DNA of 64,000 bases from an uncultured Chloroflexia bacterium (GCA_963720755.1 CAVRGP010000011.1:1-64000), one strand, 5' to 3'. Counted from the stretch's first letter, positions 1 to 64,000 are shown. Program-made: numbers and translations. The notes: generated by a model from the sequence alone, not told the origin.

Positions 1-387
1 TAAAAACAGCGCGGCTCCCGCCGGGTCGTTCGTCAGCAGCAGCCGACCAAGATAGGCCGGCAGTGGCGAACCGGGGGGGAAGCCTCGAGCGAACGCCTCG
101 GCGAGCGAACCCTGCGCCGCTCCGCCAGCGAGCAACTCGACGAGCTCGTCGGTCGGCATGGCCTCGAAGATCGCGTCGAACGCCTGCGCGGCGAACGCAT
201 CGACCTCGGCACGCAGCCCGTCCTTGCTCCCGAAGTGGTGAAGGACGAGCGCCGGGGAGACGCCGGCCTGGGTGGCGATCTCGCGAACGGTCACCGCATC
301 CGGGCCACGGTCGGCGAACAGCCGCAAGGCGGCATTCCGGATGGTTGCGCGGGCGGTAAGATCGCCGGGGTCGATGTCTGAACTCAT
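1..387 (-). CDS. TetR/AcrR family transcriptional regulator (3' end truncated by window edge)
   Basis: Not in ORF track. Manual translation from ATG 387 gives MSSDIDPGDLTARATIRNAALRLFADRGPDAVTVREIATQAGVSPALVLHHFGSKDGL, a classic TetR HTH. Frame stays open to base 1. Confidence 0.9.
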   Translation of the reverse strand, partial: MSSDIDPGDLTARATIRNAALRLFADRGPDAVTVREIATQAGVSPALVLHHFGSKDGLRAEVDAFAAQAFDAIFEAMPTDELVELLAGGAAQGSLAEAFARGFPPGSPLPAYLGRLLLTNDPAGAALFL

Positions 388-413
388 GTTCAGTATGTTA
401 AACGTGTGTTCAG
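378..413. promoter_or_regulatory. Tandem TetR operator palindromes overlapping start codon
   Basis: CTGAAC-N4-GTTCAG (378-393, perfect) and TTAAAC-N4-GTTCAG (398-413), 20 bp apart. A TAACAT -10-like hexamer lies 7 nt before the ATG on the minus strand. Confidence 0.7.
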
Positions 414-457
414 TCGCCCGTCAAGGCATCAGGACGATGCGGAATATCCCAGGGTGG

Positions 458-1021
458 CTATCTCGCCACGCGGTAGCGGACGTAGACAAGGCTCGAGCTC
501 ACGGTGCGCGCCTCGACAAGTTCGAGATCTTCTCGGCGTTCGGCCCGCGGAAAGTACGGAATTCCACCGCCGACCAGCTCCGGGTAAACCCGGATCCGAT
601 ACTCGTCGATCAGACCCAACGCGGCCGCCTCGGCCGCGAGCGTCGCACCGCCGATCGCGATGTCGCCTTCTCCCGGCTCGGCTCGCAAGCGCTCGATCTC
701 TTCCCTCAGGTCACCTTCGGCCAAGCGGGCGTTGCCCTGCACCGTCGACAGAGTGGTGGAGAACACCACTTTCGGGAGCGGATTCCACAGGCCGATCCAT
801 TCGATCTCCGAGTCGTCGAGCGTAGGATCCTGGGCGGCGGTCTCCCAGTACAGCATCGTCTCGTACAGGCGTCGACCCATCAGGTGGACGCCGACCCCTC
901 GGATCTCGTCGGTGACCAGGCGCCAGACCTCCTCGTCGGGCGGCGATCCCGTGATGTCGCCGCCCGGCCCGACGATGTAGCCGTCAAGCGAGACGCCCAT
1001 CGAATAGGTCACGTTTCGCAT
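458..1021 (-). CDS. Dihydrofolate reductase-like / RibD C-terminal domain protein
   Basis: SLDGYI, LMGRRLYE, IGGATLA, GLIDEY and GGGIPYF motifs. Confidence 0.88.
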   Translation of the reverse strand: MRNVTYSMGVSLDGYIVGPGGDITGSPPDEEVWRLVTDEIRGVGVHLMGRRLYETMLYWETAAQDPTLDDSEIEWIGLWNPLPKVVFSTTLSTVQGNARLAEGDLREEIERLRAEPGEGDIAIGGATLAAEAAALGLIDEYRIRVYPELVGGGIPYFPRAERREDLELVEARTVSSSLVYVRYRVAR

Positions 1022-1135
1022 CGGGAGTCCTCCTCAGATCCTGGCCCTGGTCCGGCATATACTGACCGCCGCCCCAGCCTCGCACGCTGACGGCGGGAGC
1101 CGATGCTACGGGACCGTTGCTCTGAGGACCGAACC

Positions 1136-1534
1136 ATGACCCCTGGAGGATCCAGATTGGGCCGCGCCAGTTTCGCCGCCATGACGATCGCCGCAGTGCT
1201 GGCGATCGCGGCCTGCTCGGGGAGCTCCACCACGGCTCCCTCCGCCCAGCCGTCCGCCGCCCCGTCCCCAACGGCGCCAGCCGCGGGTGGCAGCAACGTC
1301 TCGATCGCCAACTTCGCCTTCGCGCCCGCTTCGTTGACGGTCGCCGTGGGGACGGCCGTCACCTGGACCAACAGCGACACCACTGGCCACACCGTTACCG
1401 CCGACGACGGCTCATTCGCGAGCGACAAGCTCGGGACCGGTGCCACGTTCGTGCAGACGTTCACGAAGGCGGGCACCTACGCATATCACTGCTCGATCCA
1501 CTCCTCGATGACGGGGACCATCACCGTCCATTGA
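1136..1534 (+). CDS. Cupredoxin (plastocyanin/amicyanin-like) lipoprotein
   Basis: Lipobox IAAC, GHTVT, and YHCSIHSSM type-1 copper ligand loop. Start position uncertain. Confidence 0.88.
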   Translation: MTPGGSRLGRASFAAMTIAAVLAIAACSGSSTTAPSAQPSAAPSPTAPAAGGSNVSIANFAFAPASLTVAVGTAVTWTNSDTTGHTVTADDGSFASDKLGTGATFVQTFTKAGTYAYHCSIHSSMTGTITVH

Positions 1535-1550
1535 ACGGCGACTGGCGACC

Positions 1551-1967
1551 GTGCCGCGATCCAGGACGCCTCTCGAGTCCTCGGGATGGAGGGCCTCTCC
1601 ACGTGCCGCGGCACGCAGCCTCCACAATGTGGGCCTGACGGGGTCGCGGGAGTTGGACGTTCCGGGGTCGGACGATGTGGCCGCATGCCGCCGCCTGCTT
1701 GCGGACGCATCGGCCCGCTTTCAAGGGGGCGAGCTCCGGGCGAGTGCCGAGCTCGCGCTTCGGGCGTCCGAGATCGCAGTCCGCCTCGACCTCCCGGATC
1801 TTCTCGCCGAAGCCGCGCTCGTCGTCGATGGTGTGCCGGATCCCGCGACCGCGGCCGCGGTCGAGCGGATGGCCCGCGATGCACTGACCCGGCTCGACGA
1901 ACGTGACTTGGTCCGCACGGCGCGACCTCCCGCCAGACATCGAGACGGCGACCCGGCTGCGTCCTGA
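1551..1967 (+). pseudogene. Possible truncated fragment of a helical (TPR-like) STAND/LuxR regulator
   Basis: Helical Ala/Leu-rich stretch (AELALRASEIAVRLDLPDLLAEAALVV) resembles the sensor region of large LuxR regulators and ends abruptly. Confidence 0.3.
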
Positions 1968-2004
1968 CCTACCGTGAGCCGGTCACCAACTGGAGGTTCC
2001 TGAC

Positions 2005-2913
2005 ATGTCGTTCAACCCGGGCGCGAAGCTCGATCCGTCGCAGGTCGAGGACGTTCGCGGCTCACGGATCGGCGGGCGCGGTCTAGTGGTCGGTGGCGGT
2101 GGCGGGATCGGGATCGTCATCGCCATCGTGTGGGTGCTCCTGGGCGGCAGCCTGCAGACCGGCGAGACGGTCGGCGGCCTCGTCGATCAGACGATCGGCG
2201 GTGGCATCCAGCAGCCGGGCCCCGCCAGTAGTGCCCTGGCGGCCGAATGCCAGACCGGGGCCGACGCGAATGCCATCGAAGACTGCCGGATCGTCGGCTA
2301 CGTCAACAGCATCCAGGTCTACTGGACCGACGAGTTCGCCGCATCGGGGCTTCAATACGTCCTGGCCAGGACGCGATTCTTCACCGACCAGATCGGCACC
2401 GGCTGCGGCCTCGCGTCGTCCGCCAGCGGTCCGTTCTACTGCCCGCCCGACAAGTACGTCTACATCGACCTCGGGTTCTTCGACGAACTCCGCTCGACGT
2501 TCGGCGCCCAGGGCGGCCCGTTCGCCCAGGCGTACATCCTCGCCCACGAATACGGGCACCACGTCCAGGATCTCCTTGGAACGCTGTCGGGCGGGACGAG
2601 CCAGCAGGGAGCGACCGGGCAATCGGTCCGGATCGAGCTCCAGGCCGACTGCTACGCCGGCGTCTGGGCGGGCAACGCGGCTGCCACAGGTTTCCTTGTG
2701 CCACTCACCGACGCCGAGATCGCCGATGCCCTCGATGCCGCGTCGGCCGTTGGCGATGACCGGATCCAGCAGGAGATGCAGGGCCAGGTCAACCCCGAGA
2801 CCTGGACCCACGGCTCGTCCGCCCAGCGCCAGAAGTGGTTCACGGCCGGCTACCAGGCGGCGATCGCCGGAAGGTTGCGACACGTTCAACGGCAACCCTT
2901 GAGGCGGGGCTGA
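2005..2913 (+). CDS. Neutral zinc metallopeptidase (YpfJ family); C-terminus probably frameshifted
   Basis: [20 protein letters not shown] and THGSS.QR motifs. The family-typical CDTF end lies in the +1 frame (stop at 2902). Confidence 0.9.
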
Positions 2914-2939
2914 CGCGGCGCCGTGCTCCCCGCGGATGA

Positions 2940-3404
2940 TCAGTATTCGCCCTTGATCACGAAGAACGAACCGCGGATGGTCCCGGCCAGCTTTGACTTC
3001 TGGCGCGCGAATTTGAAGCGCGAGGCAAGCTCGGCGGGGACCTCCATCCCGTCGGACAGCTTGAACCCGACCGCCCGCTTACTGGAATCGGCGACGGTGT
3101 ACATCACGTTGATCGACAGGCCGCTTTCGTAGAAGACGTACGCCATCCGCATGCCCGCGACCTCGAACGCCGTCGCTTCAAGCGGTCGAGCCTCGATCAC
3201 GAGGTCGCGCTCCTCATTGAGGATGCGCTGCACCCACTCGACGGTATCGACCGCCACGCTCGCCGGCTGCACCGTGAAATCGTGGTCGTACTTGTTCTTG
3301 AAGTAGCGAGCCTCGTTCGCCCGCAGACCGGCGAGCGCGTCCGCCACCGGCGACGACTCAAGGCCTGTTGTCGAGACGTTGGCGAAATCCACGAGGTAGG
3401 ACAT
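2940..3404 (-). CDS. Conserved hypothetical protein (GLESSPVA..LAGLRANEARYF type)
   Basis: Clean 154-aa ORF with SD (AAGGAG). I recall this family being auto-annotated as 'phage tail protein', but there is no phage context here. Confidence 0.7.
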   Translation of the reverse strand: MSYLVDFANVSTTGLESSPVADALAGLRANEARYFKNKYDHDFTVQPASVAVDTVEWVQRILNEERDLVIEARPLEATAFEVAGMRMAYVFYESGLSINVMYTVADSSKRAVGFKLSDGMEVPAELASRFKFARQKSKLAGTIRGSFFVIKGEY

Positions 3405-3677
3405 GGTCGCTCCTTGCGCCCCAAGGGGGCGCTCTCCGGGTCGATCGCGTTGACGCCCGACATCTCTGGGGCTCGACGCACGATGGATGCGCCGTGACCA
3501 TTGACTGTAGCGACTCGCCCGATTGACCGATGCGTTTTGGCCCGTCGGCTCGGGCTTGGCTCTGAGCCCGCGAATTCCCTACGGAGCTAGCACGACGGGC
3601 ACCGGCGTTCCCTGCTGGAGGTCGAGCACGACGCGGTCGCCAAGCGGCGCGGCCAACGTGGCCATTGCCGTGCGCCG

Positions 3678-3854
3678 CGCCCCGCGATCCCGGCTGGTCT
3701 GACCGAAGGTGGCGTGATCGCGATCGCGCGGCGGCTGTCTCCCGGGACGGTGCCACGGGTCGTCGCCGCCGTGGCAACGGGCGGCATCCGCGCCTTCGAG
3801 ATCACGCTCGACGAACCACATGTGACCGCGCTCCGTGCGATCAATTCCCAGTGA
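3678..3854 (+). pseudogene. N-terminal relic of KDPG/KHG aldolase (Eda family)
   Basis: Manual translation: RPAIPAGLTEGGVIAIARRLSPGTVPRVVAAVATGGIRAFEITLDEP, then a stop inside the 3' end of the convergent SRPBCC gene. Confidence 0.6.
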
Positions 3855-4260
3855 CGACCGCCGACAGGCGTCCCAGGTAGTGCCGCCAGCCGTCGGTGTG
3901 CTCCGCGCGCGCCACGTCCGAGGGGAGGCCGCGGTGGACCAACCGGATGACGGTGGCCTCTCCCTCAGGGACGAAGGTGACCTCGACGATGCTCGAGCCC
4001 GGCGGAACGTCCTCGCTCCCGACCCAACCCCAGGTGAACACCAGGCGGTGTGGGGGTTCGACGACGAGGTACGTGCCTTCGATCGCGGGTCGGCCCGCGA
4101 TCCGCACGCGGTACGTGCCGCCGGCTCGTGCCTCGAGGTCGGCCTCATCCCCCATCCAGCGGCGGTAGAGGGTCGGGTCGGTGAAATACGGAAACACGGC
4201 ATCCGGCCGGGCCTTGACGCGTGTCTCCACCTCGATCCCGGGCGACGCGTACGGATTCAC
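3841..4260 (-). CDS. SRPBCC/AHA1-like domain protein
   Basis: VEPPHRLVFTWGW, VEVTF, HTDGWRHYLGRL. Overlaps the ArsR stop codon. Confidence 0.88.
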   Translation of the reverse strand: MNPYASPGIEVETRVKARPDAVFPYFTDPTLYRRWMGDEADLEARAGGTYRVRIAGRPAIEGTYLVVEPPHRLVFTWGWVGSEDVPPGSSIVEVTFVPEGEATVIRLVHRGLPSDVARAEHTDGWRHYLGRLSAVVTGN

Positions 4261-4571
4261 GTGGGGTCCGGCCGGTTGTCAGCCTCGACGACCAGGCGAA
4301 GCGATTCCAGATCCGACGCCCACATCGATCGAATGACCTCGGCCAACGGACCAAGGGTCTCCACGTCGGCACGATAGAACCGCCGCGTGCCCTCGCGTCG
4401 TTCGGAGATCGCGCCTGATCGGCGGAGGACGGCAAGGTTCTGCGAGATGGCCGGCCAGCTCACATCGAAGTGCGCGGCGATGTCCCCGGCCGATCGTTCG
4501 CGGTCCCAGATGAGTCCAAGGATCGCGCACCGACGTGGGCTTGCCACGGCCTTGAGGAGGTTCGCATCCAT
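4257..4571 (-). CDS. ArsR/SmtB family transcriptional regulator
   Basis: AVASPRR.AIL, SAGDIA, SWPAISQNLAVL, RREGTRRFY. Confidence 0.9.
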   Translation of the reverse strand: MDANLLKAVASPRRCAILGLIWDRERSAGDIAAHFDVSWPAISQNLAVLRRSGAISERREGTRRFYRADVETLGPLAEVIRSMWASDLESLRLVVEADNRPDPT

Positions 4572-4583
4572 CGTGAGACGGAA

Positions 4584-4649
4584 TTTAAGGCCTTCCTTCG
4601 GTATTGACAACGCCGGCCCGGCTCGCCAAGATATTAAGATACTACTTAA
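4584..4649. promoter_or_regulatory. Divergent promoter with putative ArsR operator
   Basis: AT-rich. TTGACA (4604) with a 17-nt spacer to CAAGAT. Palindrome TTAAG-N6-CTTAA at 4634-4649 and a degenerate copy near 4585. Confidence 0.6.
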
Positions 4650-4686
4650 ATAGCACGCTCCTGAACCACACCGGAGGGATCGAACA

Positions 4687-5121
4687 ATGCGTGGCCCCAT
4701 GCTTCATGCGGTGGATATCGATGCGGACACCGCGGTCGTGTACGAGGCGATCTCGACACAGTCCGGCGAAGCCGGGTTCTGGACGTCCGACCTGGATCTC
4801 GAACCGCTCGTCGGCTCCGTTGCCCGGTTCGGCTTTCCCGGGGCGCCGGTGGACCTGCGGATGCGGATCGATGCGCTGGAGCCTGGGGTCCACGCCGGCT
4901 GGAGTTGCCTCGGCGACTTTCCGTTCTGGGCGGGCACGACCGTTTCCTGGGGGCTGTCGGGATCCACGTCGGGCGGGACGACCGTCCTGTTCCGGCACGA
5001 CGGCTGGGCCGACGACTATCCGGACGTGGACTACGCCAGGGTCAATTACACCTGGGGCCGAATCGTCGGGGCGCTCAAGGAGTTCGCCGAGACGGGCACA
5101 CCACGGCCGTTCCTCGGCTGA
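4687..5121 (+). CDS. SRPBCC/AHA1-like domain protein
   Basis: VYEAIST..G...FW, WAGTTVSW, VLFRHDGW, NYTWG, and a C-terminal ETG.PRPF. Confidence 0.85.
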   Translation: MRGPMLHAVDIDADTAVVYEAISTQSGEAGFWTSDLDLEPLVGSVARFGFPGAPVDLRMRIDALEPGVHAGWSCLGDFPFWAGTTVSWGLSGSTSGGTTVLFRHDGWADDYPDVDYARVNYTWGRIVGALKEFAETGTPRPFLG

Positions 5122-5140
5122 GCCGGCGAGGGCCGATCCC

Positions 5141-5854
5141 TCAGAGGCTGCAGTCCTGCGGGGTCGACGGGATCGAGATGTCGACCCCGATGTCCACGGT
5201 GTTCGGACCACCGTTGAAATCGGCGAGCGTCAGCGACCCGGTCATCTGGTCTCCCGCGACCGTCAGAGGTGGGCCATCGATGGGCTGGGCGTCTTCATCG
5301 GTCCAGGCTGGGGAGAAGACGGGTGGGATGACCCGTTCACTCGCATCGGCGTGCCACAGGCCGCCGGCCGCAGGGCCCTGGAGGTCCACGTTCTGCGTCT
5401 GCAGGACCTTCGTTTCCATGCCGTCGTCCTTGACCGGAACCAGTTGATCGTTGAACTCGACCACGATGAGCAGCTGGAGTTGTCCACTATCGGAGATCAC
5501 CGCCAGGTCCAGACTCCCCTCCTTCTGGTTGGCGTCGACGACGCAGCTCAGGACCTGTTCCACGGCGTGGGTCTCGCCGTTCACGGTGATCGAGCCTCCA
5601 CCACCCGAGCCCACGGCAGGTGGCCGCGACTCAACGCCCGATACCTCGGTCGGTCCCGGAGCCGCGCTTGCGGCCACACCGGTCGGAGCGCTCGAGTTGC
5701 CTGGAACATCGCCGTTGGTCGACGGCGCGTCCGTGCTTCCGCTGCAGCCGGCTCCGACCAGCGCGAACACGACGCCGATCGCGAAGGCCCGTACCGATGA
5801 TCCGGATCTGGCGCCATCGATCTTGATCCGACGATCGAACGTGTGGCGAGTCAT
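5141..5854 (-). CDS. Hypothetical lipoprotein
   Basis: Hydrophobic segment with GAGC lipobox, Ser/Pro/Gly linker, and an acidic beta-rich domain. Confidence 0.65.
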   Translation of the reverse strand: MTRHTFDRRIKIDGARSGSSVRAFAIGVVFALVGAGCSGSTDAPSTNGDVPGNSSAPTGVAASAAPGPTEVSGVESRPPAVGSGGGGSITVNGETHAVEQVLSCVVDANQKEGSLDLAVISDSGQLQLLIVVEFNDQLVPVKDDGMETKVLQTQNVDLQGPAAGGLWHADASERVIPPVFSPAWTDEDAQPIDGPPLTVAGDQMTGSLTLADFNGGPNTVDIGVDISIPSTPQDCSL

Positions 5855-5887
5855 GGTCTCTCGATACCCGCTCCGCCGGCGGATGTC

Positions 5888-5907
5888 ATGAGTATCGGGT
5901 TACTTAG
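5888..5907. promoter_or_regulatory. Putative LuxR/NarL-type binding site
   Basis: TGAGTA-N6-TACTTA inverted repeat between the LuxR stop codon and the lipoprotein start. Confidence 0.5.
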
Positions 5908-8552
5908 TTCGCCCCGGTCCGCGTTGAGGGACCCAGGCCCAGGACCATCGGTAACTCTGTCCGGCTGGAGACCCCAAGCTTGCTGTAGATCGTGCCCAGA
6001 TGGTTGTCGACGGTCCGGGTCGAGATCCCGAGACGGCCCCCGATCTCGCGTGATGCCAACCCCGACGATGCGAGGCGCGCGATCTCCTTCTCACGCGGCG
6101 TCAACGACACCGGCGATAGACCGATCAACGCCGGCGTGGACACTCCAGGGCATCGGGCCGCCAGAAGTGCGGCTCGGGCACCCGCCATATGAGCCGATCG
6201 CTGCCGACCCTGGCGCAGATAGACGTGTTGCGCGTGGGCGGCAGCCTCGGCCGCCAGGAGCGTCGAGCCGATGCGCTCGAATCCGGATGCCACCCGCTCC
6301 AGCAGGACCGGATCGTCGCTCGCGCAACCACGGGCGTGGAGCGCCATCGTGGCGACCAGGTCGCCCTCGATCCGATCGGCGATGTCCTCGAGATCGCTCA
6401 CGACGATGGCGGAGCCGCCGAGTCGTACGGCATCGTGCATCTGCCAGGCCCCCCAGACCAAGTGGGTATCTGCGATCGCCGCCCGCCCTCCGTTGACGGC
6501 ACACCGGACGGCCTCCCGATCGCCGTCCACGAGCCAGGTGACCCAGATGCTCGCTCGGTCGAACCAGATCCGCGAGCGGACGTCGGTGGCGAGCCGCTGG
6601 TCGATCACCTCCTGACGGAGCGATCTGGCGAGGTCGTCTCGTCCGAGCCAGGCTGCGCAGATGGAGGCCAGAGCGGCATCGATCCCGCGTACACCGAACG
6701 GATCGCTCTCACGGGCGGCCGCCAGCCCGTCGAGTCCGGATCCGAGTGCGGCTTCGATGTCGCCGGCCAGCATCTGGATCTCGGCCAGGTTCATCAACCA
6801 CATCCCGACGAGTTCCGTGGATCGTGTCTCGAGCGCATCCTGTAAACCGTTCCGACCCGCCTCGAGCGCCTCGGAGGAACGACCCGAGTACGCCTTCGCC
6901 ATCGCCCCGTTGATCTGCAGCAGGTCCCCGCTGAGGGGCAATTCATCGGCGACGGATGCGGCGTGGTCCAGGCCCACCTGGACCTGCATCTCCGCCTCCT
7001 TGAATCGACCGAGCATGACATTGGCGATGCTCGAGTAGACGAGCGTGTGGACGATCGCCCGCGGCCGGGCGTCGGTGCGATCGACCAACCGCCGCCCGGA
7101 ATCGGCGACCGCGAACAGTTGCCCAGCACCCGCCCGGAACAGAACGAGCATCGCCTGCAGTTCGTCGCGCCAGCTCGTGTCAGTGACGCGGTCCAACGCA
7201 TCGCCGAGGACCTCGGAGGCGGCATCGATCCGCCCGCCACGAAAGTAGAGCAGGTCCGCCCTGGCCAGCGCGACCTGGCTGATCCCGCCATCCGACGCAG
7301 CCAGGTCGGCCGCCCCGCGCAAGACGTCGTCAGCTTCGACGACACGCTGCTGGGCGGCCAGCGATCGTCCGACCAGGAGTGCAGCTTCCACACCTCCATC
7401 GGCGCCCATCGCTGCGCGGGCGAGCCGCTCGGCGAGCGGTGGATCGAACCTAGAGAGCGCCGCGCTGGCGCTCTCTAGGAGGAGCGGACTGTCGACCCGG
7501 CCGCCACCGTCGAGTCGCCACAGAGCCAGGCGAAGGACGTCGTCCCGGCGACGGACACCCGTGTACTCAAGGCCATCGGCAAGCGCGAGCATGACTCTGC
7601 GGGCCCGCGCTCGAGGCATCTCGGCGGTCACGACCTCTCCATACAGGGGATGGCCCAACCGGGCGACGATGCGATTGCCATGCGGCTCGACCACCACGAG
7701 ATGACGCTCCTCGAGGCGCTCGAGCCCAACCGACCCGGCAGCCGCCTCGAGCAACGAAAGCTCGACCAGACCACCGATCGCGAGTGCCTCGACGATCGAT
7801 CGTTGTGGGTCGTCGAGCGGTCCCAGGCGCTCGTGGATCAGCTCCGCGAGACGGCTTGACGGCCCGAGCCTGCCAGTCGGCCGCCAGACGGTACGGTCGC
7901 GGATGAAGGCAGCGGACTCGACACCCGCAAGGACGAGTTCACGAAGGAATAGCGGGTTCCCGTTCGACCGATGCCATAGGTCGGCGATCATGACCGCGTC
8001 GACGGGACCGCCGAGGACCGACTCGACGAAGCGCTTGGCCCCGGCGTGGTCGAGCGGTCCAAGTTCGACTCGGTCTGCGAGCCCGTCTTTCCACAGTTGG
8101 GTGACGCCGGAGGGGACGGGTCGACCGGCGCGGATCGTCAAGACGAACGAGGCGGCGCGCTGCGTGATCGCGAGCGATACGAGCGCAGCAGACTGCACGT
8201 CGAGCAGGTCGGCGTCGTCGATGATCAGGATCATCGGACCGTCGTCTGTGGCCCGAGCCCTGAGTTCATCGATGAGTCCGGCGAGCAAGCCAGGGCGGTC
8301 CGCGCTGCCGGATCTGATCGTGAGCAGTTCCGAGAACGCGGCAAATGGGATGGTCGAGGTCGAAGGTGACGCGGAGACCCAGGCCACCTCGCGCGGCTCG
8401 GTGCGAAGGCGCCGGTCAAGCTCGGCGGCAAGGCGTGTCTTTCCGACGCCGACATCGCCGTAGATTTCGACGCTCGTCGCGACTCCACTGACCATCGCCG
8501 TGGTCAGTCGCCGCATGAGCCGTTCGCGGCCAACGAGGGGCCATTCGAGCAT
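5904..8552 (-). CDS. AAA ATPase-LuxR (LAL-like) transcriptional regulator
   Basis: WPLVGRE, Walker A GDVGVGKT, IIDDADLLD, GNPLFL, and C-terminal LTPREKEIARL...TVDNHL..IYSKLG HTH. Confidence 0.92.
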   Translation of the reverse strand: MLEWPLVGRERLMRRLTTAMVSGVATSVEIYGDVGVGKTRLAAELDRRLRTEPREVAWVSASPSTSTIPFAAFSELLTIRSGSADRPGLLAGLIDELRARATDDGPMILIIDDADLLDVQSAALVSLAITQRAASFVLTIRAGRPVPSGVTQLWKDGLADRVELGPLDHAGAKRFVESVLGGPVDAVMIADLWHRSNGNPLFLRELVLAGVESAAFIRDRTVWRPTGRLGPSSRLAELIHERLGPLDDPQRSIVEALAIGGLVELSLLEAAAGSVGLERLEERHLVVVEPHGNRIVARLGHPLYGEVVTAEMPRARARRVMLALADGLEYTGVRRRDDVLRLALWRLDGGGRVDSPLLLESASAALSRFDPPLAERLARAAMGADGGVEAALLVGRSLAAQQRVVEADDVLRGAADLAASDGGISQVALARADLLYFRGGRIDAASEVLGDALDRVTDTSWRDELQAMLVLFRAGAGQLFAVADSGRRLVDRTDARPRAIVHTLVYSSIANVMLGRFKEAEMQVQVGLDHAASVADELPLSGDLLQINGAMAKAYSGRSSEALEAGRNGLQDALETRSTELVGMWLMNLAEIQMLAGDIEAALGSGLDGLAAARESDPFGVRGIDAALASICAAWLGRDDLARSLRQEVIDQRLATDVRSRIWFDRASIWVTWLVDGDREAVRCAVNGGRAAIADTHLVWGAWQMHDAVRLGGSAIVVSDLEDIADRIEGDLVATMALHARGCASDDPVLLERVASGFERIGSTLLAAEAAAHAQHVYLRQGRQRSAHMAGARAALLAARCPGVSTPALIGLSPVSLTPREKEIARLASSGLASREIGGRLGISTRTVDNHLGTIYSKLGVSSRTELPMVLGLGPSTRTGAN

Positions 8553-8697
8553 CGCTCGACCTCGCCTGGAGGAACTCTTGCGCTTTCAGGACCTTAGCAG
8601 CGGTCGCAACCGGAGCGGCGGCGCATCGGACGAATTGCAGCTCCCCGATCCCGACGGCCGCATTGACGGGTGGGCGGCTTCCGGCCAAAGTCGGGGC

Positions 8698-9084
8698 ATG
8701 GACGCCGATACCTCGACGGTCGCCAGGGCACTGCGAGACCGTGAACCGATCTTCCATCGTCCTGAGCACGGAACGTCTCGAGCCGCCTTCGAGGCGATGA
8801 CCGTGGTCGACTATTGGGAGGTCGGCGCGTCCGGCACGATCTACGACCGCCAGACGTGCCTGGACGTGCTGGATCGCAGGTATGCCGATCCTGACTACGA
8901 CCCGATGGCCGGGTTGGCGGTCAGTGACTTCGCGGTCCGGGAACTGGCCGGCGGGGTGTGGTTGGCGACCTATCAGCTACGGCAGGGCGAGCGGGACACG
9001 CGACGAGCTTCCGTGTGGCGGCAGACCGGAGACGACTGGGTGCTCGTCTATCACCAGGGCACGGTCATCGCCCCGGCGACCTGA
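8698..9084 (+). CDS. DUF4440/NTF2-like (SnoaL-like) protein
   Basis: REPIFHRPE, YWEVGASG, RRASVWR, W.LVYHQGT. Confidence 0.8.
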   Translation: MDADTSTVARALRDREPIFHRPEHGTSRAAFEAMTVVDYWEVGASGTIYDRQTCLDVLDRRYADPDYDPMAGLAVSDFAVRELAGGVWLATYQLRQGERDTRRASVWRQTGDDWVLVYHQGTVIAPAT

Positions 9085-9123
9085 ACGCTGCGCACGACCC
9101 GGAATTGGGTTGCGCGAGGACGC

Positions 9124-11787
9124 TCATCGGGTCTTGGGATCCCTGCCTCCGTCCGCCTCCATCAGCATCGCCAGCGCCTCGTCGACGGCCTCTTCGAGCT
9201 GGAGTTCCCGGCCCTGCGCCTGGGCGCGAGCGATCTCGGCCTCGTCGATCTGCCCGGAGTCCAGGGCCGCGCGAACCGGATCGACCAAGAGGCCAGGGTA
9301 TGAGTACGAGATCGACCCGCCGTGCTCGTCGCGCGCGTGCTGGACGGCGGCAGACAGGCGGATGGCGTCGGCGTGCCGACCGACGACCGACGCCCAGCTG
9401 CAGATCAGATCAAGCTGCACCAGCAGGCGCGATGCGTCGCCGATCGCCTTCGTGTCGGCCAGGGCCTCCAGATAGAAAGCGGCGGCCCGATCGAGATCGC
9501 CCGTCATCCGGTACACGTGACCGAGCGCCATCCGGTTGTCGTTGGCGCGCCCCCGGGAGCCGACGGCCACGTTCAGGGCGAGCGCCTCGGTGAGGGCCGC
9601 CGAGGATTCGGCAAACCGACCGGACGTCACCTCGGCAAAGCCGATCGCTTCGACGACACTTGCGATGTTCCGTCGGTCGTCCAGCGCCCTGTAGATGGCC
9701 AGGCTCTCCTTGAACAAGTCGATCGCTCGGCTGGTGTCGGTGCCCATGAAGGTGAACGCGAGGTTCTGGAGCCCGTCGGCGATCCCCCGATCGTCGCCGA
9801 TCGAGCGCAGGACGGCCAGCGCCTCCTCGTAGAGACCCCGGGCAGTCCCGTCGCCTTGCCAGTAGGCGATCCCGCCGGTCGCAGTCAGCCCGAGAGCGCG
9901 CACGGTCGCCGAGGCGCCGGGTAACGCGAGGAGACGGTCAAGCCAGCGCCGGCCCTCGGTCAGCTGGCCCCGCAATTGCCAGAAGCGCCAGATCGAGGCC
10001 CCCAGGCGAATACCGAGTTCGGCATCTTGATGGTCGATCGCCCATTCGAGCGCAGATCGCAGGTTGTCCTGGTCGACGAGCAGCGCCTCGACCGCATCGT
10101 GTGGGTCGCCCGCCGACAGGTGCGGTTCGATGGCGGTCGCCACCTCCAGGAAGTAGGCCGCATGACGGCGAGCGACCGAGTCGGTTTCGCCTCGCTCCGC
10201 GAGATTGACGCGGCCGACATCCTGGATGGTCCGGAGTATCGCGAACCGGGGTCCGGCATCCGCGATCCGCCGGACGAGGCTCTGATCGACCAGCGAAGAC
10301 ACGCCGTCGAGAACGTCGATCCCGAGATCGGCCGGCTGGCAGACAGCGTCCGCCGCGGCAAGGTGCCAGCTCCCGGAGAATGTCGATAGCCGGTCGAACA
10401 GGTGGCGTTCCGGCTCCTCGAGGAGGTCCAGGCTCCAGACGATCGTGCCGAGGATCGAGCGCTGCCGAAGCGGCACATTCGGCGACCGGCTCGAGAGCAC
10501 GTCGAGATGCTGTTCGAGTCGACCAAGGATGGCGTCCGGTGGGAGCAACTTGATCCGCGCTGCCGCGAGTTCGATGGCGAGGGGCAGGCCGTCGAGGCGG
10601 TTGCAGATCGCGGCGACCGACGCGGCATTCTGAGCGTTCATCGAGAACCCCGGGCGGACCGCCGTGGCCCGCTCGACGAAGAGCTGGACGGCCTCGAACT
10701 GCTCGAGCTCCGCGAGTGGTGGCAAGGCCCGCGGATCCGGCAGACGCAGCGGGTCGAGCGGGAATTCCTGCTCGCCGGCGATCTGGAGCGAGGTGCGACT
10801 CGTCGCGAGCACCCGTAGTCCGGGCACGCGTCGGAGCATCCGTTCGACGAGGCCGGCGGCCGACACGACCTGCTCGAAATTGTCGAGGACGAGCAGCAGT
10901 CGACGCTCCCCAAGGTGGCTCGCCAGCAGTTCCTCCGCCGGTCGATCTTCCTCGCGCAGGCCGAGCGCCTGGATGATCGTCGATGCGACCAGGCTTGGAT
11001 CGCTCACTGCATCGAGCGCAACGAACGAAGCGCCGTGGCCAAGGGCGGCCTGACTCCGACGGGCCACTTCCATGGCCAGGCGGGTCTTGCCCATCCCGCC
11101 GGGACCGGTCAGGGTCACGAGCCGGCTATCGCGGAGCAGCCCAAGCACCGCATCGATGTCGTCAGCGCGACCGACGATGGAGGAGAGTGGGGTCGGGATC
11201 TCCATCGCTGGCCCCCCGACGGTCCGCGGCGCCGGGAAGTGCGTCGGGGGCCCCGCCACGATGATCTCGAAGAGACGTTCCGGTCGGTCAAGGTCCTTGA
11301 GCCGGTGCAGCCCCAGGTCGCGCGCTGTGACACCCTCCGGCATCGCTCCCTCGGCCAGCGCATGGGTCGTCGCCGACGTCAGGATCTGTCCGCCGTGGGC
11401 AGCCGATGCGATCCGGGCCGCCCGGTGGACGTCCAGCCCGACGTAGTCGTCACCGCCGAGTTGCCCGGCACCGGTATGCAATCCCATCCGGACTTTCACG
11501 GGGAAGCCGTCCGGCCACGGCCCTGTGGCGAGCGCGCGTTGGCAGTCGATCGCGGCGAGCAGCGCATCGGCAGCGGACCCGAACACGGCGAAGAACGCGT
11601 CGCCTTCGGTGCTGACCTCAATGCCCTGGTGATCGCGGAGCGCGACCCGAACGAGGCGCGCATGAGTCTCCAGCAGCGCTGGATAGCGCTCCCCGAGCGA
11701 CTGGACGAGGCGGGTCGATCCCTCGATATCGGTGAACAGGAACGTCACGGTCCCCGTGGGCAGCGCCGTTGATCGTCTCCGCGCCAT
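9124..11787 (-). CDS. Class III adenylate/guanylate cyclase-NTPase-TPR protein
   Basis: LPTGTVTFLFTDIEGST, EGDAFF, GPGGMGKT, VLDNFEQ, LDGLPLAIELAAAR and TPR-like repeats. Confidence 0.92.
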   Translation of the reverse strand: MARRRSTALPTGTVTFLFTDIEGSTRLVQSLGERYPALLETHARLVRVALRDHQGIEVSTEGDAFFAVFGSAADALLAAIDCQRALATGPWPDGFPVKVRMGLHTGAGQLGGDDYVGLDVHRAARIASAAHGGQILTSATTHALAEGAMPEGVTARDLGLHRLKDLDRPERLFEIIVAGPPTHFPAPRTVGGPAMEIPTPLSSIVGRADDIDAVLGLLRDSRLVTLTGPGGMGKTRLAMEVARRSQAALGHGASFVALDAVSDPSLVASTIIQALGLREEDRPAEELLASHLGERRLLLVLDNFEQVVSAAGLVERMLRRVPGLRVLATSRTSLQIAGEQEFPLDPLRLPDPRALPPLAELEQFEAVQLFVERATAVRPGFSMNAQNAASVAAICNRLDGLPLAIELAAARIKLLPPDAILGRLEQHLDVLSSRSPNVPLRQRSILGTIVWSLDLLEEPERHLFDRLSTFSGSWHLAAADAVCQPADLGIDVLDGVSSLVDQSLVRRIADAGPRFAILRTIQDVGRVNLAERGETDSVARRHAAYFLEVATAIEPHLSAGDPHDAVEALLVDQDNLRSALEWAIDHQDAELGIRLGASIWRFWQLRGQLTEGRRWLDRLLALPGASATVRALGLTATGGIAYWQGDGTARGLYEEALAVLRSIGDDRGIADGLQNLAFTFMGTDTSRAIDLFKESLAIYRALDDRRNIASVVEAIGFAEVTSGRFAESSAALTEALALNVAVGSRGRANDNRMALGHVYRMTGDLDRAAAFYLEALADTKAIGDASRLLVQLDLICSWASVVGRHADAIRLSAAVQHARDEHGGSISYSYPGLLVDPVRAALDSGQIDEAEIARAQAQGRELQLEEAVDEALAMLMEADGGRDPKTR

Positions 11788-11921
11788 GCCCCCGAGTCTG
11801 CCACGCGCGGTCCATGCGGCGCTCGGTCCATCCCGCGGGCACGCCGAACGCACGACGACAGGCGGATGGCACAATGTGCCCTCCCCGCGGCGGCCCGCTG
11901 GGTCGCAGAGGAGAATGCCCA

Positions 11922-13283
11922 GTGGAACCAGGCGGGAGCGACACGGCGGCGACGCTCACCTCGGTGACCGGGTCCGGCAGCGAACGGGATGACCCCGAGA
12001 TCTCGGTCGGCCCGGATCGGCCCGTTCACCCGTACATCCATGTAGTCGTCGTCGCCGTCATCGGAGCGGTCTCGGTGCTCGTCTGGCTCACGTTCTACGA
12101 GACGGTGAACCGGCTTCTCTGGGAGAACGACTTCGTATCGTCGAATCCGTGGGTGTTCCCGGTCATCTGCCTGCCGTTCTGTCTCGTTGTCGGCCTGCTC
12201 GTGAAATACCGCCACGCGCCGACGTCCCTGAATGAGTCGATGCTGGACAGCATGTCTGGTGACACGTCCGCCATCGATTGGAGGACCCTCCCGATCGCGG
12301 TCGTCATGCCCCTGGTTTCCTTGTTCTCTGGAGCCGTCCTCGGTCCGGAGGGCGGGATCGGCGGGATCTCAGCACGCCTCGCGGTGCTCTACGCGGAGAA
12401 GGTCGGGATCCCGATCGAACAGCGGTCGCGCCTTGTCTTCTCGACCCTCGCTTCCGCGTTCAACGGTCTCGTTGCGAACCCGCTGTTCACCGGCGTCCTC
12501 GGAACGGAGTTGGTCAAGGACCCGCAGGTCCGGTCCCAGAACCTCCCGGCCAACCTCGTCGGTGGATCGATCGGCTTCCTCATCTTCTTCGCGGCTGGCA
12601 GCACCGGCCTGGAGAACTACCTCCACCTGACCTCGACCCAGGCGTTGCAGCCGGTCGATCTCGTCCTCGTCGTCCTCTTCGGGTTGCTCGGACTCGTGCT
12701 CGCGGTCATCACCGGCCTGTTCTTCCGGTTAGCGGCCCGATCGCTTGGCGCATTCGCTGATCGCCCCGTGGAGCGAGCGCTGATCGCCGGCGTCGTGTTC
12801 AGCGTCGTCGGCGTCGTCGCGCCGATCGTTCTCTTCTCGGGCGAGACGCAGATCCAGACGGTCGTCGCCGACCCGGCGAAGTACGGCGCACCGGTGCTGG
12901 TCGCGATGGCCTTCGTGAAGTTGGCGCTCCTTGCGGTTGCGTTCAAAGGAGGTTTCCTGGGTGGCCCGACGTTCCCCTCCATCTTCGCCACCACCTGTGT
13001 CGCGCTCGCGTTGAGTCTCCTCCTGCCGGGGGTGCGGAGCGACGTGATCATCGGCGGGGTCATGGCCGGCTTCCTGGTCGTCCTATTCAAGGCGCCGTTC
13101 ATGGTCATCCTGCTGACCGCCGTCATGCTCCAGGCCACCCCAGAGCTCACCGCCCTGATCGTGCTGGCGGTCGCGGCGGTCCTGATCGTCCAGCCGTACG
13201 TGCTCGCCGCCATCTCGGCTCGCCAGGCTGCGCGGCGTGGCGAGCGTCCGCCCGCGGCAAACGGCACTGGGTCGCGAGGATAA
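11922..13283 (+). CDS. CLC (EriC/YfeO-like) chloride channel/transporter
   Basis: Multi-TM protein with SLFSGAVLGPEGG, LFSGE and GFLGGPTFP motifs. Start inferred at GTG after AGGAG. Confidence 0.8.
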   Translation: MEPGGSDTAATLTSVTGSGSERDDPEISVGPDRPVHPYIHVVVVAVIGAVSVLVWLTFYETVNRLLWENDFVSSNPWVFPVICLPFCLVVGLLVKYRHAPTSLNESMLDSMSGDTSAIDWRTLPIAVVMPLVSLFSGAVLGPEGGIGGISARLAVLYAEKVGIPIEQRSRLVFSTLASAFNGLVANPLFTGVLGTELVKDPQVRSQNLPANLVGGSIGFLIFFAAGSTGLENYLHLTSTQALQPVDLVLVVLFGLLGLVLAVITGLFFRLAARSLGAFADRPVERALIAGVVFSVVGVVAPIVLFSGETQIQTVVADPAKYGAPVLVAMAFVKLALLAVAFKGGFLGGPTFPSIFATTCVALALSLLLPGVRSDVIIGGVMAGFLVVLFKAPFMVILLTAVMLQATPELTALIVLAVAAVLIVQPYVLAAISARQAARRGERPPAANGTGSRG

Positions 13284-13351
13284 GCTAGAGCGGTGGCAGC
13301 GATAGGATGGCACATGCGCGCCCACGAGCGGACCCCCTGGAGGCCGACCAC

Positions 13352-15562
13352 GTGACTCCTGGCGACCATCCCTCGCCGACCGGGCCCACGACGACGCTGG
13401 TGCCCGTCTGGCTCGAGAACCTCGAGGCCTTTGGCTGGCGGATCATCGTCATCGTTGGGCTCGGTGTCGTTCTCTCCTGGTTCGCGCTCGTCCTCATCGC
13501 GGAGACCGCCTCGCTCGTCCTCTCCGCGATCATCGCCGCAGCGGCCGCGCCGCTCCTCATCTCCCTGCAGGCGCGCGGTTGGTCGCGAGTCCGCGCGGCG
13601 CTCGCGACCTGGGCCGCCGTCGGCGCGATCATCGTCGGCGCTATCGCCCTGGTCGCCATCGCGTTCGTTCCGTATATCTCCGGGTTTCTCGAGGCCCTGC
13701 AGCACGGTCTCGATGCGATCCGAAACGGGTCGGCCGGGATCACCGTCCCCACGGAGATCTCGTCCGCGATCGCAGCGGTGGCATCCGTGGTGAGCTCGTA
13801 CGCCAAGGAGCAGGTGGGCGACCTCGCCGCGCGCGTGTCCTTGACCGCAACCATCGCGATCCTGAGCACGTTCCTCACGTTCTTCATCCTGCTCGATGCC
13901 GACCGCGGAGCCGATTGGGCGCTCCAGGGTCTGCCGGGGGCCAAGCGAGCCGCCATGCGTGAGCGTGGGCGCGTCGCCGCGTTTCGGGTCGGCGGTCTGG
14001 TCCGGGTGACGGCCGCCGCATCTGCGGTCCGGGCGGTGGTGATGTTCGCGGTGATGTTGGTCCTCGCAACGCCGTTCGCCGGGCCGCTCGCAGCGGTCCT
14101 TCTCGTCTGCGGGCTGATCCCGTACCTGGGCGCCCTCGTGGCGACATTCGCCATCGTCCTCGTGGCGCTCGGCGCGCAGGGTCTCGGTCCTGCCCTGCTC
14201 GTGACCTTGGCGGCGGTCGCACTTGAGGTGGCACTGACCGTGCGACGGTCCCGCCAGGAGGGTTCGGCGGCCATGCGTGTCCATCCTGCCGTCGCGCTTC
14301 TCTCGCTCCCGATCGGCGCGTTTGCCGCAGGGTTGGTCGGGATGATCGTGGCGGTGCCGGTCGCCGCCTTCCTCCAGCAGATGACCGGCACGGCGCTTGC
14401 CGCCTTCGAGCCGCGCCTGCCGACGATGTCGTCCACCGGCCCGGTGGTCCCGGGCTGGCTGGACAGCCTTGCGAGCTGGAGTCGCGGCCTGCTTGTCGGG
14501 GTGGCCCTGCTCGCAGGCCTCACCGTGCTCGCGATCCAGCTTGCCGGCCCCGTCCTCGCCATCGTCCTCGCCGCGGTCCTCGCCGCCACCCTCGCGCCGG
14601 CGGCGGCCGCTCTCAAGCGGCGTGGAGCGGGGCCGACGATCGCGGCGGCGGGCGCCACCGTGGGCCTGATCGCCGGGATCGGCGTGATCGTCGGCCTGAC
14701 GATCGCCTCACTTGCGACGAACATGAGCCAGGTCACGAGCGCGGCGAGTACAGGATCCTCGACCATCAACGACGCCACGAACGGCTCGATCGGGTGGTTC
14801 CCGGAACTTGTGTCGAAGGTTTCGGGCGGGGCCCTCGACGGGGTCGTTGCGTTCGCGGCGATCCCCCAGGGTCTCGTCTTCGTCGCGACGCTCGCCGCCT
14901 TTCTGACATTCTTCTTCCTTCGCGACGGCGAAGCCGCCTGGCGCTGGGCCACGCGGATGCTGGCCGGCTGGCGACGGCGTGAAGTGGACGCCGCGGGCTC
15001 CCGGGCGGTCGGCGTTCTCGGTGGCTACATGATCGCGACGGGCGTCATCTCGGCCTTCGGAGCGGCCACCCAGTTCGCCATCATGGCCGTACTCGGGATC
15101 CCGCTGGCACTCCCGCTCGCCGTCCTGTCGTTCTTCGGCGGCTTCATCCCGTACATCGGCTCATTCATCACGACCGGCATCGCGTTCCTCGTCACGGTCG
15201 CGGTCGGGACGCCAACGGACATCGCGGTGATGGGCGTGTTCACGATCGTCTTCAACATCGTGCAGGGCAACTTCGTGGCGCCTCTCGTCTACGGGCGAGC
15301 GGTGAGCATCCACCCAGCGATCGTGCTCGTCGCCATCCCTGCCGGATCCACGATCGCGGGCGTGTTCGGGATGTTCATCGTCGTCCCGTTCATCGGCGTC
15401 ATCGTCGCAACCTGGCGGACCGTCCTGCTCGTTCTCGGCGACGCCCCGGCAGATGCCGATCCCGGAACGCCCAGTGCCGGGAGCGCGGAGGCGGCCGACG
15501 ATCCGCGGCCCGAGCCCGACGGGACCGAGGGCGTGCCTCCGTCACCGCTGCCGGCGACATGA
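13352..15562 (+). CDS. AI-2E family transporter with two tandem domains
   Basis: Duplicated motifs FLTFFILLD/FLTFFFLRDG, LIPYLG/FIPYIG and VHPA/IHPA. Confidence 0.85.
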   Translation: MTPGDHPSPTGPTTTLVPVWLENLEAFGWRIIVIVGLGVVLSWFALVLIAETASLVLSAIIAAAAAPLLISLQARGWSRVRAALATWAAVGAIIVGAIALVAIAFVPYISGFLEALQHGLDAIRNGSAGITVPTEISSAIAAVASVVSSYAKEQVGDLAARVSLTATIAILSTFLTFFILLDADRGADWALQGLPGAKRAAMRERGRVAAFRVGGLVRVTAAASAVRAVVMFAVMLVLATPFAGPLAAVLLVCGLIPYLGALVATFAIVLVALGAQGLGPALLVTLAAVALEVALTVRRSRQEGSAAMRVHPAVALLSLPIGAFAAGLVGMIVAVPVAAFLQQMTGTALAAFEPRLPTMSSTGPVVPGWLDSLASWSRGLLVGVALLAGLTVLAIQLAGPVLAIVLAAVLAATLAPAAAALKRRGAGPTIAAAGATVGLIAGIGVIVGLTIASLATNMSQVTSAASTGSSTINDATNGSIGWFPELVSKVSGGALDGVVAFAAIPQGLVFVATLAAFLTFFFLRDGEAAWRWATRMLAGWRRREVDAAGSRAVGVLGGYMIATGVISAFGAATQFAIMAVLGIPLALPLAVLSFFGGFIPYIGSFITTGIAFLVTVAVGTPTDIAVMGVFTIVFNIVQGNFVAPLVYGRAVSIHPAIVLVAIPAGSTIAGVFGMFIVVPFIGVIVATWRTVLLVLGDAPADADPGTPSAGSAEAADDPRPEPDGTEGVPPSPLPAT

Positions 15563-15626
15563 CGGCGCCGCGATGTTGATCCCAAAACCTGGTCCCACGA
15601 CATGAGCGGGTGGAGGTGACCGAGAG

Positions 15627-16766
15627 ATGAGCGATCCCGGAACCAAACCGCCCGACACCACGTCGGCAACCGACGCGACCACGGACCCGGCCACGGCCGC
15701 GGCCCCGCCGAGCCGCCGATCCGCCCTCATGCGGTCCGGCCTGATCGTCGGCGTCCTCGTGGTCGTCTTCGTCGTCATCCTGCCGCGCTACATCGACTAT
15801 TCCGAGGTCGTCGCGGCATTCGAGGCGCTGACGCCCGACCAGTTCGTATTCATCAGCGCGCTCGGCCTGATCGCGTGGATCGTCAGCGGCCTCGTCTTCT
15901 GCGCCCTTATCCCTGGCCTCTCGGCCGTCCGCGGGACGGAGTCCTGGCTCATCCTGTCGGGCATCGGCTCGAGCGTCCCATTCGGTCCCTGGAACATGGG
16001 CGTCCTGTGGGTCGTCGTTCGCGGCTGGGGTGTCGCCAACATCCCGGCGACCTCGGGCATCGCCCTGTACGGCGTCGTCAACATCCTGAGCCGCCTGTCG
16101 CTGCCACTCTTCGCGATCGCCACTTTGGCACTGACCTCCGGCCTTCCGACGACCGATAGCGGGACCGCGTGGGCGATCGCGATCATCAGCGCCGCCGCAT
16201 TCGTCGTCGCGACCCTGCTCATCTTCGCGATCGTCCGCTCGGAGCGGATCGCCGACTGGCTCGGCCGAACCGGGCAGCGGATCGTGACCTGGCTCATGGG
16301 CCGGTTGCACCGGACCTCGGTCCCGGATGTCTCGGCCGCGATCCATCGTTTCCGTGACCAGCTCGGGGTGGTCATCCGTCGCCGCGGCGTGGTTGCCCTC
16401 GGAACCTCCATCCTGTCGCAGTTCGCCTGGATGATCGTGCTCACCGTTTCCCTCCGGATCATGGGGATCCCGGAGAGTGTCCTCAGCCTGGGCGACATCT
16501 TCGCCGTCTATGCCCTCGTCATGGTCATCACCATCATCCCGCTGTCGCCGGGCGGCGCCGGCGTGCCCGAGTTGTTGTTCATCTCGATGTTCTCGGCCAT
16601 CGCCGGCGACCAGAACGAAGCGGCGATCACCGCCGGCGTCTTCCTGTACCGGCTCTACTTCTGGTTCGTGCCGATCCCGCTGGCCTGGATCCTCCTCAAG
16701 CTGTCGCGGCGCGGAAAGTCCATGCTGCCGGGCACCTCGGAACTCAAGGCCGCTGCCCGCGGGTGA
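15627..16766 (+). CDS. Lysylphosphatidylglycerol synthase-like transmembrane (UPF0104/flippase-like) protein
   Basis: IPLSPGGAGVPE and LYRLYFWFVPIPLAW motifs; multi-TM. Confidence 0.85.
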   Translation: MSDPGTKPPDTTSATDATTDPATAAAPPSRRSALMRSGLIVGVLVVVFVVILPRYIDYSEVVAAFEALTPDQFVFISALGLIAWIVSGLVFCALIPGLSAVRGTESWLILSGIGSSVPFGPWNMGVLWVVVRGWGVANIPATSGIALYGVVNILSRLSLPLFAIATLALTSGLPTTDSGTAWAIAIISAAAFVVATLLIFAIVRSERIADWLGRTGQRIVTWLMGRLHRTSVPDVSAAIHRFRDQLGVVIRRRGVVALGTSILSQFAWMIVLTVSLRIMGIPESVLSLGDIFAVYALVMVITIIPLSPGGAGVPELLFISMFSAIAGDQNEAAITAGVFLYRLYFWFVPIPLAWILLKLSRRGKSMLPGTSELKAAARG

Positions 16767-17583
16767 CCGAGCCGGCGGATCCGGGTCGAGCCGTTCGGAT
16801 ATCTCCGCGGATCCGTTCCGCCATGGCGTCCTCGACCACGGTGTCCGGATCGCGCAGGCCGCCGAGGCCGGCCTTCACGCCGACGAGGCCGGCGTAGAGC
16901 GGGGGACAGGTCGGGCAGGTCTCGAGGTGTCCTTCGACGGCGGCCCGCGTGCCTGCGTCAAGTTCGCCGTCGAGATAGGCCGACACATGCCGCCGCGCAC
17001 GCCAGCAGCGGAGTGGCTGGGCGAGGCTCGCGAGTCGTCGCTCATCTCCCTCGGCGAGGGCGCTCACCAACATCATCCGTCCCCTCCGCAGTCGCTGTTT
17101 CGTCGCGGCCAGGCCAGCGTCCATGGCATGCGCGATCTCGGGCGCCGTCCAGCCGACGACGTCGTGGAGGACGACCGGCACTCGGTAGATCACCGGCAGT
17201 CGCGCCAGTGCATCCTCGAGCTCATCGTGAAGCTCGGCCCGCTCCAGGACCCGCTGCGGCGCGACCGAGTAGTGATCGTCCCGCCAATCGGCCTCGACGG
17301 CATCGATGTCGAGCTCATCGTGGTGGACCCGCGACCGGTCGATGACGCGGTTGACGAGACTTCGACGGAGCCAGGCGGAGAGGGCGGCCGGATCACGCAG
17401 TTGGTCTTGACGCCGCCACGCCCCGACGATGGTCTCCTGCGCGCAATCCTCGGCCTGATCCGCGTCCCTGACCAGCCGGGTCGCGAGCCGGACGAGCTTC
17501 GGGAGCTCAGCGACCAGTGCTTCGGCGAACTGGTCTGCGCCGGCTCGGTCGCTGGCGGCCGGCGCGTTCAGGTCTGGGGTCAA
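16744..17583 (-). CDS. ECF sigma-70 factor fused to C-terminal zf-HC2 (ZAS) zinc finger
   Basis: DQAEDCAQET (region 2), EIAHAMD...TKQRLRRGR (region 4), then C....HVSAYLDGEL...HLETCPTC. Confidence 0.9.
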   Translation of the reverse strand: MTPDLNAPAASDRAGADQFAEALVAELPKLVRLATRLVRDADQAEDCAQETIVGAWRRQDQLRDPAALSAWLRRSLVNRVIDRSRVHHDELDIDAVEADWRDDHYSVAPQRVLERAELHDELEDALARLPVIYRVPVVLHDVVGWTAPEIAHAMDAGLAATKQRLRRGRMMLVSALAEGDERRLASLAQPLRCWRARRHVSAYLDGELDAGTRAAVEGHLETCPTCPPLYAGLVGVKAGLGGLRDPDTVVEDAMAERIRGDIRTARPGSAGSVTRGQRP

Positions 17584-17607
17584 GGCGTAGCACCTGGATG
17601 CGGACGA

Positions 17608-17820
17608 TCAGTGGGCGACCCGACGCGTGCCGATGTGGAGTACGGCATACAGCGGGCAGAACCCAACGATACCGGTCACGACCAGGATCGCGGCGACGAG
17701 CCACACGGCATACAGGATGGGTGCGGTCACGACACCGGCGACCGCGGCGGCGCCGAGGGCGACGCCCAGGACGATCCGGATGATGCGATCGAGCGGTGAT
17801 TCGTTGTTGGTCAGCTTCAT
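17608..17820 (-). CDS. DUF2892 (YgaP-like) small membrane protein
   Basis: NES.LDRIIRIVLG...TGIVGFCPLY. Confidence 0.88.
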   Translation of the reverse strand: MKLTNNESPLDRIIRIVLGVALGAAAVAGVVTAPILYAVWLVAAILVVTGIVGFCPLYAVLHIGTRRVAH

Positions 17821-17864
17821 GGTCGTGTCCTCGCGATGTCGAGCCATCTGCCCGCTTCTATCCG

Positions 17865-17935
17865 GTAGACGAGATGTCGACCGCCATGGATACATCGCGG
17901 GTCGGTGTATCGCCAGCGTCCCGGTTCACGTCAAC
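17865..17935. promoter_or_regulatory. Back-to-back ECF promoters TGTATC-N17-CGTC(A/T)AC
   Basis: Plus strand: TGTATC 17906-11 and CGTCAAC from 17929. Minus strand: TGTATC 17894-89 and CGTCTAC from 17871. Both spacers are 17 nt. Confidence 0.75.
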
Positions 17936-17987
17936 GATTCGAGGAGCACGGCATGATGTCGTGGTCGACACCCAGGAGGTCAAGAGC

Positions 17988-19004
17988 GTGCCCGTCGCGC
18001 TATCCACTCGCCCCAGGCTGACGAGCCGCGCACTCCGGCGCTGGGTCCCGCCGCTTGTCCGGCACCTCCCGGCGATCGCGTCCGCGTACCTCCTGCCGGG
18101 TCGCGTGGCGCCGCCCGTGCGCGAGGCGGCGATGCTCGGGGTGACCTCGATCAATCGGTGCGATGCCTGCGAGGCGTTCCACGGCCGATGGGCGAGGCAC
18201 GTCGGTCTCCGCGTGGGCGCCCTCTCGACCGAAGAAGCGGCGGCCTACGGTTTCGGGCAGCGCATCGCGGTCATCGGCCCACGGGCCGCGCGGCCACCGG
18301 CGTCCATGCGCGATCGGCATCAACACGAACTGCGTGGGGTCGCGATCCTGATGGAGCTCGCGAACCTCTCCGGCAACCGGTTCCTGCCGCGTCGGGTCGC
18401 CAAGCCCCGCCTGCAGGTCGGGGACCTGCGCACGGCCCGACTGCTCGACGCGGGCATGCGTGCCGCGGACCGAGTCGGCTTGCGGCACGCCCGGCGACGA
18501 GTCGCAGGACGCGCCCGTGGCGACACGCTTGAGATCGGGATCGGGACCGGCACGAACCTGGAGGTCTACCCAGCCGACGCGGCCGTCCAGGGCATCGATA
18601 TCAGCGCTCCCGCGCTCTCGGTCGCGACCGGACGCGCGGATCGGATCGGGCGCCGGGTGACCCTGGTCGAGGGCGACGCAGCCGCCCTCCCGTTCGGCGA
18701 CGCGAGCTTCGACACGGTCGTCGCGACGTTCGCCCTGTGTTCCGTCGCGGATGTCGGTCGCAGTCTCGGCGAGGCCCGGAGGGTCCTGCGTCCCGGTGGC
18801 ACCATCCGCCTGCTTGAGCATGCGCGCTCTCAGCGCTCCGCGATCGGCGCACTCCAGGATCGATCGGCTCCCGCCTGGGCGCGCGTGAGCGGCGGCTGCC
18901 GCCTCGACCACGATGTGCTTCGCTCCGTGCGGGACGCGGGTTTCACGGTGATCGAGGAGCGGTCTCGGGCCGGTGGACTGCTCATGGAGATCGTGGCTGC
19001 CTGA
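17988..19004 (+). CDS. AhpD/CMD-like domain fused to class I SAM methyltransferase
   Basis: GTG after AGGAGG. REAAMLGVTSINRCDACEAFH (CxxC-xxx-H), then LEIGIGTG.N, SFDTVV.TFALCSV, RRVLRPGG, LLEH, GGCRLD. Confidence 0.8.
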   Translation: MPVALSTRPRLTSRALRRWVPPLVRHLPAIASAYLLPGRVAPPVREAAMLGVTSINRCDACEAFHGRWARHVGLRVGALSTEEAAAYGFGQRIAVIGPRAARPPASMRDRHQHELRGVAILMELANLSGNRFLPRRVAKPRLQVGDLRTARLLDAGMRAADRVGLRHARRRVAGRARGDTLEIGIGTGTNLEVYPADAAVQGIDISAPALSVATGRADRIGRRVTLVEGDAAALPFGDASFDTVVATFALCSVADVGRSLGEARRVLRPGGTIRLLEHARSQRSAIGALQDRSAPAWARVSGGCRLDHDVLRSVRDAGFTVIEERSRAGGLLMEIVAA

Positions 19005-19137
19005 ATCGAACGGCGACACCCGCGACGACACCGGCGGCGTCAGCCAGGGGCCCACGTCCACCAAGGATGGTCGGCGCGCCGACCGAGAGTTCGGGGGCGC
19101 ACCGCACGCTTCCAGTCGCGCTGGTACGCTCCGGCGG

Positions 19138-19971
19138 ATGATGGGATCGAGCGATCGTTCCGACACGTTCCGGGCCCTCCACGAAGCGGGCTGCTTCGTG
19201 ATGCCGAACCCGTGGGACGTGGGCAGCGCCCGATTGTTGGCCGGACTCGGCTTCAAGGCCCTTGCGACAACGAGCTCCGGCTTCGCCTGGACGCTGGGCA
19301 AGGCCGATAACCGGGTGACGCTCGACGAGGCGCTCGAGCACCTTCGAGCCGTGGCCGGATCGGTCGGCGTGCCGGTCAATGCCGATTTCGAGGGAGGGTT
19401 CGCGATCGAGCCGGACGGTGTCGCCGCGAACGTCGCCCGGGCCGTCGAGACCGGTATCGCGGGGCTGTCGATCGAGGATTCGAGCGGGGACGCGACGGAG
19501 CCATTGTTCGACTTCGACCTGTCGGTGGCCCGGATCCGTGCTGCCAGGGCCGCGATCGACGACCACGGCGGCCGGGTGGTGCTGACCGGTCGATGCGAGT
19601 CGTTCGTCGTCGGCCGGCCCGACCTGGCCGAGACGATCCGCCGACTGCAGGCGTACTCGGATGCCGGCGCCGAGTGCCTCTATGCGCCGCGGCTGGACAC
19701 CCTCGAGGAGATCGCGGCCGTGGTCGGAGCGGTCGCACCGAAGCCCGTGAACGTCCTGGTCGGCAGCCACTTCACGACCGTGGCGGCATTGGCCGACCTC
19801 GGCGTCCGCCGGATCAGCGTCGGTGGGGGGCTTGCCCGGGTGGCCTGGGGCGCGTTCATCGAGGCCGCGACCGAGATCGCAGAGTCGGGCACATTCACCG
19901 GGCTCGCCGATGGGATCCCGTTTGCCGAGATCGACGGAGCCTTCGCCGCGGACCGGAGCCCTGCCCCATGA
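19138..19971 (+). CDS. Isocitrate lyase/PEP mutase family protein
   Basis: MPNPWDVGSAR, ALATTSSG, VNADFEGGF, GLSIED, RRISVGG. Confidence 0.92.
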   Translation: MMGSSDRSDTFRALHEAGCFVMPNPWDVGSARLLAGLGFKALATTSSGFAWTLGKADNRVTLDEALEHLRAVAGSVGVPVNADFEGGFAIEPDGVAANVARAVETGIAGLSIEDSSGDATEPLFDFDLSVARIRAARAAIDDHGGRVVLTGRCESFVVGRPDLAETIRRLQAYSDAGAECLYAPRLDTLEEIAAVVGAVAPKPVNVLVGSHFTTVAALADLGVRRISVGGGLARVAWGAFIEAATEIAESGTFTGLADGIPFAEIDGAFAADRSPAP

Positions 19972-20231
19972 CGAGTTCGCTCCCGACGCCCGATGTCCTC
20001 ACCGTTTACGGCGCGAACTGGTGCGGCGACTGTCGCACCGCCCAGCGATATCTCGATATGGCTGGCGTGACCTACCGCTACGTGGATCTTGGGATGGACC
20101 GGGCGGCCCAGTCACTGCTCAGCGAGGCCGGGTATCGGGCCATCCCGATCGTGGTGACGACGGACGGGACCGTTCTGATCGAGCCATCCGTCCGAGAGCT
20201 CGCGGCGGCGCTCGGGACACCTGCCGGCTGA
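19968..20231 (+). CDS. Glutaredoxin/mycoredoxin/NrdH-like protein
   Basis: VYGANWCGDC and IPIVV..DG..LIEPS. ATGA-coupled to the upstream gene. Confidence 0.85.
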   Translation: MTSSLPTPDVLTVYGANWCGDCRTAQRYLDMAGVTYRYVDLGMDRAAQSLLSEAGYRAIPIVVTTDGTVLIEPSVRELAAALGTPAG

Positions 20232-20261
20232 CCCTGGATCGGACGGCGATCGGACGTCGGT

Positions 20262-20606
20262 TCAGTGCAGGCGGTCCTGCCAATCGGGCGGCACGCGACC
20301 CGCCGGGCCGGGAGTCGGCTGGTCGGCGGGGTGCGCTTCCGGCGGCGCCAGTTCAGGTCCGGCCACGCTCTCCTGGCGCGCGAAGTCCCAGAACCAATCC
20401 TCGCCGGGTTCGAAGCTACGGATGACGGGATGGCCGGACTCGGCCGCATGACGACTCGCATGCTGCGACGGCGACGAATCACAACAGCCGATATGGCCGC
20501 AGGCCGCGCACCGGCGCAGGTGGAGCCACCATCCCCCCGCGGCGAGGCATTCGAGGCAGCCGGTGCCGCTCGGCGCTACGTCCGGATCGATCCCCGCGTG
20601 TGTCAT
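20262..20606 (-). CDS. UBP-type zinc finger protein
   Basis: GCLECL..GGWWLHLRRC..CGHIGCCDSSPSQHA..H, SFEPGEDW. Confidence 0.9.
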   Translation of the reverse strand: MTHAGIDPDVAPSGTGCLECLAAGGWWLHLRRCAACGHIGCCDSSPSQHASRHAAESGHPVIRSFEPGEDWFWDFARQESVAGPELAPPEAHPADQPTPGPAGRVPPDWQDRLH

Positions 20607-20691
20607 CTGCGAGCCTCCGTTCGGACGGGCAAATCCTCGGCCGATGAAGTAGGTCCCGGCCCCGCGACCCAGCCCACCTGTGCTCCGTCCG

Positions 20692-20837
20692 GATCGAGAT
20701 TATCCCGATGATCGTACGCGTTCACGGAGACCGTGAAGCGGGTCACGTTCGACATGAAGCCGATGACCCACGAGGAGGAGAAGACGCTCCACGAGCGCAC
20801 CGCCCTCCAGGCCGTGGCCGGTGGTGCGGCCGGCTGA
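20692..20837 (+). pseudogene. C-terminal relic of an arylsulfatase
   Basis: Manual translation DRDYPD / YAFTETVKRVTFDMKPMTHEEEKTLHERTALQAVAGGAAG* resembles the C-terminal tail of large AtsA/B/D-type arylsulfatases. No start codon. Confidence 0.55.
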
Positions 20838-20885
20838 TCGGCCAGGATCGCGGCCGAGCACGTCCCGGCGAGTACGCTTTGCGGA

Positions 20886-21977
20886 ATGACGGATAACGCC
20901 GCCACGCTCGAAGTGCCGCTCGATCCCGCGGCGTGGGGTGTCGATGCCATCGAGTACGAGCGCACGGGATTCCTCGGCCGATCGTGTCTCGCGTTCGGTG
21001 ACACCGTCGCGGTCCCGGTCCTGCCCGGGATCGAGTTGGAAGACGGTGTCGTCGAGGTGGACCTGGCCGTCTCGCGGGAGCGGTCGTTCCAGGGGGTGAT
21101 CTGGCGGGCCGAGGGGAACGAGGACTTCGAGTCGTTCTTTGTGCGGCCGCACCAGGTCGGCAATCCGGACGCGATCCAGTACACGCCGGTGAACCACGGC
21201 GTCTCGAGCTGGCAGCTCTACCACGGTCCCGGTTTCTGGGCCCCGATCACCTTCCCGATCGACGACTGGTTCACGATCCGTGTGGCCTTCGCGGGGGCTC
21301 GTGCTGACATCCATGTCGGCGACCTCGGGTCGCCAGCGTTGCGGATCGCCGAACTCAAGCGGGCGCCGGCCAGCGGACGGATCGGACTCCTGGTCGGCGG
21401 GGCGGGCCTGCGGGTCGCCCGCATCGCCTACAGCCCGTCGCGGCCGGTCTTGGGCGCTCTTCCACAGTCACCAGCGGCGCAGCCCGGCGTGATCCGAAGG
21501 TGGGACGTGTCCGATCCCATCGCCGAGTCGGTGGTCACGGGTCTCGGCCTCCTGCCACCGGACCTCGTGGCGGCACGCTCGTGGACACCCGTCGATGCCG
21601 AACCGTCCGGTCTGCTCGACCTGTCCCGGGTCAACGGGCTGCACGACGGTCGCAACACGGTCCTCGTCCGGACCGCGGTCCGTGCTCCGGACGATCTGGT
21701 GGCCCCGCTCGAGTTGGGGTTCAGTGACCGGGCGACGGTGTACCTCGATGGGCTCGCCCACTTCCGGGGAGACGACGCCTATCGATCAAGGGACTACCAA
21801 TTCCTCGGCAGCATCGGCTTCTACGATACGGTCTACCTTCCCCTTCGGCGGGATCGGAACGAACTCGTCATGGCTGTCTCGGAGGATCTCGGGGGATGGG
21901 GGATCCAGGCCCGGTTCGGGGACGGCTGGCGTTGGCGGCCCGACGGGACGATCGAACGTGAAGTGGGGTCGGCATGA
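20886..21977 (+). CDS. Hypothetical beta-sandwich (ConA/DUF1080-like) protein
   Basis: 363-aa ORF with RPHQ.GNPDAIQY, WQLYHGPG, GFSDR and GWG motifs. ATGA-coupled to anSME. Confidence 0.65.
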   Translation: MTDNAATLEVPLDPAAWGVDAIEYERTGFLGRSCLAFGDTVAVPVLPGIELEDGVVEVDLAVSRERSFQGVIWRAEGNEDFESFFVRPHQVGNPDAIQYTPVNHGVSSWQLYHGPGFWAPITFPIDDWFTIRVAFAGARADIHVGDLGSPALRIAELKRAPASGRIGLLVGGAGLRVARIAYSPSRPVLGALPQSPAAQPGVIRRWDVSDPIAESVVTGLGLLPPDLVAARSWTPVDAEPSGLLDLSRVNGLHDGRNTVLVRTAVRAPDDLVAPLELGFSDRATVYLDGLAHFRGDDAYRSRDYQFLGSIGFYDTVYLPLRRDRNELVMAVSEDLGGWGIQARFGDGWRWRPDGTIEREVGSA

Positions 21978-23338
21978 TCGAGGACCTTCAGGCACCGATG
22001 CGCTCGTCGACCGGGCGGCCGATGCCCCGCGCCTTCCACCTCATGGCCAAGCCGTCCGGGGCGACCTGCAATCTCGATTGCGACTACTGCTTCTTCCTGT
22101 CCAAGGAGATGCTCTACCCGGGCAGCCGCTTCCGGATGGCCGAGGAGCTCCAGGAAACGTATCTGCGCCAGCTTCTCGAGGCGCACCGGGGCATCCCGGA
22201 GGTCATCGTCGCGTGGCAGGGCGGCGAGCCGACGCTCATGGGACTGGATTTCTTCCGCCGTTCGATGGACCTGATCGAACGGTTCAAGCAGCCCGGCCAG
22301 GGCGTCCTCAACACGCTCCAGACGAACGGGACGCTGCTGACCGACGAGTGGGGCGAGTTCCTTGCCGCGAACCACTTCCTCGTCGGGATCTCGATCGACG
22401 GCCCGCGCGACATCCACGACCGCTACCGCGTGGACAAAGGCGGCAAGCCCACCTTCGACAAGGTCATGAGGGGGCTGGAGATCCTGCGTCGCCACGAGGT
22501 CGACTACAACGTCCTGTCGACGGTCCACGCCGCCAACGAGCAGCGCGGCCGCGAGGTCTACCGGTTCCTGCGCGACGAATGCGGCGCCGCGTTCATGCAG
22601 TTCATCCCGATCGTGGAGCGCGCCACGCCCGAAACGCTCGCGGCCGCCAATGCCGGTTGGGGCGACCGTGGCCAGCTCCGGCCCCTGTACGTCCTCGATG
22701 GCAGCCTGGTCACCGATCGGACGGTCAGTCCCGCAGGCTACGGCCGCTTCCTCATCGACATCTTCGAGGACTGGGTGCGGCGCGACATCGGCACGGTGTA
22801 CGTCCAGATGTTCGACACGGCGCTGGCCAACTGGGTGGGCGAACCCGGCGGGATGTGCGTCCACGCGGAGACGTGCGGTTCGCAGCTCGCCCTCGAGCAC
22901 AACGGCGACCTGTACTCGTGCGACCACTTTGTCGAGCCGCGGTTCAAGCTCGGCAACATCCGCGAACTGCCGATGCTCGACATGGTGGCCTCCCCGCAGC
23001 AGCGGAAGTTCGGCCAGGACAAGCGCGACACGCTCACCCGGTTCTGCCTCGAGTGCGATGTCCGGTTCGCCTGTCACGGTGGCTGCCCGAAGGATCGGTT
23101 CGCGACGTCACCGTACGGCGAGGACGGGCTGCACTACCTCTGCCCCAGCTACAAGTCGTTCTTTCACCACGTGACCCCGGTCATGGAGCGAATGCGTGAC
23201 CTGTTGCGAGTCGATCGGGCGCCGGCCGAGGTCATGGCCAGCCAGGTCGCCGCGGACGCGCATCGGGGTCGCAACGACCCGTGCCCCTGCGGCAGCGGCC
23301 GGAAGTGGAAGGTCTGCCACGGGCGCCCCCCGGCCTGA
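21974..23338 (+). CDS. Anaerobic sulfatase maturase (radical SAM/SPASM) with C-terminal SEC-C motif
   Basis: AKPSGATCNLDCDYCFFL, WQGGEPTL, YSCDHFV, C..C.....C.GGCPK, RNDPCPCGSGRKWKVCHG. Confidence 0.93.
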   Translation: MIEDLQAPMRSSTGRPMPRAFHLMAKPSGATCNLDCDYCFFLSKEMLYPGSRFRMAEELQETYLRQLLEAHRGIPEVIVAWQGGEPTLMGLDFFRRSMDLIERFKQPGQGVLNTLQTNGTLLTDEWGEFLAANHFLVGISIDGPRDIHDRYRVDKGGKPTFDKVMRGLEILRRHEVDYNVLSTVHAANEQRGREVYRFLRDECGAAFMQFIPIVERATPETLAAANAGWGDRGQLRPLYVLDGSLVTDRTVSPAGYGRFLIDIFEDWVRRDIGTVYVQMFDTALANWVGEPGGMCVHAETCGSQLALEHNGDLYSCDHFVEPRFKLGNIRELPMLDMVASPQQRKFGQDKRDTLTRFCLECDVRFACHGGCPKDRFATSPYGEDGLHYLCPSYKSFFHHVTPVMERMRDLLRVDRAPAEVMASQVAADAHRGRNDPCPCGSGRKWKVCHGRPPA

Positions 23339-23356
23339 CCTCACCCCACGGCGGGC

Positions 23357-24964
23357 CTATGCGGCGACGGGCTCGAGCTCTGGTTCGCCGGCCGGGAGCG
23401 GTTCGTGCGGCAGGCCCCCGGTGAACGCGAGCGACGCGAGCGCGATGAGTGCCGCAGCAAGCAGGCCGGCTTTCAGCGATCGGAGCTGGGCGGCAAGGTA
23501 ATCGTCGACGATCGCCGCCGTCGTGGCGTCATCGAGACCCGCCTGCTGCGCTGCGGCCTCCACGTCGGCCGACGACACGAAGTCGATCCCGTTCTCGACG
23601 GCGACCCCGATCTGGCCCGAGATCTCGCTGCTGATCCGGTCGTCCGCCTGGATGTTGGTCACGAACGTGCTGGTGAGGCCGACCAGCACGATCGCCCCGA
23701 TGAGCGCGACGCCGAGCGACGAGCCGAGCTGTTGGCCGGTGTACTGGAGGCCCCCGGCCTCGCCTCGGCCCGACGCATCCACCGACGACTGGACGACATT
23801 GCCGAGCTGTGACGCCAGCAGCCCCATGCCGACGCCGAGCACCGCCATCGACACGGCGAAGCCGGTTTCGGCGAGGTCGGGTTTGATCGTGGCCAGGAGC
23901 GCAACGGCGGCCACGGCCGTGATGACCAGGCCGGCGCGAACGATCGTCCGCACCGTGTACCGGGTGGACAGGCGCGAACCGACCGCGGCCGTGATGAACA
24001 TCGTGATCGAGACGGGCAACATCCTGATCCCCGTCTGGAGCGCATCCAGCCCGAGGACGAGTTGCAGGTACAGCGGGATCGTGAAGAAGACGCCCATCAG
24101 GATGAGGTTCTGGGAGAACAGGCCGATCAGACCGGATCGAAGCGGCGGGATCTTGACGAGGTCGAGGTGCACCAGGGGGTCATTCCCGGATGCCTCACGG
24201 CGTCGCTGCCAGGCGACGAACGCCCACAGCAGCGCGCCGCCGCCGGCGATCACGAAGAGAGTCGGCGACAAGCCGAATGGTTCGACCGGGGCATCCTTCG
24301 GTTCGATCCAGCCCCAGGTGCTCGATTGCAGGACGCCGAGGACGACCGCACCGAGCCCGGTCGCGGACAAGACCGTCCCGACGATATCGAGCTGCGGCTT
24401 GTGGCCGGTCCGGACCGCATCCCCGACGAAGCGGGTCATCACCAGGATGCCGATCACGAGGATGACCTCGCCGACGAACACGACGCGCCAGCTCAGCTCC
24501 GTGGTCGCCCAGCCGCCGACGATCGGCCCGACGGCGATGCCGGCGCCTGCCACGCCACCGATCACGGCATAGGCGACCTTGCGTTCACGCCCCTCGAAGT
24601 TGCCGGCGATCAACGCAGCCATGGCGGGCAGGACCAGCGCGGCCCCGGCGCCCTCGAGGATCGACCAGCCGAGCGCGAGCGTCGCGACCGATTGCGAGGC
24701 GGCCGTGAGCGCGGAGCCGCAGGCGTAGATGATCAGGCCGATGACGAAGGCCCGGCGGCGACCGATGATGTCGCCGATCTTGCCGCCCGTGAGCATGAGC
24801 ATCGCCATCACCAGGCAATAGAGCGTGATGACGGTCTGGATCGTCGTGACGGTCGTGTCGAAATCGGTGACGAGCTGGGTGATCGAGACGTTCATGACGG
24901 ACTGATCGAGGACCATCACGAACTGGGCGCCCGCCAGGGCGACCAGGGCCAATCTTCCCTTCAC
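23357..24964 (-). CDS. MFS transporter (DHA2, 14-TM)
   Basis: QFVMVLD.SVMNV, GKIGDIIGRRR, GPIVGG, SWR. Confidence 0.9.
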   Translation of the reverse strand: MKGRLALVALAGAQFVMVLDQSVMNVSITQLVTDFDTTVTTIQTVITLYCLVMAMLMLTGGKIGDIIGRRRAFVIGLIIYACGSALTAASQSVATLALGWSILEGAGAALVLPAMAALIAGNFEGRERKVAYAVIGGVAGAGIAVGPIVGGWATTELSWRVVFVGEVILVIGILVMTRFVGDAVRTGHKPQLDIVGTVLSATGLGAVVLGVLQSSTWGWIEPKDAPVEPFGLSPTLFVIAGGGALLWAFVAWQRRREASGNDPLVHLDLVKIPPLRSGLIGLFSQNLILMGVFFTIPLYLQLVLGLDALQTGIRMLPVSITMFITAAVGSRLSTRYTVRTIVRAGLVITAVAAVALLATIKPDLAETGFAVSMAVLGVGMGLLASQLGNVVQSSVDASGRGEAGGLQYTGQQLGSSLGVALIGAIVLVGLTSTFVTNIQADDRISSEISGQIGVAVENGIDFVSSADVEAAAQQAGLDDATTAAIVDDYLAAQLRSLKAGLLAAALIALASLAFTGGLPHEPLPAGEPELEPVAA

Positions 24965-25041
24965 GCGCGACCTCCGCTATTCGTCGCCCTTCGCACGGGC
25001 ACGATAGCGCCTCACCATCGTCGCCGTTCGGGGGGCGTACC

Positions 25042-25172
25042 ATGCCGCCGCGACGACCTTCGATCAACCGCCCGGCGTCGCCTTCGACGTCGAAGGCCCG
25101 GTCCAGGCCGAGATGTTCGTTGTCTGGCTGGCCGGCGATCACCTCGAGCTGACTGGACCGTGCGAGACCTGA
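25042..25172 (+). pseudogene. Possible truncated gene relic
   Basis: Coding-like frame AATTFDQPPGVAFDVEGPVQAEMFVVWLAGDHLELTGPC stops abruptly, and the nearby ATG is out of frame. Confidence 0.3.
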
Positions 25173-25312
25173 CGCGGGAGACGTGTCCGAGGGTCGCACC
25201 TTGGCCTCCCCCCGGGCCGTATCATCAGCCGTGCGCCCCGGCCGCCAGCCGAAGAGCTGACCTACGGAGCACTGCCCGATTGCTGATCACGATCGAATGA
25301 GGGAGGTCTCCC

Positions 25313-25606
25313 ATGTGTTGCGCCATCGGCATCCTCGGCATCCTGGGTCCACGAGCCCTGGTCATCTTCTGGTGGCTGGTCGATCCCGCTCGCTGGGACC
25401 TGACCTTCGGCGGCTCCGCGGTCCTGCCCGCGCTTGGATTCCTGTTCCTGCCGTGGACGACGATCATGTACGTCCTGTTCTGGACGGCCGGCGGCTTGGA
25501 CCTGATCGGGTGGTTCTTCGTGGCCCTGGCGGTCGTCGCCGACCTCGCGACCTATGGCGGCGGCGCGCTCGGCAACAAGGACAAGGTCCAGTCCTACTAC
25601 CGCTGA
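25313..25606 (+). CDS. Small membrane protein
   Basis: SD GGAGG; three hydrophobic segments with GPR and LGFLFLPWTT. Confidence 0.75.
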   Translation: MCCAIGILGILGPRALVIFWWLVDPARWDLTFGGSAVLPALGFLFLPWTTIMYVLFWTAGGLDLIGWFFVALAVVADLATYGGGALGNKDKVQSYYR

Positions 25607-25657
25607 TCGGCGTCCGCTGAACGACATCATGGGGTGACGCCCCGATCCGGCGACACG

Positions 25658-26761
25658 ATGTCCGCCGTGCTGCTCGTCGGCCACGGCGGTCCGGAGATGC
25701 TCGTCCATCGGGACGACATTCCGATCCCTGAGCCCGGGCCTGGTGACGTCCTCATCTCAGTCCGGGCCGCCAGCCTGAACAACACGGACATCAACACCCG
25801 GATCGGTTGGTATTCGCCGTCGTTCGACGGCCGGTCCACGGACGCGCCCATGGACGTGCCCGCGAGCAGGGCCCCGGCGGGTGGCAGCTGGTCCGGCGCG
25901 GGGATCGCCTTCCCGCGCATCCAGGGGGCCGATGTCTGCGGGATCGTCGTGGCGGTCGGGTCCGGCGTGTCCGAGGCGAGGATCGGGGAGCGGGTGATCG
26001 TCCAGAGCTGCCTGCGATCGCTCCGGGGCGATGACGGTCGCGACTCGTGGCTGGGCTCGGAGGTCGATGGCGGGTTCGCCCAGTTCGTGCGTGCCCCCGC
26101 AGCCGACACCTACCGCGTCGAGACCACGCTGTCTGACGTGCAACTGGCCGCGGTGCCGTGCGCGTATGGGACGGCCGAGAACCTGTTGCATCGGGCGGAG
26201 GTCGAGGCGGGCGAGGTCGTGCTGATCACCGGCGCCTCCGGAGGGGTCGGTTCCGCGGCGGTCCAGCTCGCGCATCGTCGCGGAGCCCGGGTGATCGCGG
26301 TCGCGGGCGACGCCAAGGCCGCCGCCGTGCGTACGCTCGGCGCCGACGTCGTCGTGCCCCGCGACGCGGATCTCGAAGCAGCCATCGGCCACGAGGCGGT
26401 CGATGCGGTCATCGACCTCGTCGGTGGCCCGCGATGGTCGCGACTCCTGGCGATCCTCAAGCGTCACGGTCGCTATGCCGTGTCCGGTGCGATCGGGGGT
26501 CCGATCGTGGAGCTCGACCTGCGCACGCTCTACCTCAAGGACCTGGCCCTGCTCGGCTGTACGGCCCAGGACGACATCGTGTTCGGGAACCTCGTCACGT
26601 ACCTGGAGCGAGGGGAGCTCGTCCCGCCGGTCGCGGCGACCTACCCGCTCGACCGGATCGCGGAGGCCCAGCGCGACTTCGAAACGAAGCAGCACGTGGG
26701 CAAGCTCGTGCTGATCGTGCCCCCCAGCGAGGCCGCTACCCGCGGAGCGCCAGGGCGATGA
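25658..26761 (+). CDS. MDR-family (zinc-binding alcohol dehydrogenase/quinone oxidoreductase-like) protein
   Basis: GHGGPE.L, NNTDINTRIGWY, FPRIQGADVCG, ITGASGGVGSAAVQLA, HVGKLV. Confidence 0.9.
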   Translation: MSAVLLVGHGGPEMLVHRDDIPIPEPGPGDVLISVRAASLNNTDINTRIGWYSPSFDGRSTDAPMDVPASRAPAGGSWSGAGIAFPRIQGADVCGIVVAVGSGVSEARIGERVIVQSCLRSLRGDDGRDSWLGSEVDGGFAQFVRAPAADTYRVETTLSDVQLAAVPCAYGTAENLLHRAEVEAGEVVLITGASGGVGSAAVQLAHRRGARVIAVAGDAKAAAVRTLGADVVVPRDADLEAAIGHEAVDAVIDLVGGPRWSRLLAILKRHGRYAVSGAIGGPIVELDLRTLYLKDLALLGCTAQDDIVFGNLVTYLERGELVPPVAATYPLDRIAEAQRDFETKQHVGKLVLIVPPSEAATRGAPGR

Positions 26762-28458
26762 TCGCCGGCAGCGCTGCGAGCGACGGCGTCGCATCGAACC
26801 GAACCAGTCGTGGCGCGAGGCGGTGGGCGGTCCGGTGACTCGAGTGCCAAACCGGCTTGAGCCAGGGCCGGAACGGACCGCGGATCACCGATTTCTGGGG
26901 GCGGTCGAACATCAACGTGTTGTGGACGAAGCCGGCCCCGGATCCGATCGCCGCCGGGGTGGCGCCCGGGAAGGCGCCCCATGGCGTCACCCCGAGGGCG
27001 AATCCGACGGCGGCCCAGACGTTCAGTGAGACGGTCCCATAGCGAAGATCAGCGAGCGCCCGCTCGACCGCGGCGCCGACCGCCGGCTCGCGCTGCGTTC
27101 GAGGGTGGACGATCACCGTGGCGTTGAGCGTCCCCCACAACATCTCGTTGGCGAACGTGACGGCGCGGTCGACGAAGCCTGCGGTCGACTCGCCGCCCAA
27201 GGCCGTTTCGGCGACGATGGAGCAGAAGGCTTCGGTCGTGAAACAGATGTCGTCGGAGCGCGCCGGATCGACGCCTTCGACGAGCCCCCAGGGGAGCCGA
27301 TCGGCCGGTCCGCTGGCCCATCTGGCGCATCTCGGGATGGGCTGCCGCGAAGGCGTCGAAACGGTCCGCGGCGCCCGGATAGTAGGCGTCCCTCGTCGGG
27401 GTCCGGCCGAGCCGATCGCGGATGGCGGCAAGGAACGCATCTCGCTGCGGCCAGTCGGCATGGGTGATGATGACCCTGGCGGCATTGCAGTTGAACCCGC
27501 CGTTGTTGGTCAGCATCGTGGCGACGTTCTCCGCCTGCCTGGCCAGGTCCGCGCTGCTCCACCGACCGGGCACGACGATCACCGGACTCACGTTCCCGAG
27601 TTCCGCCGTGACCGGCTTGTGGAACACCGCCTCACCGCGTTGCTGGCGTGCCTCACCCTCCGGGCCGGAGCCGAACACGATCGCGTCATAGGTCCGGATC
27701 GAGCCGGTCATGTGGACGTCGTCCACCTCCGGATGGCGACACAGGGCCGCCCCGACGGCCGCATCGCCCTCGATGAAGCGGACAACGCCGAGATCGACGA
27801 GCGGCCTGAGCGCGCGTTCGAAGATCGGCCGGAGATAGCTGTTGGCGGGGTGCAGCTTGGCGATGACCACCCGGTTCTCGATGAAGAGCTTGGTGAGGAT
27901 GTCCAGCGGGCCGATCGAAGACACGTTGCCGGCCGCGAGGACGAGGCAGATCCCGCCGGCCGTCGAAGCGTCACGTCGGTAGGCGATCGCCTGGGTCGTC
28001 GCCAGATCCTCGGCGGTGACGCCAGGCTCCATCCAGACGTCCGCGCTGATGCCCCGGTAGAACAGCCGGTCGTAGGCGGAGACGGGGAAGACTCGCGCCG
28101 TGACCTGCCCATCGGGACGGGTCCGGACGGGACCGGCGATCCGTGGCGCCCCGCGGCGCTCGATGTCGCGGATGGAGTCGCGGAGCAGACGGACGTCCCG
28201 GAGGAGGATGTACGGTCCGACCATCGCCTCCTCGCCCGATGACGGATCCCGCGGGTCGAGGCCCTCGGCCGAGATGCACGCCTTCACCCACGCGTCGGCG
28301 ACGTCCACAGTATCGGCGAGCACCTGTTCGAGGAGTCGGACCCGTTCCGCCGGCCCGGTCGCGACCCAGGTCGACGCATGCGCCCGAAGGGCACGGAGCG
28401 CCTCGTCGGGTACGTGATCCGTCTCCGAGACGGGGCCAGCTGGCGCGGTCGCGGTCAT
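26736..28458 (-). CDS. Aldehyde dehydrogenase family protein, frameshifted near 27303-27330
   Basis: N-terminal ORF has AGN, HMTGS, AELGNVSP and GFNCNA. It continues in another frame with DRLPW, EAFC, LWGTL, LRYGTV.LN and GSG.GFVHN. Confidence 0.85.
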
Positions 28459-28461
28459 CGA

Positions 28462-28818
28462 CTAGCGTTTCGTCGACTTCGCCGGCTTGGGTGGCAGCGC
28501 TCCCACGTGGTCGAGGGACTTGGCGATCCAGATGCGACCGTCGGCGGTGCCGACGAACGATGGCGGCATCGTGACCCACCCGCTCATCGGTCGCTCGGCC
28601 GGACCGAACGGGCGGGCTCCCGCGATCGCCCCGAGGGTCGCGAGATCATCGCTGGCGAGCTTCAGGCCGATGTCGGCGCCGAACAGGCCCATGAACATGT
28701 TGCCGTTCACGAAGGCGCCGAGGTTGCCGAACATCGGCTTGACCTCGATCCGGGGATCGCCCGGTACGACCGACCTGAATCGAGCCTTGTCGGCCTCGGA
28801 TGGCTTCGGCATCTCCAT
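28462..28818 (-). CDS. TfoX/Sxy N-terminal domain protein
   Basis: KPMFGNLGAFVNGNMFMGLFG, RPMSGWV, LPPK. Confidence 0.85.
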   Translation of the reverse strand: MEMPKPSEADKARFRSVVPGDPRIEVKPMFGNLGAFVNGNMFMGLFGADIGLKLASDDLATLGAIAGARPFGPAERPMSGWVTMPPSFVGTADGRIWIAKSLDHVGALPPKPAKSTKR

Positions 28819-28892
28819 GGTGCTCCTCCTCGGTCCCCCTCTCCATCGCGATGAGGGTACCGAGCGGCGCCAGTGCGTGTGCGGTGCGGTCC

Positions 28893-29246
28893 CTACGCCA
28901 GCGCCGTTCGACGGGCGGACAGCCGGACGATCTCCTCGACCGCCGCCGCGCCGTACCTCCGCGCCCGATCGACCCGTGCGGTGCGAAGGACGTTTCTGAT
29001 CGCCACGAGGGTGTCTCGAGGTGGGCGTCGGACGACGAGGATCCAGGCGATGGGCAGGCCGACCAGCTCGATCGACTCGCCGGGGACGCCGACGTCCATC
29101 AGCAACATCGCGGTCGACTCGGCATCCAGCTGGCTCGACAGCATGGCGACCACGGAGCCGGCCGGATAGCTGGAGCCATCGACCCAGGCAACGGCATGGT
29201 CCGGATCACGGGTTGGCACGGGAGCGGCTGGTGTTCGACTGGTCAT
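28893..29246 (-). CDS. Hypothetical protein
   Basis: Open frame with SD GAGG, divergent from the Hdr-like operon. No family recognised. Confidence 0.45.
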   Translation of the reverse strand: MTSRTPAAPVPTRDPDHAVAWVDGSSYPAGSVVAMLSSQLDAESTAMLLMDVGVPGESIELVGLPIAWILVVRRPPRDTLVAIRNVLRTARVDRARRYGAAAVEEIVRLSARRTALA

Positions 29247-29423
29247 CGTCACGCCTCGATCCGACTCGCCGCCGCGCCGGGCCACGTCCATGTCACCTTC
29301 GGGCGCCGCAGTGCCACGACCTTGGGGCGCGACCGTGAGAAGCGTCTGATAACCGCCGCGCGTCCGACCCGAGACCGACTTCCGTCCTCTTGGCACGGGA
29401 CTCCGTGACTAATGGCTCGTTGG

Positions 29424-29446
29424 ATATATGCGCCTTAGACATATAT
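29424..29446. promoter_or_regulatory. Operator palindrome upstream of the Hdr-like operon
   Basis: ATATATG-N9-CATATAT with perfect arms in AT-rich intergenic DNA. Confidence 0.7.
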
Positions 29447-29523
29447 TCACCTCAGCCTAATAGCAGGCCTGAGCGTCGGCCCACCCGGGACGCGGCGCCG
29501 CCAGATCCGGCGAGGAGCCGCGA

Positions 29524-29898
29524 GTGCCAAACGCGATGAACGACATCGATGAACTCCAGGCGTCGTTGCTTCGGTCGATGGCGAGCGTCCATCGGCTGCG
29601 CATCCTCAGCCTGCTCGGCGAGCGGTCGTGCGAGGTCAACGAGGTCGCTCGTGAACTCGGGATGACCCAGGCTGCCGCTTCCCAGCACCTCGGCGCCATG
29701 CGTGGCACGGGTCTGGTCGAGGCGATCAGGGACGGTCGGACCGTGACCTATCAGCTGAGCGACCCACAGATCCTCGCCGCCTGCGGACTCATGCGGGCGT
29801 TCCTGGTCCGCCGCCTTTCACATCTCGGCGATATCGCGGCGGCCGTGCACGAGCCGAGCCTGGTCCTTACCTCGAACAGTCAGGAGAGCCACCTGTGA
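29524..29898 (+). CDS. ArsR family regulator (possible BigR/SqrR-like thiol/persulfide sensor)
   Basis: HRLRILSLL, AASQHL..MR..GLV, DGRTVTY, and two Cys (SCEV, ILAAC). Confidence 0.88.
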   Translation: MPNAMNDIDELQASLLRSMASVHRLRILSLLGERSCEVNEVARELGMTQAAASQHLGAMRGTGLVEAIRDGRTVTYQLSDPQILAACGLMRAFLVRRLSHLGDIAAAVHEPSLVLTSNSQESHL

Positions 29899-30302
29899 GA
29901 GACAACCTGTCCATCGTCCTGTTCTCCGGCACGGACGACAAGCTCCATGCCGCGGCGACCATCGCCGCCGGAGCGGCCGCCATGGGGACCCCGGTCAGCA
30001 TCCTGCTGATGTACTGGGCCCTCGACGCCTTCCGGGCCGACCGGATCGACAACGATCACGGGCTCGCCTACGACGCGTCGCGACCCCGCTGGAACGAACC
30101 GGTCGAGCATGTCGGCAATATCCCCTGGCTCGAGACGTTCCGGCAGGCCAAGGAGCTCGGCGACGTGACGATCCGCGCCTGCTCAGGCTCGCTCGCGACC
30201 CTCGGGCTCGATGCGACCACGTTGGACCCACTGGTCGATGACGCCGGCGGCATCGCCTCCTTCCTGGCCGATGCCCACGACGCCCAGATCCTGTTCATCT
30301 AG
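29895..30302 (+). CDS. dsrE: DsrE/DsrF/DrsH-like (DsrE2-type) sulfur carrier
   Basis: LSIVLFSGT.DKL.AAA.IA.GAAAMG, AKELG.V.I.AC, G.ASFL. Confidence 0.85.
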   Translation: MRDNLSIVLFSGTDDKLHAAATIAAGAAAMGTPVSILLMYWALDAFRADRIDNDHGLAYDASRPRWNEPVEHVGNIPWLETFRQAKELGDVTIRACSGSLATLGLDATTLDPLVDDAGGIASFLADAHDAQILFI

Positions 30303-30331
30303 TGGCCGCCGCCACGGAAAGGACTCTCGAC

Positions 30332-30706
30332 ATGGTCGATCAGGAACAACACGAGAAGCTGGTGATCATGGCCACCCACGGCCCGGATGACCCGGAGCAG
30401 GCGACCATCCCGTTCGTGATGGCCTGCGCCGCCCTCGCCTCGGATGTCGAGGTCGTCCTGGGCCTCCAGGCGGACGGCGTCTGCCTGGTCCATCAGGGCG
30501 AGGCGGAAACGGTCCAGGCGCCGGGGTTCCCGCCACTCGCGAAGCTGATGGCTGACTACAAGGAGCTCGGCGGCACGCTGCTGGTGTGCGGACCGTGCGT
30601 CAAGAGTCGCGATATCGCCGACGCCCTGGTGCCCGCAGCCGAGGTTGTTGCCGCCGGCCGGTTCGTCGCAGAGGTGATGTCCGCTACAAGCACGCTGACC
30701 TACTGA
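30332..30706 (+). CDS. dsrE: DsrE family protein
   Basis: THGPDDPEQATIPFVMA, LQADGV, LVCGPC.KSR, C-terminal LTY. Confidence 0.85.
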   Translation: MVDQEQHEKLVIMATHGPDDPEQATIPFVMACAALASDVEVVLGLQADGVCLVHQGEAETVQAPGFPPLAKLMADYKELGGTLLVCGPCVKSRDIADALVPAAEVVAAGRFVAEVMSATSTLTY

Positions 30707-30764
30707 ACCACGAGACGAGGTCGGTCGATCGACCGGCCGTCCAACCACGAAGGAGAGTCCCCCG

Positions 30765-31040
30765 ATGACCACCACGACGACCCCGCTGAGCGACAGCGAC
30801 CTCATCGCGCTCGAAAGCGCCAAGGTCGTCGACGCCCGTGGCAGCGCCTGCCCAGGCCCGCTCCTCGAGGCCAAGAAGGCCATGAACACGGTCCAGATCG
30901 GGCAGGTCATCGAGATCTGGTCGAGTGATCCGGGAACCAAGAGCGATATCGGCGCCTGGTCCGGGAAAGTCGGCCACACCTATCTCGGGACGCTGCCTGC
31001 CCAGGGCTACGAGCGAACGTTCGTCGTCCGCCAGAAGTAG
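30765..31040 (+). CDS. tusA: TusA family sulfurtransferase
   Basis: VDARGSACPGP (CPxP), SDPGT..DI.AW....GH. Confidence 0.92.
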   Translation: MTTTTTPLSDSDLIALESAKVVDARGSACPGPLLEAKKAMNTVQIGQVIEIWSSDPGTKSDIGAWSGKVGHTYLGTLPAQGYERTFVVRQK

Positions 31041-31061
31041 CGACGAAGGAGTAAGGCTGCG

Positions 31062-31508
31062 ATGACCACGCTCGTGCCGGAGACGCCGCAGACGGCGGAA
31101 CGGACCTTCGTCCCGCGGATCCTCGTCTTCTCGACGAACAACATCTCCGACCCGGGTATCGACCTGGCCGGAAGCGCCCACATGACCTATTCACCGGGCG
31201 TCGTGGTCATCAGCATGCCTTGCACCAGCGGGATCCGACCCAGCTGGATCGTCCACGCCATCGAGCACGGGTTCGACGGCGTCTTCATCGCCTCCGACGG
31301 CGACGAATGCGCTTACCTCACCGACTGCTCCAGTCGGGCCTCGCGGATCGTCGCGCAGGCGCAGGAACTCCTCGTCAACGATGGCCACGAGTCGTCGCGT
31401 CTGAAGATGGCCGCCATCTGCTCCGTGTGCGCGGAGCCCTTCACCAGACATGTCCAGCAATTCGGCCAGGCCCTCGCAGAGCTCGGCCCATCAGTGGTGA
31501 CGTCATGA
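31062..31508 (+). CDS. mvhD: MvhD/FlpD-like iron-sulfur subunit (atypical Cys pattern)
   Basis: ILVFS..ISDPGIDLAG, PCTSGI, GFDGV.IA, ECAY..DC, RL...ICSVCAEPF. Confidence 0.8.
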   Translation: MTTLVPETPQTAERTFVPRILVFSTNNISDPGIDLAGSAHMTYSPGVVVISMPCTSGIRPSWIVHAIEHGFDGVFIASDGDECAYLTDCSSRASRIVAQAQELLVNDGHESSRLKMAAICSVCAEPFTRHVQQFGQALAELGPSVVTS

Positions 31509-34222
31509 CGGATTACGACGTTCTCGTCGTCGGCGCCGGTATCGGCGGTATGGAGTCGGCCCTCAAGCTCGGCGACATGGGCTACAAGGTCCTGCTCGTC
31601 GAGAAGGAGGCCAGTGTCGGCGGGAAGATGATCCTGCTGAGCAAGGTCTTCCCGACCCTCGACTGCGCCAGTTGCATCTCGACGCCGAAGATGGCGGCCT
31701 CCATCCACCATCCCAACGTGACCACGTTCACCTACAGCGAGGTCGACGGCATCACGCCCGGTGAGGATGGGCACTTCCAGGCGAAGATCACCCGCAAGGC
31801 GCGGTTCGTCGACGAGGCGGCCTGCACCGGCTGCCAGAAGTGCGAGACGGCCTGCACGGTCTCCGTGCCCGACCAGTTCAACGCCGACATGGTCGCCCGC
31901 CACGCGGCCTACATCGCGTTCCCCCAGGCCGTGCCCAAGAAGGCCGTCATCGAGCGAGCGGGCTCGTCGCCGTGCTCGTTCACTTGCCCGGCCGGCATCC
32001 AGGCCCACGGCTACGTGTCGCTCATCCGAAGTGGCGAATATGAGAAGGCGTTCCAGCTCGTCCTCGACGCGACGCCGTTGGTCGGCACGCTCGGACGGGC
32101 CTGCTATGCGCCGTGCGAGGTCGATTGCACCCGTGGCTCGCTCGAAGGGCCGCTGCCGATCCGACGGCTCAAGCGGTTCATCGCCGACGAGCACTACGAG
32201 CGCTATGACGGTCCAGGCGTCGAGATCCCGGAGCCGAACGGCCACCGCATCGCGATCATCGGTTCGGGACCGGCCGGCCTGACCGCGGCCTGGCAGCTGG
32301 CCCGCAAGGGTTATGGCGTGAAGATCCTCGAATCGGCGCCCAAGCCCGGCGGCTTCCTTCGCCTGGCCATCCCCGCCTACCGCCTCCCGACCGAGGTCGT
32401 GGAGCGGGACATCTCCAACGTGACCGCGCTCGGTGTCGAGATCGCCGTGGACTCTCCGGTCGAGGACCTCGAGGGTCTCCACGACGACGGGTACGACGCC
32501 GTGCTCGTCGCGACCGGGACGCCACTGTCGACCCGGATGGGCGTCCCCGGCGACCAGCTCGATGGCGTCCTGAGTGGCGTCTCCTTCCTCCGGGCGGTGA
32601 AGCTCGGCGAGGGGGTCGACCTGCGCGATCGCAAGGTCGTCGTCATCGGTGGCGGCAACGTCGCCATGGATACCGCCCGGACCGCTAGGCGGATGGGTGC
32701 CCGAGATGTCACCGTCGTCTACCGACGGACCCGTGCCGAGATGCCCGCCCACCATGTCGAGGCGGACGACACCGAAAAGGAAGGCGCCGGGTTCGTCTTC
32801 CAGGCCGCACCGGTCGCCGTGATCGACGACGGCAACGGAGCGACCCGTGCCCTCCGCTGCACCAGGATGGCCGCCGGCGCCCCGGATGCCTCCGGCCGAA
32901 GCCGGCCGGAACCGATCCCGGGCAGCGAGTTCGAGATCGACTGTGACGTGATCATCACGGCCATCGGGATGGCGCCCGACGCGGCTGCATTCGGCGGCCA
33001 GGTCCGGGCGAACGCGAACGGATCGATCGTCGTGGACGAGCGAACCCTCCAGACCGATGTGCCCTGGCTATTCGCCGCCGGGGACGTCGTGTCCGGCGCC
33101 TCGGACATCACCCGAGCGACCGGCCAGGGCCGGCGCGCGGCGTTCATGATCGACCGCTGGATCCAGGATCGCACCCTGGATGGGACCGAGGACTTCGACC
33201 TTCGCCTTCCGGTCGTCGACAAGGAAGCGGTACTGGCCCGACAGCAGGCTTACCGGCTGGCGCTGGCGGCCGATCCGAGCGAAGTCATCAGCCCTGCGCC
33301 GACCGACTTCCGCGAGGTCGAGCTGCCGATGACCGAGGCCGAGGCGCGCTATGGCGCCGGTCTCTGCCTGGACTGTGGCGTGTGCTCTGAATGTGGCGAG
33401 TGCGTCGACGCCTGCCCGGTCGACGACTGCATCGACCTGCGGGCGCGCGACGAGACGATGGATGTCGACGTCGGTGCCGTCGTCGTGGCGACCGGCTTCA
33501 AGTTGTTCGCCGCCGACCTCAAGCCGGAGTACGGCTTCGGCACCTTCAGGAACGTGATCACCGGCATGCAGATGGACCGTCTGCTCGCACCGACCCGCCC
33601 GTTCAACACGATCCTGCGGCCGGGCGACGGCAAGGTCCCGGAGCGGATCGCCTACGTCCTGTGCACCGGCTCGAGGGATGAGACCGTCGGCAACCCGCTC
33701 TGCTCGCGGTTCTGCTGCATGTACTCGATCAAGCAGAACCAGCTGATCATGGGTGCCCTGCCGATCGCCGACGTGACGGTCCACTACATGGACATCCGTG
33801 CTCCCGGCAAGCGCTACGACGAGTTCTACGAACAGGCCAAGGCCATGGGCGCGAACTACGTCAAGGGCCGGGTCGCCAAGATCACCGAAAAGGACAACGG
33901 CGACCTCATCCTCCGCTACGAGGATATCGAGCACGGCGGACAGCTCGTGGAAGCGGAGTACGACCTGGTCGTGCTGGCCGTCGGGGTCCAGCCCAACAGC
34001 GACGCACAGGCCCTCTTCCCGGAAGGCGGCCTGGCGACCGACGAATATCGCTACGTCGCGGAGACCGACGAGGACTCGAACCCAGGTCAGACCAGCATCC
34101 CCGGGGTGTACGTCGCGGGCGCCGCATCCGGCGCCAAGGACATCGCCGACTCGATCCTGCACGCAGGTTCGACGGTGGCGCAGGTAGCGGCCTACCTGGA
34201 GAGGGCGAAGGTGCCGGCATGA
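31505..34222 (+). CDS. hdrA: HdrA-like flavoprotein with inserted GltD/NfnB-type NAD(P)H oxidoreductase module (HdrL-like)
   Basis: GAGIGG, FPTLDCASC, CTGC..CE.AC. Insert has SPCSFTCPAG, GRACYAPCE..C.R, GSGPAG and GGGNVA..YRR. Then CLDCGVCSECGECVDACP, CTGSRD...CSRFCC. Confidence 0.9.
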   Translation: MTDYDVLVVGAGIGGMESALKLGDMGYKVLLVEKEASVGGKMILLSKVFPTLDCASCISTPKMAASIHHPNVTTFTYSEVDGITPGEDGHFQAKITRKARFVDEAACTGCQKCETACTVSVPDQFNADMVARHAAYIAFPQAVPKKAVIERAGSSPCSFTCPAGIQAHGYVSLIRSGEYEKAFQLVLDATPLVGTLGRACYAPCEVDCTRGSLEGPLPIRRLKRFIADEHYERYDGPGVEIPEPNGHRIAIIGSGPAGLTAAWQLARKGYGVKILESAPKPGGFLRLAIPAYRLPTEVVERDISNVTALGVEIAVDSPVEDLEGLHDDGYDAVLVATGTPLSTRMGVPGDQLDGVLSGVSFLRAVKLGEGVDLRDRKVVVIGGGNVAMDTARTARRMGARDVTVVYRRTRAEMPAHHVEADDTEKEGAGFVFQAAPVAVIDDGNGATRALRCTRMAAGAPDASGRSRPEPIPGSEFEIDCDVIITAIGMAPDAAAFGGQVRANANGSIVVDERTLQTDVPWLFAAGDVVSGASDITRATGQGRRAAFMIDRWIQDRTLDGTEDFDLRLPVVDKEAVLARQQAYRLALAADPSEVISPAPTDFREVELPMTEAEARYGAGLCLDCGVCSECGECVDACPVDDCIDLRARDETMDVDVGAVVVATGFKLFAADLKPEYGFGTFRNVITGMQMDRLLAPTRPFNTILRPGDGKVPERIAYVLCTGSRDETVGNPLCSRFCCMYSIKQNQLIMGALPIADVTVHYMDIRAPGKRYDEFYEQAKAMGANYVKGRVAKITEKDNGDLILRYEDIEHGGQLVEAEYDLVVLAVGVQPNSDAQALFPEGGLATDEYRYVAETDEDSNPGQTSIPGVYVAGAASGAKDIADSILHAGSTVAQVAAYLERAKVPA

Positions 34223-35961
34223 CCGAGCAGGAACGGCGGATCGGGGTCTACGTCTGCCATTGCGGCGGCAACATCTCCGACTACGTCGACGTCGACCAGG
34301 TCGTCGCGGCCGCCCAGGGTGAACCCGGCGTCGTCGTCGCCCGCCAGATGATGTTCGCCTGCTCCGATTCCGGCCAACAGGAAATGGAGCGTGACATCGA
34401 GGAGCAACAGCTCGACGGCATGGTCGTCGCCTCGTGTTCACCGAAGCTCCACGTCGTGACCTTCCGCGGTGTGGCCAAGCGAGCCGGACTCAACCCGTAC
34501 GAGTACACCCAGGTCAACGTCCGCGAGCAGGCGTCGTGGATCCACTCGGACGACGCCCAGCAGACGACCGACAAGGCCATCCACCTGGTCAAGGCCGGGA
34601 TCGCCAGGACCCTCCTGACCGAACCACTCGAGCCCATCGTGGTCGAAACGACCCAGCGGACCCTCGTGGTCGGCGGGGGCGTGGCCGGACTGCGTGCGGC
34701 GATCGGCCTGGCCGACATCGGCCTCGGGGTCTTCCTCGTCGAACGCGAGCCGGTCCTCGGCGGCCGGGTCGGGACCTTCGGCGCGATGTACCCGACCGGC
34801 AAGAACGGCCGGGAGCTCATCGCCGAGCTGGTCGATGGCATCCGGCAGCGACCGTCGATCCGCGTCTTCACAGAGGCGGAGATGACCAGCAAGTCCGGGA
34901 CGTTCGGGAACTACGAGGTCGGGATCCGGGTCGGTGGAGCGAACCCGGAGACGCTGACCGTCGAGGTCGGCTCGGTCGTCATCACGACCGGCGTCGATAC
35001 CTACGTCCCCGAGGTGGGAGAGTACGGCTACGGCATCGAGGGCGTCCTGACCCTGCCCGAGTTCAAGGCCAGGATCGACGCGACGGACGGGCCACTCACC
35101 CATGCGGGCCGGCCGGTGCGGAGCATCGCCTACATCTACTGCGTCGGCAGTCGTGAACCGGCGGGCGAGCCGGGCGCGCACGAGTACTGCTCGCGCTATT
35201 GCTGCGCCGCGACCGTCGCCGCATCCGTCCAGATCGCGTCCCGCGACGCCGCCGTGCACCAGTACCACCTGTACCGGGACATGCGGACCTACGGCAAGTT
35301 CGAGACGATGTACACGGATTCGCGCAAGCTCGGGTCCGTCTACCTCAAGTTCGCCGACGACGCCCCGCCGAGCGTTGCCAGCGACGCGGCCGGCAACCTG
35401 CTCGTGACCGTCACGGACGTGCTCACCGGTGGCGAAGAGCTGACGATCCCGGTCGATCTCGTCGTCCTGGTGACGGGGATGATCCCCCGCCAGAACGAGG
35501 AGCTCAACAGCATCCTCAAGTTGCCGGTCGACAAGGACGGGTTCTACAACGAGATCCACCCGAAGCTCCGGCCGGTCGAAACGGTCGTCGACGGCGTGTT
35601 CATCGCCGGCGCCTGCCAGGGACCGAAGAATTCGAGCGAGAGCGTGGGCTCCGGACTGGCGGCGGTGACCCAGAGTGCGGTCATCCTCAAGAAGGGCTTC
35701 GCCGAGCTCGACCCTCTGGTCGCGGTCGTCGATACCGATGCCTGCACGGCCTGCGGCGTGTGCCTCGACGCCTGCCCGTACGGCGCCATCGACATGCACA
35801 CCGAGGGCGGAACGTCGGTGGCGGCCATCAGCGAGTCGGGCTGCAAGGGTTGTGGCGGGTGCGTCCCGGTCTGTCCGGAGAACGCGATCGACCTGCTCGG
35901 CTACACCGATGCGCAGATCACCTCGATGATCGACAAGCTCCTGGAGGTTTCGGTCGCATGA
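34219..35961 (+). CDS. hdrA: HdrA-like flavoprotein (second paralog)
   Basis: IGVYVCHCGGNI, VASCSP, NVREQ, GGGVAG, CVGSR...CSRYCC, HPKLRPV, and a C-terminal 2x[4Fe-4S] ferredoxin. Confidence 0.92.
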   Translation: MTEQERRIGVYVCHCGGNISDYVDVDQVVAAAQGEPGVVVARQMMFACSDSGQQEMERDIEEQQLDGMVVASCSPKLHVVTFRGVAKRAGLNPYEYTQVNVREQASWIHSDDAQQTTDKAIHLVKAGIARTLLTEPLEPIVVETTQRTLVVGGGVAGLRAAIGLADIGLGVFLVEREPVLGGRVGTFGAMYPTGKNGRELIAELVDGIRQRPSIRVFTEAEMTSKSGTFGNYEVGIRVGGANPETLTVEVGSVVITTGVDTYVPEVGEYGYGIEGVLTLPEFKARIDATDGPLTHAGRPVRSIAYIYCVGSREPAGEPGAHEYCSRYCCAATVAASVQIASRDAAVHQYHLYRDMRTYGKFETMYTDSRKLGSVYLKFADDAPPSVASDAAGNLLVTVTDVLTGGEELTIPVDLVVLVTGMIPRQNEELNSILKLPVDKDGFYNEIHPKLRPVETVVDGVFIAGACQGPKNSSESVGSGLAAVTQSAVILKKGFAELDPLVAVVDTDACTACGVCLDACPYGAIDMHTEGGTSVAAISESGCKGCGGCVPVCPENAIDLLGYTDAQITSMIDKLLEVSVA

Positions 35962-36206
35962 ACGCCCCGAATCGCGAACTCCGCGAAGTCATCCGCGAAG
36001 AACCCGTCATGCGGGCCAGGATCCTCGAGTTGCTCGAAGCCGAGCCGAGGACCGTTCCCGAGATCGCCACGGCGATGGACTGCCCGACCCACGAAGTCCT
36101 GTTCTGGATCATGGGCATGCGCCGGTACGGCCGGGTCCGCGAGGTCAAGGGCGTGACCGACGAGGGCTACTTCCGCTACGAAGCCATCGGGAAGGATCCG
36201 TCATGA
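35958..36206 (+). CDS. Small winged-helix-like protein embedded in the Hdr-like operon
   Basis: 82 aa, ILELL..EPRTVPEIA...EVLFWIMGMRRYG. ATGA overlaps on both sides. Confidence 0.75.
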   Translation: MNAPNRELREVIREEPVMRARILELLEAEPRTVPEIATAMDCPTHEVLFWIMGMRRYGRVREVKGVTDEGYFRYEAIGKDPS

Positions 36207-37387
36207 CCACCCTCGTCGACACCAACCTGCTCAACGATCTGCAGCGGTACGGCGCGGCTGACGTGTCGGCCTGCTTCAGCTGCGGGACCTGCACCGCGAG
36301 CTGTCCGCTGGTCAGCAACGACGCCACCTTCCCGCGCCGGATGATCCGGTATGCGCAGGTCGGCATGCGCGACCGACTCCTCTCGAGCAAGGAACTGTGG
36401 ACGTGCTACGCCTGCGGCGAGTGCTCGGAAACGTGCCCGACCCAGGCCGAGCCGAGCGAATTCATGGCAGCGGCACGACGGTACGCCATCGCCAACTACG
36501 ACCGGACCGGACTTGCCCGGACGATGTACACGCGGCCGGTCCTCGGGACCATCTTCGCGGTCGTCCTGGCGGCGTTCTTCGCCCTGTTCATGTACGCCGG
36601 CCACGGCCCGCAGAGCGCGGAGTCGCTCGACATCTTCGGGTTCATCCCCGAAGAGCTCATCCACAACATCGGGATCGGGGTCATGGTCCTCGTCTTCGCG
36701 GCCGGCCTCGTCGGCGTGGCCACGATGGCCCGAGCCGTCAGCCGGGACGGCGGGGTCGGCCTGCGCTCGATGTTCGGTGGGCGTGCTGCCCTGCGGCGAA
36801 CCGCGGGCGCCCTGTGGACGTCCCTCGCCATCGAGACCCTTGGCCAGCGACGATATCGCGACGACTGCGATACGGATGCGGCCGAGCAACCCTGGTACCT
36901 GCGGCGGTGGTTCCTCCACGCCGCGACGATGTGGGGCTTCCTGGGCCTCCTGGCCGCGACTGTCCTCGACTACGGCCTGGCCATCGTCGGGATCAAGGCC
37001 ACGGGCACGCCGGTGCCGATCTGGTACCCGGTCCGACTCCTCGGCACGGTCGCCGGGCTGATGCTCGTCTACGGCGCGACGATGTTGATCGTGCAGCGCT
37101 ACCGCGGAACGGAGCGCTCGGTCCGCCATTCGACCGCGGCCGATTGGACGCTGCTTGCCCTCGTCTGGATCACCGGTGTCACCGGTTTCGCCCTGGAGCT
37201 CGCCCTGTACCTGCCGAGCGCCCCCGCCTGGGGATACTGGGTCTTCCTGTTCCATGTCGCGATCGCCATGGAACTCGTCATCCTCGCGCCGTTCATGAAG
37301 CTGGCGCACGCGGTCTACCGACCCGTGGCGCTGTTCTTCCTCGCCCTCGCGGGCACGCCCGCGGAGCCCGGACCCGAGAGTGCGTGA
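36203..37387 (+). CDS. QmoC-like HdrC-type 2x[4Fe-4S] domain fused to a membrane (heme b) anchor
   Basis: CFSCGTCTASCP and CYACGECSETCP, then ~6 TM helices with His in WFLHAA, LFHVA and KLAHAVYRP. Confidence 0.85.
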   Translation: MTTLVDTNLLNDLQRYGAADVSACFSCGTCTASCPLVSNDATFPRRMIRYAQVGMRDRLLSSKELWTCYACGECSETCPTQAEPSEFMAAARRYAIANYDRTGLARTMYTRPVLGTIFAVVLAAFFALFMYAGHGPQSAESLDIFGFIPEELIHNIGIGVMVLVFAAGLVGVATMARAVSRDGGVGLRSMFGGRAALRRTAGALWTSLAIETLGQRRYRDDCDTDAAEQPWYLRRWFLHAATMWGFLGLLAATVLDYGLAIVGIKATGTPVPIWYPVRLLGTVAGLMLVYGATMLIVQRYRGTERSVRHSTAADWTLLALVWITGVTGFALELALYLPSAPAWGYWVFLFHVAIAMELVILAPFMKLAHAVYRPVALFFLALAGTPAEPGPESA

Positions 37388-37437
37388 CTGAAACCGTCCG
37401 ACCACGTCAACGACAGCACCGACCTAGGAGGTCTGAC

Positions 37438-37932
37438 ATGACCGCAAGCCTGCCCCAAGTCTCCCTCGAGCACCACGATCGATTGATGCACCACCTCGAC
37501 ACGATGCCCGCCGTCGGCGACCTGATCGGGACGGCGTCCGTCGCCGAGTTGCGCCCGCGGGTCGACGAAGTGGTGGCGTTCCTCGACGGCTTGCTGATCC
37601 CGCATCTCGAGGCAGCCGAGCGCACGCTGTACCCGGAGCTCGAGCGGATGCTCCAGAACCGTCACTCGATGACACCGATGCGCCGTGAGCACGGTGAGAT
37701 CCGGAAGCTCGTGGCCGAACTCGTCCAGTCGCAGGGCCAGCTCGCGAGCGGGACCATGACGACGAGCCAGACGATCGCACTGCGCCGGGTGACCTTCCGG
37801 CTGTATGCGCTGCTCAAGGTCCACCTCGCCGAGGAGCGCCTGTACGAGGCGATCATCGAGCACGGGGTGTCGGCCGAGGAAGCCGAGAAGCTGGCCGTCG
37901 CGATGGACCACAGCGGCATCACCGCCTTCTGA
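37438..37932 (+). CDS. Hemerythrin-like (HHE) domain protein
   Basis: SD AGGAGG. HHDRL, HLEAAE..LYP, MRREH, HLAEE. Confidence 0.82.
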   Translation: MTASLPQVSLEHHDRLMHHLDTMPAVGDLIGTASVAELRPRVDEVVAFLDGLLIPHLEAAERTLYPELERMLQNRHSMTPMRREHGEIRKLVAELVQSQGQLASGTMTTSQTIALRRVTFRLYALLKVHLAEERLYEAIIEHGVSAEEAEKLAVAMDHSGITAF

Positions 37933-37963
37933 CGTCAACCGCCCGATAGGGACTCGAAGCGCC

Positions 37964-37980
37964 TATGCTCTTGAGGCATA
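37964..37980. promoter_or_regulatory. Operator palindrome at the PadR start
   Basis: TATGC-N7-GCATA, with the same TATG-N9-CATA geometry as the 29427 site. Confidence 0.6.
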
Positions 37981-38438
37981 TGGACGACGGATCGAGCAAC
38001 CGCCGAGGCGCCGGCAAGGACGGGTCGGGTCGCCTCGCATCGGACCTGGACGACGCGGGGGTCCCGGTCCATCGAGGCTGGGCCCCGCTGAGTGGACGCC
38101 ACCGCTGGATGGAGCCGTTCGTGCTCGTCCTGCTGGCCGGCGGCGGCTCCCACGGCTATGCCATGACCGCCCAGCTGGAGGAGATGGGGATCACCGGTGG
38201 TCCGGTCGATATCGGGCAGGTGTATCGAACCCTCCGCGACCTCGAGGCGACCGGTCAGGTCACCTCGTCATGGTCGACCGAACCCGTCGGTCCGCAGCAC
38301 CGTGACTACGAACTGACCGCGGCCGGGTACGCCGCGATCGACGCCTGGGCCGCGGTCATGAAGGAGCGCGCGAGGCTCATCGGCGAGTTCAACGCCAGGT
38401 ACCTCGAAGCCGTGACGACCCCGCGCCGGCGACGGTGA
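37980..38438 (+). CDS. PadR family transcriptional regulator
   Basis: LVLLA.G.SHGY, GQVYRTLRDLE..G.V.S.W, YELT..G. Confidence 0.88.
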   Translation: MDDGSSNRRGAGKDGSGRLASDLDDAGVPVHRGWAPLSGRHRWMEPFVLVLLAGGGSHGYAMTAQLEEMGITGGPVDIGQVYRTLRDLEATGQVTSSWSTEPVGPQHRDYELTAAGYAAIDAWAAVMKERARLIGEFNARYLEAVTTPRRRR

Positions 38439-38445
38439 CGGTCAG

Positions 38446-38937
38446 CTAGAGGGGTTCGGCGCTGGCATGGTCGATGCCGTGAGCCAGCCTGTCCTTCTCC
38501 TCCGGGCTGAGGTTCCGGTCCAGCACGCCCAGGTAGAGTTCCTCCTCGGCGAGGTGGACCTTGAGCATCGCGTAGAGCCGGTAGAGGACGCGCCGCAACC
38601 CGATCTGATCGGCCTCGGTCAGGCGCTCTTCCGCGACCAGCGCACTGTATCCGCACAACGATCCGAACAGGCCGCGCAGCCGGTCATGTTCCTGCCGCAT
38701 CGGCGCCATGGAGTGGCGCTTGTCCATCACTTCTTCCAATCGCCCATAGAGGGTCGTTTCGATCGCCTCCATGTGCGGCACGAGCCGTCCGATGATGAAG
38801 CTGCACTCCTGCTGGAAGGTCGCGGAAAACACCTCCGGCGTGACGTTGCCGATCATCTCGGCGAGTTCCGGAAGGCGGTCGACGTGCGGGTCGATCTCGT
38901 CGTTGTGTTCGTGGGACGTTTCTGGCAACGACCGCAT
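38446..38937 (-). CDS. Hemerythrin-like (HHE) domain protein, paralog of 37438
   Basis: PHMEAIE..LY, RHSMAPMRQEH, LRRVLYRLYAMLKVHLAEE. Confidence 0.82.
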   Translation of the reverse strand: MRSLPETSHEHNDEIDPHVDRLPELAEMIGNVTPEVFSATFQQECSFIIGRLVPHMEAIETTLYGRLEEVMDKRHSMAPMRQEHDRLRGLFGSLCGYSALVAEERLTEADQIGLRRVLYRLYAMLKVHLAEEELYLGVLDRNLSPEEKDRLAHGIDHASAEPL

Positions 38938-39059
38938 GGGTTCGCCTTCCGCTCCGATCTGGAACGCCGGGTGTGGCGCGCTCAGGTGAGTCTGTCGAAC
39001 ATCCCGGACGACGGGGAAGGGCCGTTCGGCCCGTAGTCGGTGGTCGCCAGGGGAGGGCG

Positions 39060-39575
39060 TCAGGCGGTGATCGCCGCAGGAACGCCGCCGGTCTCGAGCG
39101 ACCCTGTTCGCTCGAACGGGCCGGTGATGATGACTTCTGCGGTCTGCTCCAAGCCGCTCCCGTCCCGAACGACATAGGCGTGGTGGACGGTCGTCATCCC
39201 GCTCGACAGGGTGGCCCCGACCGAGCAGTACTTGGTCGCCGACAACTCGATCGCCCGGCGAACCGCCTCGACATCGATCCCTTCGCCCTCCAGGACGTGG
39301 GTCACGTCGATCCGGGTGAACGCGTTCGGGTGGCCTTCCTGCTGATCGCCCGTGGCCTCGACCCGGTACCCGGACACCGGCTGGCGCTTCTTGCGCAGGA
39401 TCGAGATGACGTCCATCGCGGTGCAGCTGGCCAACGCGATCGGGATCAGTTCGGACGGACGCATCCCGGCATCGCCGCGAGCGTCATCGAGGATGAATGC
39501 GTGCCCGCTCCCGGAACGAGCGCTGAAGCGAAGTCCCTCGCCTTCGAGGGTGATGGTGGCTGTCTTGGCGGTCAC
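39060..39575 (-). CDS. OsmC family (YhfA-like) protein
   Basis: GMRPSEL...LASCTAMDVISILRKKR and RAIELSATKYCSV. Confidence 0.9.
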   Translation of the reverse strand: MTAKTATITLEGEGLRFSARSGSGHAFILDDARGDAGMRPSELIPIALASCTAMDVISILRKKRQPVSGYRVEATGDQQEGHPNAFTRIDVTHVLEGEGIDVEAVRRAIELSATKYCSVGATLSSGMTTVHHAYVVRDGSGLEQTAEVIITGPFERTGSLETGGVPAAITA

Positions 39576-39612
39576 GTTTGGCTCCTGGCCTTCTGTCGCG
39601 GATCCGCGACGA

Positions 39613-40011
39613 TCATCGGATGGACTGGACGACCCGCTCGAGGCGGGCTTTCGCGTCCTGCGCCACGGTCTGGATGGCGGGGGCGCCGACGATGCCGAGG
39701 GCGGCCATGGGGTCCATGGCCTCGACGATCGTCTCACTGCCCTCCTCGCGGAGGACGACATTGCAGGGGAGGAGTGTGCCGACCGACGGATCGGCCTCGA
39801 TGGCGCGGTGGGCGAGCGGCGGGTTGCAGGCGCCGAGAATCAGATATGGCGCTTGCTCGATCCCGAGCTTGTCCCGCATCGTCGCCTGGACGTCGATCTC
39901 GGTCAGCACCCCGAACCCCTCAGCCTTGAGGGCGGCGACGACACGCGGCCGAACCTCGGCCACCGTGCCGTGGACGCGGGTCCCGAACGTGAACCCCTGG
40001 GTGGCCGTCAT
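39613..40011 (-). CDS. DUF302 domain protein
   Basis: GFGVLTEIDV, YLILGACNP.LAHRA, LLPCNVV. Confidence 0.92.
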   Translation of the reverse strand: MTATQGFTFGTRVHGTVAEVRPRVVAALKAEGFGVLTEIDVQATMRDKLGIEQAPYLILGACNPPLAHRAIEADPSVGTLLPCNVVLREEGSETIVEAMDPMAALGIVGAPAIQTVAQDAKARLERVVQSIR

Positions 40012-40385
40012 CCGGCGAGCCCCGGTCGGGCGTTCGGACGGGCCTCCGATTCGGCCGAGGCATAGGCACGGGTGTGGGTCGTTGATCGTCGCTCGACGAT
40101 GCGGTGGACGATGTCGCAGGCGTCGAGGATGGTCGGCTCGGCGATCCGGTAGAGGATCGCGTTGCCGGCACGACGGCTCTGGACGAGGTCGGCGTGACGC
40201 ATGACCGCGAGGTGCTGGCTGGCGTTCGGCAGGGTCACCCCGATCCCGTCCGCCAGCTCGGACACCGATCGTTCGCCGTCGCGCAGGGCGTCCAGCATCA
40301 TCAGCCGTTTCGGGTCGGTCAGGACCTTGCAGAGCTCGGCGTGGAGCCGATAGCGCTCCGTCTCGGGATCGTGGTCTTCAGGCAT
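40008..40385 (-). CDS. ArsR family regulator with two Cys
   Basis: HAELCKVL.DPKRL, NASQHLAVMR, ILDAC. Confidence 0.9.
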   Translation of the reverse strand: MPEDHDPETERYRLHAELCKVLTDPKRLMMLDALRDGERSVSELADGIGVTLPNASQHLAVMRHADLVQSRRAGNAILYRIAEPTILDACDIVHRIVERRSTTHTRAYASAESEARPNARPGLAG

Positions 40386-40391
40386 GGGTCC

Positions 40392-40421
40392 AGCCTACAA
40401 CTAGTTGCGTGATTGCGCAAT
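40392..40421. promoter_or_regulatory. Leaderless promoter with operator for ArsR 40385
   Basis: TAGGCT lies 6 nt before the ATG on the minus strand. Palindromes CAACTAGTTG, TTGCG-N6-CGCAA and ATTGCGCAAT overlap it. Confidence 0.55.
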
Positions 40422-40603
40422 AGACAGAATAGACGTGTTCAGGGTTGGTACGACCGGAAGGGCGGTCGGGACCATCGGATGACTCGGGTCCGGGTGGGCC
40501 CCGGGTAGTCTGGCCCGAAGGTGCCCTGCACCCGATGCGGAGCGCGATCCAGCGCACCGTCACGAGGCATCCGGCTGGACCGGCTACACGTGAAGGATGA
40601 TCG

Positions 40604-41335
40604 ATGCGCTTGACCTCACGGACGATCGTCGTCCTCGGCGCCCTCCTCGGGATCGTCATCGTCTGGTCGTCGGATCAGATCCTCCCGGCGACGTCGGCCT
40701 ACCAGGCCCAGATGCGGATCTGGCTGTTCGCGCGGGCGGCCGGCATCACCGCCTATCTCATCCTGACCTTCGTGATCGCCATCGGCCTGATCCTCAGTCA
40801 CCCGGTCAACAAGTCGACCTGGAAGCTATCCAAGTGGATCTTCCCGTGGCACGAGAACCTGCTCGTCTTCACCATCGCCTTCACCACCGTCCACATCGTC
40901 ACGATCCTGCTCGACCCGTGGGCGGGCGTGGGCATCGTTGGCGCATTCATCCCGGGTCTGTCGAGCTTCCGGAGCGTGCCGATCGCGCTTGGCACGCTGG
41001 CTCTGTACGGATTGCTGCTGACCGGTCTGACCGCTCGGTACACCCAGCTCCTGCCACGGGGCGTGTGGCTCAAGATCCACCGTCTGAGCATCGTCGTCTG
41101 GGGTCTGAGCTGGAGCCACGGCATCCTGTCCGGCACGGACACCGGCGGGATCGCCCCGCTGTACGTGGTGACGGGGCTGCTGATCCTGGCGTCGGCGGCC
41201 TATCGCTACTGGGTCGGCAAACTGGGGCGCCCGACCTTCGCGTCAAGCCTCCCTGCGACCAGCCCTGAATGGGGTCCCGCCGGATCCACGCCCGCGGCCG
41301 CGGTCGCGCTCGGATCCGTGGAGGTTCGTTCGTGA
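40604..41335 (+). CDS. Ferric reductase-like (MsrQ-like) transmembrane cytochrome b
   Basis: W...RAAG..AY, WHE, VHI, W.KIHRLS, HGILSGTD, giving four His heme-ligand candidates. Confidence 0.85.
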   Translation: MRLTSRTIVVLGALLGIVIVWSSDQILPATSAYQAQMRIWLFARAAGITAYLILTFVIAIGLILSHPVNKSTWKLSKWIFPWHENLLVFTIAFTTVHIVTILLDPWAGVGIVGAFIPGLSSFRSVPIALGTLALYGLLLTGLTARYTQLLPRGVWLKIHRLSIVVWGLSWSHGILSGTDTGGIAPLYVVTGLLILASAAYRYWVGKLGRPTFASSLPATSPEWGPAGSTPAAAVALGSVEVRS

Positions 41336-42123
41336 AGGGCCGGATGCGCCGCGGTGCCGTGATCGCCGGGGTGATCGCCAGCCTCCTCGTCGGCGTCCTG
41401 TCGATCCAGGTCGCGGCCGACCTCGCCGCCGCGGCCGCCCCGCCACCCGCGCCACCGGTCTCGCTCGACACCTTGAAGAGCCAGCTCGCCGCTGAGCAGG
41501 ATCGTGCCACCGGGCTGCAGCAACAGCTCGAGGACCTGATGGGCGTGACCGGCCAGCTGACCGATGCGCTGGATGCGACCCAGACCCAGGTCAACGACGA
41601 TGGCCTGTCGGCGACCGACCTTCGTCACAGACTGAAGGCGGCCGAAGCGAAGCTGGCGCTCGTCAATGGATTGCTCAGGAAGGCGAAAGCTCGCCTCGTC
41701 GCGCTCGGGCAGACGACGGCCGGTCTGTCTGCCGGAAGCGGGTCCTCGTCCGGCAAGGGCGGCGGAGGAGGTGGTGCCGGCGCTGCGGCGACCCCGGCGC
41801 CCACCGCGCCGCCGCCGGCGGCCCCGACCTTCAGTCTGTCCCTCAGCCTGGCGGGCGGTGGGGTCAAGGCGGCCTGGACGGCCTGCACGCTGAACAACTT
41901 CTACGCCTATGCGCTGGTTCGCTCGACCGACCGCGAGATCCACTACCCGCCCGAGGACAGGGACACCCTGGTCGCCCAGGTCAACTCGAGCTCGACGCTC
42001 ACCGCGACCGATGGGGCTGCCCCTTCCGGCACCCTCTGGTACCGGCTCTACTGTCTGACCCGGAGTGGGGGTGAGACCCGGATCGGGACGTCGACGTCCA
42101 CTGTCCAGATCTCCGTACCGTGA
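41332..42123 (+). CDS. Exported coiled-coil protein with C-terminal beta-sandwich domain
   Basis: N-terminal hydrophobic segment, long heptad region, Gly/Pro linker and FN3-like end (WYRLYC). GTGA-coupled. Confidence 0.7.
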   Translation: MKGRMRRGAVIAGVIASLLVGVLSIQVAADLAAAAAPPPAPPVSLDTLKSQLAAEQDRATGLQQQLEDLMGVTGQLTDALDATQTQVNDDGLSATDLRHRLKAAEAKLALVNGLLRKAKARLVALGQTTAGLSAGSGSSSGKGGGGGGAGAAATPAPTAPPPAAPTFSLSLSLAGGGVKAAWTACTLNNFYAYALVRSTDREIHYPPEDRDTLVAQVNSSSTLTATDGAAPSGTLWYRLYCLTRSGGETRIGTSTSTVQISVP

Positions 42124-42131
42124 GGCCGACG

Positions 42132-42653
42132 ATGTCAAACGAACGACCGCCCACGAAGACGCCCGACACGAAGCGGCCCTATCACGTCGGCGTCGCGATC
42201 GGCCTGACGACCGGTGTCTATGCGATCAGTCTGCTCGCCACCACCCAGATGCAGATCACGACCGACCGGGCACTGATCGCGGACCGGGCGCCGGTGGCCA
42301 ACGCCATCGATGCGCTCGATCAGCATCACGATGAGCAGGAGGCCCGACTCCTCGAGGCGCGCCTCCGCTACCAGGACGGGACCGCCGGCTACGACGCCGT
42401 GGCCGAGCGACTGGCCGTCCTCGAAGCCCGCCTGGCCGCCGTGGGCAAGACCGTCGGCAAAGTAGAGCGGCTGAGCGACTCACTGCCGGGCAGCCTGGCG
42501 CTCGGCAGCATGCCGACAACGGTCGCTCGTGGTGGAGGCTCCGGCAGCTCGTCGGGTGGTGGGCACACGGCGATCAAGCTTCCGCCACCGCCGCCCGCCA
42601 AGGCGGCACCCCCACCGGCGAGCGGTGGGACGGGAGGGTCGGGCAAGCCTTGA
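42132..42653 (+). CDS. Membrane-anchored coiled-coil protein, candidate flavinylation substrate
   Basis: One TM helix, coiled coil and Pro/Gly tail ending GGTGGSGKP. Directly coupled to apbE. Confidence 0.65.
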   Translation: MSNERPPTKTPDTKRPYHVGVAIGLTTGVYAISLLATTQMQITTDRALIADRAPVANAIDALDQHHDEQEARLLEARLRYQDGTAGYDAVAERLAVLEARLAAVGKTVGKVERLSDSLPGSLALGSMPTTVARGGGSGSSSGGGHTAIKLPPPPPAKAAPPPASGGTGGSGKP

Positions 42654-43612
42654 CCGTCGGAACCGGAACGACCGCACCGTCGCAGGTGGCGAGCGAGCGG
42701 GTCTTCACCGGTCGGGCGCTCGGATCCCCGCTGCGACTGACCCTGCGCAACGTGCCCCTTGCCGAGGCCGAGACGGCGTGGAAGGCGGTCGTGGACGAGT
42801 TCGATGCCGTTGACGGGGCGATGTCCGCCTACCGAGCCGACAGTGAAGTCACCCAGCTCAACGAGCGCGCCGGGCATCGCGACGCCATCCGCGTGGAACG
42901 GCGTCTGTACGACGCGCTGGCGCTCGCGGACCGGGCGTGGCGGCGGACCGGCGGTCGCTTCGACACCCGAGTCCTCGCCGTCCTGCTCGATCTGGGCCGG
43001 CCCGGTGTGCAGCATGTCGATGTCCCGGACCCGGTCCCGACGCCGACCGATTCCGGTATCCGTCGCTTTCCTCGGGAACGGTCGATCTCGGTCTCGGCTC
43101 CGGTCGATCTCGGCGGTCTCGGCAAGGGCCTCGCACTGCGCTGGGCGTGGCGTCGCCTGGCTCCCATCGTGGACCTGCCCGGCAGAGGTGGGTTCATCGA
43201 AGCCGGAGGCGATCTCGTCGGGCATGGGCCGGGACCGGCCGGGGATGCCTGGCTCATCCGGATCGATTCACCGGATGGGGCGACCGACCCAGTGGCGGTC
43301 GTCGAGCTCGGGTCAGGCGGTCTGTGTACCTCCTCCACCGAGGTCTCGACCTGGGTGACGCCGGACGGTCAGGTCGTCCATCACCTCATCGACCCGCGAA
43401 CCGGCCGACCGGGTGGCCAGGGCCTGATGTCCGTGACCGTGGCCACGCCCGACCCGGCCTGGGCCGAGATCTGGAGCAAGGTCCTCTTCCTTGCCGGGCC
43501 GGAGGTGATCGGGCCGGAGGCGAGGAGCCTGGGACTGGCGGCCTGGTGGGTGACCAGGAGTGGCGGGCTGGAGATGACCCCGGCCGCCCGTCAGCGGACG
43601 GTCTGGTCCTGA
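42650..43612 (+). CDS. apbE: FAD:protein FMN transferase (ApbE)
   Basis: MS.YRADSEV..LN, TGGRFD, DLGGLGKG, AGGDL, CTSS, HHLIDPRTG, SVTV...A.AE..SK. Confidence 0.93.
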   Translation: MTVGTGTTAPSQVASERVFTGRALGSPLRLTLRNVPLAEAETAWKAVVDEFDAVDGAMSAYRADSEVTQLNERAGHRDAIRVERRLYDALALADRAWRRTGGRFDTRVLAVLLDLGRPGVQHVDVPDPVPTPTDSGIRRFPRERSISVSAPVDLGGLGKGLALRWAWRRLAPIVDLPGRGGFIEAGGDLVGHGPGPAGDAWLIRIDSPDGATDPVAVVELGSGGLCTSSTEVSTWVTPDGQVVHHLIDPRTGRPGGQGLMSVTVATPDPAWAEIWSKVLFLAGPEVIGPEARSLGLAAWWVTRSGGLEMTPAARQRTVWS

Positions 43613-43636
43613 CGCTCCCGGTCGGGGGATACGACC

Positions 43637-44647
43637 TCAGCGGATCGGCAGGATCAGGACGTACCGTCCGTACCACTCCTTGCGGGCCTTCGCGTACCCG
43701 GGTGTGTACGGATCGTCGAGAAGGCTGTCCCGTTCGTAGTAGCGCTGGAACCGCCACTTGTAGGTCATCGTGTAGCGCAGTGACTTGTACGTCATCCTGA
43801 GATCGACCGCGTGGGACCGGCGGAGTGGGTCGCTCAGGTAGAGCCCCCGAACGGTGAAGGCGTTGGTGTAGTGGCCGGCCGCATCCCGCGCCCACGGGTC
43901 GCCAGCGAGGCCGTCGTAGCCGGTGAGCATCTGCGCGTGCCGGCCGCGCCAACCCATGAGCCCGACCGGCTTGCCCGTCGCGATGAGCGCCCTGACGGCG
44001 GCCTTGATCGCCCGGTCGTAGGAACCATAGGACCGATCGTCGTAGACGCGAGATCCGGCCAGGAGCGTGTCGGCGCCCCAACCGTAGTAGTTCAGCGCGT
44101 TCCGCCAGCCATGCGGGTCGGATCCGTAGCCGCCGACGAGTGTGTCGTGACGGCGCTCCCAGGACAGGATCTCGTCCTGGACGGAGCGTGCGTTCGTCGG
44201 CAGCCAGATGAACCCATCGCCACCGGTCCCGCTCGAGGCGATGAAGTTGAGCATGCTCCGCGTCGAGGTCGCGGTGCAGGCTCGCCAATCGGGGTTCTGG
44301 AAGCCGAAACTCGTGGTGACGAACAGGTCCAGGGATCGGGGTGCGACCGGTGTCGGCGTCGGTGTCGGCGTCGGAGTTGGCGTGGGCGTGGGGGTCGGAC
44401 TTGGACTTGGGCTCGGACTTGGACTTGGGCTCGGACTTGGACTCGGACTTGGGGTCGGATCCGGGGTCGGCGACGGCGACGGCGAGACGGTCGGTGTCGG
44501 GCTCGGTGACGGATCCGCGGCGGCGGCCACGCGTGGCAGGGCAACGAGTGCCAGGGCGCCGCCAAGGACGCCGGCCATCGCGAATCGGCGAAGGATAGAG
44601 AGCCCGAGCAGCGAGCCAGGCATCGCCCTGGGTTGAGCAAGTCGCAT
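43637..44647 (-). CDS. Exported protein with Pro-Thr/Ser linker and papain-like (C39-like) domain
   Basis: Hydrophobic leader, (PS/PT)n linker, Q....AC.A.S..SMLN, GRHA...TGY, DP. Confidence 0.65.
44349..44512. repeat. Coding hexamer tandem repeat encoding (PS)n(PT)n linker
   Basis: Degenerate GGACTT/GGCGTC-type hexamers within the CDS. Confidence 0.8.
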
Positions 44648-44728
44648 GGTCCACCCACCATACGACCGGGCCACGGCCCGGGACACCGCCCTGAAAGTAC
44701 TCGTGGAACAGGTCCGGCGAGGTTCGTC

Positions 44729-45694
44729 CTAGCGGTCGACTTCCGCCGGTTCGTCCCGTACGGCCGCTGTCACCACCGGAGCTGGTCGAAGCGAACCGCG
44801 CACCAGGGCCATCGGCCGGACGTCGAGGATGAGGCCGAGGGCGACGAACACCAGCAACGAGCCGAAGAGGAACGTCGGCGAGATCGACTCCGACAGGAAG
44901 ATGGCGCCCCAGACCGTGCCGAAGACCGGATTGAGGAATGTCACGGTACTCGTCGCCATCGGGCCGACATCGCGATTCAGGCGGAACAGGATCGGCCAGG
45001 CGATCGCCGTCGAGAGGATGCCGATCCCGAGCATGGCCACGACGGCCTCAGACGTGATCGTCGCATCCCCGGCCGTGACCGCCGCGAACGGCAGGAGCAT
45101 GAACGCAGCCGCGATGAGCTGCCCTGCTGCGAGCTGGACTGGCGGCTGGGGACCCATCCGACGCCGGATGTACGTGAGCGCGATGCCATATGACGCCGCG
45201 GCGAGCGTCGCGGCCACAACGCCGATCAGGGCATCCGGTGCCAGCTGGATGCCCTCGAGGCCGACGATGACGCCGACGCCGAGGAAGCCGATGACGATCG
45301 CCGCGATCCGTCGCTGGGTCGGCGCCTGCCGGAGCCAGATCGCGAGGATGATGGCCGTCCAGAACGGCGTCGTCGCGTTGATGATCGACCCCAGACCGGC
45401 CGTGATCGAGCGCTCCGCGAACGCGAACAACGCGAACGGAAGCGCCGCCATGAACAGGCCCACGATGAGGTAGTCGCGCCACGACGCCCGCATCGCCGCG
45501 ATTCGCGTCCGGCCGACGAACGGCAACAGGATGACGGCCGCGATCAGGACCCGGACGAAGGCGACGACCAGGGCGGGCAGCTCCGGAGCGGCGAGACGCA
45601 TGAACAGGAACGACCCACCGAACGCTGCGCCGCAATAGAGGAGGGACGCGACGACGACGGGCGATACCGACGCGCGCTCGGCAGGCCGGATCAC
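44729..45694 (-). CDS. EamA/DMT family transporter
   Basis: 10 TM helices; SFLFMR, LPFALFAFAE.SITAG, TFLNPVFG..WG..FL.E. Confidence 0.9.
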   Translation of the reverse strand: MIRPAERASVSPVVVASLLYCGAAFGGSFLFMRLAAPELPALVVAFVRVLIAAVILLPFVGRTRIAAMRASWRDYLIVGLFMAALPFALFAFAERSITAGLGSIINATTPFWTAIILAIWLRQAPTQRRIAAIVIGFLGVGVIVGLEGIQLAPDALIGVVAATLAAASYGIALTYIRRRMGPQPPVQLAAGQLIAAAFMLLPFAAVTAGDATITSEAVVAMLGIGILSTAIAWPILFRLNRDVGPMATSTVTFLNPVFGTVWGAIFLSESISPTFLFGSLLVFVALGLILDVRPMALVRGSLRPAPVVTAAVRDEPAEVDR

Positions 45695-45860
45695 ACTGCC
45701 ACGCTCGTCGGCCTGGCCTGGCGCACGGGCGGTCGCGCCGCCAAGATGGCTCCGATGGCCATCGAAACGGGAACGCGCGTGATCCGCTGTGCGCGATGTC
45801 GGGCGTGGGTCTGGCGCATCGAGCCGACTGTATCCGATTGGTCGGGCGGATGGCGGGTCG

Positions 45861-47087
45861 ATGGATAGCGCGGATGTCGTCATCGCCGGGGCGGGGATCG
45901 CCGGCATCGCCACCGCCTGGCAGGTGGCCGAACAGCTCGGTGCGACGACCGCCGTCCTGATCGATCCGCGTCCGCCGCTGTCGCTCACCAGCGACCGGCC
46001 GGGTGCCAACTACCGTGATTGGTGGCCCCAGCGAACCATGGTCGAACTGGCGCAACGCAGCATCGGATCCGTCGAGCGCCTTGTCGCTGCCGGGGCCGAT
46101 GTCGCGATGGATCGTCGTGGCTACCTGTACGTGACTGCCGACCCGTCGGTCGCCGAGACGTTGCCGTCGTTCATCGAGCGGCACGTCGCGGCGGGGGTCG
46201 CGCGGACCGACGCGGACTTGTGGCTCGGTCCGGATGAGCTGGCGACGCGATTCCCGCACCTCGGTCGCGCGTCGCTGGGCGCGATCCACGCACGGCGAGC
46301 GGGGAGCCTCGATACGGTCGGGCTTGGGCGGGCGATGCTGGCGGCGGCGCAGCTTCGCGGGGTTCGGGTGGGGCGAGGGACCGTCGTGGCGGTCGGCACA
46401 GCGAACGGCCGCGTCGAAAGCGTGACGGTGACGACAGCCGATGGACATCGCCGGATCCACACGGATCGTTTCGTCAACGCGGCCGGGCCGTTCGCACTGG
46501 CGGTCGCACGGCTGGTCGGAGCCGATCTCGAGCTCCAGACCGTTCTTCGCCAGAAGGTCGTCTTCCGCGATCCGCTCGGGATCGTGCCTCGCGATGCACC
46601 ATTCACGATCGGCCTCGACGAGACCGATGGACTCCCAGCCGGAGTCCATATCAAGCCGGACGCTTCGATAGGCCCGGATACGATCAAGCTCGGGTGGGCT
46701 CGCGACCAGACGCCGTCCGAACCAGGCGTCGACCCGTCATGCCCTCCGGACTTCCCGGCCGTGGTCCTGGCGCGGGCCGCGACGATGGTGCCGGGCCTTG
46801 AGGCCTACCTTGCCCGAGCGCCCGACCTTCTGGCGCACGATGGCGGCTTCTATGCCCGTACCCCCGACGGCTTTCCGTTGATCGGCCCGCTCGGGCCTGA
46901 CGGCGCGTTCATCGTCGGTGGGATGGCGGGGTTCGGGACGATGATGGCGGCCGCGGCCGGCGAACTCGGCGCCGCCTGGGTTATCGGTGGCGACCGGCCG
47001 GACCTGGCCCAGAGCTTCGACCCGCGGCGGCCTACCGTGGCCCGACGGGTCGATGGTTCCGCGGCACCGCGGTACGGCGAGCTCTGA
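45861..47087 (+). CDS. FAD-dependent oxidoreductase (DAO/sarcosine oxidase beta-like)
   Basis: VVIAGAGIAG, VNAAGPFA, GFYARTPDGFPLIGP, GFG.M...AAGEL. Confidence 0.88.
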   Translation: MDSADVVIAGAGIAGIATAWQVAEQLGATTAVLIDPRPPLSLTSDRPGANYRDWWPQRTMVELAQRSIGSVERLVAAGADVAMDRRGYLYVTADPSVAETLPSFIERHVAAGVARTDADLWLGPDELATRFPHLGRASLGAIHARRAGSLDTVGLGRAMLAAAQLRGVRVGRGTVVAVGTANGRVESVTVTTADGHRRIHTDRFVNAAGPFALAVARLVGADLELQTVLRQKVVFRDPLGIVPRDAPFTIGLDETDGLPAGVHIKPDASIGPDTIKLGWARDQTPSEPGVDPSCPPDFPAVVLARAATMVPGLEAYLARAPDLLAHDGGFYARTPDGFPLIGPLGPDGAFIVGGMAGFGTMMAAAAGELGAAWVIGGDRPDLAQSFDPRRPTVARRVDGSAAPRYGEL

Positions 47088-47112
47088 CGAACAACCGGGC
47101 GGTCGAAGCGGA

Positions 47113-50100
47113 TCAGCCGACCGGGGCCGCTTCCTGGATCGTCGTGGGGGTCACCGGGTCGACCGGGCTCCACTCCGCCATCGTCGCCTCGAGTCGCTCG
47201 AGGAACGGGCGGGCGCGGAGGCGAACCAGGATCTCGCGGGCTCGCTCCGCCGCGGCGCGGACCTCCGGCTCGCCCGGCCCGAGCAGGGTCGTCATCTCGA
47301 TCGCGCAGAGCGCCTCATCCCAGACGGTCCCGAGGTCGCGCCACAGCCGCAACCCTGAGCGATACAGGTCGAGGGCCTCGCGCGGGCGGCCCTCGAGCGC
47401 GGCGATCCCGGCCTCGATGGTCATCACGTCCGCCTCGATCACCCGACCGCGCCGACCGATGGTTTCGACCGAGGCAAGATCCTGGCGTGCCGCGGCAGCG
47501 TCGCGGGCCAGGACCGAATCGTGGCCGGCTCGCAGGTTGACCTCCACGTGCTTCTGGGTCAGGAGCCGGCCATAGGCATGCGTGCGTGACCTGGCGAGCT
47601 CGTACTGACCAGCCGCAAACGCCTTGCCGGCCATAACGTCGGCGATCGCCGTCGCCTTGACCGTGTCATCGTCGCTCACGGCGACCGCCTCGAGCCGGGC
47701 GACCAGCTCCGCGGTCGCCTCACCGCGGTAGGCCAGGAGGTTGGTCAAGCCCGCCAGCCCCGTGACCCGGTCGAGCGGATCCACCTCGTCGTCGGTCAGT
47801 GTCGACAATTCAGCGGCGATCCAATCCCATTCCCCCAACCGCATGGCCGCGTCCCGAGCATTCTCGAAGAGGTGGAACGACCGGATGCCGAATCGCCGCG
47901 CGATGGCGAGACCGGCGCGTGCCGCCTCGAGCGACGCACGAGGGTCGTGATCGCCCTGAAGGGCGGAGAGGTTGTTGAGGCCGCGATTCTCCGGCATCGG
48001 GAACCCATGCTCGGCGGCCAGCCGCCGGCCGGTCTCGACCGCGCCGATCCCCTCGTACGGTCGACCCAGGTGAGTCAGGGCGGAGCCCCGTGTGATCAGT
48101 GTGTCCGCGACGACCTCGACGAGATCGACCCGCTCAGCCGAAGAGAGGACTCGATCGGCTACGGCGACCGAGCCGGTCAGGTCGCCGTTGAGGAACAAGG
48201 CTCGCGACAGCTGACCGTCGAGCTTGGCGAGGATGGCATCGTCGTCGAGGTCCCTGAATCGCTCCGACGCCTCGGTCAGGAGGGCAAGGGCCGGTTCGAA
48301 GTGGAAGAAGCTCAGCAGCGCCCAGCCGAATCCAGCCGTCGTGCGGGCTTCCGCGCTGCGATCCCCGAGCCCCGCCCACAGCGCGAGTGCTGCTTCGTAG
48401 TGAGACGTGGAAATGCTTACCCGCTGGAGCGAGGCCGCCGAGGCCGCGGCCCGGTCGTGGAGTGATGCCTCGTCGGCGGGATCCGAGGTGATGCTCAGGG
48501 CCTGCTCGCTCAAGGCGATCGCCTGTTCGTGCGCGCCCAGGCCGGCCGCTCGTTCGGCCCCGGCCCGTAGCGCAATCCTGGCCTGTGTCCCGAGCGTCTC
48601 CCGCTCCGGGCCATCGGGAGCGTTCGCGTGCGCCGCCAGGTAGTGCCCCGCCAGCGCACCGGCGAGCTCGTCTGACCCGAGCGACTCGAAGAACCGCGCG
48701 GCCGCAAGGTGTCGAACCTTCCGATCGGACCTCGCGAGAGTCGCATAGGCGACTTCGCGGATGAGGGCCTGGACGAACGCATATTGTCCGCGTTCCGGGG
48801 AGCGCGGGTCGGCCTCGAGTTCGAGGATCTCGCGGCGAACGAGGTCGTGGAGCGCAGGCTCGAGCGTCGCCAGATCGCGGCCGGCGACGGCCGCGACGCC
48901 ATCGACCGTGAAACTCTGGCCGAGCACGGCCGCATCCGAAACGAGCGCCCGTTCGGCGGGGTCGAGCGCATCCAGGCGGGACGCGATCAGGGCCGTGAGC
49001 GTGTCCGGGACGGCCAGCGAGCTGAGGTCGCCGACCGGGCGGTAGGTACCGTCCTCGAGGGTCAGCCGGCCCTCGGCCAGGAGCATCCGAACGGTCTCGA
49101 CCGCGTAGAGCGGGATGCCGTCTGCGCGGTCGACGATCGCCCGAGCGGCGGCCTCCGGCAGGCCGGGGACGAGACCAGCCAGGAGCTCCCGCATCGACGC
49201 GGCGTCCAGGGGTTCGAGGTAGAGCGAGTTGAACGCCCGCTTCCCGACGCCCCAATCGGACCGTCGATCGAGGAGCTCGGGGCGTGCCAGTGTGACCACG
49301 TAGATCGGGACGTTGCGGCTCCACTCCAGGAGATGGTCGACGAAGTCCATGAGCCCGCTATCCGCGAGATGGAAGTCCTCGAAGACCATGACCACGGGCC
49401 CGGTGGCGGCCAGACGCTCGAAGAAGGTCCGCCATGCACCGAAGAGTTGCTCGGATCCGACGCCCGACTCGACGCCCAGCAGGGTGAGCAGGGCCGCCTC
49501 GACCCATCGCCGCTCGTCGGGATCGGGAACGTACGTCGCGACCGTTTCCGCGATCTTCGTCCGGGTCGTGGCCTCTTCGTCGGCCTCGAGCAGGCCGCAG
49601 CGGCCGCGGACCATCTCGCCGAGTGCCCAGAACGTGATCCCGTCGCCGTAGGCCGGGCTGCGCCCGTCGTGCCACGCCACCAATTCGACCAGGCCGTCGA
49701 TGTACTTGAGGAATTCCCATGCCAGGCGCGTCTTGCCGACGCCGGCCGCCCCGATGACGCTGACCAGGCGCGGTCGCTGCTCCCGGCTCGTCGCGTGGTA
49801 GAGGTCTTTCAGCAGGCGCAGTTCGTCCGAGCGTCCGACGAACGGCGCCTCGAGCGCGTCCGAGCGGTTGCGACCGCCCCGCTCGGAGACGACGCGCATA
49901 GCGCGCCACGCCGGGATCGGGCTCGTCTTGCCCTTGAGGACCTGCTCACCCGCGGCCTCGAACGCGATCGCCTTGGACGCGGCTCGCTGGGTCAATTCAC
50001 CGACCAGGACGGCGCCGGTGGGTGCCACGGACTGCAATCGGGAGGCCGTATTCACGAGGTCGCCCGCCACCATCCCCTGGCCGACCGCGTCCAGGGTCAC

Positions 50101-50643
50101 GGCCGCCTCGCCGGTCAGGACCCCGGCCCTCGCCTCGATGGAAGGCCCAAGCGTTCGCACGGCGTCGACCAGTTCCAGTGCGGCCCGGACACCGCGCTCG
50201 GCATCATCCTCCCGGGCGACCGGGGCGCCCCAGACGGCCATGACCGCATCGCCGATGAACTTCTCGACCGTGCCGCCGTAGCGCTCGATGATGTCCCTGG
50301 CAAGTTCGAAGTAGCGGGTCAGCGTCTCGCGGACCTCTTCGGCGTCACGGCCCTCTGCGTAGGTCGTGAACCCGACCAGGTCGGCGAACAGGATCGTGAC
50401 GAGGCGCCGCTCCGCGACCGGCGCCGTCGTCGTCGCGTGGGCAGCCCCGGCCGCCGCGATACGTGGGGCAATGGCGGGAGCCGCCCCGGGGGTCAGCTGG
50501 GTTGCGCATTCACCGCAGAAGCGATCGCCGGGGTCGACCGCGGCGCCGCAATTCGGACAGCTGTTGGCGAGCGGGCTCGCACACCCGACACAGAACTTTC
50601 GTCCCGGCTTGTTCTCGGTGCCGCAATTCGAACAGATCGCCGT
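47113..50643 (-). CDS. Double zinc ribbon-class III cyclase-AAA ATPase-TPR protein (start possibly ACG 50643; TTG 50682 alternative)
   Basis: Four CxxC pairs, ERRLVTILFADLVGFT, KFIGDAVMAVWG, VNTASRLQ, GAAGVGKTRL, GIPLYAVE and TPR-like repeats. Confidence 0.92.
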   Translation of the reverse strand, partial: TAICSNCGTENKPGRKFCVGCASPLANSCPNCGAAVDPGDRFCGECATQLTPGAAPAIAPRIAAAGAAHATTTAPVAERRLVTILFADLVGFTTYAEGRDAEEVRETLTRYFELARDIIERYGGTVEKFIGDAVMAVWGAPVAREDDAERGVRAALELVDAVRTLGPSIEARAGVLTGEAAVTLDAVGQGMVAGDLVNTASRLQSVAPTGAVLVGELTQRAASKAIAFEAAGEQVLKGKTSPIPAWRAMRVVSERGGRNRSDALEAPFVGRSDELRLLKDLYHATSREQRPRLVSVIGAAGVGKTRLAWEFLKYIDGLVELVAWHDGRSPAYGDGITFWALGEMVRGRCGLLEADEEATTRTKIAETVATYVPDPDERRWVEAALLTLLGVESGVGSEQLFGAWRTFFERLAATGPVVMVFEDFHLADSGLMDFVDHLLEWSRNVPIYVVTLARPELLDRRSDWGVGKRAFNSLYLEPLDAASMRELLAGLVPGLPEAAARAIVDRADGIPLYAVETVRMLLAEGRLTLEDGTYRPVGDLSSLAVPDTLTALIASRLDALDPAERALVSDAAVLGQSFTVDGVAAVAGRDLATLEPALHDLVRREILELEADPRSPERGQYAFVQALIREVAYATLARSDRKVRHLAAARFFESLGSDELAGALAGHYLAAHANAPDGPERETLGTQARIALRAGAERAAGLGAHEQAIALSEQALSITSDPADEASLHDRAAASAASLQRVSISTSHYEAALALWAGLGDRSAEARTTAGFGWALLSFFHFEPALALLTEASERFRDLDDDAILAKLDGQLSRALFLNGDLTGSVAVADRVLSSAERVDLVEVVADTLITRGSALTHLGRPYEGIGAVETGRRLAAEHGFPMPENRGLNNLSALQGDHDPRASLEAARAGLAIARRFGIRSFHLFENARDAAMRLGEWDWIAAELSTLTDDEVDPLDRVTGLAGLTNLLAYRGEATAELVARLEAVAVSDDDTVKATAIADVMAGKAFAAGQYELARSRTHAYGRLLTQKHVEVNLRAGHDSVLARDAAAARQDLASVETIGRRGRVIEADVMTIEAGIAALEGRPREALDLYRSGLRLWRDLGTVWDEALCAIEMTTLLGPGEPEVRAAAERAREILVRLRARPFLERLEATMAEWSPVDPVTPTTIQEAAPVG

Positions 50644-50736
50644 GGCCGAACCCTCCTGATGGTCGAAGCGTAGCGTAGCCAAAGGCCTTCCCCCGCGTCC
50701 ACGCTACTGTGTCGGCGACAGGGAGGGCTAGCCACG
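50641..50736. promoter_or_regulatory. Symmetric divergent promoter/RBS region (imperfect inverted repeat)
   Basis: Each strand reads ACGCTAC..TCG..CAGG(G)AGGG..GCCACG, containing a -10-like hexamer, an SD and an in-frame ACG. Confidence 0.55.
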
Positions 50737-50793
50737 ACCGAGACCGATCCGGATCATCTCCCAGCACTCGGCCGGCGGAACGACCGTCTGCTG

Positions 50794-51717
50794 ATGGTCG
50801 CCATGCTCGGCTACGCGCTGTTGGTCGTCGTGATCATGTTCGAGCGCGGGCTGGCGCTCACGCCGGATGTCCTGGCGGTGGCGTTCGGCCTGTCGGCGGT
50901 CATCCTCGGTCGGGGCCGGCTCTTCCTCCGGGACTGGATCCCGTTCATCGCCCTGCTCCTCGCCTACGAGTTGATGCGCGGGATCGCCGACGACACGGGG
51001 TTGTCCGTCCACGTGCAGGACATGGCCATCGCCGAGCGCCTCCTGACCTTCGGAGCGCTCCCGACCCACATCCTCCAGTCCGCCCTTCGCCCGGCTACCG
51101 GGACGGACCCATTCGCCATCCTCGCGACCACCGTGTACATGCTCCACTTCGCATTGCCGCTGGCGACCGGCTACGTGCTGTGGGTCTGGCGCCGCCCGCA
51201 GTTCTACGATTTCGTGGCCGGTCTCATCGTCCTGAGCCTGGCCGGGTTCGTGACCTACCTGCTCATCCCCGCGGCGCCGCCGTGGTACGTCGCGCGGGCC
51301 GGCGGGCTGGCCGGGCCGGACGGCGCCCCCCTGATCGAGTACCTCAAACCCGCGGCCTTCGAGGAGATCGCGAGAGCGCTCGGGTTCGACGGCAAGTACC
51401 TGTATTCGATGGCGTTCGGGAGCGTGAACCCGAACCTGGTGGCGGCGTTCCCGTCACTCCATGTCGCCTATCCGTTCCTGACCTTCCTGGCCCTGCGTCG
51501 AGCGTTCGGACGGGTCGGTTGGCTGGCCTTCGGGTACGCCGTCCTGGTGGCCTTCTCAGTGATCTACACGGGCGATCACTGGCTGATCGACGTCATCGCC
51601 GGGATGGCCTACGCGTACGTGGCCTTCTATCTCGTCGTGGACTCCCCGCCGTGGCTTCGGGCTCGGATCGACCGGGCCTGGTCGACGGTCAGCTCATTCA
51701 GGCCGCGGCGGCGATGA
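50794..51717 (+). CDS. PAP2 superfamily membrane protein (inositol phosphorylceramide synthase/AUR1-like)
   Basis: PAAPPW, AAFPSLH, GDHWLIDVIAG. May start at ACG 50734. Confidence 0.88.
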   Translation: MVAMLGYALLVVVIMFERGLALTPDVLAVAFGLSAVILGRGRLFLRDWIPFIALLLAYELMRGIADDTGLSVHVQDMAIAERLLTFGALPTHILQSALRPATGTDPFAILATTVYMLHFALPLATGYVLWVWRRPQFYDFVAGLIVLSLAGFVTYLLIPAAPPWYVARAGGLAGPDGAPLIEYLKPAAFEEIARALGFDGKYLYSMAFGSVNPNLVAAFPSLHVAYPFLTFLALRRAFGRVGWLAFGYAVLVAFSVIYTGDHWLIDVIAGMAYAYVAFYLVVDSPPWLRARIDRAWSTVSSFRPRRR

Positions 51718-51961
51718 GCTCCGCGAGGACCTCGTCCGAGGGTTCCATCGCGAGGGTCCCGTCGGGGGTCACGACGACCGGCGTGGAGCGGAACCCGGCA
51801 TCGTGGAGTCGGTCCCGGATCGCCATGTCCCGGTCGAGCCGGACGTAGCGGAACGCCCGTCCGGCGGCAACGAACCGAGCGCGTGCTCGAGTCGTGTCCT
51901 CGCAGGTGTCGAGGCCGTAGATGACGGTGACCGTGGGATCCCGGAAGTCGTCGTTGCTCAC
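51698..51961 (-). CDS. Glutaredoxin-like protein (CxxT)
   Basis: IYGLDTCEDT, STPVVV.PDG...MEPS. Confidence 0.75.
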   Translation of the reverse strand: MSNDDFRDPTVTVIYGLDTCEDTTRARARFVAAGRAFRYVRLDRDMAIRDRLHDAGFRSTPVVVTPDGTLAMEPSDEVLAELIAAAA

Positions 51962-51977
51962 GGGGTCCAGTCTGGCA

Positions 51978-52655
51978 TCAGGCGAGGCTGAACGTCAGCT
52001 GGATGCTGTCCCAGTTGAGGATCAGGTCGCCGATCCCGACGGCCACCAGGAGGAGCCCGCTGACGATCTCGATCGCCCGGTGGTGACTGGTGATGAACCG
52101 GACGACCTGGACGCGCCGGGCGCCGGCCAGCAGCGACAGGAGGACCAGCGGCAGCCCGAACCCGAGGCCATAGGCGAGGAAGGTGAGGATCCGCGGGAGT
52201 GTCTCGGTCAGGCCGACCGAATAGGCGATGAGCGAGATGGCGAAGACGCCCGCGCATGGCAGCGCGAGTGGGCCGAGCATCACGCCATACAGGTAGGCCT
52301 GGCCGAACGGGTTGGCCACGATCGGGACGGTCGTCCCCGGCAGGCGCTCGAACGGGTTGCGACCGGACAGGAGGAGCAGTCCCAGCGCGATCAGCACGAA
52401 GTCCACCGCCGGGATGAGGAAGGCCAGGAGCGACCCGATCGGGACGGCCACGATGACGAGGACGACCGCGACCGCGAGCATCGTGGTCAGGACACCACCC
52501 AGGATGATCAGACCGAGGAACCCGGTCCCGCGCCGACCGGCGAGCGCCCCCGTGTTGGCCGACAGGTAGGCGAGGAAGCTTGGGTAGAGCGGGAGCAGGC
52601 ACGGGCTGGCGGCACTGGCGAGCCCCAGCGAGAACGCCAGCCAGAGACCCTCCAG
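51978..52655 (-). CDS. ccdA: CcdA/DsbD-type transmembrane thiol-disulfide transporter (start probably CTG)
   Basis: The frame of ORF 51978..52481 extends upstream through AFSLGLASAASPCLLPLYP, with the second Cys in ALPC and AYGLGFGLP. No ATG/GTG/TTG precedes the first Cys. Confidence 0.85.
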   Translation of the reverse strand: MEGLWLAFSLGLASAASPCLLPLYPSFLAYLSANTGALAGRRGTGFLGLIILGGVLTTMLAVAVVLVIVAVPIGSLLAFLIPAVDFVLIALGLLLLSGRNPFERLPGTTVPIVANPFGQAYLYGVMLGPLALPCAGVFAISLIAYSVGLTETLPRILTFLAYGLGFGLPLVLLSLLAGARRVQVVRFITSHHRAIEIVSGLLLVAVGIGDLILNWDSIQLTFSLA

Positions 52656-52657
52656 GT

Positions 52658-53348
52658 CTAGGCTCCGTTCGCCTGGGCGAGGCTGACGATGTCGCCGACG
52701 CTCTTGCGTCCAAAGTCGGTCAGGGTCACTTTGCCGTCCGTCCCGATCACCACGATCGGCGTCGACGGCGGGTTGAGCACCTGGTCGCCGAACTCGGCGG
52801 CAAGCGCACGGGCGACCTTCGCGCCGGCGACGGCGTACTGGCCGGGGAAGCTATTGCTCTTGCGGTACCGGGCGAGACTGGTCGCGTCCTCACTCGGATC
52901 GATATCGAGGACGACGTAGCTGACCGAATCGGCCGGAAGCTGTCCGAGCGCCGAACGGACGTCGCCCTGCTGGGCGCGGCATGTGGGGCACCAGATGGCC
53001 ATCGTCTCGATGATGATGACCTTGCCGGCTTGGTCGGCGATCCGGAAGCTCTCGCCGGTCGTCACGTCGACGAGCTCGGCCGTTGCCCACGCCTGGTCCA
53101 GGATCGGAGCGAGGCCGACGGAATGGCTGGCCATCGCGGTCGCGGTCGCGGTCGCGCGCCGTCCCGGCCGGGGTCGTCGCCGGGGAGGCCGATGCCGCAT
53201 CCGCCGACGGGGCGGCGCTCATGGCCGCAGGTGACGGCTCCCCGGTCGCTGCTTGTCCGGCGCCTGTGCACGCTGACAGGGCGAGCGACAGGGCGGCGAC
53301 GGTCACGGCCAGGCCGGCCAGGCCGGCCAGTCGGTGATGGTCGGTCAT
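52658..53348 (-). CDS. TlpA-like thioredoxin lipoprotein, frameshifted near 53155-53160
   Basis: Lipoprotein leader (LSAC) is in one frame; GKVIIIETMAIWCPTC and PPSTP are in another. Confidence 0.8.
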
Positions 53349-53469
53349 GAGTTCCTCTTTTCGATGGGTGGCCCAGCATGACGGATCCACGTGACGTTCC
53401 CGTGACCGGTCGCTCCGCTGGTACCGTGACCGAAACGCGAACCATTCGGGGCATCGAAGGGAGGTCGTC

Positions 53470-53883
53470 ATGACGGAGTACTCGGGGACCGGGACCAGGG
53501 AAGACCCGTGGATGCTCAAGACACCGCCGGGCACGTCCGACTATCAGATGTACCTCGATGAGGCCGCGGACCCGCCGGTGATCGTGTGCCAGGTCGGTGG
53601 CACGCAGCTCAAGTACGACCGGCGCGCGATCGACGACCTCCACGCGATGCTCAAGGCCCACGGCGACTGGATGCCCCTCGGCGGGGCGGATGAGCAGAAG
53701 ACCCCGCAGGAGGGCACGGTCGAGGCGTGGGGTCGGTCGGCCGACAACCCGATCGGCGGCTGGTATGGCACGAAGAAGGGTCTTCGTGGCCGGTTCGGCG
53801 TGTACATGCCGCCGTTGCTCGAGGCGCTCGGGCTCGCCGAGGTCACCCACGACCCGAAGAACAACCGGATGCGGGCCCGCTAG
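53470..53883 (+). CDS. Conserved hypothetical protein (possibly DUF6855)
   Basis: SD GGGAGG. DPW.LKTPPG.S.Y.M, GTVEAWGRS.DNP.GGWYG.KKG.RGRFG. The DUF number is from memory. Confidence 0.7.
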   Translation: MTEYSGTGTREDPWMLKTPPGTSDYQMYLDEAADPPVIVCQVGGTQLKYDRRAIDDLHAMLKAHGDWMPLGGADEQKTPQEGTVEAWGRSADNPIGGWYGTKKGLRGRFGVYMPPLLEALGLAEVTHDPKNNRMRAR

Positions 53884-53898
53884 GCCCGGTCCGGCGCG

Positions 53899-54609
53899 TT
53901 ATCCGGGTACGGCCGTCGCGGCCGCCGCGAACGAGGCCATGTCCGGGAAGGTCGCGTCCGGCGTGGCCTGCGCCGGCGGGGTCGCCCCAGACCCCGGCCG
54001 TCCCTGGCGCCGGTCGATCCAGACGGTGGTCAGCCCCAGGCGCTTGGCCGTCACGTGGTCGTGGAACAGGCTCTGGGCGACGTGGAGGATCCGGTCCCGG
54101 GGTACCCCGATGCGCTCGAAGGCGACCTCGAAACCACGCTCGTTCGGCTTGTACGCGCCGACCTGCTGTGCCGTCACCACCCAGTCGAAGTCGGTCTGCA
54201 GACGGGTCGCCGATCGGGCGAACAGGTCGTCGTCGCAGTTGGTGATGACGCCCAGGCGGAAGCGCGACTGGAGCCGCCGGAGGGCCGCCGTCGAGTCTGG
54301 GAAGGCCGGCCACCGACCCACGGAGTCGGAGAACCCATTCACCTCGGCCGGGGTCGGGACCACGCCGAACCTCGCCGCCACGCCCAGGAGCGCGAATGCA
54401 AGGATGTCTCGATAGCGCAGGTACGGCCCGGCTTCCGCCCGTGCCTCCAGCGTGGCGTACTCCTCGAGCAGCCGGTCGTCGGTCGCCTCGATCCCGCGCG
54501 GCGCCAGGACTGCCTGGAGTCCGGCGAGGATCCCGGCCTCCCAATCGATGAGCGTCCCGTAGCAATCGAAGGTGATGGCGTCGAATCGCCTGTAGTCGAG
54601 GCCTGTCAT
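53899..54609 (-). CDS. HAD-superfamily hydrolase (haloacid dehalogenase type II)
   Basis: [29 protein letters not shown]. Confidence 0.92.
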
Positions 54610-54667
54610 CGGCCTATCTTGCCGAAAGCCGACCGGCGGTGCACGGACGCTGCTAGCATCCGGGCTG

Positions 54668-56344
54668 ATGGCAGCGAAGCGCTATGACTTCATCATCGTC
54701 GGTGGTGGCTCAGCCGGCTGTGTGCTCGCCAACCGGCTGTCGGTCGATCCGGGGACGCAGGTGCTCGTCATCGAGGCCGGGCGGCCGGACTATCGCTTCG
54801 ATGTCTTCATCCACATGCCGGCGGCGTTGACCTTCCCGATCGGCAGTCCCTACTACGACTGGCAATACGAGTCCGAACCGGAGCCGTTCATGGGCGGTCG
54901 CCGGATCTACCACGCCCGGGGCAAGGTCCTCGGTGGCTCGTCGAGCATCAACGGCCAGATCTTCCAGCGCGGCAATCCGCTCGATTACGAGCGCTGGGCG
55001 GCCGATGCGGGCATGGGGTCGTGGGACTACGCCCACTGCCTGCCCTACTTCAAGAAGATGGAGACGTGCCTCGCCGCGGCCCCGGACGACCCCTGGCGCG
55101 GACATGACGGCCCGCTGATCCTCGAGCGCGGCCCGGCGACCAACCCGTTGTTCACCGCCTTCTTCGCTGCCTGCCAGGAGGCCGGCTACCACCTGACCGA
55201 GGACGTCAATGGGTACCGGCAGGAGGGCTTCGCCCCGTTCGACCGGAACATCCACAACGGCCGCCGACTGTCCGCATCGCAGGCCTACCTGCGTCCCGTT
55301 CGCGGTCGCAAGAACCTCACGGTCCGGACGCGAACCTTCGTCAGCGGCGTCGTCTTCGACGGCAGGCGGGCGGTCGCCGTCGACATCGAGCGACGCGGTG
55401 GCGGGACCGAGCGGATCGAGGGCGGCGAGATCATCCTGGCGGGTGGTGCGATCAACTCCCCCCAGCTCCTGCAGTTGTCGGGGGTCGGGGCTGCGGCGGA
55501 CCTCGCGACCCTCGGCATCCCGGTCGTGGCCGACCTGGCCGGTGTCGGGGCCAACCTGCAGGACCACCTCGAGGTCTACATCCAGTACAAGTCGCTCCAA
55601 CCGGTGTCCATGCAACCGACGGCGACCCAGAAGTGGCGCCGGCCGTTCATCGGCGCGGAGTGGCTGTTCCTGCGCCGTGGTCCGGGGGCCACCAACCATT
55701 TCGAAGGCGGCGGTTTCGCTCGCTCGAATGACCAGGTCGCCTATCCGAACCTGATGTTCCACTTCCTGCCGCTCGCGATCCGCTACGACGGGAGCGCCGG
55801 ATCCGCGGGCCACGGCTATCAGGTGCACGTCGGGCCGATGTACTCGGACGCTCGCGGCACGGTCTCACTCAAGACGACCGACCCGCACGACCATCCCGCG
55901 CTCCGTTTCAACTACCTGTCGACCGAGCAGGATCGCCAGGAGTGGGTCGAGGCCGTCAGGGTCGCCCGGCGGATCCTGAACCAGCCCGCCCTCGAGTCGT
56001 TCAACGGGGGCGAAACCTCGCCCGGAGCTTCCGTGACGACCGACGACGAGATCCGCGACTGGGTCGCACGCGATGGCGAGACCGCGTTGCACCCCTCGTG
56101 CACGGCGCGGATGGGCGTCGATGGCGACTCGGTCCTCGACCCGACCACGATGCGGGTCCACGGCGTGGATGGTCTGCGCGTGGTCGATGCCTCTGCGATG
56201 CCGTACGTGACCAACGGCAACATCTACGCGCCGGTGATGATGCTCGCGGAGAAGGCCGCTGACCTGATCCTGGGGAATACGCCGCTGCCGCCGCAGGACA
56301 CACCCTTCTACCGGCACGGTCAGGCCGACCCGACGGCCAGGTGA
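54668..56344 (+). CDS. betA: Choline dehydrogenase (GMC oxidoreductase)
   Basis: [56 protein letters not shown]. Confidence 0.92.
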
Positions 56345-57144
56345 GCGCGACGCAGTCCGACACGCGCCAGATCGACCAGATCGTCCGCCTCGTGCGCGCC
56401 GTCCTCGGCGCCGATGCGATCGGGGCGTACCTCCACGGTTCGACCGCCCGAGGCGAACTCCGGCCGCACAGCGATATCGATGTCCTCGTCGCGTCGGCGC
56501 GCCCGACGACGCCGCAGGAGAAGCGGACCCTGATCGATCGTCTCCTACGGATGTCTGGGCGCGGAGATCCGAGCGGGCGCGCCCGATCGATCGAACTGAC
56601 CATCGTCGTCGACGCCGAGATCCGGCCCTGGCACTACCCACCGCGCTTCGATTTCCTGTACGGCGACTGGCTGCGGCCCGACTTCGAGGCCGGAAAGCTG
56701 ACGCCGTGGGAGACGCCGAACCCGGATCTGGCGCCCATCATCACGATGGCTCGCCTCGGCGACCGGGCGGTCTTCGGCCCACCGCCGGCGACCTATTTCG
56801 ATCCGGTCCCGCGGGCCGATCTCGACCGGGCGATCGTGGCCGGGATCCCGGGTCTGCTCGACGACCTCGACTCCGATACCGCCAACGTCAGCCTGACCTT
56901 CGCCCGGATCTGGGTGACCCTCGCAACCGGCGAGATCCGATCCAAGGATGCCGCCGCCGAGTGGGTCCTCGATCGACTGCCGGAAGAGCATCGGCCGGTC
57001 CTGATCCGTGCTCGGGCCGTCTATCTCGGTGACGAGGACGACCGCTGGGACGACCTGCGCGCCGAGGCCCGGTCGTTCGCCGAGTACGTCATCGGCGAGA
57101 TCGAATGGCTCTCGACGGACGAATCGCCTCGGGCCGGCACGTGA
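56341..57144 (+). CDS. AadA/ANT(9)-family aminoglycoside nucleotidyltransferase-like protein
   Basis: [30 protein letters not shown]...YGDWLR, NV.LTFARIW.T..TGEI.SKDAAA.W. Confidence 0.88.
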
Positions 57145-57229
57145 CCAGATCGCCTCGCCGCTTGACCGGGATGCCGATCGGCAGGGAACATCCGCGCACT
57201 AGGTCAGCGCTTGCCCAGGAGGACAGACC

Positions 57230-57595
57230 GTGACGGCCCCGACCACTGTCGACGAGTACCTGGGCGCCCTGCCCGACGAGCGCCGGACGGTTCTCGAGGG
57301 CATCCGGGCGACGATCCGGGCGGCGGCTCCCGACGCCACCGAATCGATCGCCTACCAGATGCCGGCGTTCCGCTCCAACGGGCGCTTTCTCGTCTCCTAC
57401 GCCGCGTTCAAACGACATTTCAGCCTGTTCCCGGCGAGTGACGCCGTCGTGGCGGCTGTCGGTGGCGAGCTGGAACCATTCCTGGCCGAAAAGGCGACGA
57501 TCCGCTTCACCACCGACGACCCCATCCCGCTGGACCTCGTGACGAGGATCGTGGAGGTTCGGCTGGCGGAACTGGCCGGAACGAACGGGTCATGA
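57230..57595 (+). CDS. DUF1801 (YdhG-like) protein
   Basis: TVDEYL, AAPDATESIAYQMPAF, AAFKRH.SLFP, K.TIRF...PIP. Confidence 0.88.
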   Translation: MTAPTTVDEYLGALPDERRTVLEGIRATIRAAAPDATESIAYQMPAFRSNGRFLVSYAAFKRHFSLFPASDAVVAAVGGELEPFLAEKATIRFTTDDPIPLDLVTRIVEVRLAELAGTNGS

Positions 57596-57633
57596 TCGCC
57601 GGCGACGACCCGGTGGCAGAACGAGGAAACCGC

Positions 57634-58578
57634 ATGCGCATCGGGATCGTGCTCCCCATCGCCGAGGATGACGGAGGTGCGGGCATCCTCAGCTACGTCC
57701 AGATCCGCGACGTGGCCGTGGCCGCCGAGCAGGCCGGGCTGGACTCGGTCTGGGTGTTCGATCACCTGCTCTACCGGTTCGACGGTGAAACGACCGGGAT
57801 CCACGAGTGCTGGACGATCCTTGCCGCGATCGCCGAGGCGACGAAGCGGGTCGAGCTCGGGACCATCGTCATGTGCACCTCCTTTCGGAACCCGGCGCTG
57901 CTGGCCAAGATGGCGGCCACGCTCGATCACCTCAGCGGCGGCCGGCTCATCCTCGGGATCGGCGCGGGCTGGCACGATCCCGAATACGACGCATTCGGCT
58001 ATCCGATCGATCACCGGGTCGGCCGGTTCGAGGAGGCATTGACGGTCATCCGGGGGCTGATCCGCGATGGTCGAGCGGATCTCGATGGCCGGTACGTCAC
58101 GGCCCGCGATGCCGTCCTTCGCCCGCCGGCGCGGCCGGACCTGCCCATCCTGATCGCCGCGAAACGCCCCCGGATGCTCGAACTGACCGCCCGTCATGCC
58201 GATGCCTGGAATCTCGCCTGGTTCGGCCTTCCGGACGAGCGACTGGCGCGGGTGCGTGGCGAATTGCTGGAGACGTGCCGACGGGTCGGCCGCGATCCCT
58301 CGACCTTGGCGTTGACGGTCGGGATCACGGTCCGCTACCCGTCGCTCGCGCCGTCGGGGGCGGGCGAAGCCGATGCTCCACAGACACCGGGGCTCACCGG
58401 AACGCCTGCCGAGATCGCCGACGGTCTGCTGGCCCATGCCCAGGCCGGCGCCGCCCACGCGATCGCGGTCCTCGAGCCGTGCACGCCGGAGACCGTAGAG
58501 GCGTTCGCCGAAGCGGTCGAGTTGTTCCGGGCGAAGTGGGGCACCGCGGCCGGATATGAGGCGGCGCCGTCCGCCTAG
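57634..58578 (+). CDS. LLM class (luciferase-like) flavin/F420-dependent oxidoreductase
   Basis: DSVWVFDHL, RNPALLAKMAATLD.LSGGRL.LGIGAGW, ARHADAWN. Confidence 0.92.
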   Translation: MRIGIVLPIAEDDGGAGILSYVQIRDVAVAAEQAGLDSVWVFDHLLYRFDGETTGIHECWTILAAIAEATKRVELGTIVMCTSFRNPALLAKMAATLDHLSGGRLILGIGAGWHDPEYDAFGYPIDHRVGRFEEALTVIRGLIRDGRADLDGRYVTARDAVLRPPARPDLPILIAAKRPRMLELTARHADAWNLAWFGLPDERLARVRGELLETCRRVGRDPSTLALTVGITVRYPSLAPSGAGEADAPQTPGLTGTPAEIADGLLAHAQAGAAHAIAVLEPCTPETVEAFAEAVELFRAKWGTAAGYEAAPSA

Positions 58579-59477
58579 AGGTCCTCGATCCCGCGGATGG
58601 ACAGACGAGGTCCGCGTCGGGGCGGTCGGATCCCGCTCAATTCCAACAGGCGCATGACCCTGGCTCGATGCCCGCGATACGGCTCCAGGAGCTCGAGCAT
58701 CCGGTCGTCCGTCCCTCGCGCCTCGCCCGCGAGTGCGTACGCCACGAGGTGCGGCAGATGGAAGTCACCGACGCTGACCGCATCGGGATCGCCGAAGGCC
58801 CGGGCGCCGACTTCCGCGGCGGTCCACGGCCCGATGCCGGGCACGGCCGTCAGTCGTGCGTATGCCTCCGGCAGCGGCAGCTCGACGGTCCCCTCGAACC
58901 AGGTCGCCCGGGCGGACACGCGGCGGATGAGGTCGGCCCGTCGCCGTTCCACCCCGAACGGGTGGTAGCGGTAGTAGGGGAGTGCGGCCAGCGTCGAAGG
59001 CGTCGGAGCCAGGCGCAGTCGCCATTCCGGTGGACCGGGGGCGGGTTCGCCGTGGGTCCGAAGCAGTCGGCGCCAGGCGAGCGATGCTTCGAGGCCGGTG
59101 ACCTTCTGTTCGAGGATGCCCGGGATCAGCGACTCGAGGACGGCTCCGGTCCGTGGGATCCGAACCCCGGGTAAGCGCCGGGCGAGGCTGGCGACGAGGG
59201 GATGTCCGATCGGGATCGGTTCGAGCTCGGACGCCAGGCCCAGCAGTCGCGGGACATCGTCGAGCGCCCGCTCGGCGCCCGGCCCATGCGCCTCGGCGAC
59301 GATCCGCTGGCCGTCGCGGTTCAGGGCGATCGCCGCGGGGCCATCCGCCGTCCGGGTCGCGCGCCACACCCGGTCCGCGCTCAACCGGATGGTCGCGTCG
59401 GCGGGGCCGTGGGAGAGCGGCGCGAGCGTGCGCCCAAGATCAAGGTCGCCGTTGACGACGAAGGTCCGAGTGGCCAC
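58575..59477 (-). CDS. DNA-3-methyladenine glycosylase II family (HhH-GPD)
   Basis: ILEQKVTG, VPGIGPWTA, DAVSVGDFH, LLEPYRGHR. Confidence 0.88.
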   Translation of the reverse strand: MATRTFVVNGDLDLGRTLAPLSHGPADATIRLSADRVWRATRTADGPAAIALNRDGQRIVAEAHGPGAERALDDVPRLLGLASELEPIPIGHPLVASLARRLPGVRIPRTGAVLESLIPGILEQKVTGLEASLAWRRLLRTHGEPAPGPPEWRLRLAPTPSTLAALPYYRYHPFGVERRRADLIRRVSARATWFEGTVELPLPEAYARLTAVPGIGPWTAAEVGARAFGDPDAVSVGDFHLPHLVAYALAGEARGTDDRMLELLEPYRGHRARVMRLLELSGIRPPRRGPRLSIRGIEDL

Positions 59478-59565
59478 GACGTGGATGCTCGCATGGATCC
59501 GATTACGTCACGATGTGCGCCGAAACCAGCCGGGACCACGGATCCGTGGTACCTTCGGCCCAGAC

Positions 59566-60174
59566 GTGCACCTGAAGAAGGTCGTCGCGAGCGTGGCGCT
59601 CATCGCCACCCTCGCCACGGTAGCCGTCCCTGGTCCAGCCGGTTCTCGGGTCCCCAGCCCAGCCGCCAGCGTGGACCCCGGTCTCTTCCAGCGAGTGGAG
59701 GTCGCGACGCTCGTGCGTGGGACGACGATGACGATCCAGCCCCTCGATCCAGGGGCGAACTCCGCTGGAGCCCTGGATCACGGTTCGACCCTGGTCGAGC
59801 CGGACCTGCGAAACGAGCCACCCCCGGCTCTGGTTCGACCCACCCAGAAGGACCCGACGGCCCAGTCGATCGCCAAGAACTACTGGCGGTTCGACGGGAA
59901 CATCTCGTGGTACGGCCCCGGCCTGTACGGGAACGGGACCGCGTGCGGTTTCAAGCTCACCAAGTCACTCGTCGGCGTCGCCCACCGAACCCTGCCATGC
60001 GGGACGATGGTCACCTTCCGCAACGTATCGACCGGCGCATCGATCACCGTGCCGGTCGTCGATCGCGGGCCGTACGTGTCCGGTCGTACGTGGGACCTGA
60101 CCCGCGGCGCCTGCGCGCTCATCGATCACTGCTACACCGGCACCATCGAATGGAAGTTCGCCTCGAGTCATTGA
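59566..60174 (+). CDS. RlpA-like (DPBB) lytic transglycosylase family exported protein
   Basis: Signal peptide, SWYGPG.YG..TACG, AHRTLPCGT, DRGPY...R.WDL. Confidence 0.88.
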   Translation: MHLKKVVASVALIATLATVAVPGPAGSRVPSPAASVDPGLFQRVEVATLVRGTTMTIQPLDPGANSAGALDHGSTLVEPDLRNEPPPALVRPTQKDPTAQSIAKNYWRFDGNISWYGPGLYGNGTACGFKLTKSLVGVAHRTLPCGTMVTFRNVSTGASITVPVVDRGPYVSGRTWDLTRGACALIDHCYTGTIEWKFASSH

Positions 60175-60182
60175 CCGCCCGA

Positions 60183-60620
60183 TCAGGCAGGTGGCTCCCA
60201 TCCCGGTGGCGCGAGCTCGAAGCCCTCGAATCGGAAGGCCGGTGCGACGATGCACCCGACCAGCGTCCAGTCGCCCAGCGGACGGGCTGCCTGCCAGACC
60301 CCGGCCGGGACGACCGCCTGCACGACCCCGTCGCCATCGAGGTCGCCGGACAGGCGATGGACCATCACCTCGCCGTCACCCTCGGCCCACGTCCGCAACT
60401 CGAGCGGGTCGCCGGCGGCGAACTGCCAGACCTCGTCCGCATCCACCCGGTGCCAATGGGACCGTTCCCCCGCGGCGAGCAGATAGAGGATCGCGCTGCT
60501 GCTCGGTCGAGCGCCCTCGTCCGCCTGCGCCCGCCACGTCTCGGCGTACCAGCCGCCCTCGGGGTGGGCGACCAAGCCGTATGCGGCGATCGCCTGTTCC
60601 GTCCGCGTGAGTCGGTGCAT
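60183..60620 (-). CDS. Cupin DUF985 family protein
   Basis: HPEGGWY.ET, I.YLL, SHWHRVDADEVW, LVGCIVAPAF.FEGF. Confidence 0.92.
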   Translation of the reverse strand: MHRLTRTEQAIAAYGLVAHPEGGWYAETWRAQADEGARPSSSAILYLLAAGERSHWHRVDADEVWQFAAGDPLELRTWAEGDGEVMVHRLSGDLDGDGVVQAVVPAGVWQAARPLGDWTLVGCIVAPAFRFEGFELAPPGWEPPA

Positions 60621-60706
60621 CCTGCGAGGATAGCCGCAGCCGATAGCGCCCCATCCGATCCGAGCCCACGCGCGAACGGTCGATAGCACCAGGAGACGCC
60701 CACAGG

Positions 60707-62332
60707 ATGACCGAGCACACGTCGTCACCATCGATGGACACGGAGGGTCGCGGCCGCTGGATCGGTCTCGCCTTGCTCAGCGTCGGCGTCGCGATGATCA
60801 TCGTCGACGCGACGATCGTGAACGTCGCCGTCCCGTCGATCATCACCGAACTGAACGTGGACGGGACGGCCGCCGAGTGGATCAACTCGTCGTACGCGCT
60901 GGTGTTCGCCGCGCTTCTGATCACGCTCGGGCGGATCGGCGACGTGTCCGGCCGTCGACGGCTCTACCTGCTCGGGCTCGTCATCTTCATGGGAGCTTCC
61001 ATGCTGGCGGGTCTGGCCCCGACGGGCGAGCTGCTGATCGCCGCACGCATCCTCCAGGGCGTGGGGGCGGCGATGATCCTGCCATCCACCCAATCCATCC
61101 TGAATACGAACTTTCGCGGCCGTGATCGGGCGATCGCCTTCGCCATCTGGGGATCGGTCATCGGCGGGATGGCGGCCCTGGGCCCGTTGCTGGGCGGCTG
61201 GCTGACGACCAATCTGAGCTGGCGCTGGGCGTTCTACATCAACCTGCCGATCGGCCTGCTGGCGATCGTCGGAACGTTGATCTACATCCGTGAATCGAGC
61301 GATCCGGAGGCCAGACGAGGATTCGATCTGCCGGGCTTCGTGCTCATCACGATCGGACTGTCCGCGATCGTGTTCGGACTCATCGAAGGCCGGACCTATG
61401 GCTGGCTGACGCCGAACCAGCCATTCACAGTGCTCGGCTGGACGTGGCCGCTCGATTCGATCTCGATCATCCCGTTCGCGATCGGTGGGGGCCTGCTGTT
61501 GCTCGGGTTGTTCTGGTGGCTTGAATCGCGTCGTGAGCGGGCGGGCAAGTTCTTCCTGTTCGACGTGACGCTCTGGAGCTACCGCGCCTTCCGCTTCGGC
61601 AACCTGGCCGGCACGATCGTGTCGCTGGGTGAGTTCGGCCTTCTGTTCGTCCTGCCCCTGTTCCTCCAGGCGGTCCTCGGCCTGACGGCCTTCGAGACGG
61701 GCGTCGTCTTCCTGGCGCTCGCGATCGGGGCGTTCGTCGCCGCGCCGATGGCCGGAGCCCTGGCACCGCGGATCGGACCTCGCCGGGTCGTCACGAGCGG
61801 GATGGCGCTCGAGGCGATCGGGATCCTCGCAACGACCCTGCTGATCTCGGCCGATCTTGACGCGCGACTGCTGCTGGCCCCGCTCTTCGTCTACGGCATC
61901 GGCGTCGGGTTCGCGACCGCGCAGCTCACCAGCGTCACCCTGTCGGACGTGCCGGCCGAGCGATCCGGACTGGCTTCCGGGACGAACTCGACGGCCCGGC
62001 AGATCGGTTCGGCGCTCGGGATCGCGATCCTGGGGACCGTCCTGTTCACCTCCCTCGCCCATGAAACGGCGGCCAATCTCGCGGAGGTCCCGGGATTGCC
62101 GCCCGCCGCCCAGGCCGGGATCGTCGACGCGATCGATGGGTCCGCCGGGCAGGCGCTGACCACGATCCGGAAGGACCCGGCCTATGCCCCGGTCGTCGAG
62201 CCGATCGAACGTGCCTTCGTCGACGCGACGCGATACGCCGGATTTGTCGCCTTCGCCTTCGTCATCCTCGGCCTCGTCTTCTCCTTCCTGTTGCCCGAGA
62301 CTCGCCCGGATCTCGTCGCCGACGTACCGTAG
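60707..62332 (+). CDS. MFS transporter (DHA2, 14-TM)
   Basis: D.TIVNVA.P, GRIGDVSGRRR, RILQGVG, GPLLGG, WRWAFYIN.PIG. Confidence 0.92.
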   Translation: MTEHTSSPSMDTEGRGRWIGLALLSVGVAMIIVDATIVNVAVPSIITELNVDGTAAEWINSSYALVFAALLITLGRIGDVSGRRRLYLLGLVIFMGASMLAGLAPTGELLIAARILQGVGAAMILPSTQSILNTNFRGRDRAIAFAIWGSVIGGMAALGPLLGGWLTTNLSWRWAFYINLPIGLLAIVGTLIYIRESSDPEARRGFDLPGFVLITIGLSAIVFGLIEGRTYGWLTPNQPFTVLGWTWPLDSISIIPFAIGGGLLLLGLFWWLESRRERAGKFFLFDVTLWSYRAFRFGNLAGTIVSLGEFGLLFVLPLFLQAVLGLTAFETGVVFLALAIGAFVAAPMAGALAPRIGPRRVVTSGMALEAIGILATTLLISADLDARLLLAPLFVYGIGVGFATAQLTSVTLSDVPAERSGLASGTNSTARQIGSALGIAILGTVLFTSLAHETAANLAEVPGLPPAAQAGIVDAIDGSAGQALTTIRKDPAYAPVVEPIERAFVDATRYAGFVAFAFVILGLVFSFLLPETRPDLVADVP

Positions 62333-62336
62333 GCAC

Positions 62337-62609
62337 ATGTGCCGAAGCATCAAGACCCTGCGTCGAGCCGACGAGGCGGCGACGACGGGTGAACTGGAGG
62401 CCGCCGCCCGCCAGTTCGTCCGCAAGATCAGCGGCTATCGTGTGCCCAGTTCCCGAAACGCCGAGGCGTTCGAAGGTGCGATCGCGGAGATCGCGGCGAC
62501 GTCCGCGCGGTTGATGGAGTCCCTCGGGGTCGATGTCGAGGAAGGCCCCGATCGGTGGACCCCCCGCCCGCGACCGGCCGGGGACGATCGGTCGCAGATC
62601 CGAGCGTGA
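62337..62609 (+). CDS. DUF2277 domain protein
   Basis: MCRSIKTL, AAARQFVRKISG...PS..N.EAF. Confidence 0.88.
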   Translation: MCRSIKTLRRADEAATTGELEAAARQFVRKISGYRVPSSRNAEAFEGAIAEIAATSARLMESLGVDVEEGPDRWTPRPRPAGDDRSQIRA

Positions 62610-63832
62610 CACCGCAGCCCTGGTGGGTCCGGCCCGGCCTCGACGTGGTTGCCGGCCGTTTGCGTATCGCCGGCGTGGATGCCGAATCCCTGGCTCGGGA
62701 ACACGGAACACCGCTGTTCCTGTACGACCGTGTCCGCTTTGCGGAGAACGCTCGACGGCTCCAGGACGCCCTGGATGTCGTCGGGATCCCGTATCGGTTG
62801 CGACTTGCACTCAAGGCCAATCCCGCGCCGGAGGTCCTCGAGGTGTTCCGCGGTCTAGGCCCGGCAGGGTCGGCCCGCAGTGTCGGGATCGATGCCTGTT
62901 CGCCGGGTGAGGTCGAACGGGCGATCGAGTGCGGATGGCGAGCGGACGAGATCAGCTACACCGGGACGAACGTCTCCGAGCGCGATCTCGACGTCCTCCT
63001 CGCCAGCGGCGTCCACCTGAACCTCGATGCGATCAGCCAGATCGAACGATATGGCCGGCGCGCTCCGGGCACGACGATCGGCGTCAGGATCGACCCGGGC
63101 GTGGGGGTCGGCTACAACGAACATCTCGAGTACGCGGGCGACCGACCGACCAAGTTCGGGATCGGGATCGATCGTCTCCCGGACGCGATGGCCGCCGCCG
63201 CGAACCACGGCCTGGCGATCGACACCGTCCATTTCCATGCCGGTTCGGGCTGGCTGTCGGCCGGCCTGACCGGGTTCGAGGCGGCGCTGCCGGTGGCCGT
63301 CCTCGCCGTCGATAGACTGCGTGGCGCCGGCCATGAGATCGCCGAGGTCAATGTCGGTGGCGGTCTTGGCGTCCCGGCCCGCGAGGATGAGCGCTCGGTC
63401 GATCTCGGCGCGTATGCGGCGGTCCTGGCTCGACACCTCGGACCGCTCGGCGTGACCGTCGGGTGCGAGCCCGGGGACCTGCTGACCAAGGACGCCGCGA
63501 TCCTGCTCGGCGAGGTCGTCACCGTCGAACGACGGCGCGGGGTGACGTTCGTCGGCCTCGATATCGGCTGGAATGTCAATTGCTCGTACTTCATCTACCG
63601 ATATGCCCAGGAGATCGTCGTCTGTCGCTCCGCCGATGCGGCACGGACGGAAGTGGTCACCGTTGCCGGCCACATCAACGAGGTGAGCGACGTCTTCGCC
63701 GAGGACTACCCGATGTCGCCGGTCGCCGAGGGGGATTTGGTCGCGCTCCTCAACGCGGGCGGGTACCACCAGGCGATGAGTTCGACCCACTGCCTGCGCC
63801 CGATGGGTGGCGCGATCTTCCTCGACCGATGA
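62606..63832 (+). CDS. lysA: Diaminopimelate decarboxylase (fold-type III PLP decarboxylase)
   Basis: GTPLFLYD, ALKAN, DACSPGE, TKFG, HFHAGSG, NVGGGLG, EPG, AGGY...MSS. Confidence 0.8.
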   Translation: MTPQPWWVRPGLDVVAGRLRIAGVDAESLAREHGTPLFLYDRVRFAENARRLQDALDVVGIPYRLRLALKANPAPEVLEVFRGLGPAGSARSVGIDACSPGEVERAIECGWRADEISYTGTNVSERDLDVLLASGVHLNLDAISQIERYGRRAPGTTIGVRIDPGVGVGYNEHLEYAGDRPTKFGIGIDRLPDAMAAAANHGLAIDTVHFHAGSGWLSAGLTGFEAALPVAVLAVDRLRGAGHEIAEVNVGGGLGVPAREDERSVDLGAYAAVLARHLGPLGVTVGCEPGDLLTKDAAILLGEVVTVERRRGVTFVGLDIGWNVNCSYFIYRYAQEIVVCRSADAARTEVVTVAGHINEVSDVFAEDYPMSPVAEGDLVALLNAGGYHQAMSSTHCLRPMGGAIFLDR

Positions 63833-63881
63833 GCCTGCGTCGGCGGCGCCCCCGAGGGTGCGGCCATATCATGGCGCGGAC

Positions 63882-64000
63882 ATGACGACTGACGGACCCC
63901 CGCCGACCCGGCACGTGACCAGTCGGCGGATCGTGGCGGTCCGTGGTGCGTCGCTCGAGATCCGCGATGACCGGGTCGTGGGCGAGGCGCCGCTCGAGAT
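63882..64000 (+). CDS. fdhD: FdhD formate dehydrogenase accessory sulfurtransferase (5' part only)
   Basis: Manual translation MTTDGPPPTRHVTSRRIVAVRGASLEIRDDRVVGEAPLE matches the FdhD N-terminal D.V..E.PLEI motif. Confidence 0.65.
   Translation, partial: MTTDGPPPTRHVTSRRIVAVRGASLEIRDDRVVGEAPLE

Follow-up and report, generated by a model that had tools for sequence, protein, structure and literature searches.

The locus considered here raises the question of whether Hdr- and Qmo-like redox genes preceded by sulfur-carrier genes are a variant of a known system or a distinct one, and what such a complex would do. It lies in a 64,000-nucleotide stretch of a soil Chloroflexota genome (the window), and comprises a translationally coupled operon of ten genes on the + strand at 29524-37932, in the order ArsR, DsrE2B-like, DsrE3-like, TusA, MvhD, HdrL, second HdrA, winged-helix protein, QmoC-like and hemerythrin (Table 1). 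The best explanation, to which we give a probability of about 0.5, is a sulfane-sulfur complex that would link the carriers, NAD(P)H and quinone at the HdrA flavins.

Table 1. Features of the operon and its immediate surroundings (positions counted from the first nucleotide of the window)
Feature	Position	Strand	Evidence
AT-rich inverted repeat TGGATATATG-N9-CATATATTCA	29421..29449	.	10-nt arms, 90% complementary
ArsR/SmtB-family regulator, 124 aa	29524..29898	+	Pfam HTH_5 47 bits; NF033788 72 bits
DsrE2B-like sulfur-carrier protein, 135 aa	29895..30302	+	PF13686 45.7 bits, N-terminal part only
DsrE3-like sulfur-carrier protein, CGPC motif	30302..30706	+	PF02635 53 bits
TusA sulfur carrier, 91 aa	30765..31040	+	PF01206 64.5 bits, cut-off 28.6
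MvhD-type [2Fe-2S] electron-transfer protein, 148 aa	31062..31508	+	MvhD/FlpD PF02662 95 bits
HdrL-type subunit, 905 aa	31505..34222	+	PRK12771 at residues 128-657; HdrA2 at 620-902
HdrA/QmoB-like subunit, 580 aa	34219..35961	+	403 bits to 5ODC_A
Stand-alone winged-helix protein, 82 aa	35958..36206	+	Weak wHTH; AlphaFold pLDDT 88.4
QmoC-like membrane anchor, 394 aa	36203..37387	+	NF038018 207 bits; PF02665
Hemerythrin-domain protein, 182 aa	37384..37932	+	PF01814; start overlaps qmoC-like stop
PadR-family regulator	37965-38438	+	Conserved neighbour
Second hemerythrin	38446-38937	-	Conserved neighbour

The open reading frames lie where they had been predicted, and the domain order, assigned here from Pfam and NCBIfam profiles together with PDB sequence comparisons, is upheld by the profile matches. 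All five start/stop overlaps of the original prediction are seen in the junction sequences (GTGA at 29895; ATGA at 31505, 34219, 35958 and 36203), confirming a tight operon, and a sixth, missing from its list, joins the QmoC-like and hemerythrin genes (GTGA at 37384). The GTG start of the DsrE3-like gene shares one base with the stop of the DsrE2B-like gene at 30302; since alignments of DsrE3-like homologues begin only at residue 16-18, translation may in fact start from the ATG at 30332.

The first DsrE protein can be called DsrE2B-like because its whole length aligns with PDB 2QS7 (E 7.5e-17), a structure named DsrE2B in PMC11094781; a paralogue with 52% identity is encoded on contig C13. 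The second resembles PDB 3MC3, the DsrE3A of S. solfataricus (E 6.8e-6). TusA carries its active-site Cys29 within DARGxACPGP, and Cys29, Pro30, Gly31 and Pro32, the residues of the CPxP motif, are invariant in an alignment of 23 sequences. According to the abstract of PMC4175335, Metallosphaera cuprina has a DsrE2B/DsrE3/TusA trio next to its hdr-like genes, thiosulfonate being carried there by DsrE3A and TusA; this parallel speaks for our main reading.

MvhD is present in a single copy in the genome, has five Cys invariant among 23 sequences, and shares 25% identity with the C-terminal MvhD domain of canonical QmoB, canonical Qmo being represented in these comparisons by two aprA-qmoABC loci. 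HdrL has a QmoA/HdrA-like FAD domain and an inserted ferredoxin domain that is interrupted by a GltD/NfnB-type module (NAD(P)H-FAD-2[4Fe-4S]), the arrangement of an HdrA-NfnB fusion: HdrA residues 1-45 and 620-902 flank the module at 128-657 in the NCBIfam matches, and PDB comparisons place NfnB/StnA-type chains at 154-633 and HdrA at 622-900. Its Cys107-117 and Cys621-637 are invariant, and its HdrA parts are 34-36% identical to canonical QmoA. The 580-aa HdrA consists of an N-terminal 4-Cys domain, a FAD domain and a C-terminal 2x[4Fe-4S] ferredoxin domain, with sixteen invariant Cys, and has neither the inserted ferredoxin domain nor the cysteines of FPTxDCxxC. It scores 403 bits against HdrA of M. 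thermolithotrophicus (5ODC_A) and 118-125 bits against canonical QmoB, to which it is 25% identical over its full length.

The QmoC-like protein joins an HdrC-like 2x[4Fe-4S] domain to a NarI-like cytochrome b domain with about six hydrophobic segments. Conservation of eight FeS Cys and of His239, His351 and His369 reaches at least 90% across 20 sequences. It scores 207.2 bits on the QmoC equivalog NF038018, below the cut-off of 300, whereas four bona fide QmoC adjoining aprA-type loci in sulfate-reducer genomes reach 476-508; it is 24-28% identical to these four and falls in a separate clade, with a branch length of 2.31 between. The model of the 82-aa protein gives generic winged-helix matches (Z 8.5-11.2), and its family counts 1870 cluster representatives at E<=1e-5. 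Its profile finds matches in 28/33 loci of the family defined below, the region being missing or cut in the other five, versus 1/65 TusA-free loci; it is thus specific to the TusA-linked family, presumably as a structural subunit or, less probably, as a small regulator. No Cys is conserved in it, which counts against our main reading. Overall, the domain matches confirm the module plan originally proposed, a Qmo-like chassis that incorporates an NAD(P)H module and is accompanied by sulfur carriers.

Wherever the DNA upstream could be read, in 32 homologous loci (14 genome_contigs loci and 18 Chloroflexota loci), tusA lies directly 5' of mvhD; the loci come from a widespread family with about eight phylum-level labels, including one archaeon. 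The tusA linkage, on whose conservation the original prediction had been staked, therefore holds throughout, and the TusA profile matches 32/33 listed family loci against 0/65 TusA-free HdrL-type loci. By contrast, the DsrE complement and position vary, the genes lying upstream or downstream, or else between mvhD and hdrL. The 3' end varies too: QmoC is replaced in 16/32 loci by soluble HdrC and an HdrB-like protein (seen in L007, L010, L016, L068, L080 and L132-L141) with a single CCG motif, C-x34-CC-x33-C-x2-C in 24 sequences, whereas HdrB of HdrABC has two CCG motifs and noncubane clusters. One genome (G084) carries both forms. In a quick HdrL tree, with support by SH-aLRT only, the TusA-linked family is monophyletic (SH-aLRT 100) and the QmoC form makes up one clade of 11 rows, including the window copy, nested among HdrCB forms (SH-aLRT 96). 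The window copy thus belongs to a derived branch in which a quinone-linked QmoC replaced HdrCB. It follows from this nesting that the predicted lack of HdrB is true of the window copy but does not define the family. The operon is also patchily distributed (0/3 other genomes of the same genus, 7/23 of the same family), which agrees better with an accessory role than with a core one in energy metabolism and speaks against the main reading.

To look for partner genes, the entire genome (15 contigs, 3.01 Mb, completeness 93.6%) was searched in six frames for the families concerned. Neither aprA nor dsrA was found in it, nor in the five other QmoC-form genomes (none over the cut-off there). CCG domains are confined to contig C15, in an ETF-linked FeS oxidoreductase and a GlcD/GlcF-type fusion; the operon contig C11 has none, hence no HdrB-type subunit in the window. 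The sole GcvH-family match (GcvH or LbpA) lies at C11:701221, unlinked and 660 kb from the operon, and the one [NiFe] hydrogenase is on C13. The absence from the window of HdrB, Apr, Dsr, a lipoate-binding protein and a hydrogenase, as originally described, is therefore borne out. The genome also encodes an SQR-like protein beside further TusA/DsrE genes and a ferredoxin-dependent 2-oxoacid:ferredoxin oxidoreductase, so that sulfane sulfur and ferredoxin are both plausible in this cell.

How does this complex relate to known systems? It corresponds subunit by subunit to the type I QmoABC of sulfate reducers and Chlorobi, with two HdrA-like flavoproteins, an MvhD module and an anchor of HdrC-like FeS domain and dihaem cytochrome b. 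Unlike in type I, however, MvhD has a gene of its own instead of forming the C-terminus of QmoB, the QmoA-like subunit bears the GltD/NfnB insertion, a winged-helix protein is added, tusA/dsrE are always attached, no aprAB partner is present, identities are only 24-36%, and the anchor lies outside the true QmoC clade. Sections of PMC10504309 report that canonical Qmo also occurs as QmoAB-HdrBC without QmoC, a variant mirrored by the QmoC/HdrCB alternation of the TusA-linked family. The same source (Neukirchen et al. 2023) describes a type II Qmo in Ammonifex degensii and Vulcanisaeta moutnovskia, whose subunits resemble HdrA more than they do type I Qmo and which is found in organisms without Apr/Dsr. 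The far higher scores of the window HdrA with methanogen HdrA than with QmoB would fit this description, but the text on type II Qmo in PMC10504309 mentions no TusA/DsrE linkage, GltD insertion or wHTH subunit.

The HdrA-NfnB/GltD fusion has itself been published, as HdrL (in part of PMC12142623) and as HdrA9-11 of ANME-1 (in part of PMC9012536). The window subunit shares with Desulfobacterium autotrophicum HdrL and ANME-1 HdrA9-11 a module of about 500 aa in the inserted-ferredoxin domain of HdrA. The TusA-free HdrL group nevertheless differs in its 35-42% identity, its gene order hdrL-hdrA-mvhD, its many fusions of 1100-1500 aa, and its lack of tusA and of the 82-aa protein. With sHdr, as presented in PMC11094781 and PMC4175335, the operon has in common DsrE2B/DsrE3/TusA beside Hdr-like genes and ArsR-type regulation nearby. 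However, it lacks sHdrB1/B2, the sHdrC1/C2 pair and LbpA, its HdrA is full-length with ferredoxin domains (the 349-aa sHdrA type, 6TJR, scores 106 bits), and it adds NAD(P)H and quinone modules. The HdrA flavin core and MvhD, shared with HdrABC-MvhAGD of methanogens and FlxABCD-HdrABC of Desulfovibrio, point to a bifurcation-type electron path, although hydrogenase, Flx subunits and HdrB of those complexes are all missing here; Flx-Hdr is NADH-linked and acts on the sulfur-carrier-like DsrC, according to excerpts of PMC10504309. The claim that the locus matches neither canonical QmoABC nor sHdr thus withstands comparison. That it is undescribed has to be qualified, the fusion and a type II Qmo in organisms without Apr/Dsr being already published; what appears to be new is the invariable tusA-mvhD pairing, the HdrCB/QmoC alternation and the QmoC form as a nested clade.

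We infer a mechanism in which the HdrA flavins would couple NAD(P)H and quinone with sulfane sulfur on the carriers or with ferredoxin. An HdrL/HdrA heterodimer would stand in for the HdrA homodimer found in methanogen Hdr, with NAD(P)H entering or leaving at the GltD flavin, and MvhD and the FeS chain connecting this flavin to that or those of HdrA. The high-potential branch would run from the HdrC-like domain through haem b to (mena)quinone in the window form; in the sister HdrCB form it would instead reach a protein di/persulfide at HdrB. A third partner at the HdrA ferredoxin domain could be ferredoxin and/or sulfane sulfur on TusA/DsrE, and such partners would permit flavin-based bifurcation or confurcation. 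Since TusA is retained despite the loss of HdrB, it is not simply the HdrB substrate; nor could a site able to catalyse sulfur chemistry be identified in the HdrB-less form, there being no CCG protein, molybdopterin or sirohaem. Both points weigh against the main reading. Physiologically, the complex may serve in handling sulfane sulfur (persulfide or thiosulfonate), switched on by the Cys-bearing ArsR. In aerobic soil bacteria it would thereby connect carrier-bound sulfur, for instance from the SQR-like enzyme, with the pools of NAD(P)H and quinone.

Other explanations have to be weighed against this one. An ordinary QmoABC serving an APS reductase encoded elsewhere would have the same module plan, and qmoC is indeed the best NCBIfam match of the anchor; the original prediction would have fallen had the subunits nested within QmoABC and aprAB been present elsewhere. 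Yet with aprA and dsrA found in none of the six QmoC-form genomes (the one considered here being 93.6% complete), a qmoC score less than half that of true QmoC, a separate clade and low identity to canonical subunits, this explanation retains a negligible probability. It is also very unlikely that carrier and redox genes are merely co-located under one promoter and functionally unlinked: the varying DsrE complement and position would agree with this, but the tusA-mvhD adjacency is invariant across the phylum-level labels while its surroundings change.

Could Hdr parts instead perform a Fix/EtfABCX-like bifurcation, from NAD(P)H downhill to quinone and uphill to ferredoxin, or the reverse, with TusA/DsrE not as substrates but in regulation, Fe-S/cofactor sulfur supply or protection of the complex? 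The potentials of NADH, quinone and ferredoxin suit bifurcation, as in FixABCX. The 580-aa HdrA keeps the N-terminal and C-terminal 2x[4Fe-4S] ferredoxin domains of bifurcating methanogen HdrA, there are modules for both NAD(P)H and quinone, no site for sulfur chemistry is left once HdrB is replaced, and the 2-oxoacid oxidoreductase depends on ferredoxin. We consider this unlikely, as it leaves unexplained the accompanying DsrE genes, the Cys-bearing ArsR and the tusA-mvhD pairing, tusA being absent from all 65 related HdrL loci, which also have ferredoxin domains. A sulfur-oxidising direction, sHdr-like but without HdrB/LbpA, in which sulfane sulfur on the carriers would be a mid-potential donor with electrons split between quinone and NAD(P)+, seems improbable, with no HdrB-type noncubane cluster, no lipoate-binding protein beyond the distant GcvH, no sulfite-handling enzyme seen in the operon, and a direction that is illegible from sequence. 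The S0/HS- potential is about -270 mV. With menaquinone at about -75 mV and NAD(P)H at about -320 mV (values from part of PMC3333476), the potentials would permit it, and the SQR-like gene with its TusA/DsrE neighbours and a carrier trio identical to that of sHdr-associated clusters (abstract of PMC4175335) also speak in its favour.

Regulation and neighbourhood bear on the sulfane-sulfur reading as well, the conserved palindrome 5' of arsR, the one Cys conserved in the ArsRs and the recurring neighbours of sulfur-stress type all speaking for it. ArsR falls below the NCBIfam cut-offs for BigR, TsoR and CmtR. The persulfide sensors BigR/SqrR have a conserved Cys pair. The ArsR here does not match this type (BigR model 38.9 bits, cut-off 155): only Cys87 (helix 5, ACGLMR) is conserved among the ArsRs of homologous loci, Cys36 being variable, and this lone Cys seems to sit elsewhere than the BigR/SqrR pair, which counts against the main reading. 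The inverted repeat about 75 bp 5' of the ArsR start is a candidate operator of the ArsR-type regulator. Similar ATA(T/C)ATG-N7-10-CAT(A)TAT palindromes occur 5' of arsR in L005, L125, L129 and L130. In the Zixibacteria locus L016 a comparable one separates arsR from tusA; L127 and L128 showed none. Downstream, a hemerythrin homologue follows the complex in L005, L125, L126 and L129-L133, and the PadR gene with its convergent hemerythrin recurs 3' of QmoC-form operons in L005, L125, L126, L127, L128, L129 and L131. Recurring neighbours of the family loci are of sulfur-stress type, namely OsmC, DUF302, rhodanese, CsoR-like and YgaP-like proteins.

The operon at 29524-37932 of the window belongs to a family of loci in which the linkage of tusA to the gene for an HdrA::GltD fusion, HdrL, is invariant. 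It consists of ten ORFs on the plus strand, and the order given in the original prediction (ArsR, DsrE-type, DsrE, TusA, MvhD/FlpD, HdrA::GltD, HdrA, winged-helix protein, QmoC-like anchor, and hemerythrin) agrees with Pfam and NCBIfam. The five start/stop overlaps predicted are directly readable, as GTGA at 29895 and as ATGA at 31505, 34219, 35958, and 36203; an additional GTGA lies at 37384, and tusA and mvhD are each preceded by a short spacer with a Shine-Dalgarno-like GGAG. A scan of 28800-38600 for sigma-70 promoters and terminators returned nothing exceeding chance. The first DsrE protein matches over its full length PDB 2QS7 (E 7.5e-17), a chain named DsrE2B by Tanabe et al. (PMC11094781), and the second, which may start at the ATG at 30332, matches the DsrE3A structure 3MC3 (E 6.8e-6). 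The 905-aa HdrL is made of an HdrA FAD domain with a complete NfnB/GltD module that splits its inserted ferredoxin domain. In an alignment to 5ODC_A, the 580-aa HdrA retains a 4-Cys domain at its N terminus and a 2x[4Fe-4S] domain at its C terminus, and has neither the FPTxDCxxC cysteines nor an inserted ferredoxin domain. HdrL and this HdrA therefore complement each other as two halves, like QmoA and QmoB. The QmoC-like anchor displays eight FeS cysteines and about six hydrophobic segments, and three of its histidines recur in 90% or more of 20 sequences.

Proteins with the HdrA::GltD architecture are common: the 1.84 billion representatives searched include 5142 at E<=1e-30, with full-length fusions of approximately 900, 1100, and 1500 aa. 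Scanning a single genome from each species with a profile yielded 80 loci, which split cleanly into a TusA-linked and a TusA-free group when the ten window proteins were mapped onto them by tblastn. In the TusA-linked loci, where the fusion shares 50% or more identity with that of the window (n=14: L005-L012, L014-L016, L025, L068, and L080), tusA always lies immediately 5' of mvhD-hdrL-hdrA, and the gene for the 82-aa winged-helix protein comes next after hdrA wherever the contig extends. A fifteenth locus, L013, is truncated at the fusion and branches basally in the HdrL tree. The 65 TusA-free loci have a fusion that is 35-45% identical; their genes are ordered hdrL-hdrA-mvhD, and tusA is missing. 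With profiles made from our own alignments, TusA was detected in 32 of the 33 listed family loci (the miss being L013) versus 0/65 TusA-free loci, and the 82-aa protein in 28/33 versus one weak match in 65; four of its five misses are on cut contigs, and the fifth is again L013, which is differently built. The 14 loci are labelled as Chloroflexia, Actinomycetota (including Gaiellales and Thermoleophilia), Ignavibacteriales, Aminicenantes, Bacteroidales, Zixibacteria, Deferrimicrobium, Acidobacteriota, and one Thermoplasmata archaeon; the family covers around eight phylum-level labels.

Among 401 Chloroflexota genomes (400 others plus that of the window), HdrL is found at E<=1e-150 in 51, and at 58-86% identity in 17 of these. 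Its TusA-linked form has a patchy distribution in this phylum: HdrL is present in none of the three other genomes of the same genus and in 7 of 23 from the same family. tusA is adjacent to mvhD in all 18 loci of these 17 genomes. The tusA linkage, whose conservation across homologous clusters had been put at stake in the original prediction, is therefore conserved (adjacency in 14/14 and 18/18 loci, and in 0/65 of the TusA-free group).

What follows the 82-aa gene varies between two output modules. In L007, L010, L016, L068, and L080, Pfam identifies there not QmoC but a ~100-aa HdrC-like 2x[4Fe-4S] protein, then a CCG-domain protein of ~320-400 aa, often followed by DsrE. The 18 Chloroflexota loci comprise seven with a QmoC-like anchor, ten with HdrC and the HdrB-like protein (HdrCB form), and one that is cut; for the full set of 32 loci other than the window's own, the figures are 11, 16, and 5. 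One Chloroflexota genome from the window's family, G084, carries an operon of each form (L131 and L132), both followed by a hemerythrin gene. QmoC and HdrCB are interchangeable output modules. Only one CCG motif, C-x34-CC-x33-C-x2-C, is present in the HdrB-like protein, where it is conserved across 24 sequences, whereas methanogen HdrB has two. In a maximum likelihood tree of 43 HdrL proteins (quick search, SH-aLRT support), the 28 rows of the TusA-linked family form a monophyletic group with support 100, and all QmoC-form rows except L015 make up a single clade of 11 (support 96), containing Chloroflexota and two Actinomycetota and nested among HdrCB-form rows. The membrane form of the window is therefore derived from the soluble HdrCB form. 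The anchor of L015 is very divergent (27% identity) and seems to have been acquired separately. The predicted lack of HdrB consequently holds for the operon of the window but not for the family, 16 of 32 loci having HdrC plus the HdrB-like protein. This swap, with both forms in G084, offers a natural comparison for the "third partner" of Qmo-type complexes, presented in PMC3333476 as an open question since QmoABC was first described.

The anchor lies apart from bona fide QmoC. QmoC proteins of four sulfate-reducer genomes score 476-508 bits on NF038018 and that of the window 207 bits, at 24-28% identity to the four, which form their own clade in a 20-sequence tree, separated by a branch length of 2.31 from 16 HdrL-linked QmoC-like proteins. 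In two canonical aprA-qmoA-qmoB-qmoC loci, QmoA is the best match of HdrL (34-36% over two HdrA segments), QmoB matches the 580-aa HdrA end to end (25%), and the QmoB C-terminal domain matches MvhD (25%). The 580-aa HdrA scores 403 bits against methanogen HdrA versus 118-125 bits against canonical QmoB; the plan is therefore Qmo-like, and in sequence methanogen HdrA is the closer of the two. Neither aprA nor dsrA exceeds the cut-off in any of five other QmoC-form genomes. The window forms the initial 64 kb of contig C11 in its genome (G000; 3.01 Mb, 15 contigs, 93.6% complete, ~68% G+C), and the labels of its closest protein and locus relatives indicate Chloroflexota (Limnocylindrales/"Chloroflexia" MAGs). 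Six-frame family searches across this whole genome found no aprA and no dsrA, and confined CCG domains to contig C15, in a 707-aa FeS/CCG protein adjoining acyl-CoA dehydrogenase and ETF and in a 1051-aa GlcD/GlcF-like fusion. With an anchor outside true QmoC, aprA and dsrA not found, and no HdrB in the operon, the system matches neither canonical Qmo nor sHdr, as had been proposed. Its nearness to HdrA would fit the definition that Neukirchen et al. give of type II Qmo, reported by them from organisms with or without Dsr/Apr and with unknown role (PMC10504309).

The claim of an undescribed system can be maintained, within the full texts searched, for the TusA-linked family and its two output forms, but not for all of its components. 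Passages already in print cover HdrA-NfnB fusions (PMC9012536), including HdrL of D. autotrophicum as cited in PMC12142623, type II Qmo and the alternation of QmoAB with HdrBC (PMC10504309), and DsrE/TusA adjoining Hdr-like genes (PMC4175335). The full texts searched, a coverage outside which lie most subscription journals and supplements, contain no description of a TusA-linked HdrL/HdrA/MvhD/winged-helix family or of two outputs.

The operon copy of MvhD is the only one in the genome by six-frame search, and the GcvH family has one gene. The original statement that the window contains no hydrogenase is correct; elsewhere in the genome, contig C13 encodes a [NiFe] hydrogenase whose partner subunits make it resemble NAD(P)-linked group 3 "sulfhydrogenase"-type enzymes, followed by a 2-oxoacid:ferredoxin oxidoreductase; the genome therefore has hydrogenase and ferredoxin-dependent metabolism outside the window. 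About 8 kb beyond these genes is a second sulfur-carrier locus, whose DsrE2B-like paralogue is 52% identical to that of the window.

Features in the genome of the window (contigs C6, C11, and C13, and the window itself) and beside homologous loci of other genomes
Feature	Location	Strand	Remarks
[NiFe] hydrogenase, small and large subunits (L147)	C13:138100-147600		cNMP-binding/Fer4_22/NAD-binding/DHODB-FeS partner
Second sulfur-carrier locus (L145)	C13:150261-153747		hemerythrin (-), DsrE2B-like, TusA, full-length DsrE2, TusA, 400-aa SQR-like flavoprotein
Third carrier pair	C6:203999-205080		TusA-domain protein and DsrE
GcvH-family gene	C11:701221		
Candidate operator	window 29421-29449		AT-rich palindrome 5' of arsR
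OsmC-like	window 39060-39761	-	convergent unit just 3' of operon (39060-40385)
DUF302	window 39613-40011	-	same unit
Second ArsR	window 40008-40385	-	same unit
Cysteine-synthase-type PLP enzyme, JAB peptidase, ThiS-ThiF-rhodanese fusion	L080 3873-6774		adjoin operon; Thermoplasmata archaeon
DUF134 and paired MinD/CbiA-type P-loop proteins with 4Fe-4S motifs	L010 7994-10229		
Same set	L007 18425-20271		
Same set	L015 17257-18086		also NifB/X-like Nitro_FeMo-Co domains
544-aa GltD-type flavoprotein	L138 10560-12194		separate gene after HdrCB-form operon; C-terminal ferredoxin domain
Same	L140 10412-12046		same
PEP-mutase-family gene, ORF without Pfam match, radical-SAM/SPASM protein ending in SEC-C motif	window 18973-23338		5' of operon

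The ArsR proteins of the family share one Cys in helix 5; a two-Cys sensor of the BigR/SqrR type is unsupported, there being a single conserved Cys and a BigR score below the cut-off. The candidate operator stands out as AT-rich in a ~68% G+C genome and recurs in L005, L125, L129, L130, and L016, and none was seen in L127 and L128. A PadR gene and a convergent hemerythrin gene lie 3' of the QmoC-form operon in seven relatives and in the window; otherwise flanking genes are unrelated from locus to locus, with recurring sulfur/thiol-stress types (OsmC, DUF302, rhodanese, CsoR-like, YgaP-like TM, cysteine-synthase-type enzymes, and ThiS-ThiF-rhodanese). L135 is also flanked by OsmC, DUF302, and rhodanese, and L005 by OsmC, and the second ArsR of the window aligns with those beside the HdrCB-form loci L138 and L140, from two related Chloroflexota genomes, and keeps the same conserved Cys. 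The neighbour set of L080 resembles thiocarboxylate-dependent cysteine synthesis. DUF134/MinD-CbiA-type genes recur near HdrCB-form or distant family members and may be Fe-S maturation helpers.

The 82-aa protein has a stand-alone winged-helix fold (predicted model, pLDDT 88.4). A wide VIA structure search with this model gave generic winged-helix matches alone (Z 8.5-11.2), none of them singling out a particular relative such as DsrD, and a protein-atlas search returned only the protein's own unnamed clusters. Cluster representatives of the protein number 1870 and carry the annotations hypothetical, "MarR", or "DprA"; this subunit alone indicates how large the family is, with TusA always present. 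A DsrC-like thiol carrier is ruled out by the lack of any conserved Cys. It is possible that the protein is a small regulator; that its gene always lies between hdrA and those of the output module suggests instead a subunit of the complex.

Cofactor-binding residues are retained, and NAD(P)H, quinone, and sulfur-carrier modules are all present. We propose that an HdrL/HdrA heterodimer would replace the HdrA homodimer, that NAD(P)H would feed or drain the GltD flavin, and that the high-potential arm would lead to quinone in the form of the window and to a protein di/persulfide in the sister HdrCB form; ferredoxin and/or carrier-bound sulfur would be served by the HdrA ferredoxin domain, the arm that is left. 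TusA cannot be just a substrate for HdrB, because tusA persists where HdrB has been lost, and from its outlasting HdrB we infer that TusA must contact the conserved core of the complex. When TusA was modelled, from our own alignments, against a complex of HdrA, MvhD, and the 82-aa protein (HdrL left out), the score was 0.01, which speaks neither for nor against such a contact.

An inducible role in sulfane-sulfur handling, whether reductive or oxidative, fits better than a core respiratory role with the regulator, the neighbours of stress type, and the patchiness of the distribution. A more specific reading, that TusA/DsrE-bound sulfane sulfur is the mid-potential donor of a flavin-based bifurcation reducing quinone and NAD(P)+ together, appears improbable to us, at about one chance in eight. 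If true, aerobic Chloroflexota and Actinomycetota, abundant in soil and freshwater, could obtain NAD(P)H straight from sulfide-derived sulfur with no reverse electron flow, and the HdrCB-to-QmoC swap would show how a soluble, anaerobic enzyme linked to disulfides became adapted to respiratory membranes. Should TusA-bound sulfur be a redox partner at all, highly abundant uncultured lineages would possess a so far unrecognised connection of sulfane-sulfur trafficking with NAD(P)H and the quinone pool. Sulfate reduction and methanogenesis depend centrally on Qmo/Hdr-type complexes, and such machinery occurs here in aerobic soil bacteria with neither process.

No RNA runs are among the sequencing runs listed as containing the sequence; those listed are soil-metagenome DNA runs of one study, with small shares elsewhere. 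The radical-SAM/SPASM protein and its neighbours 5' of the operon are unrelated to it.
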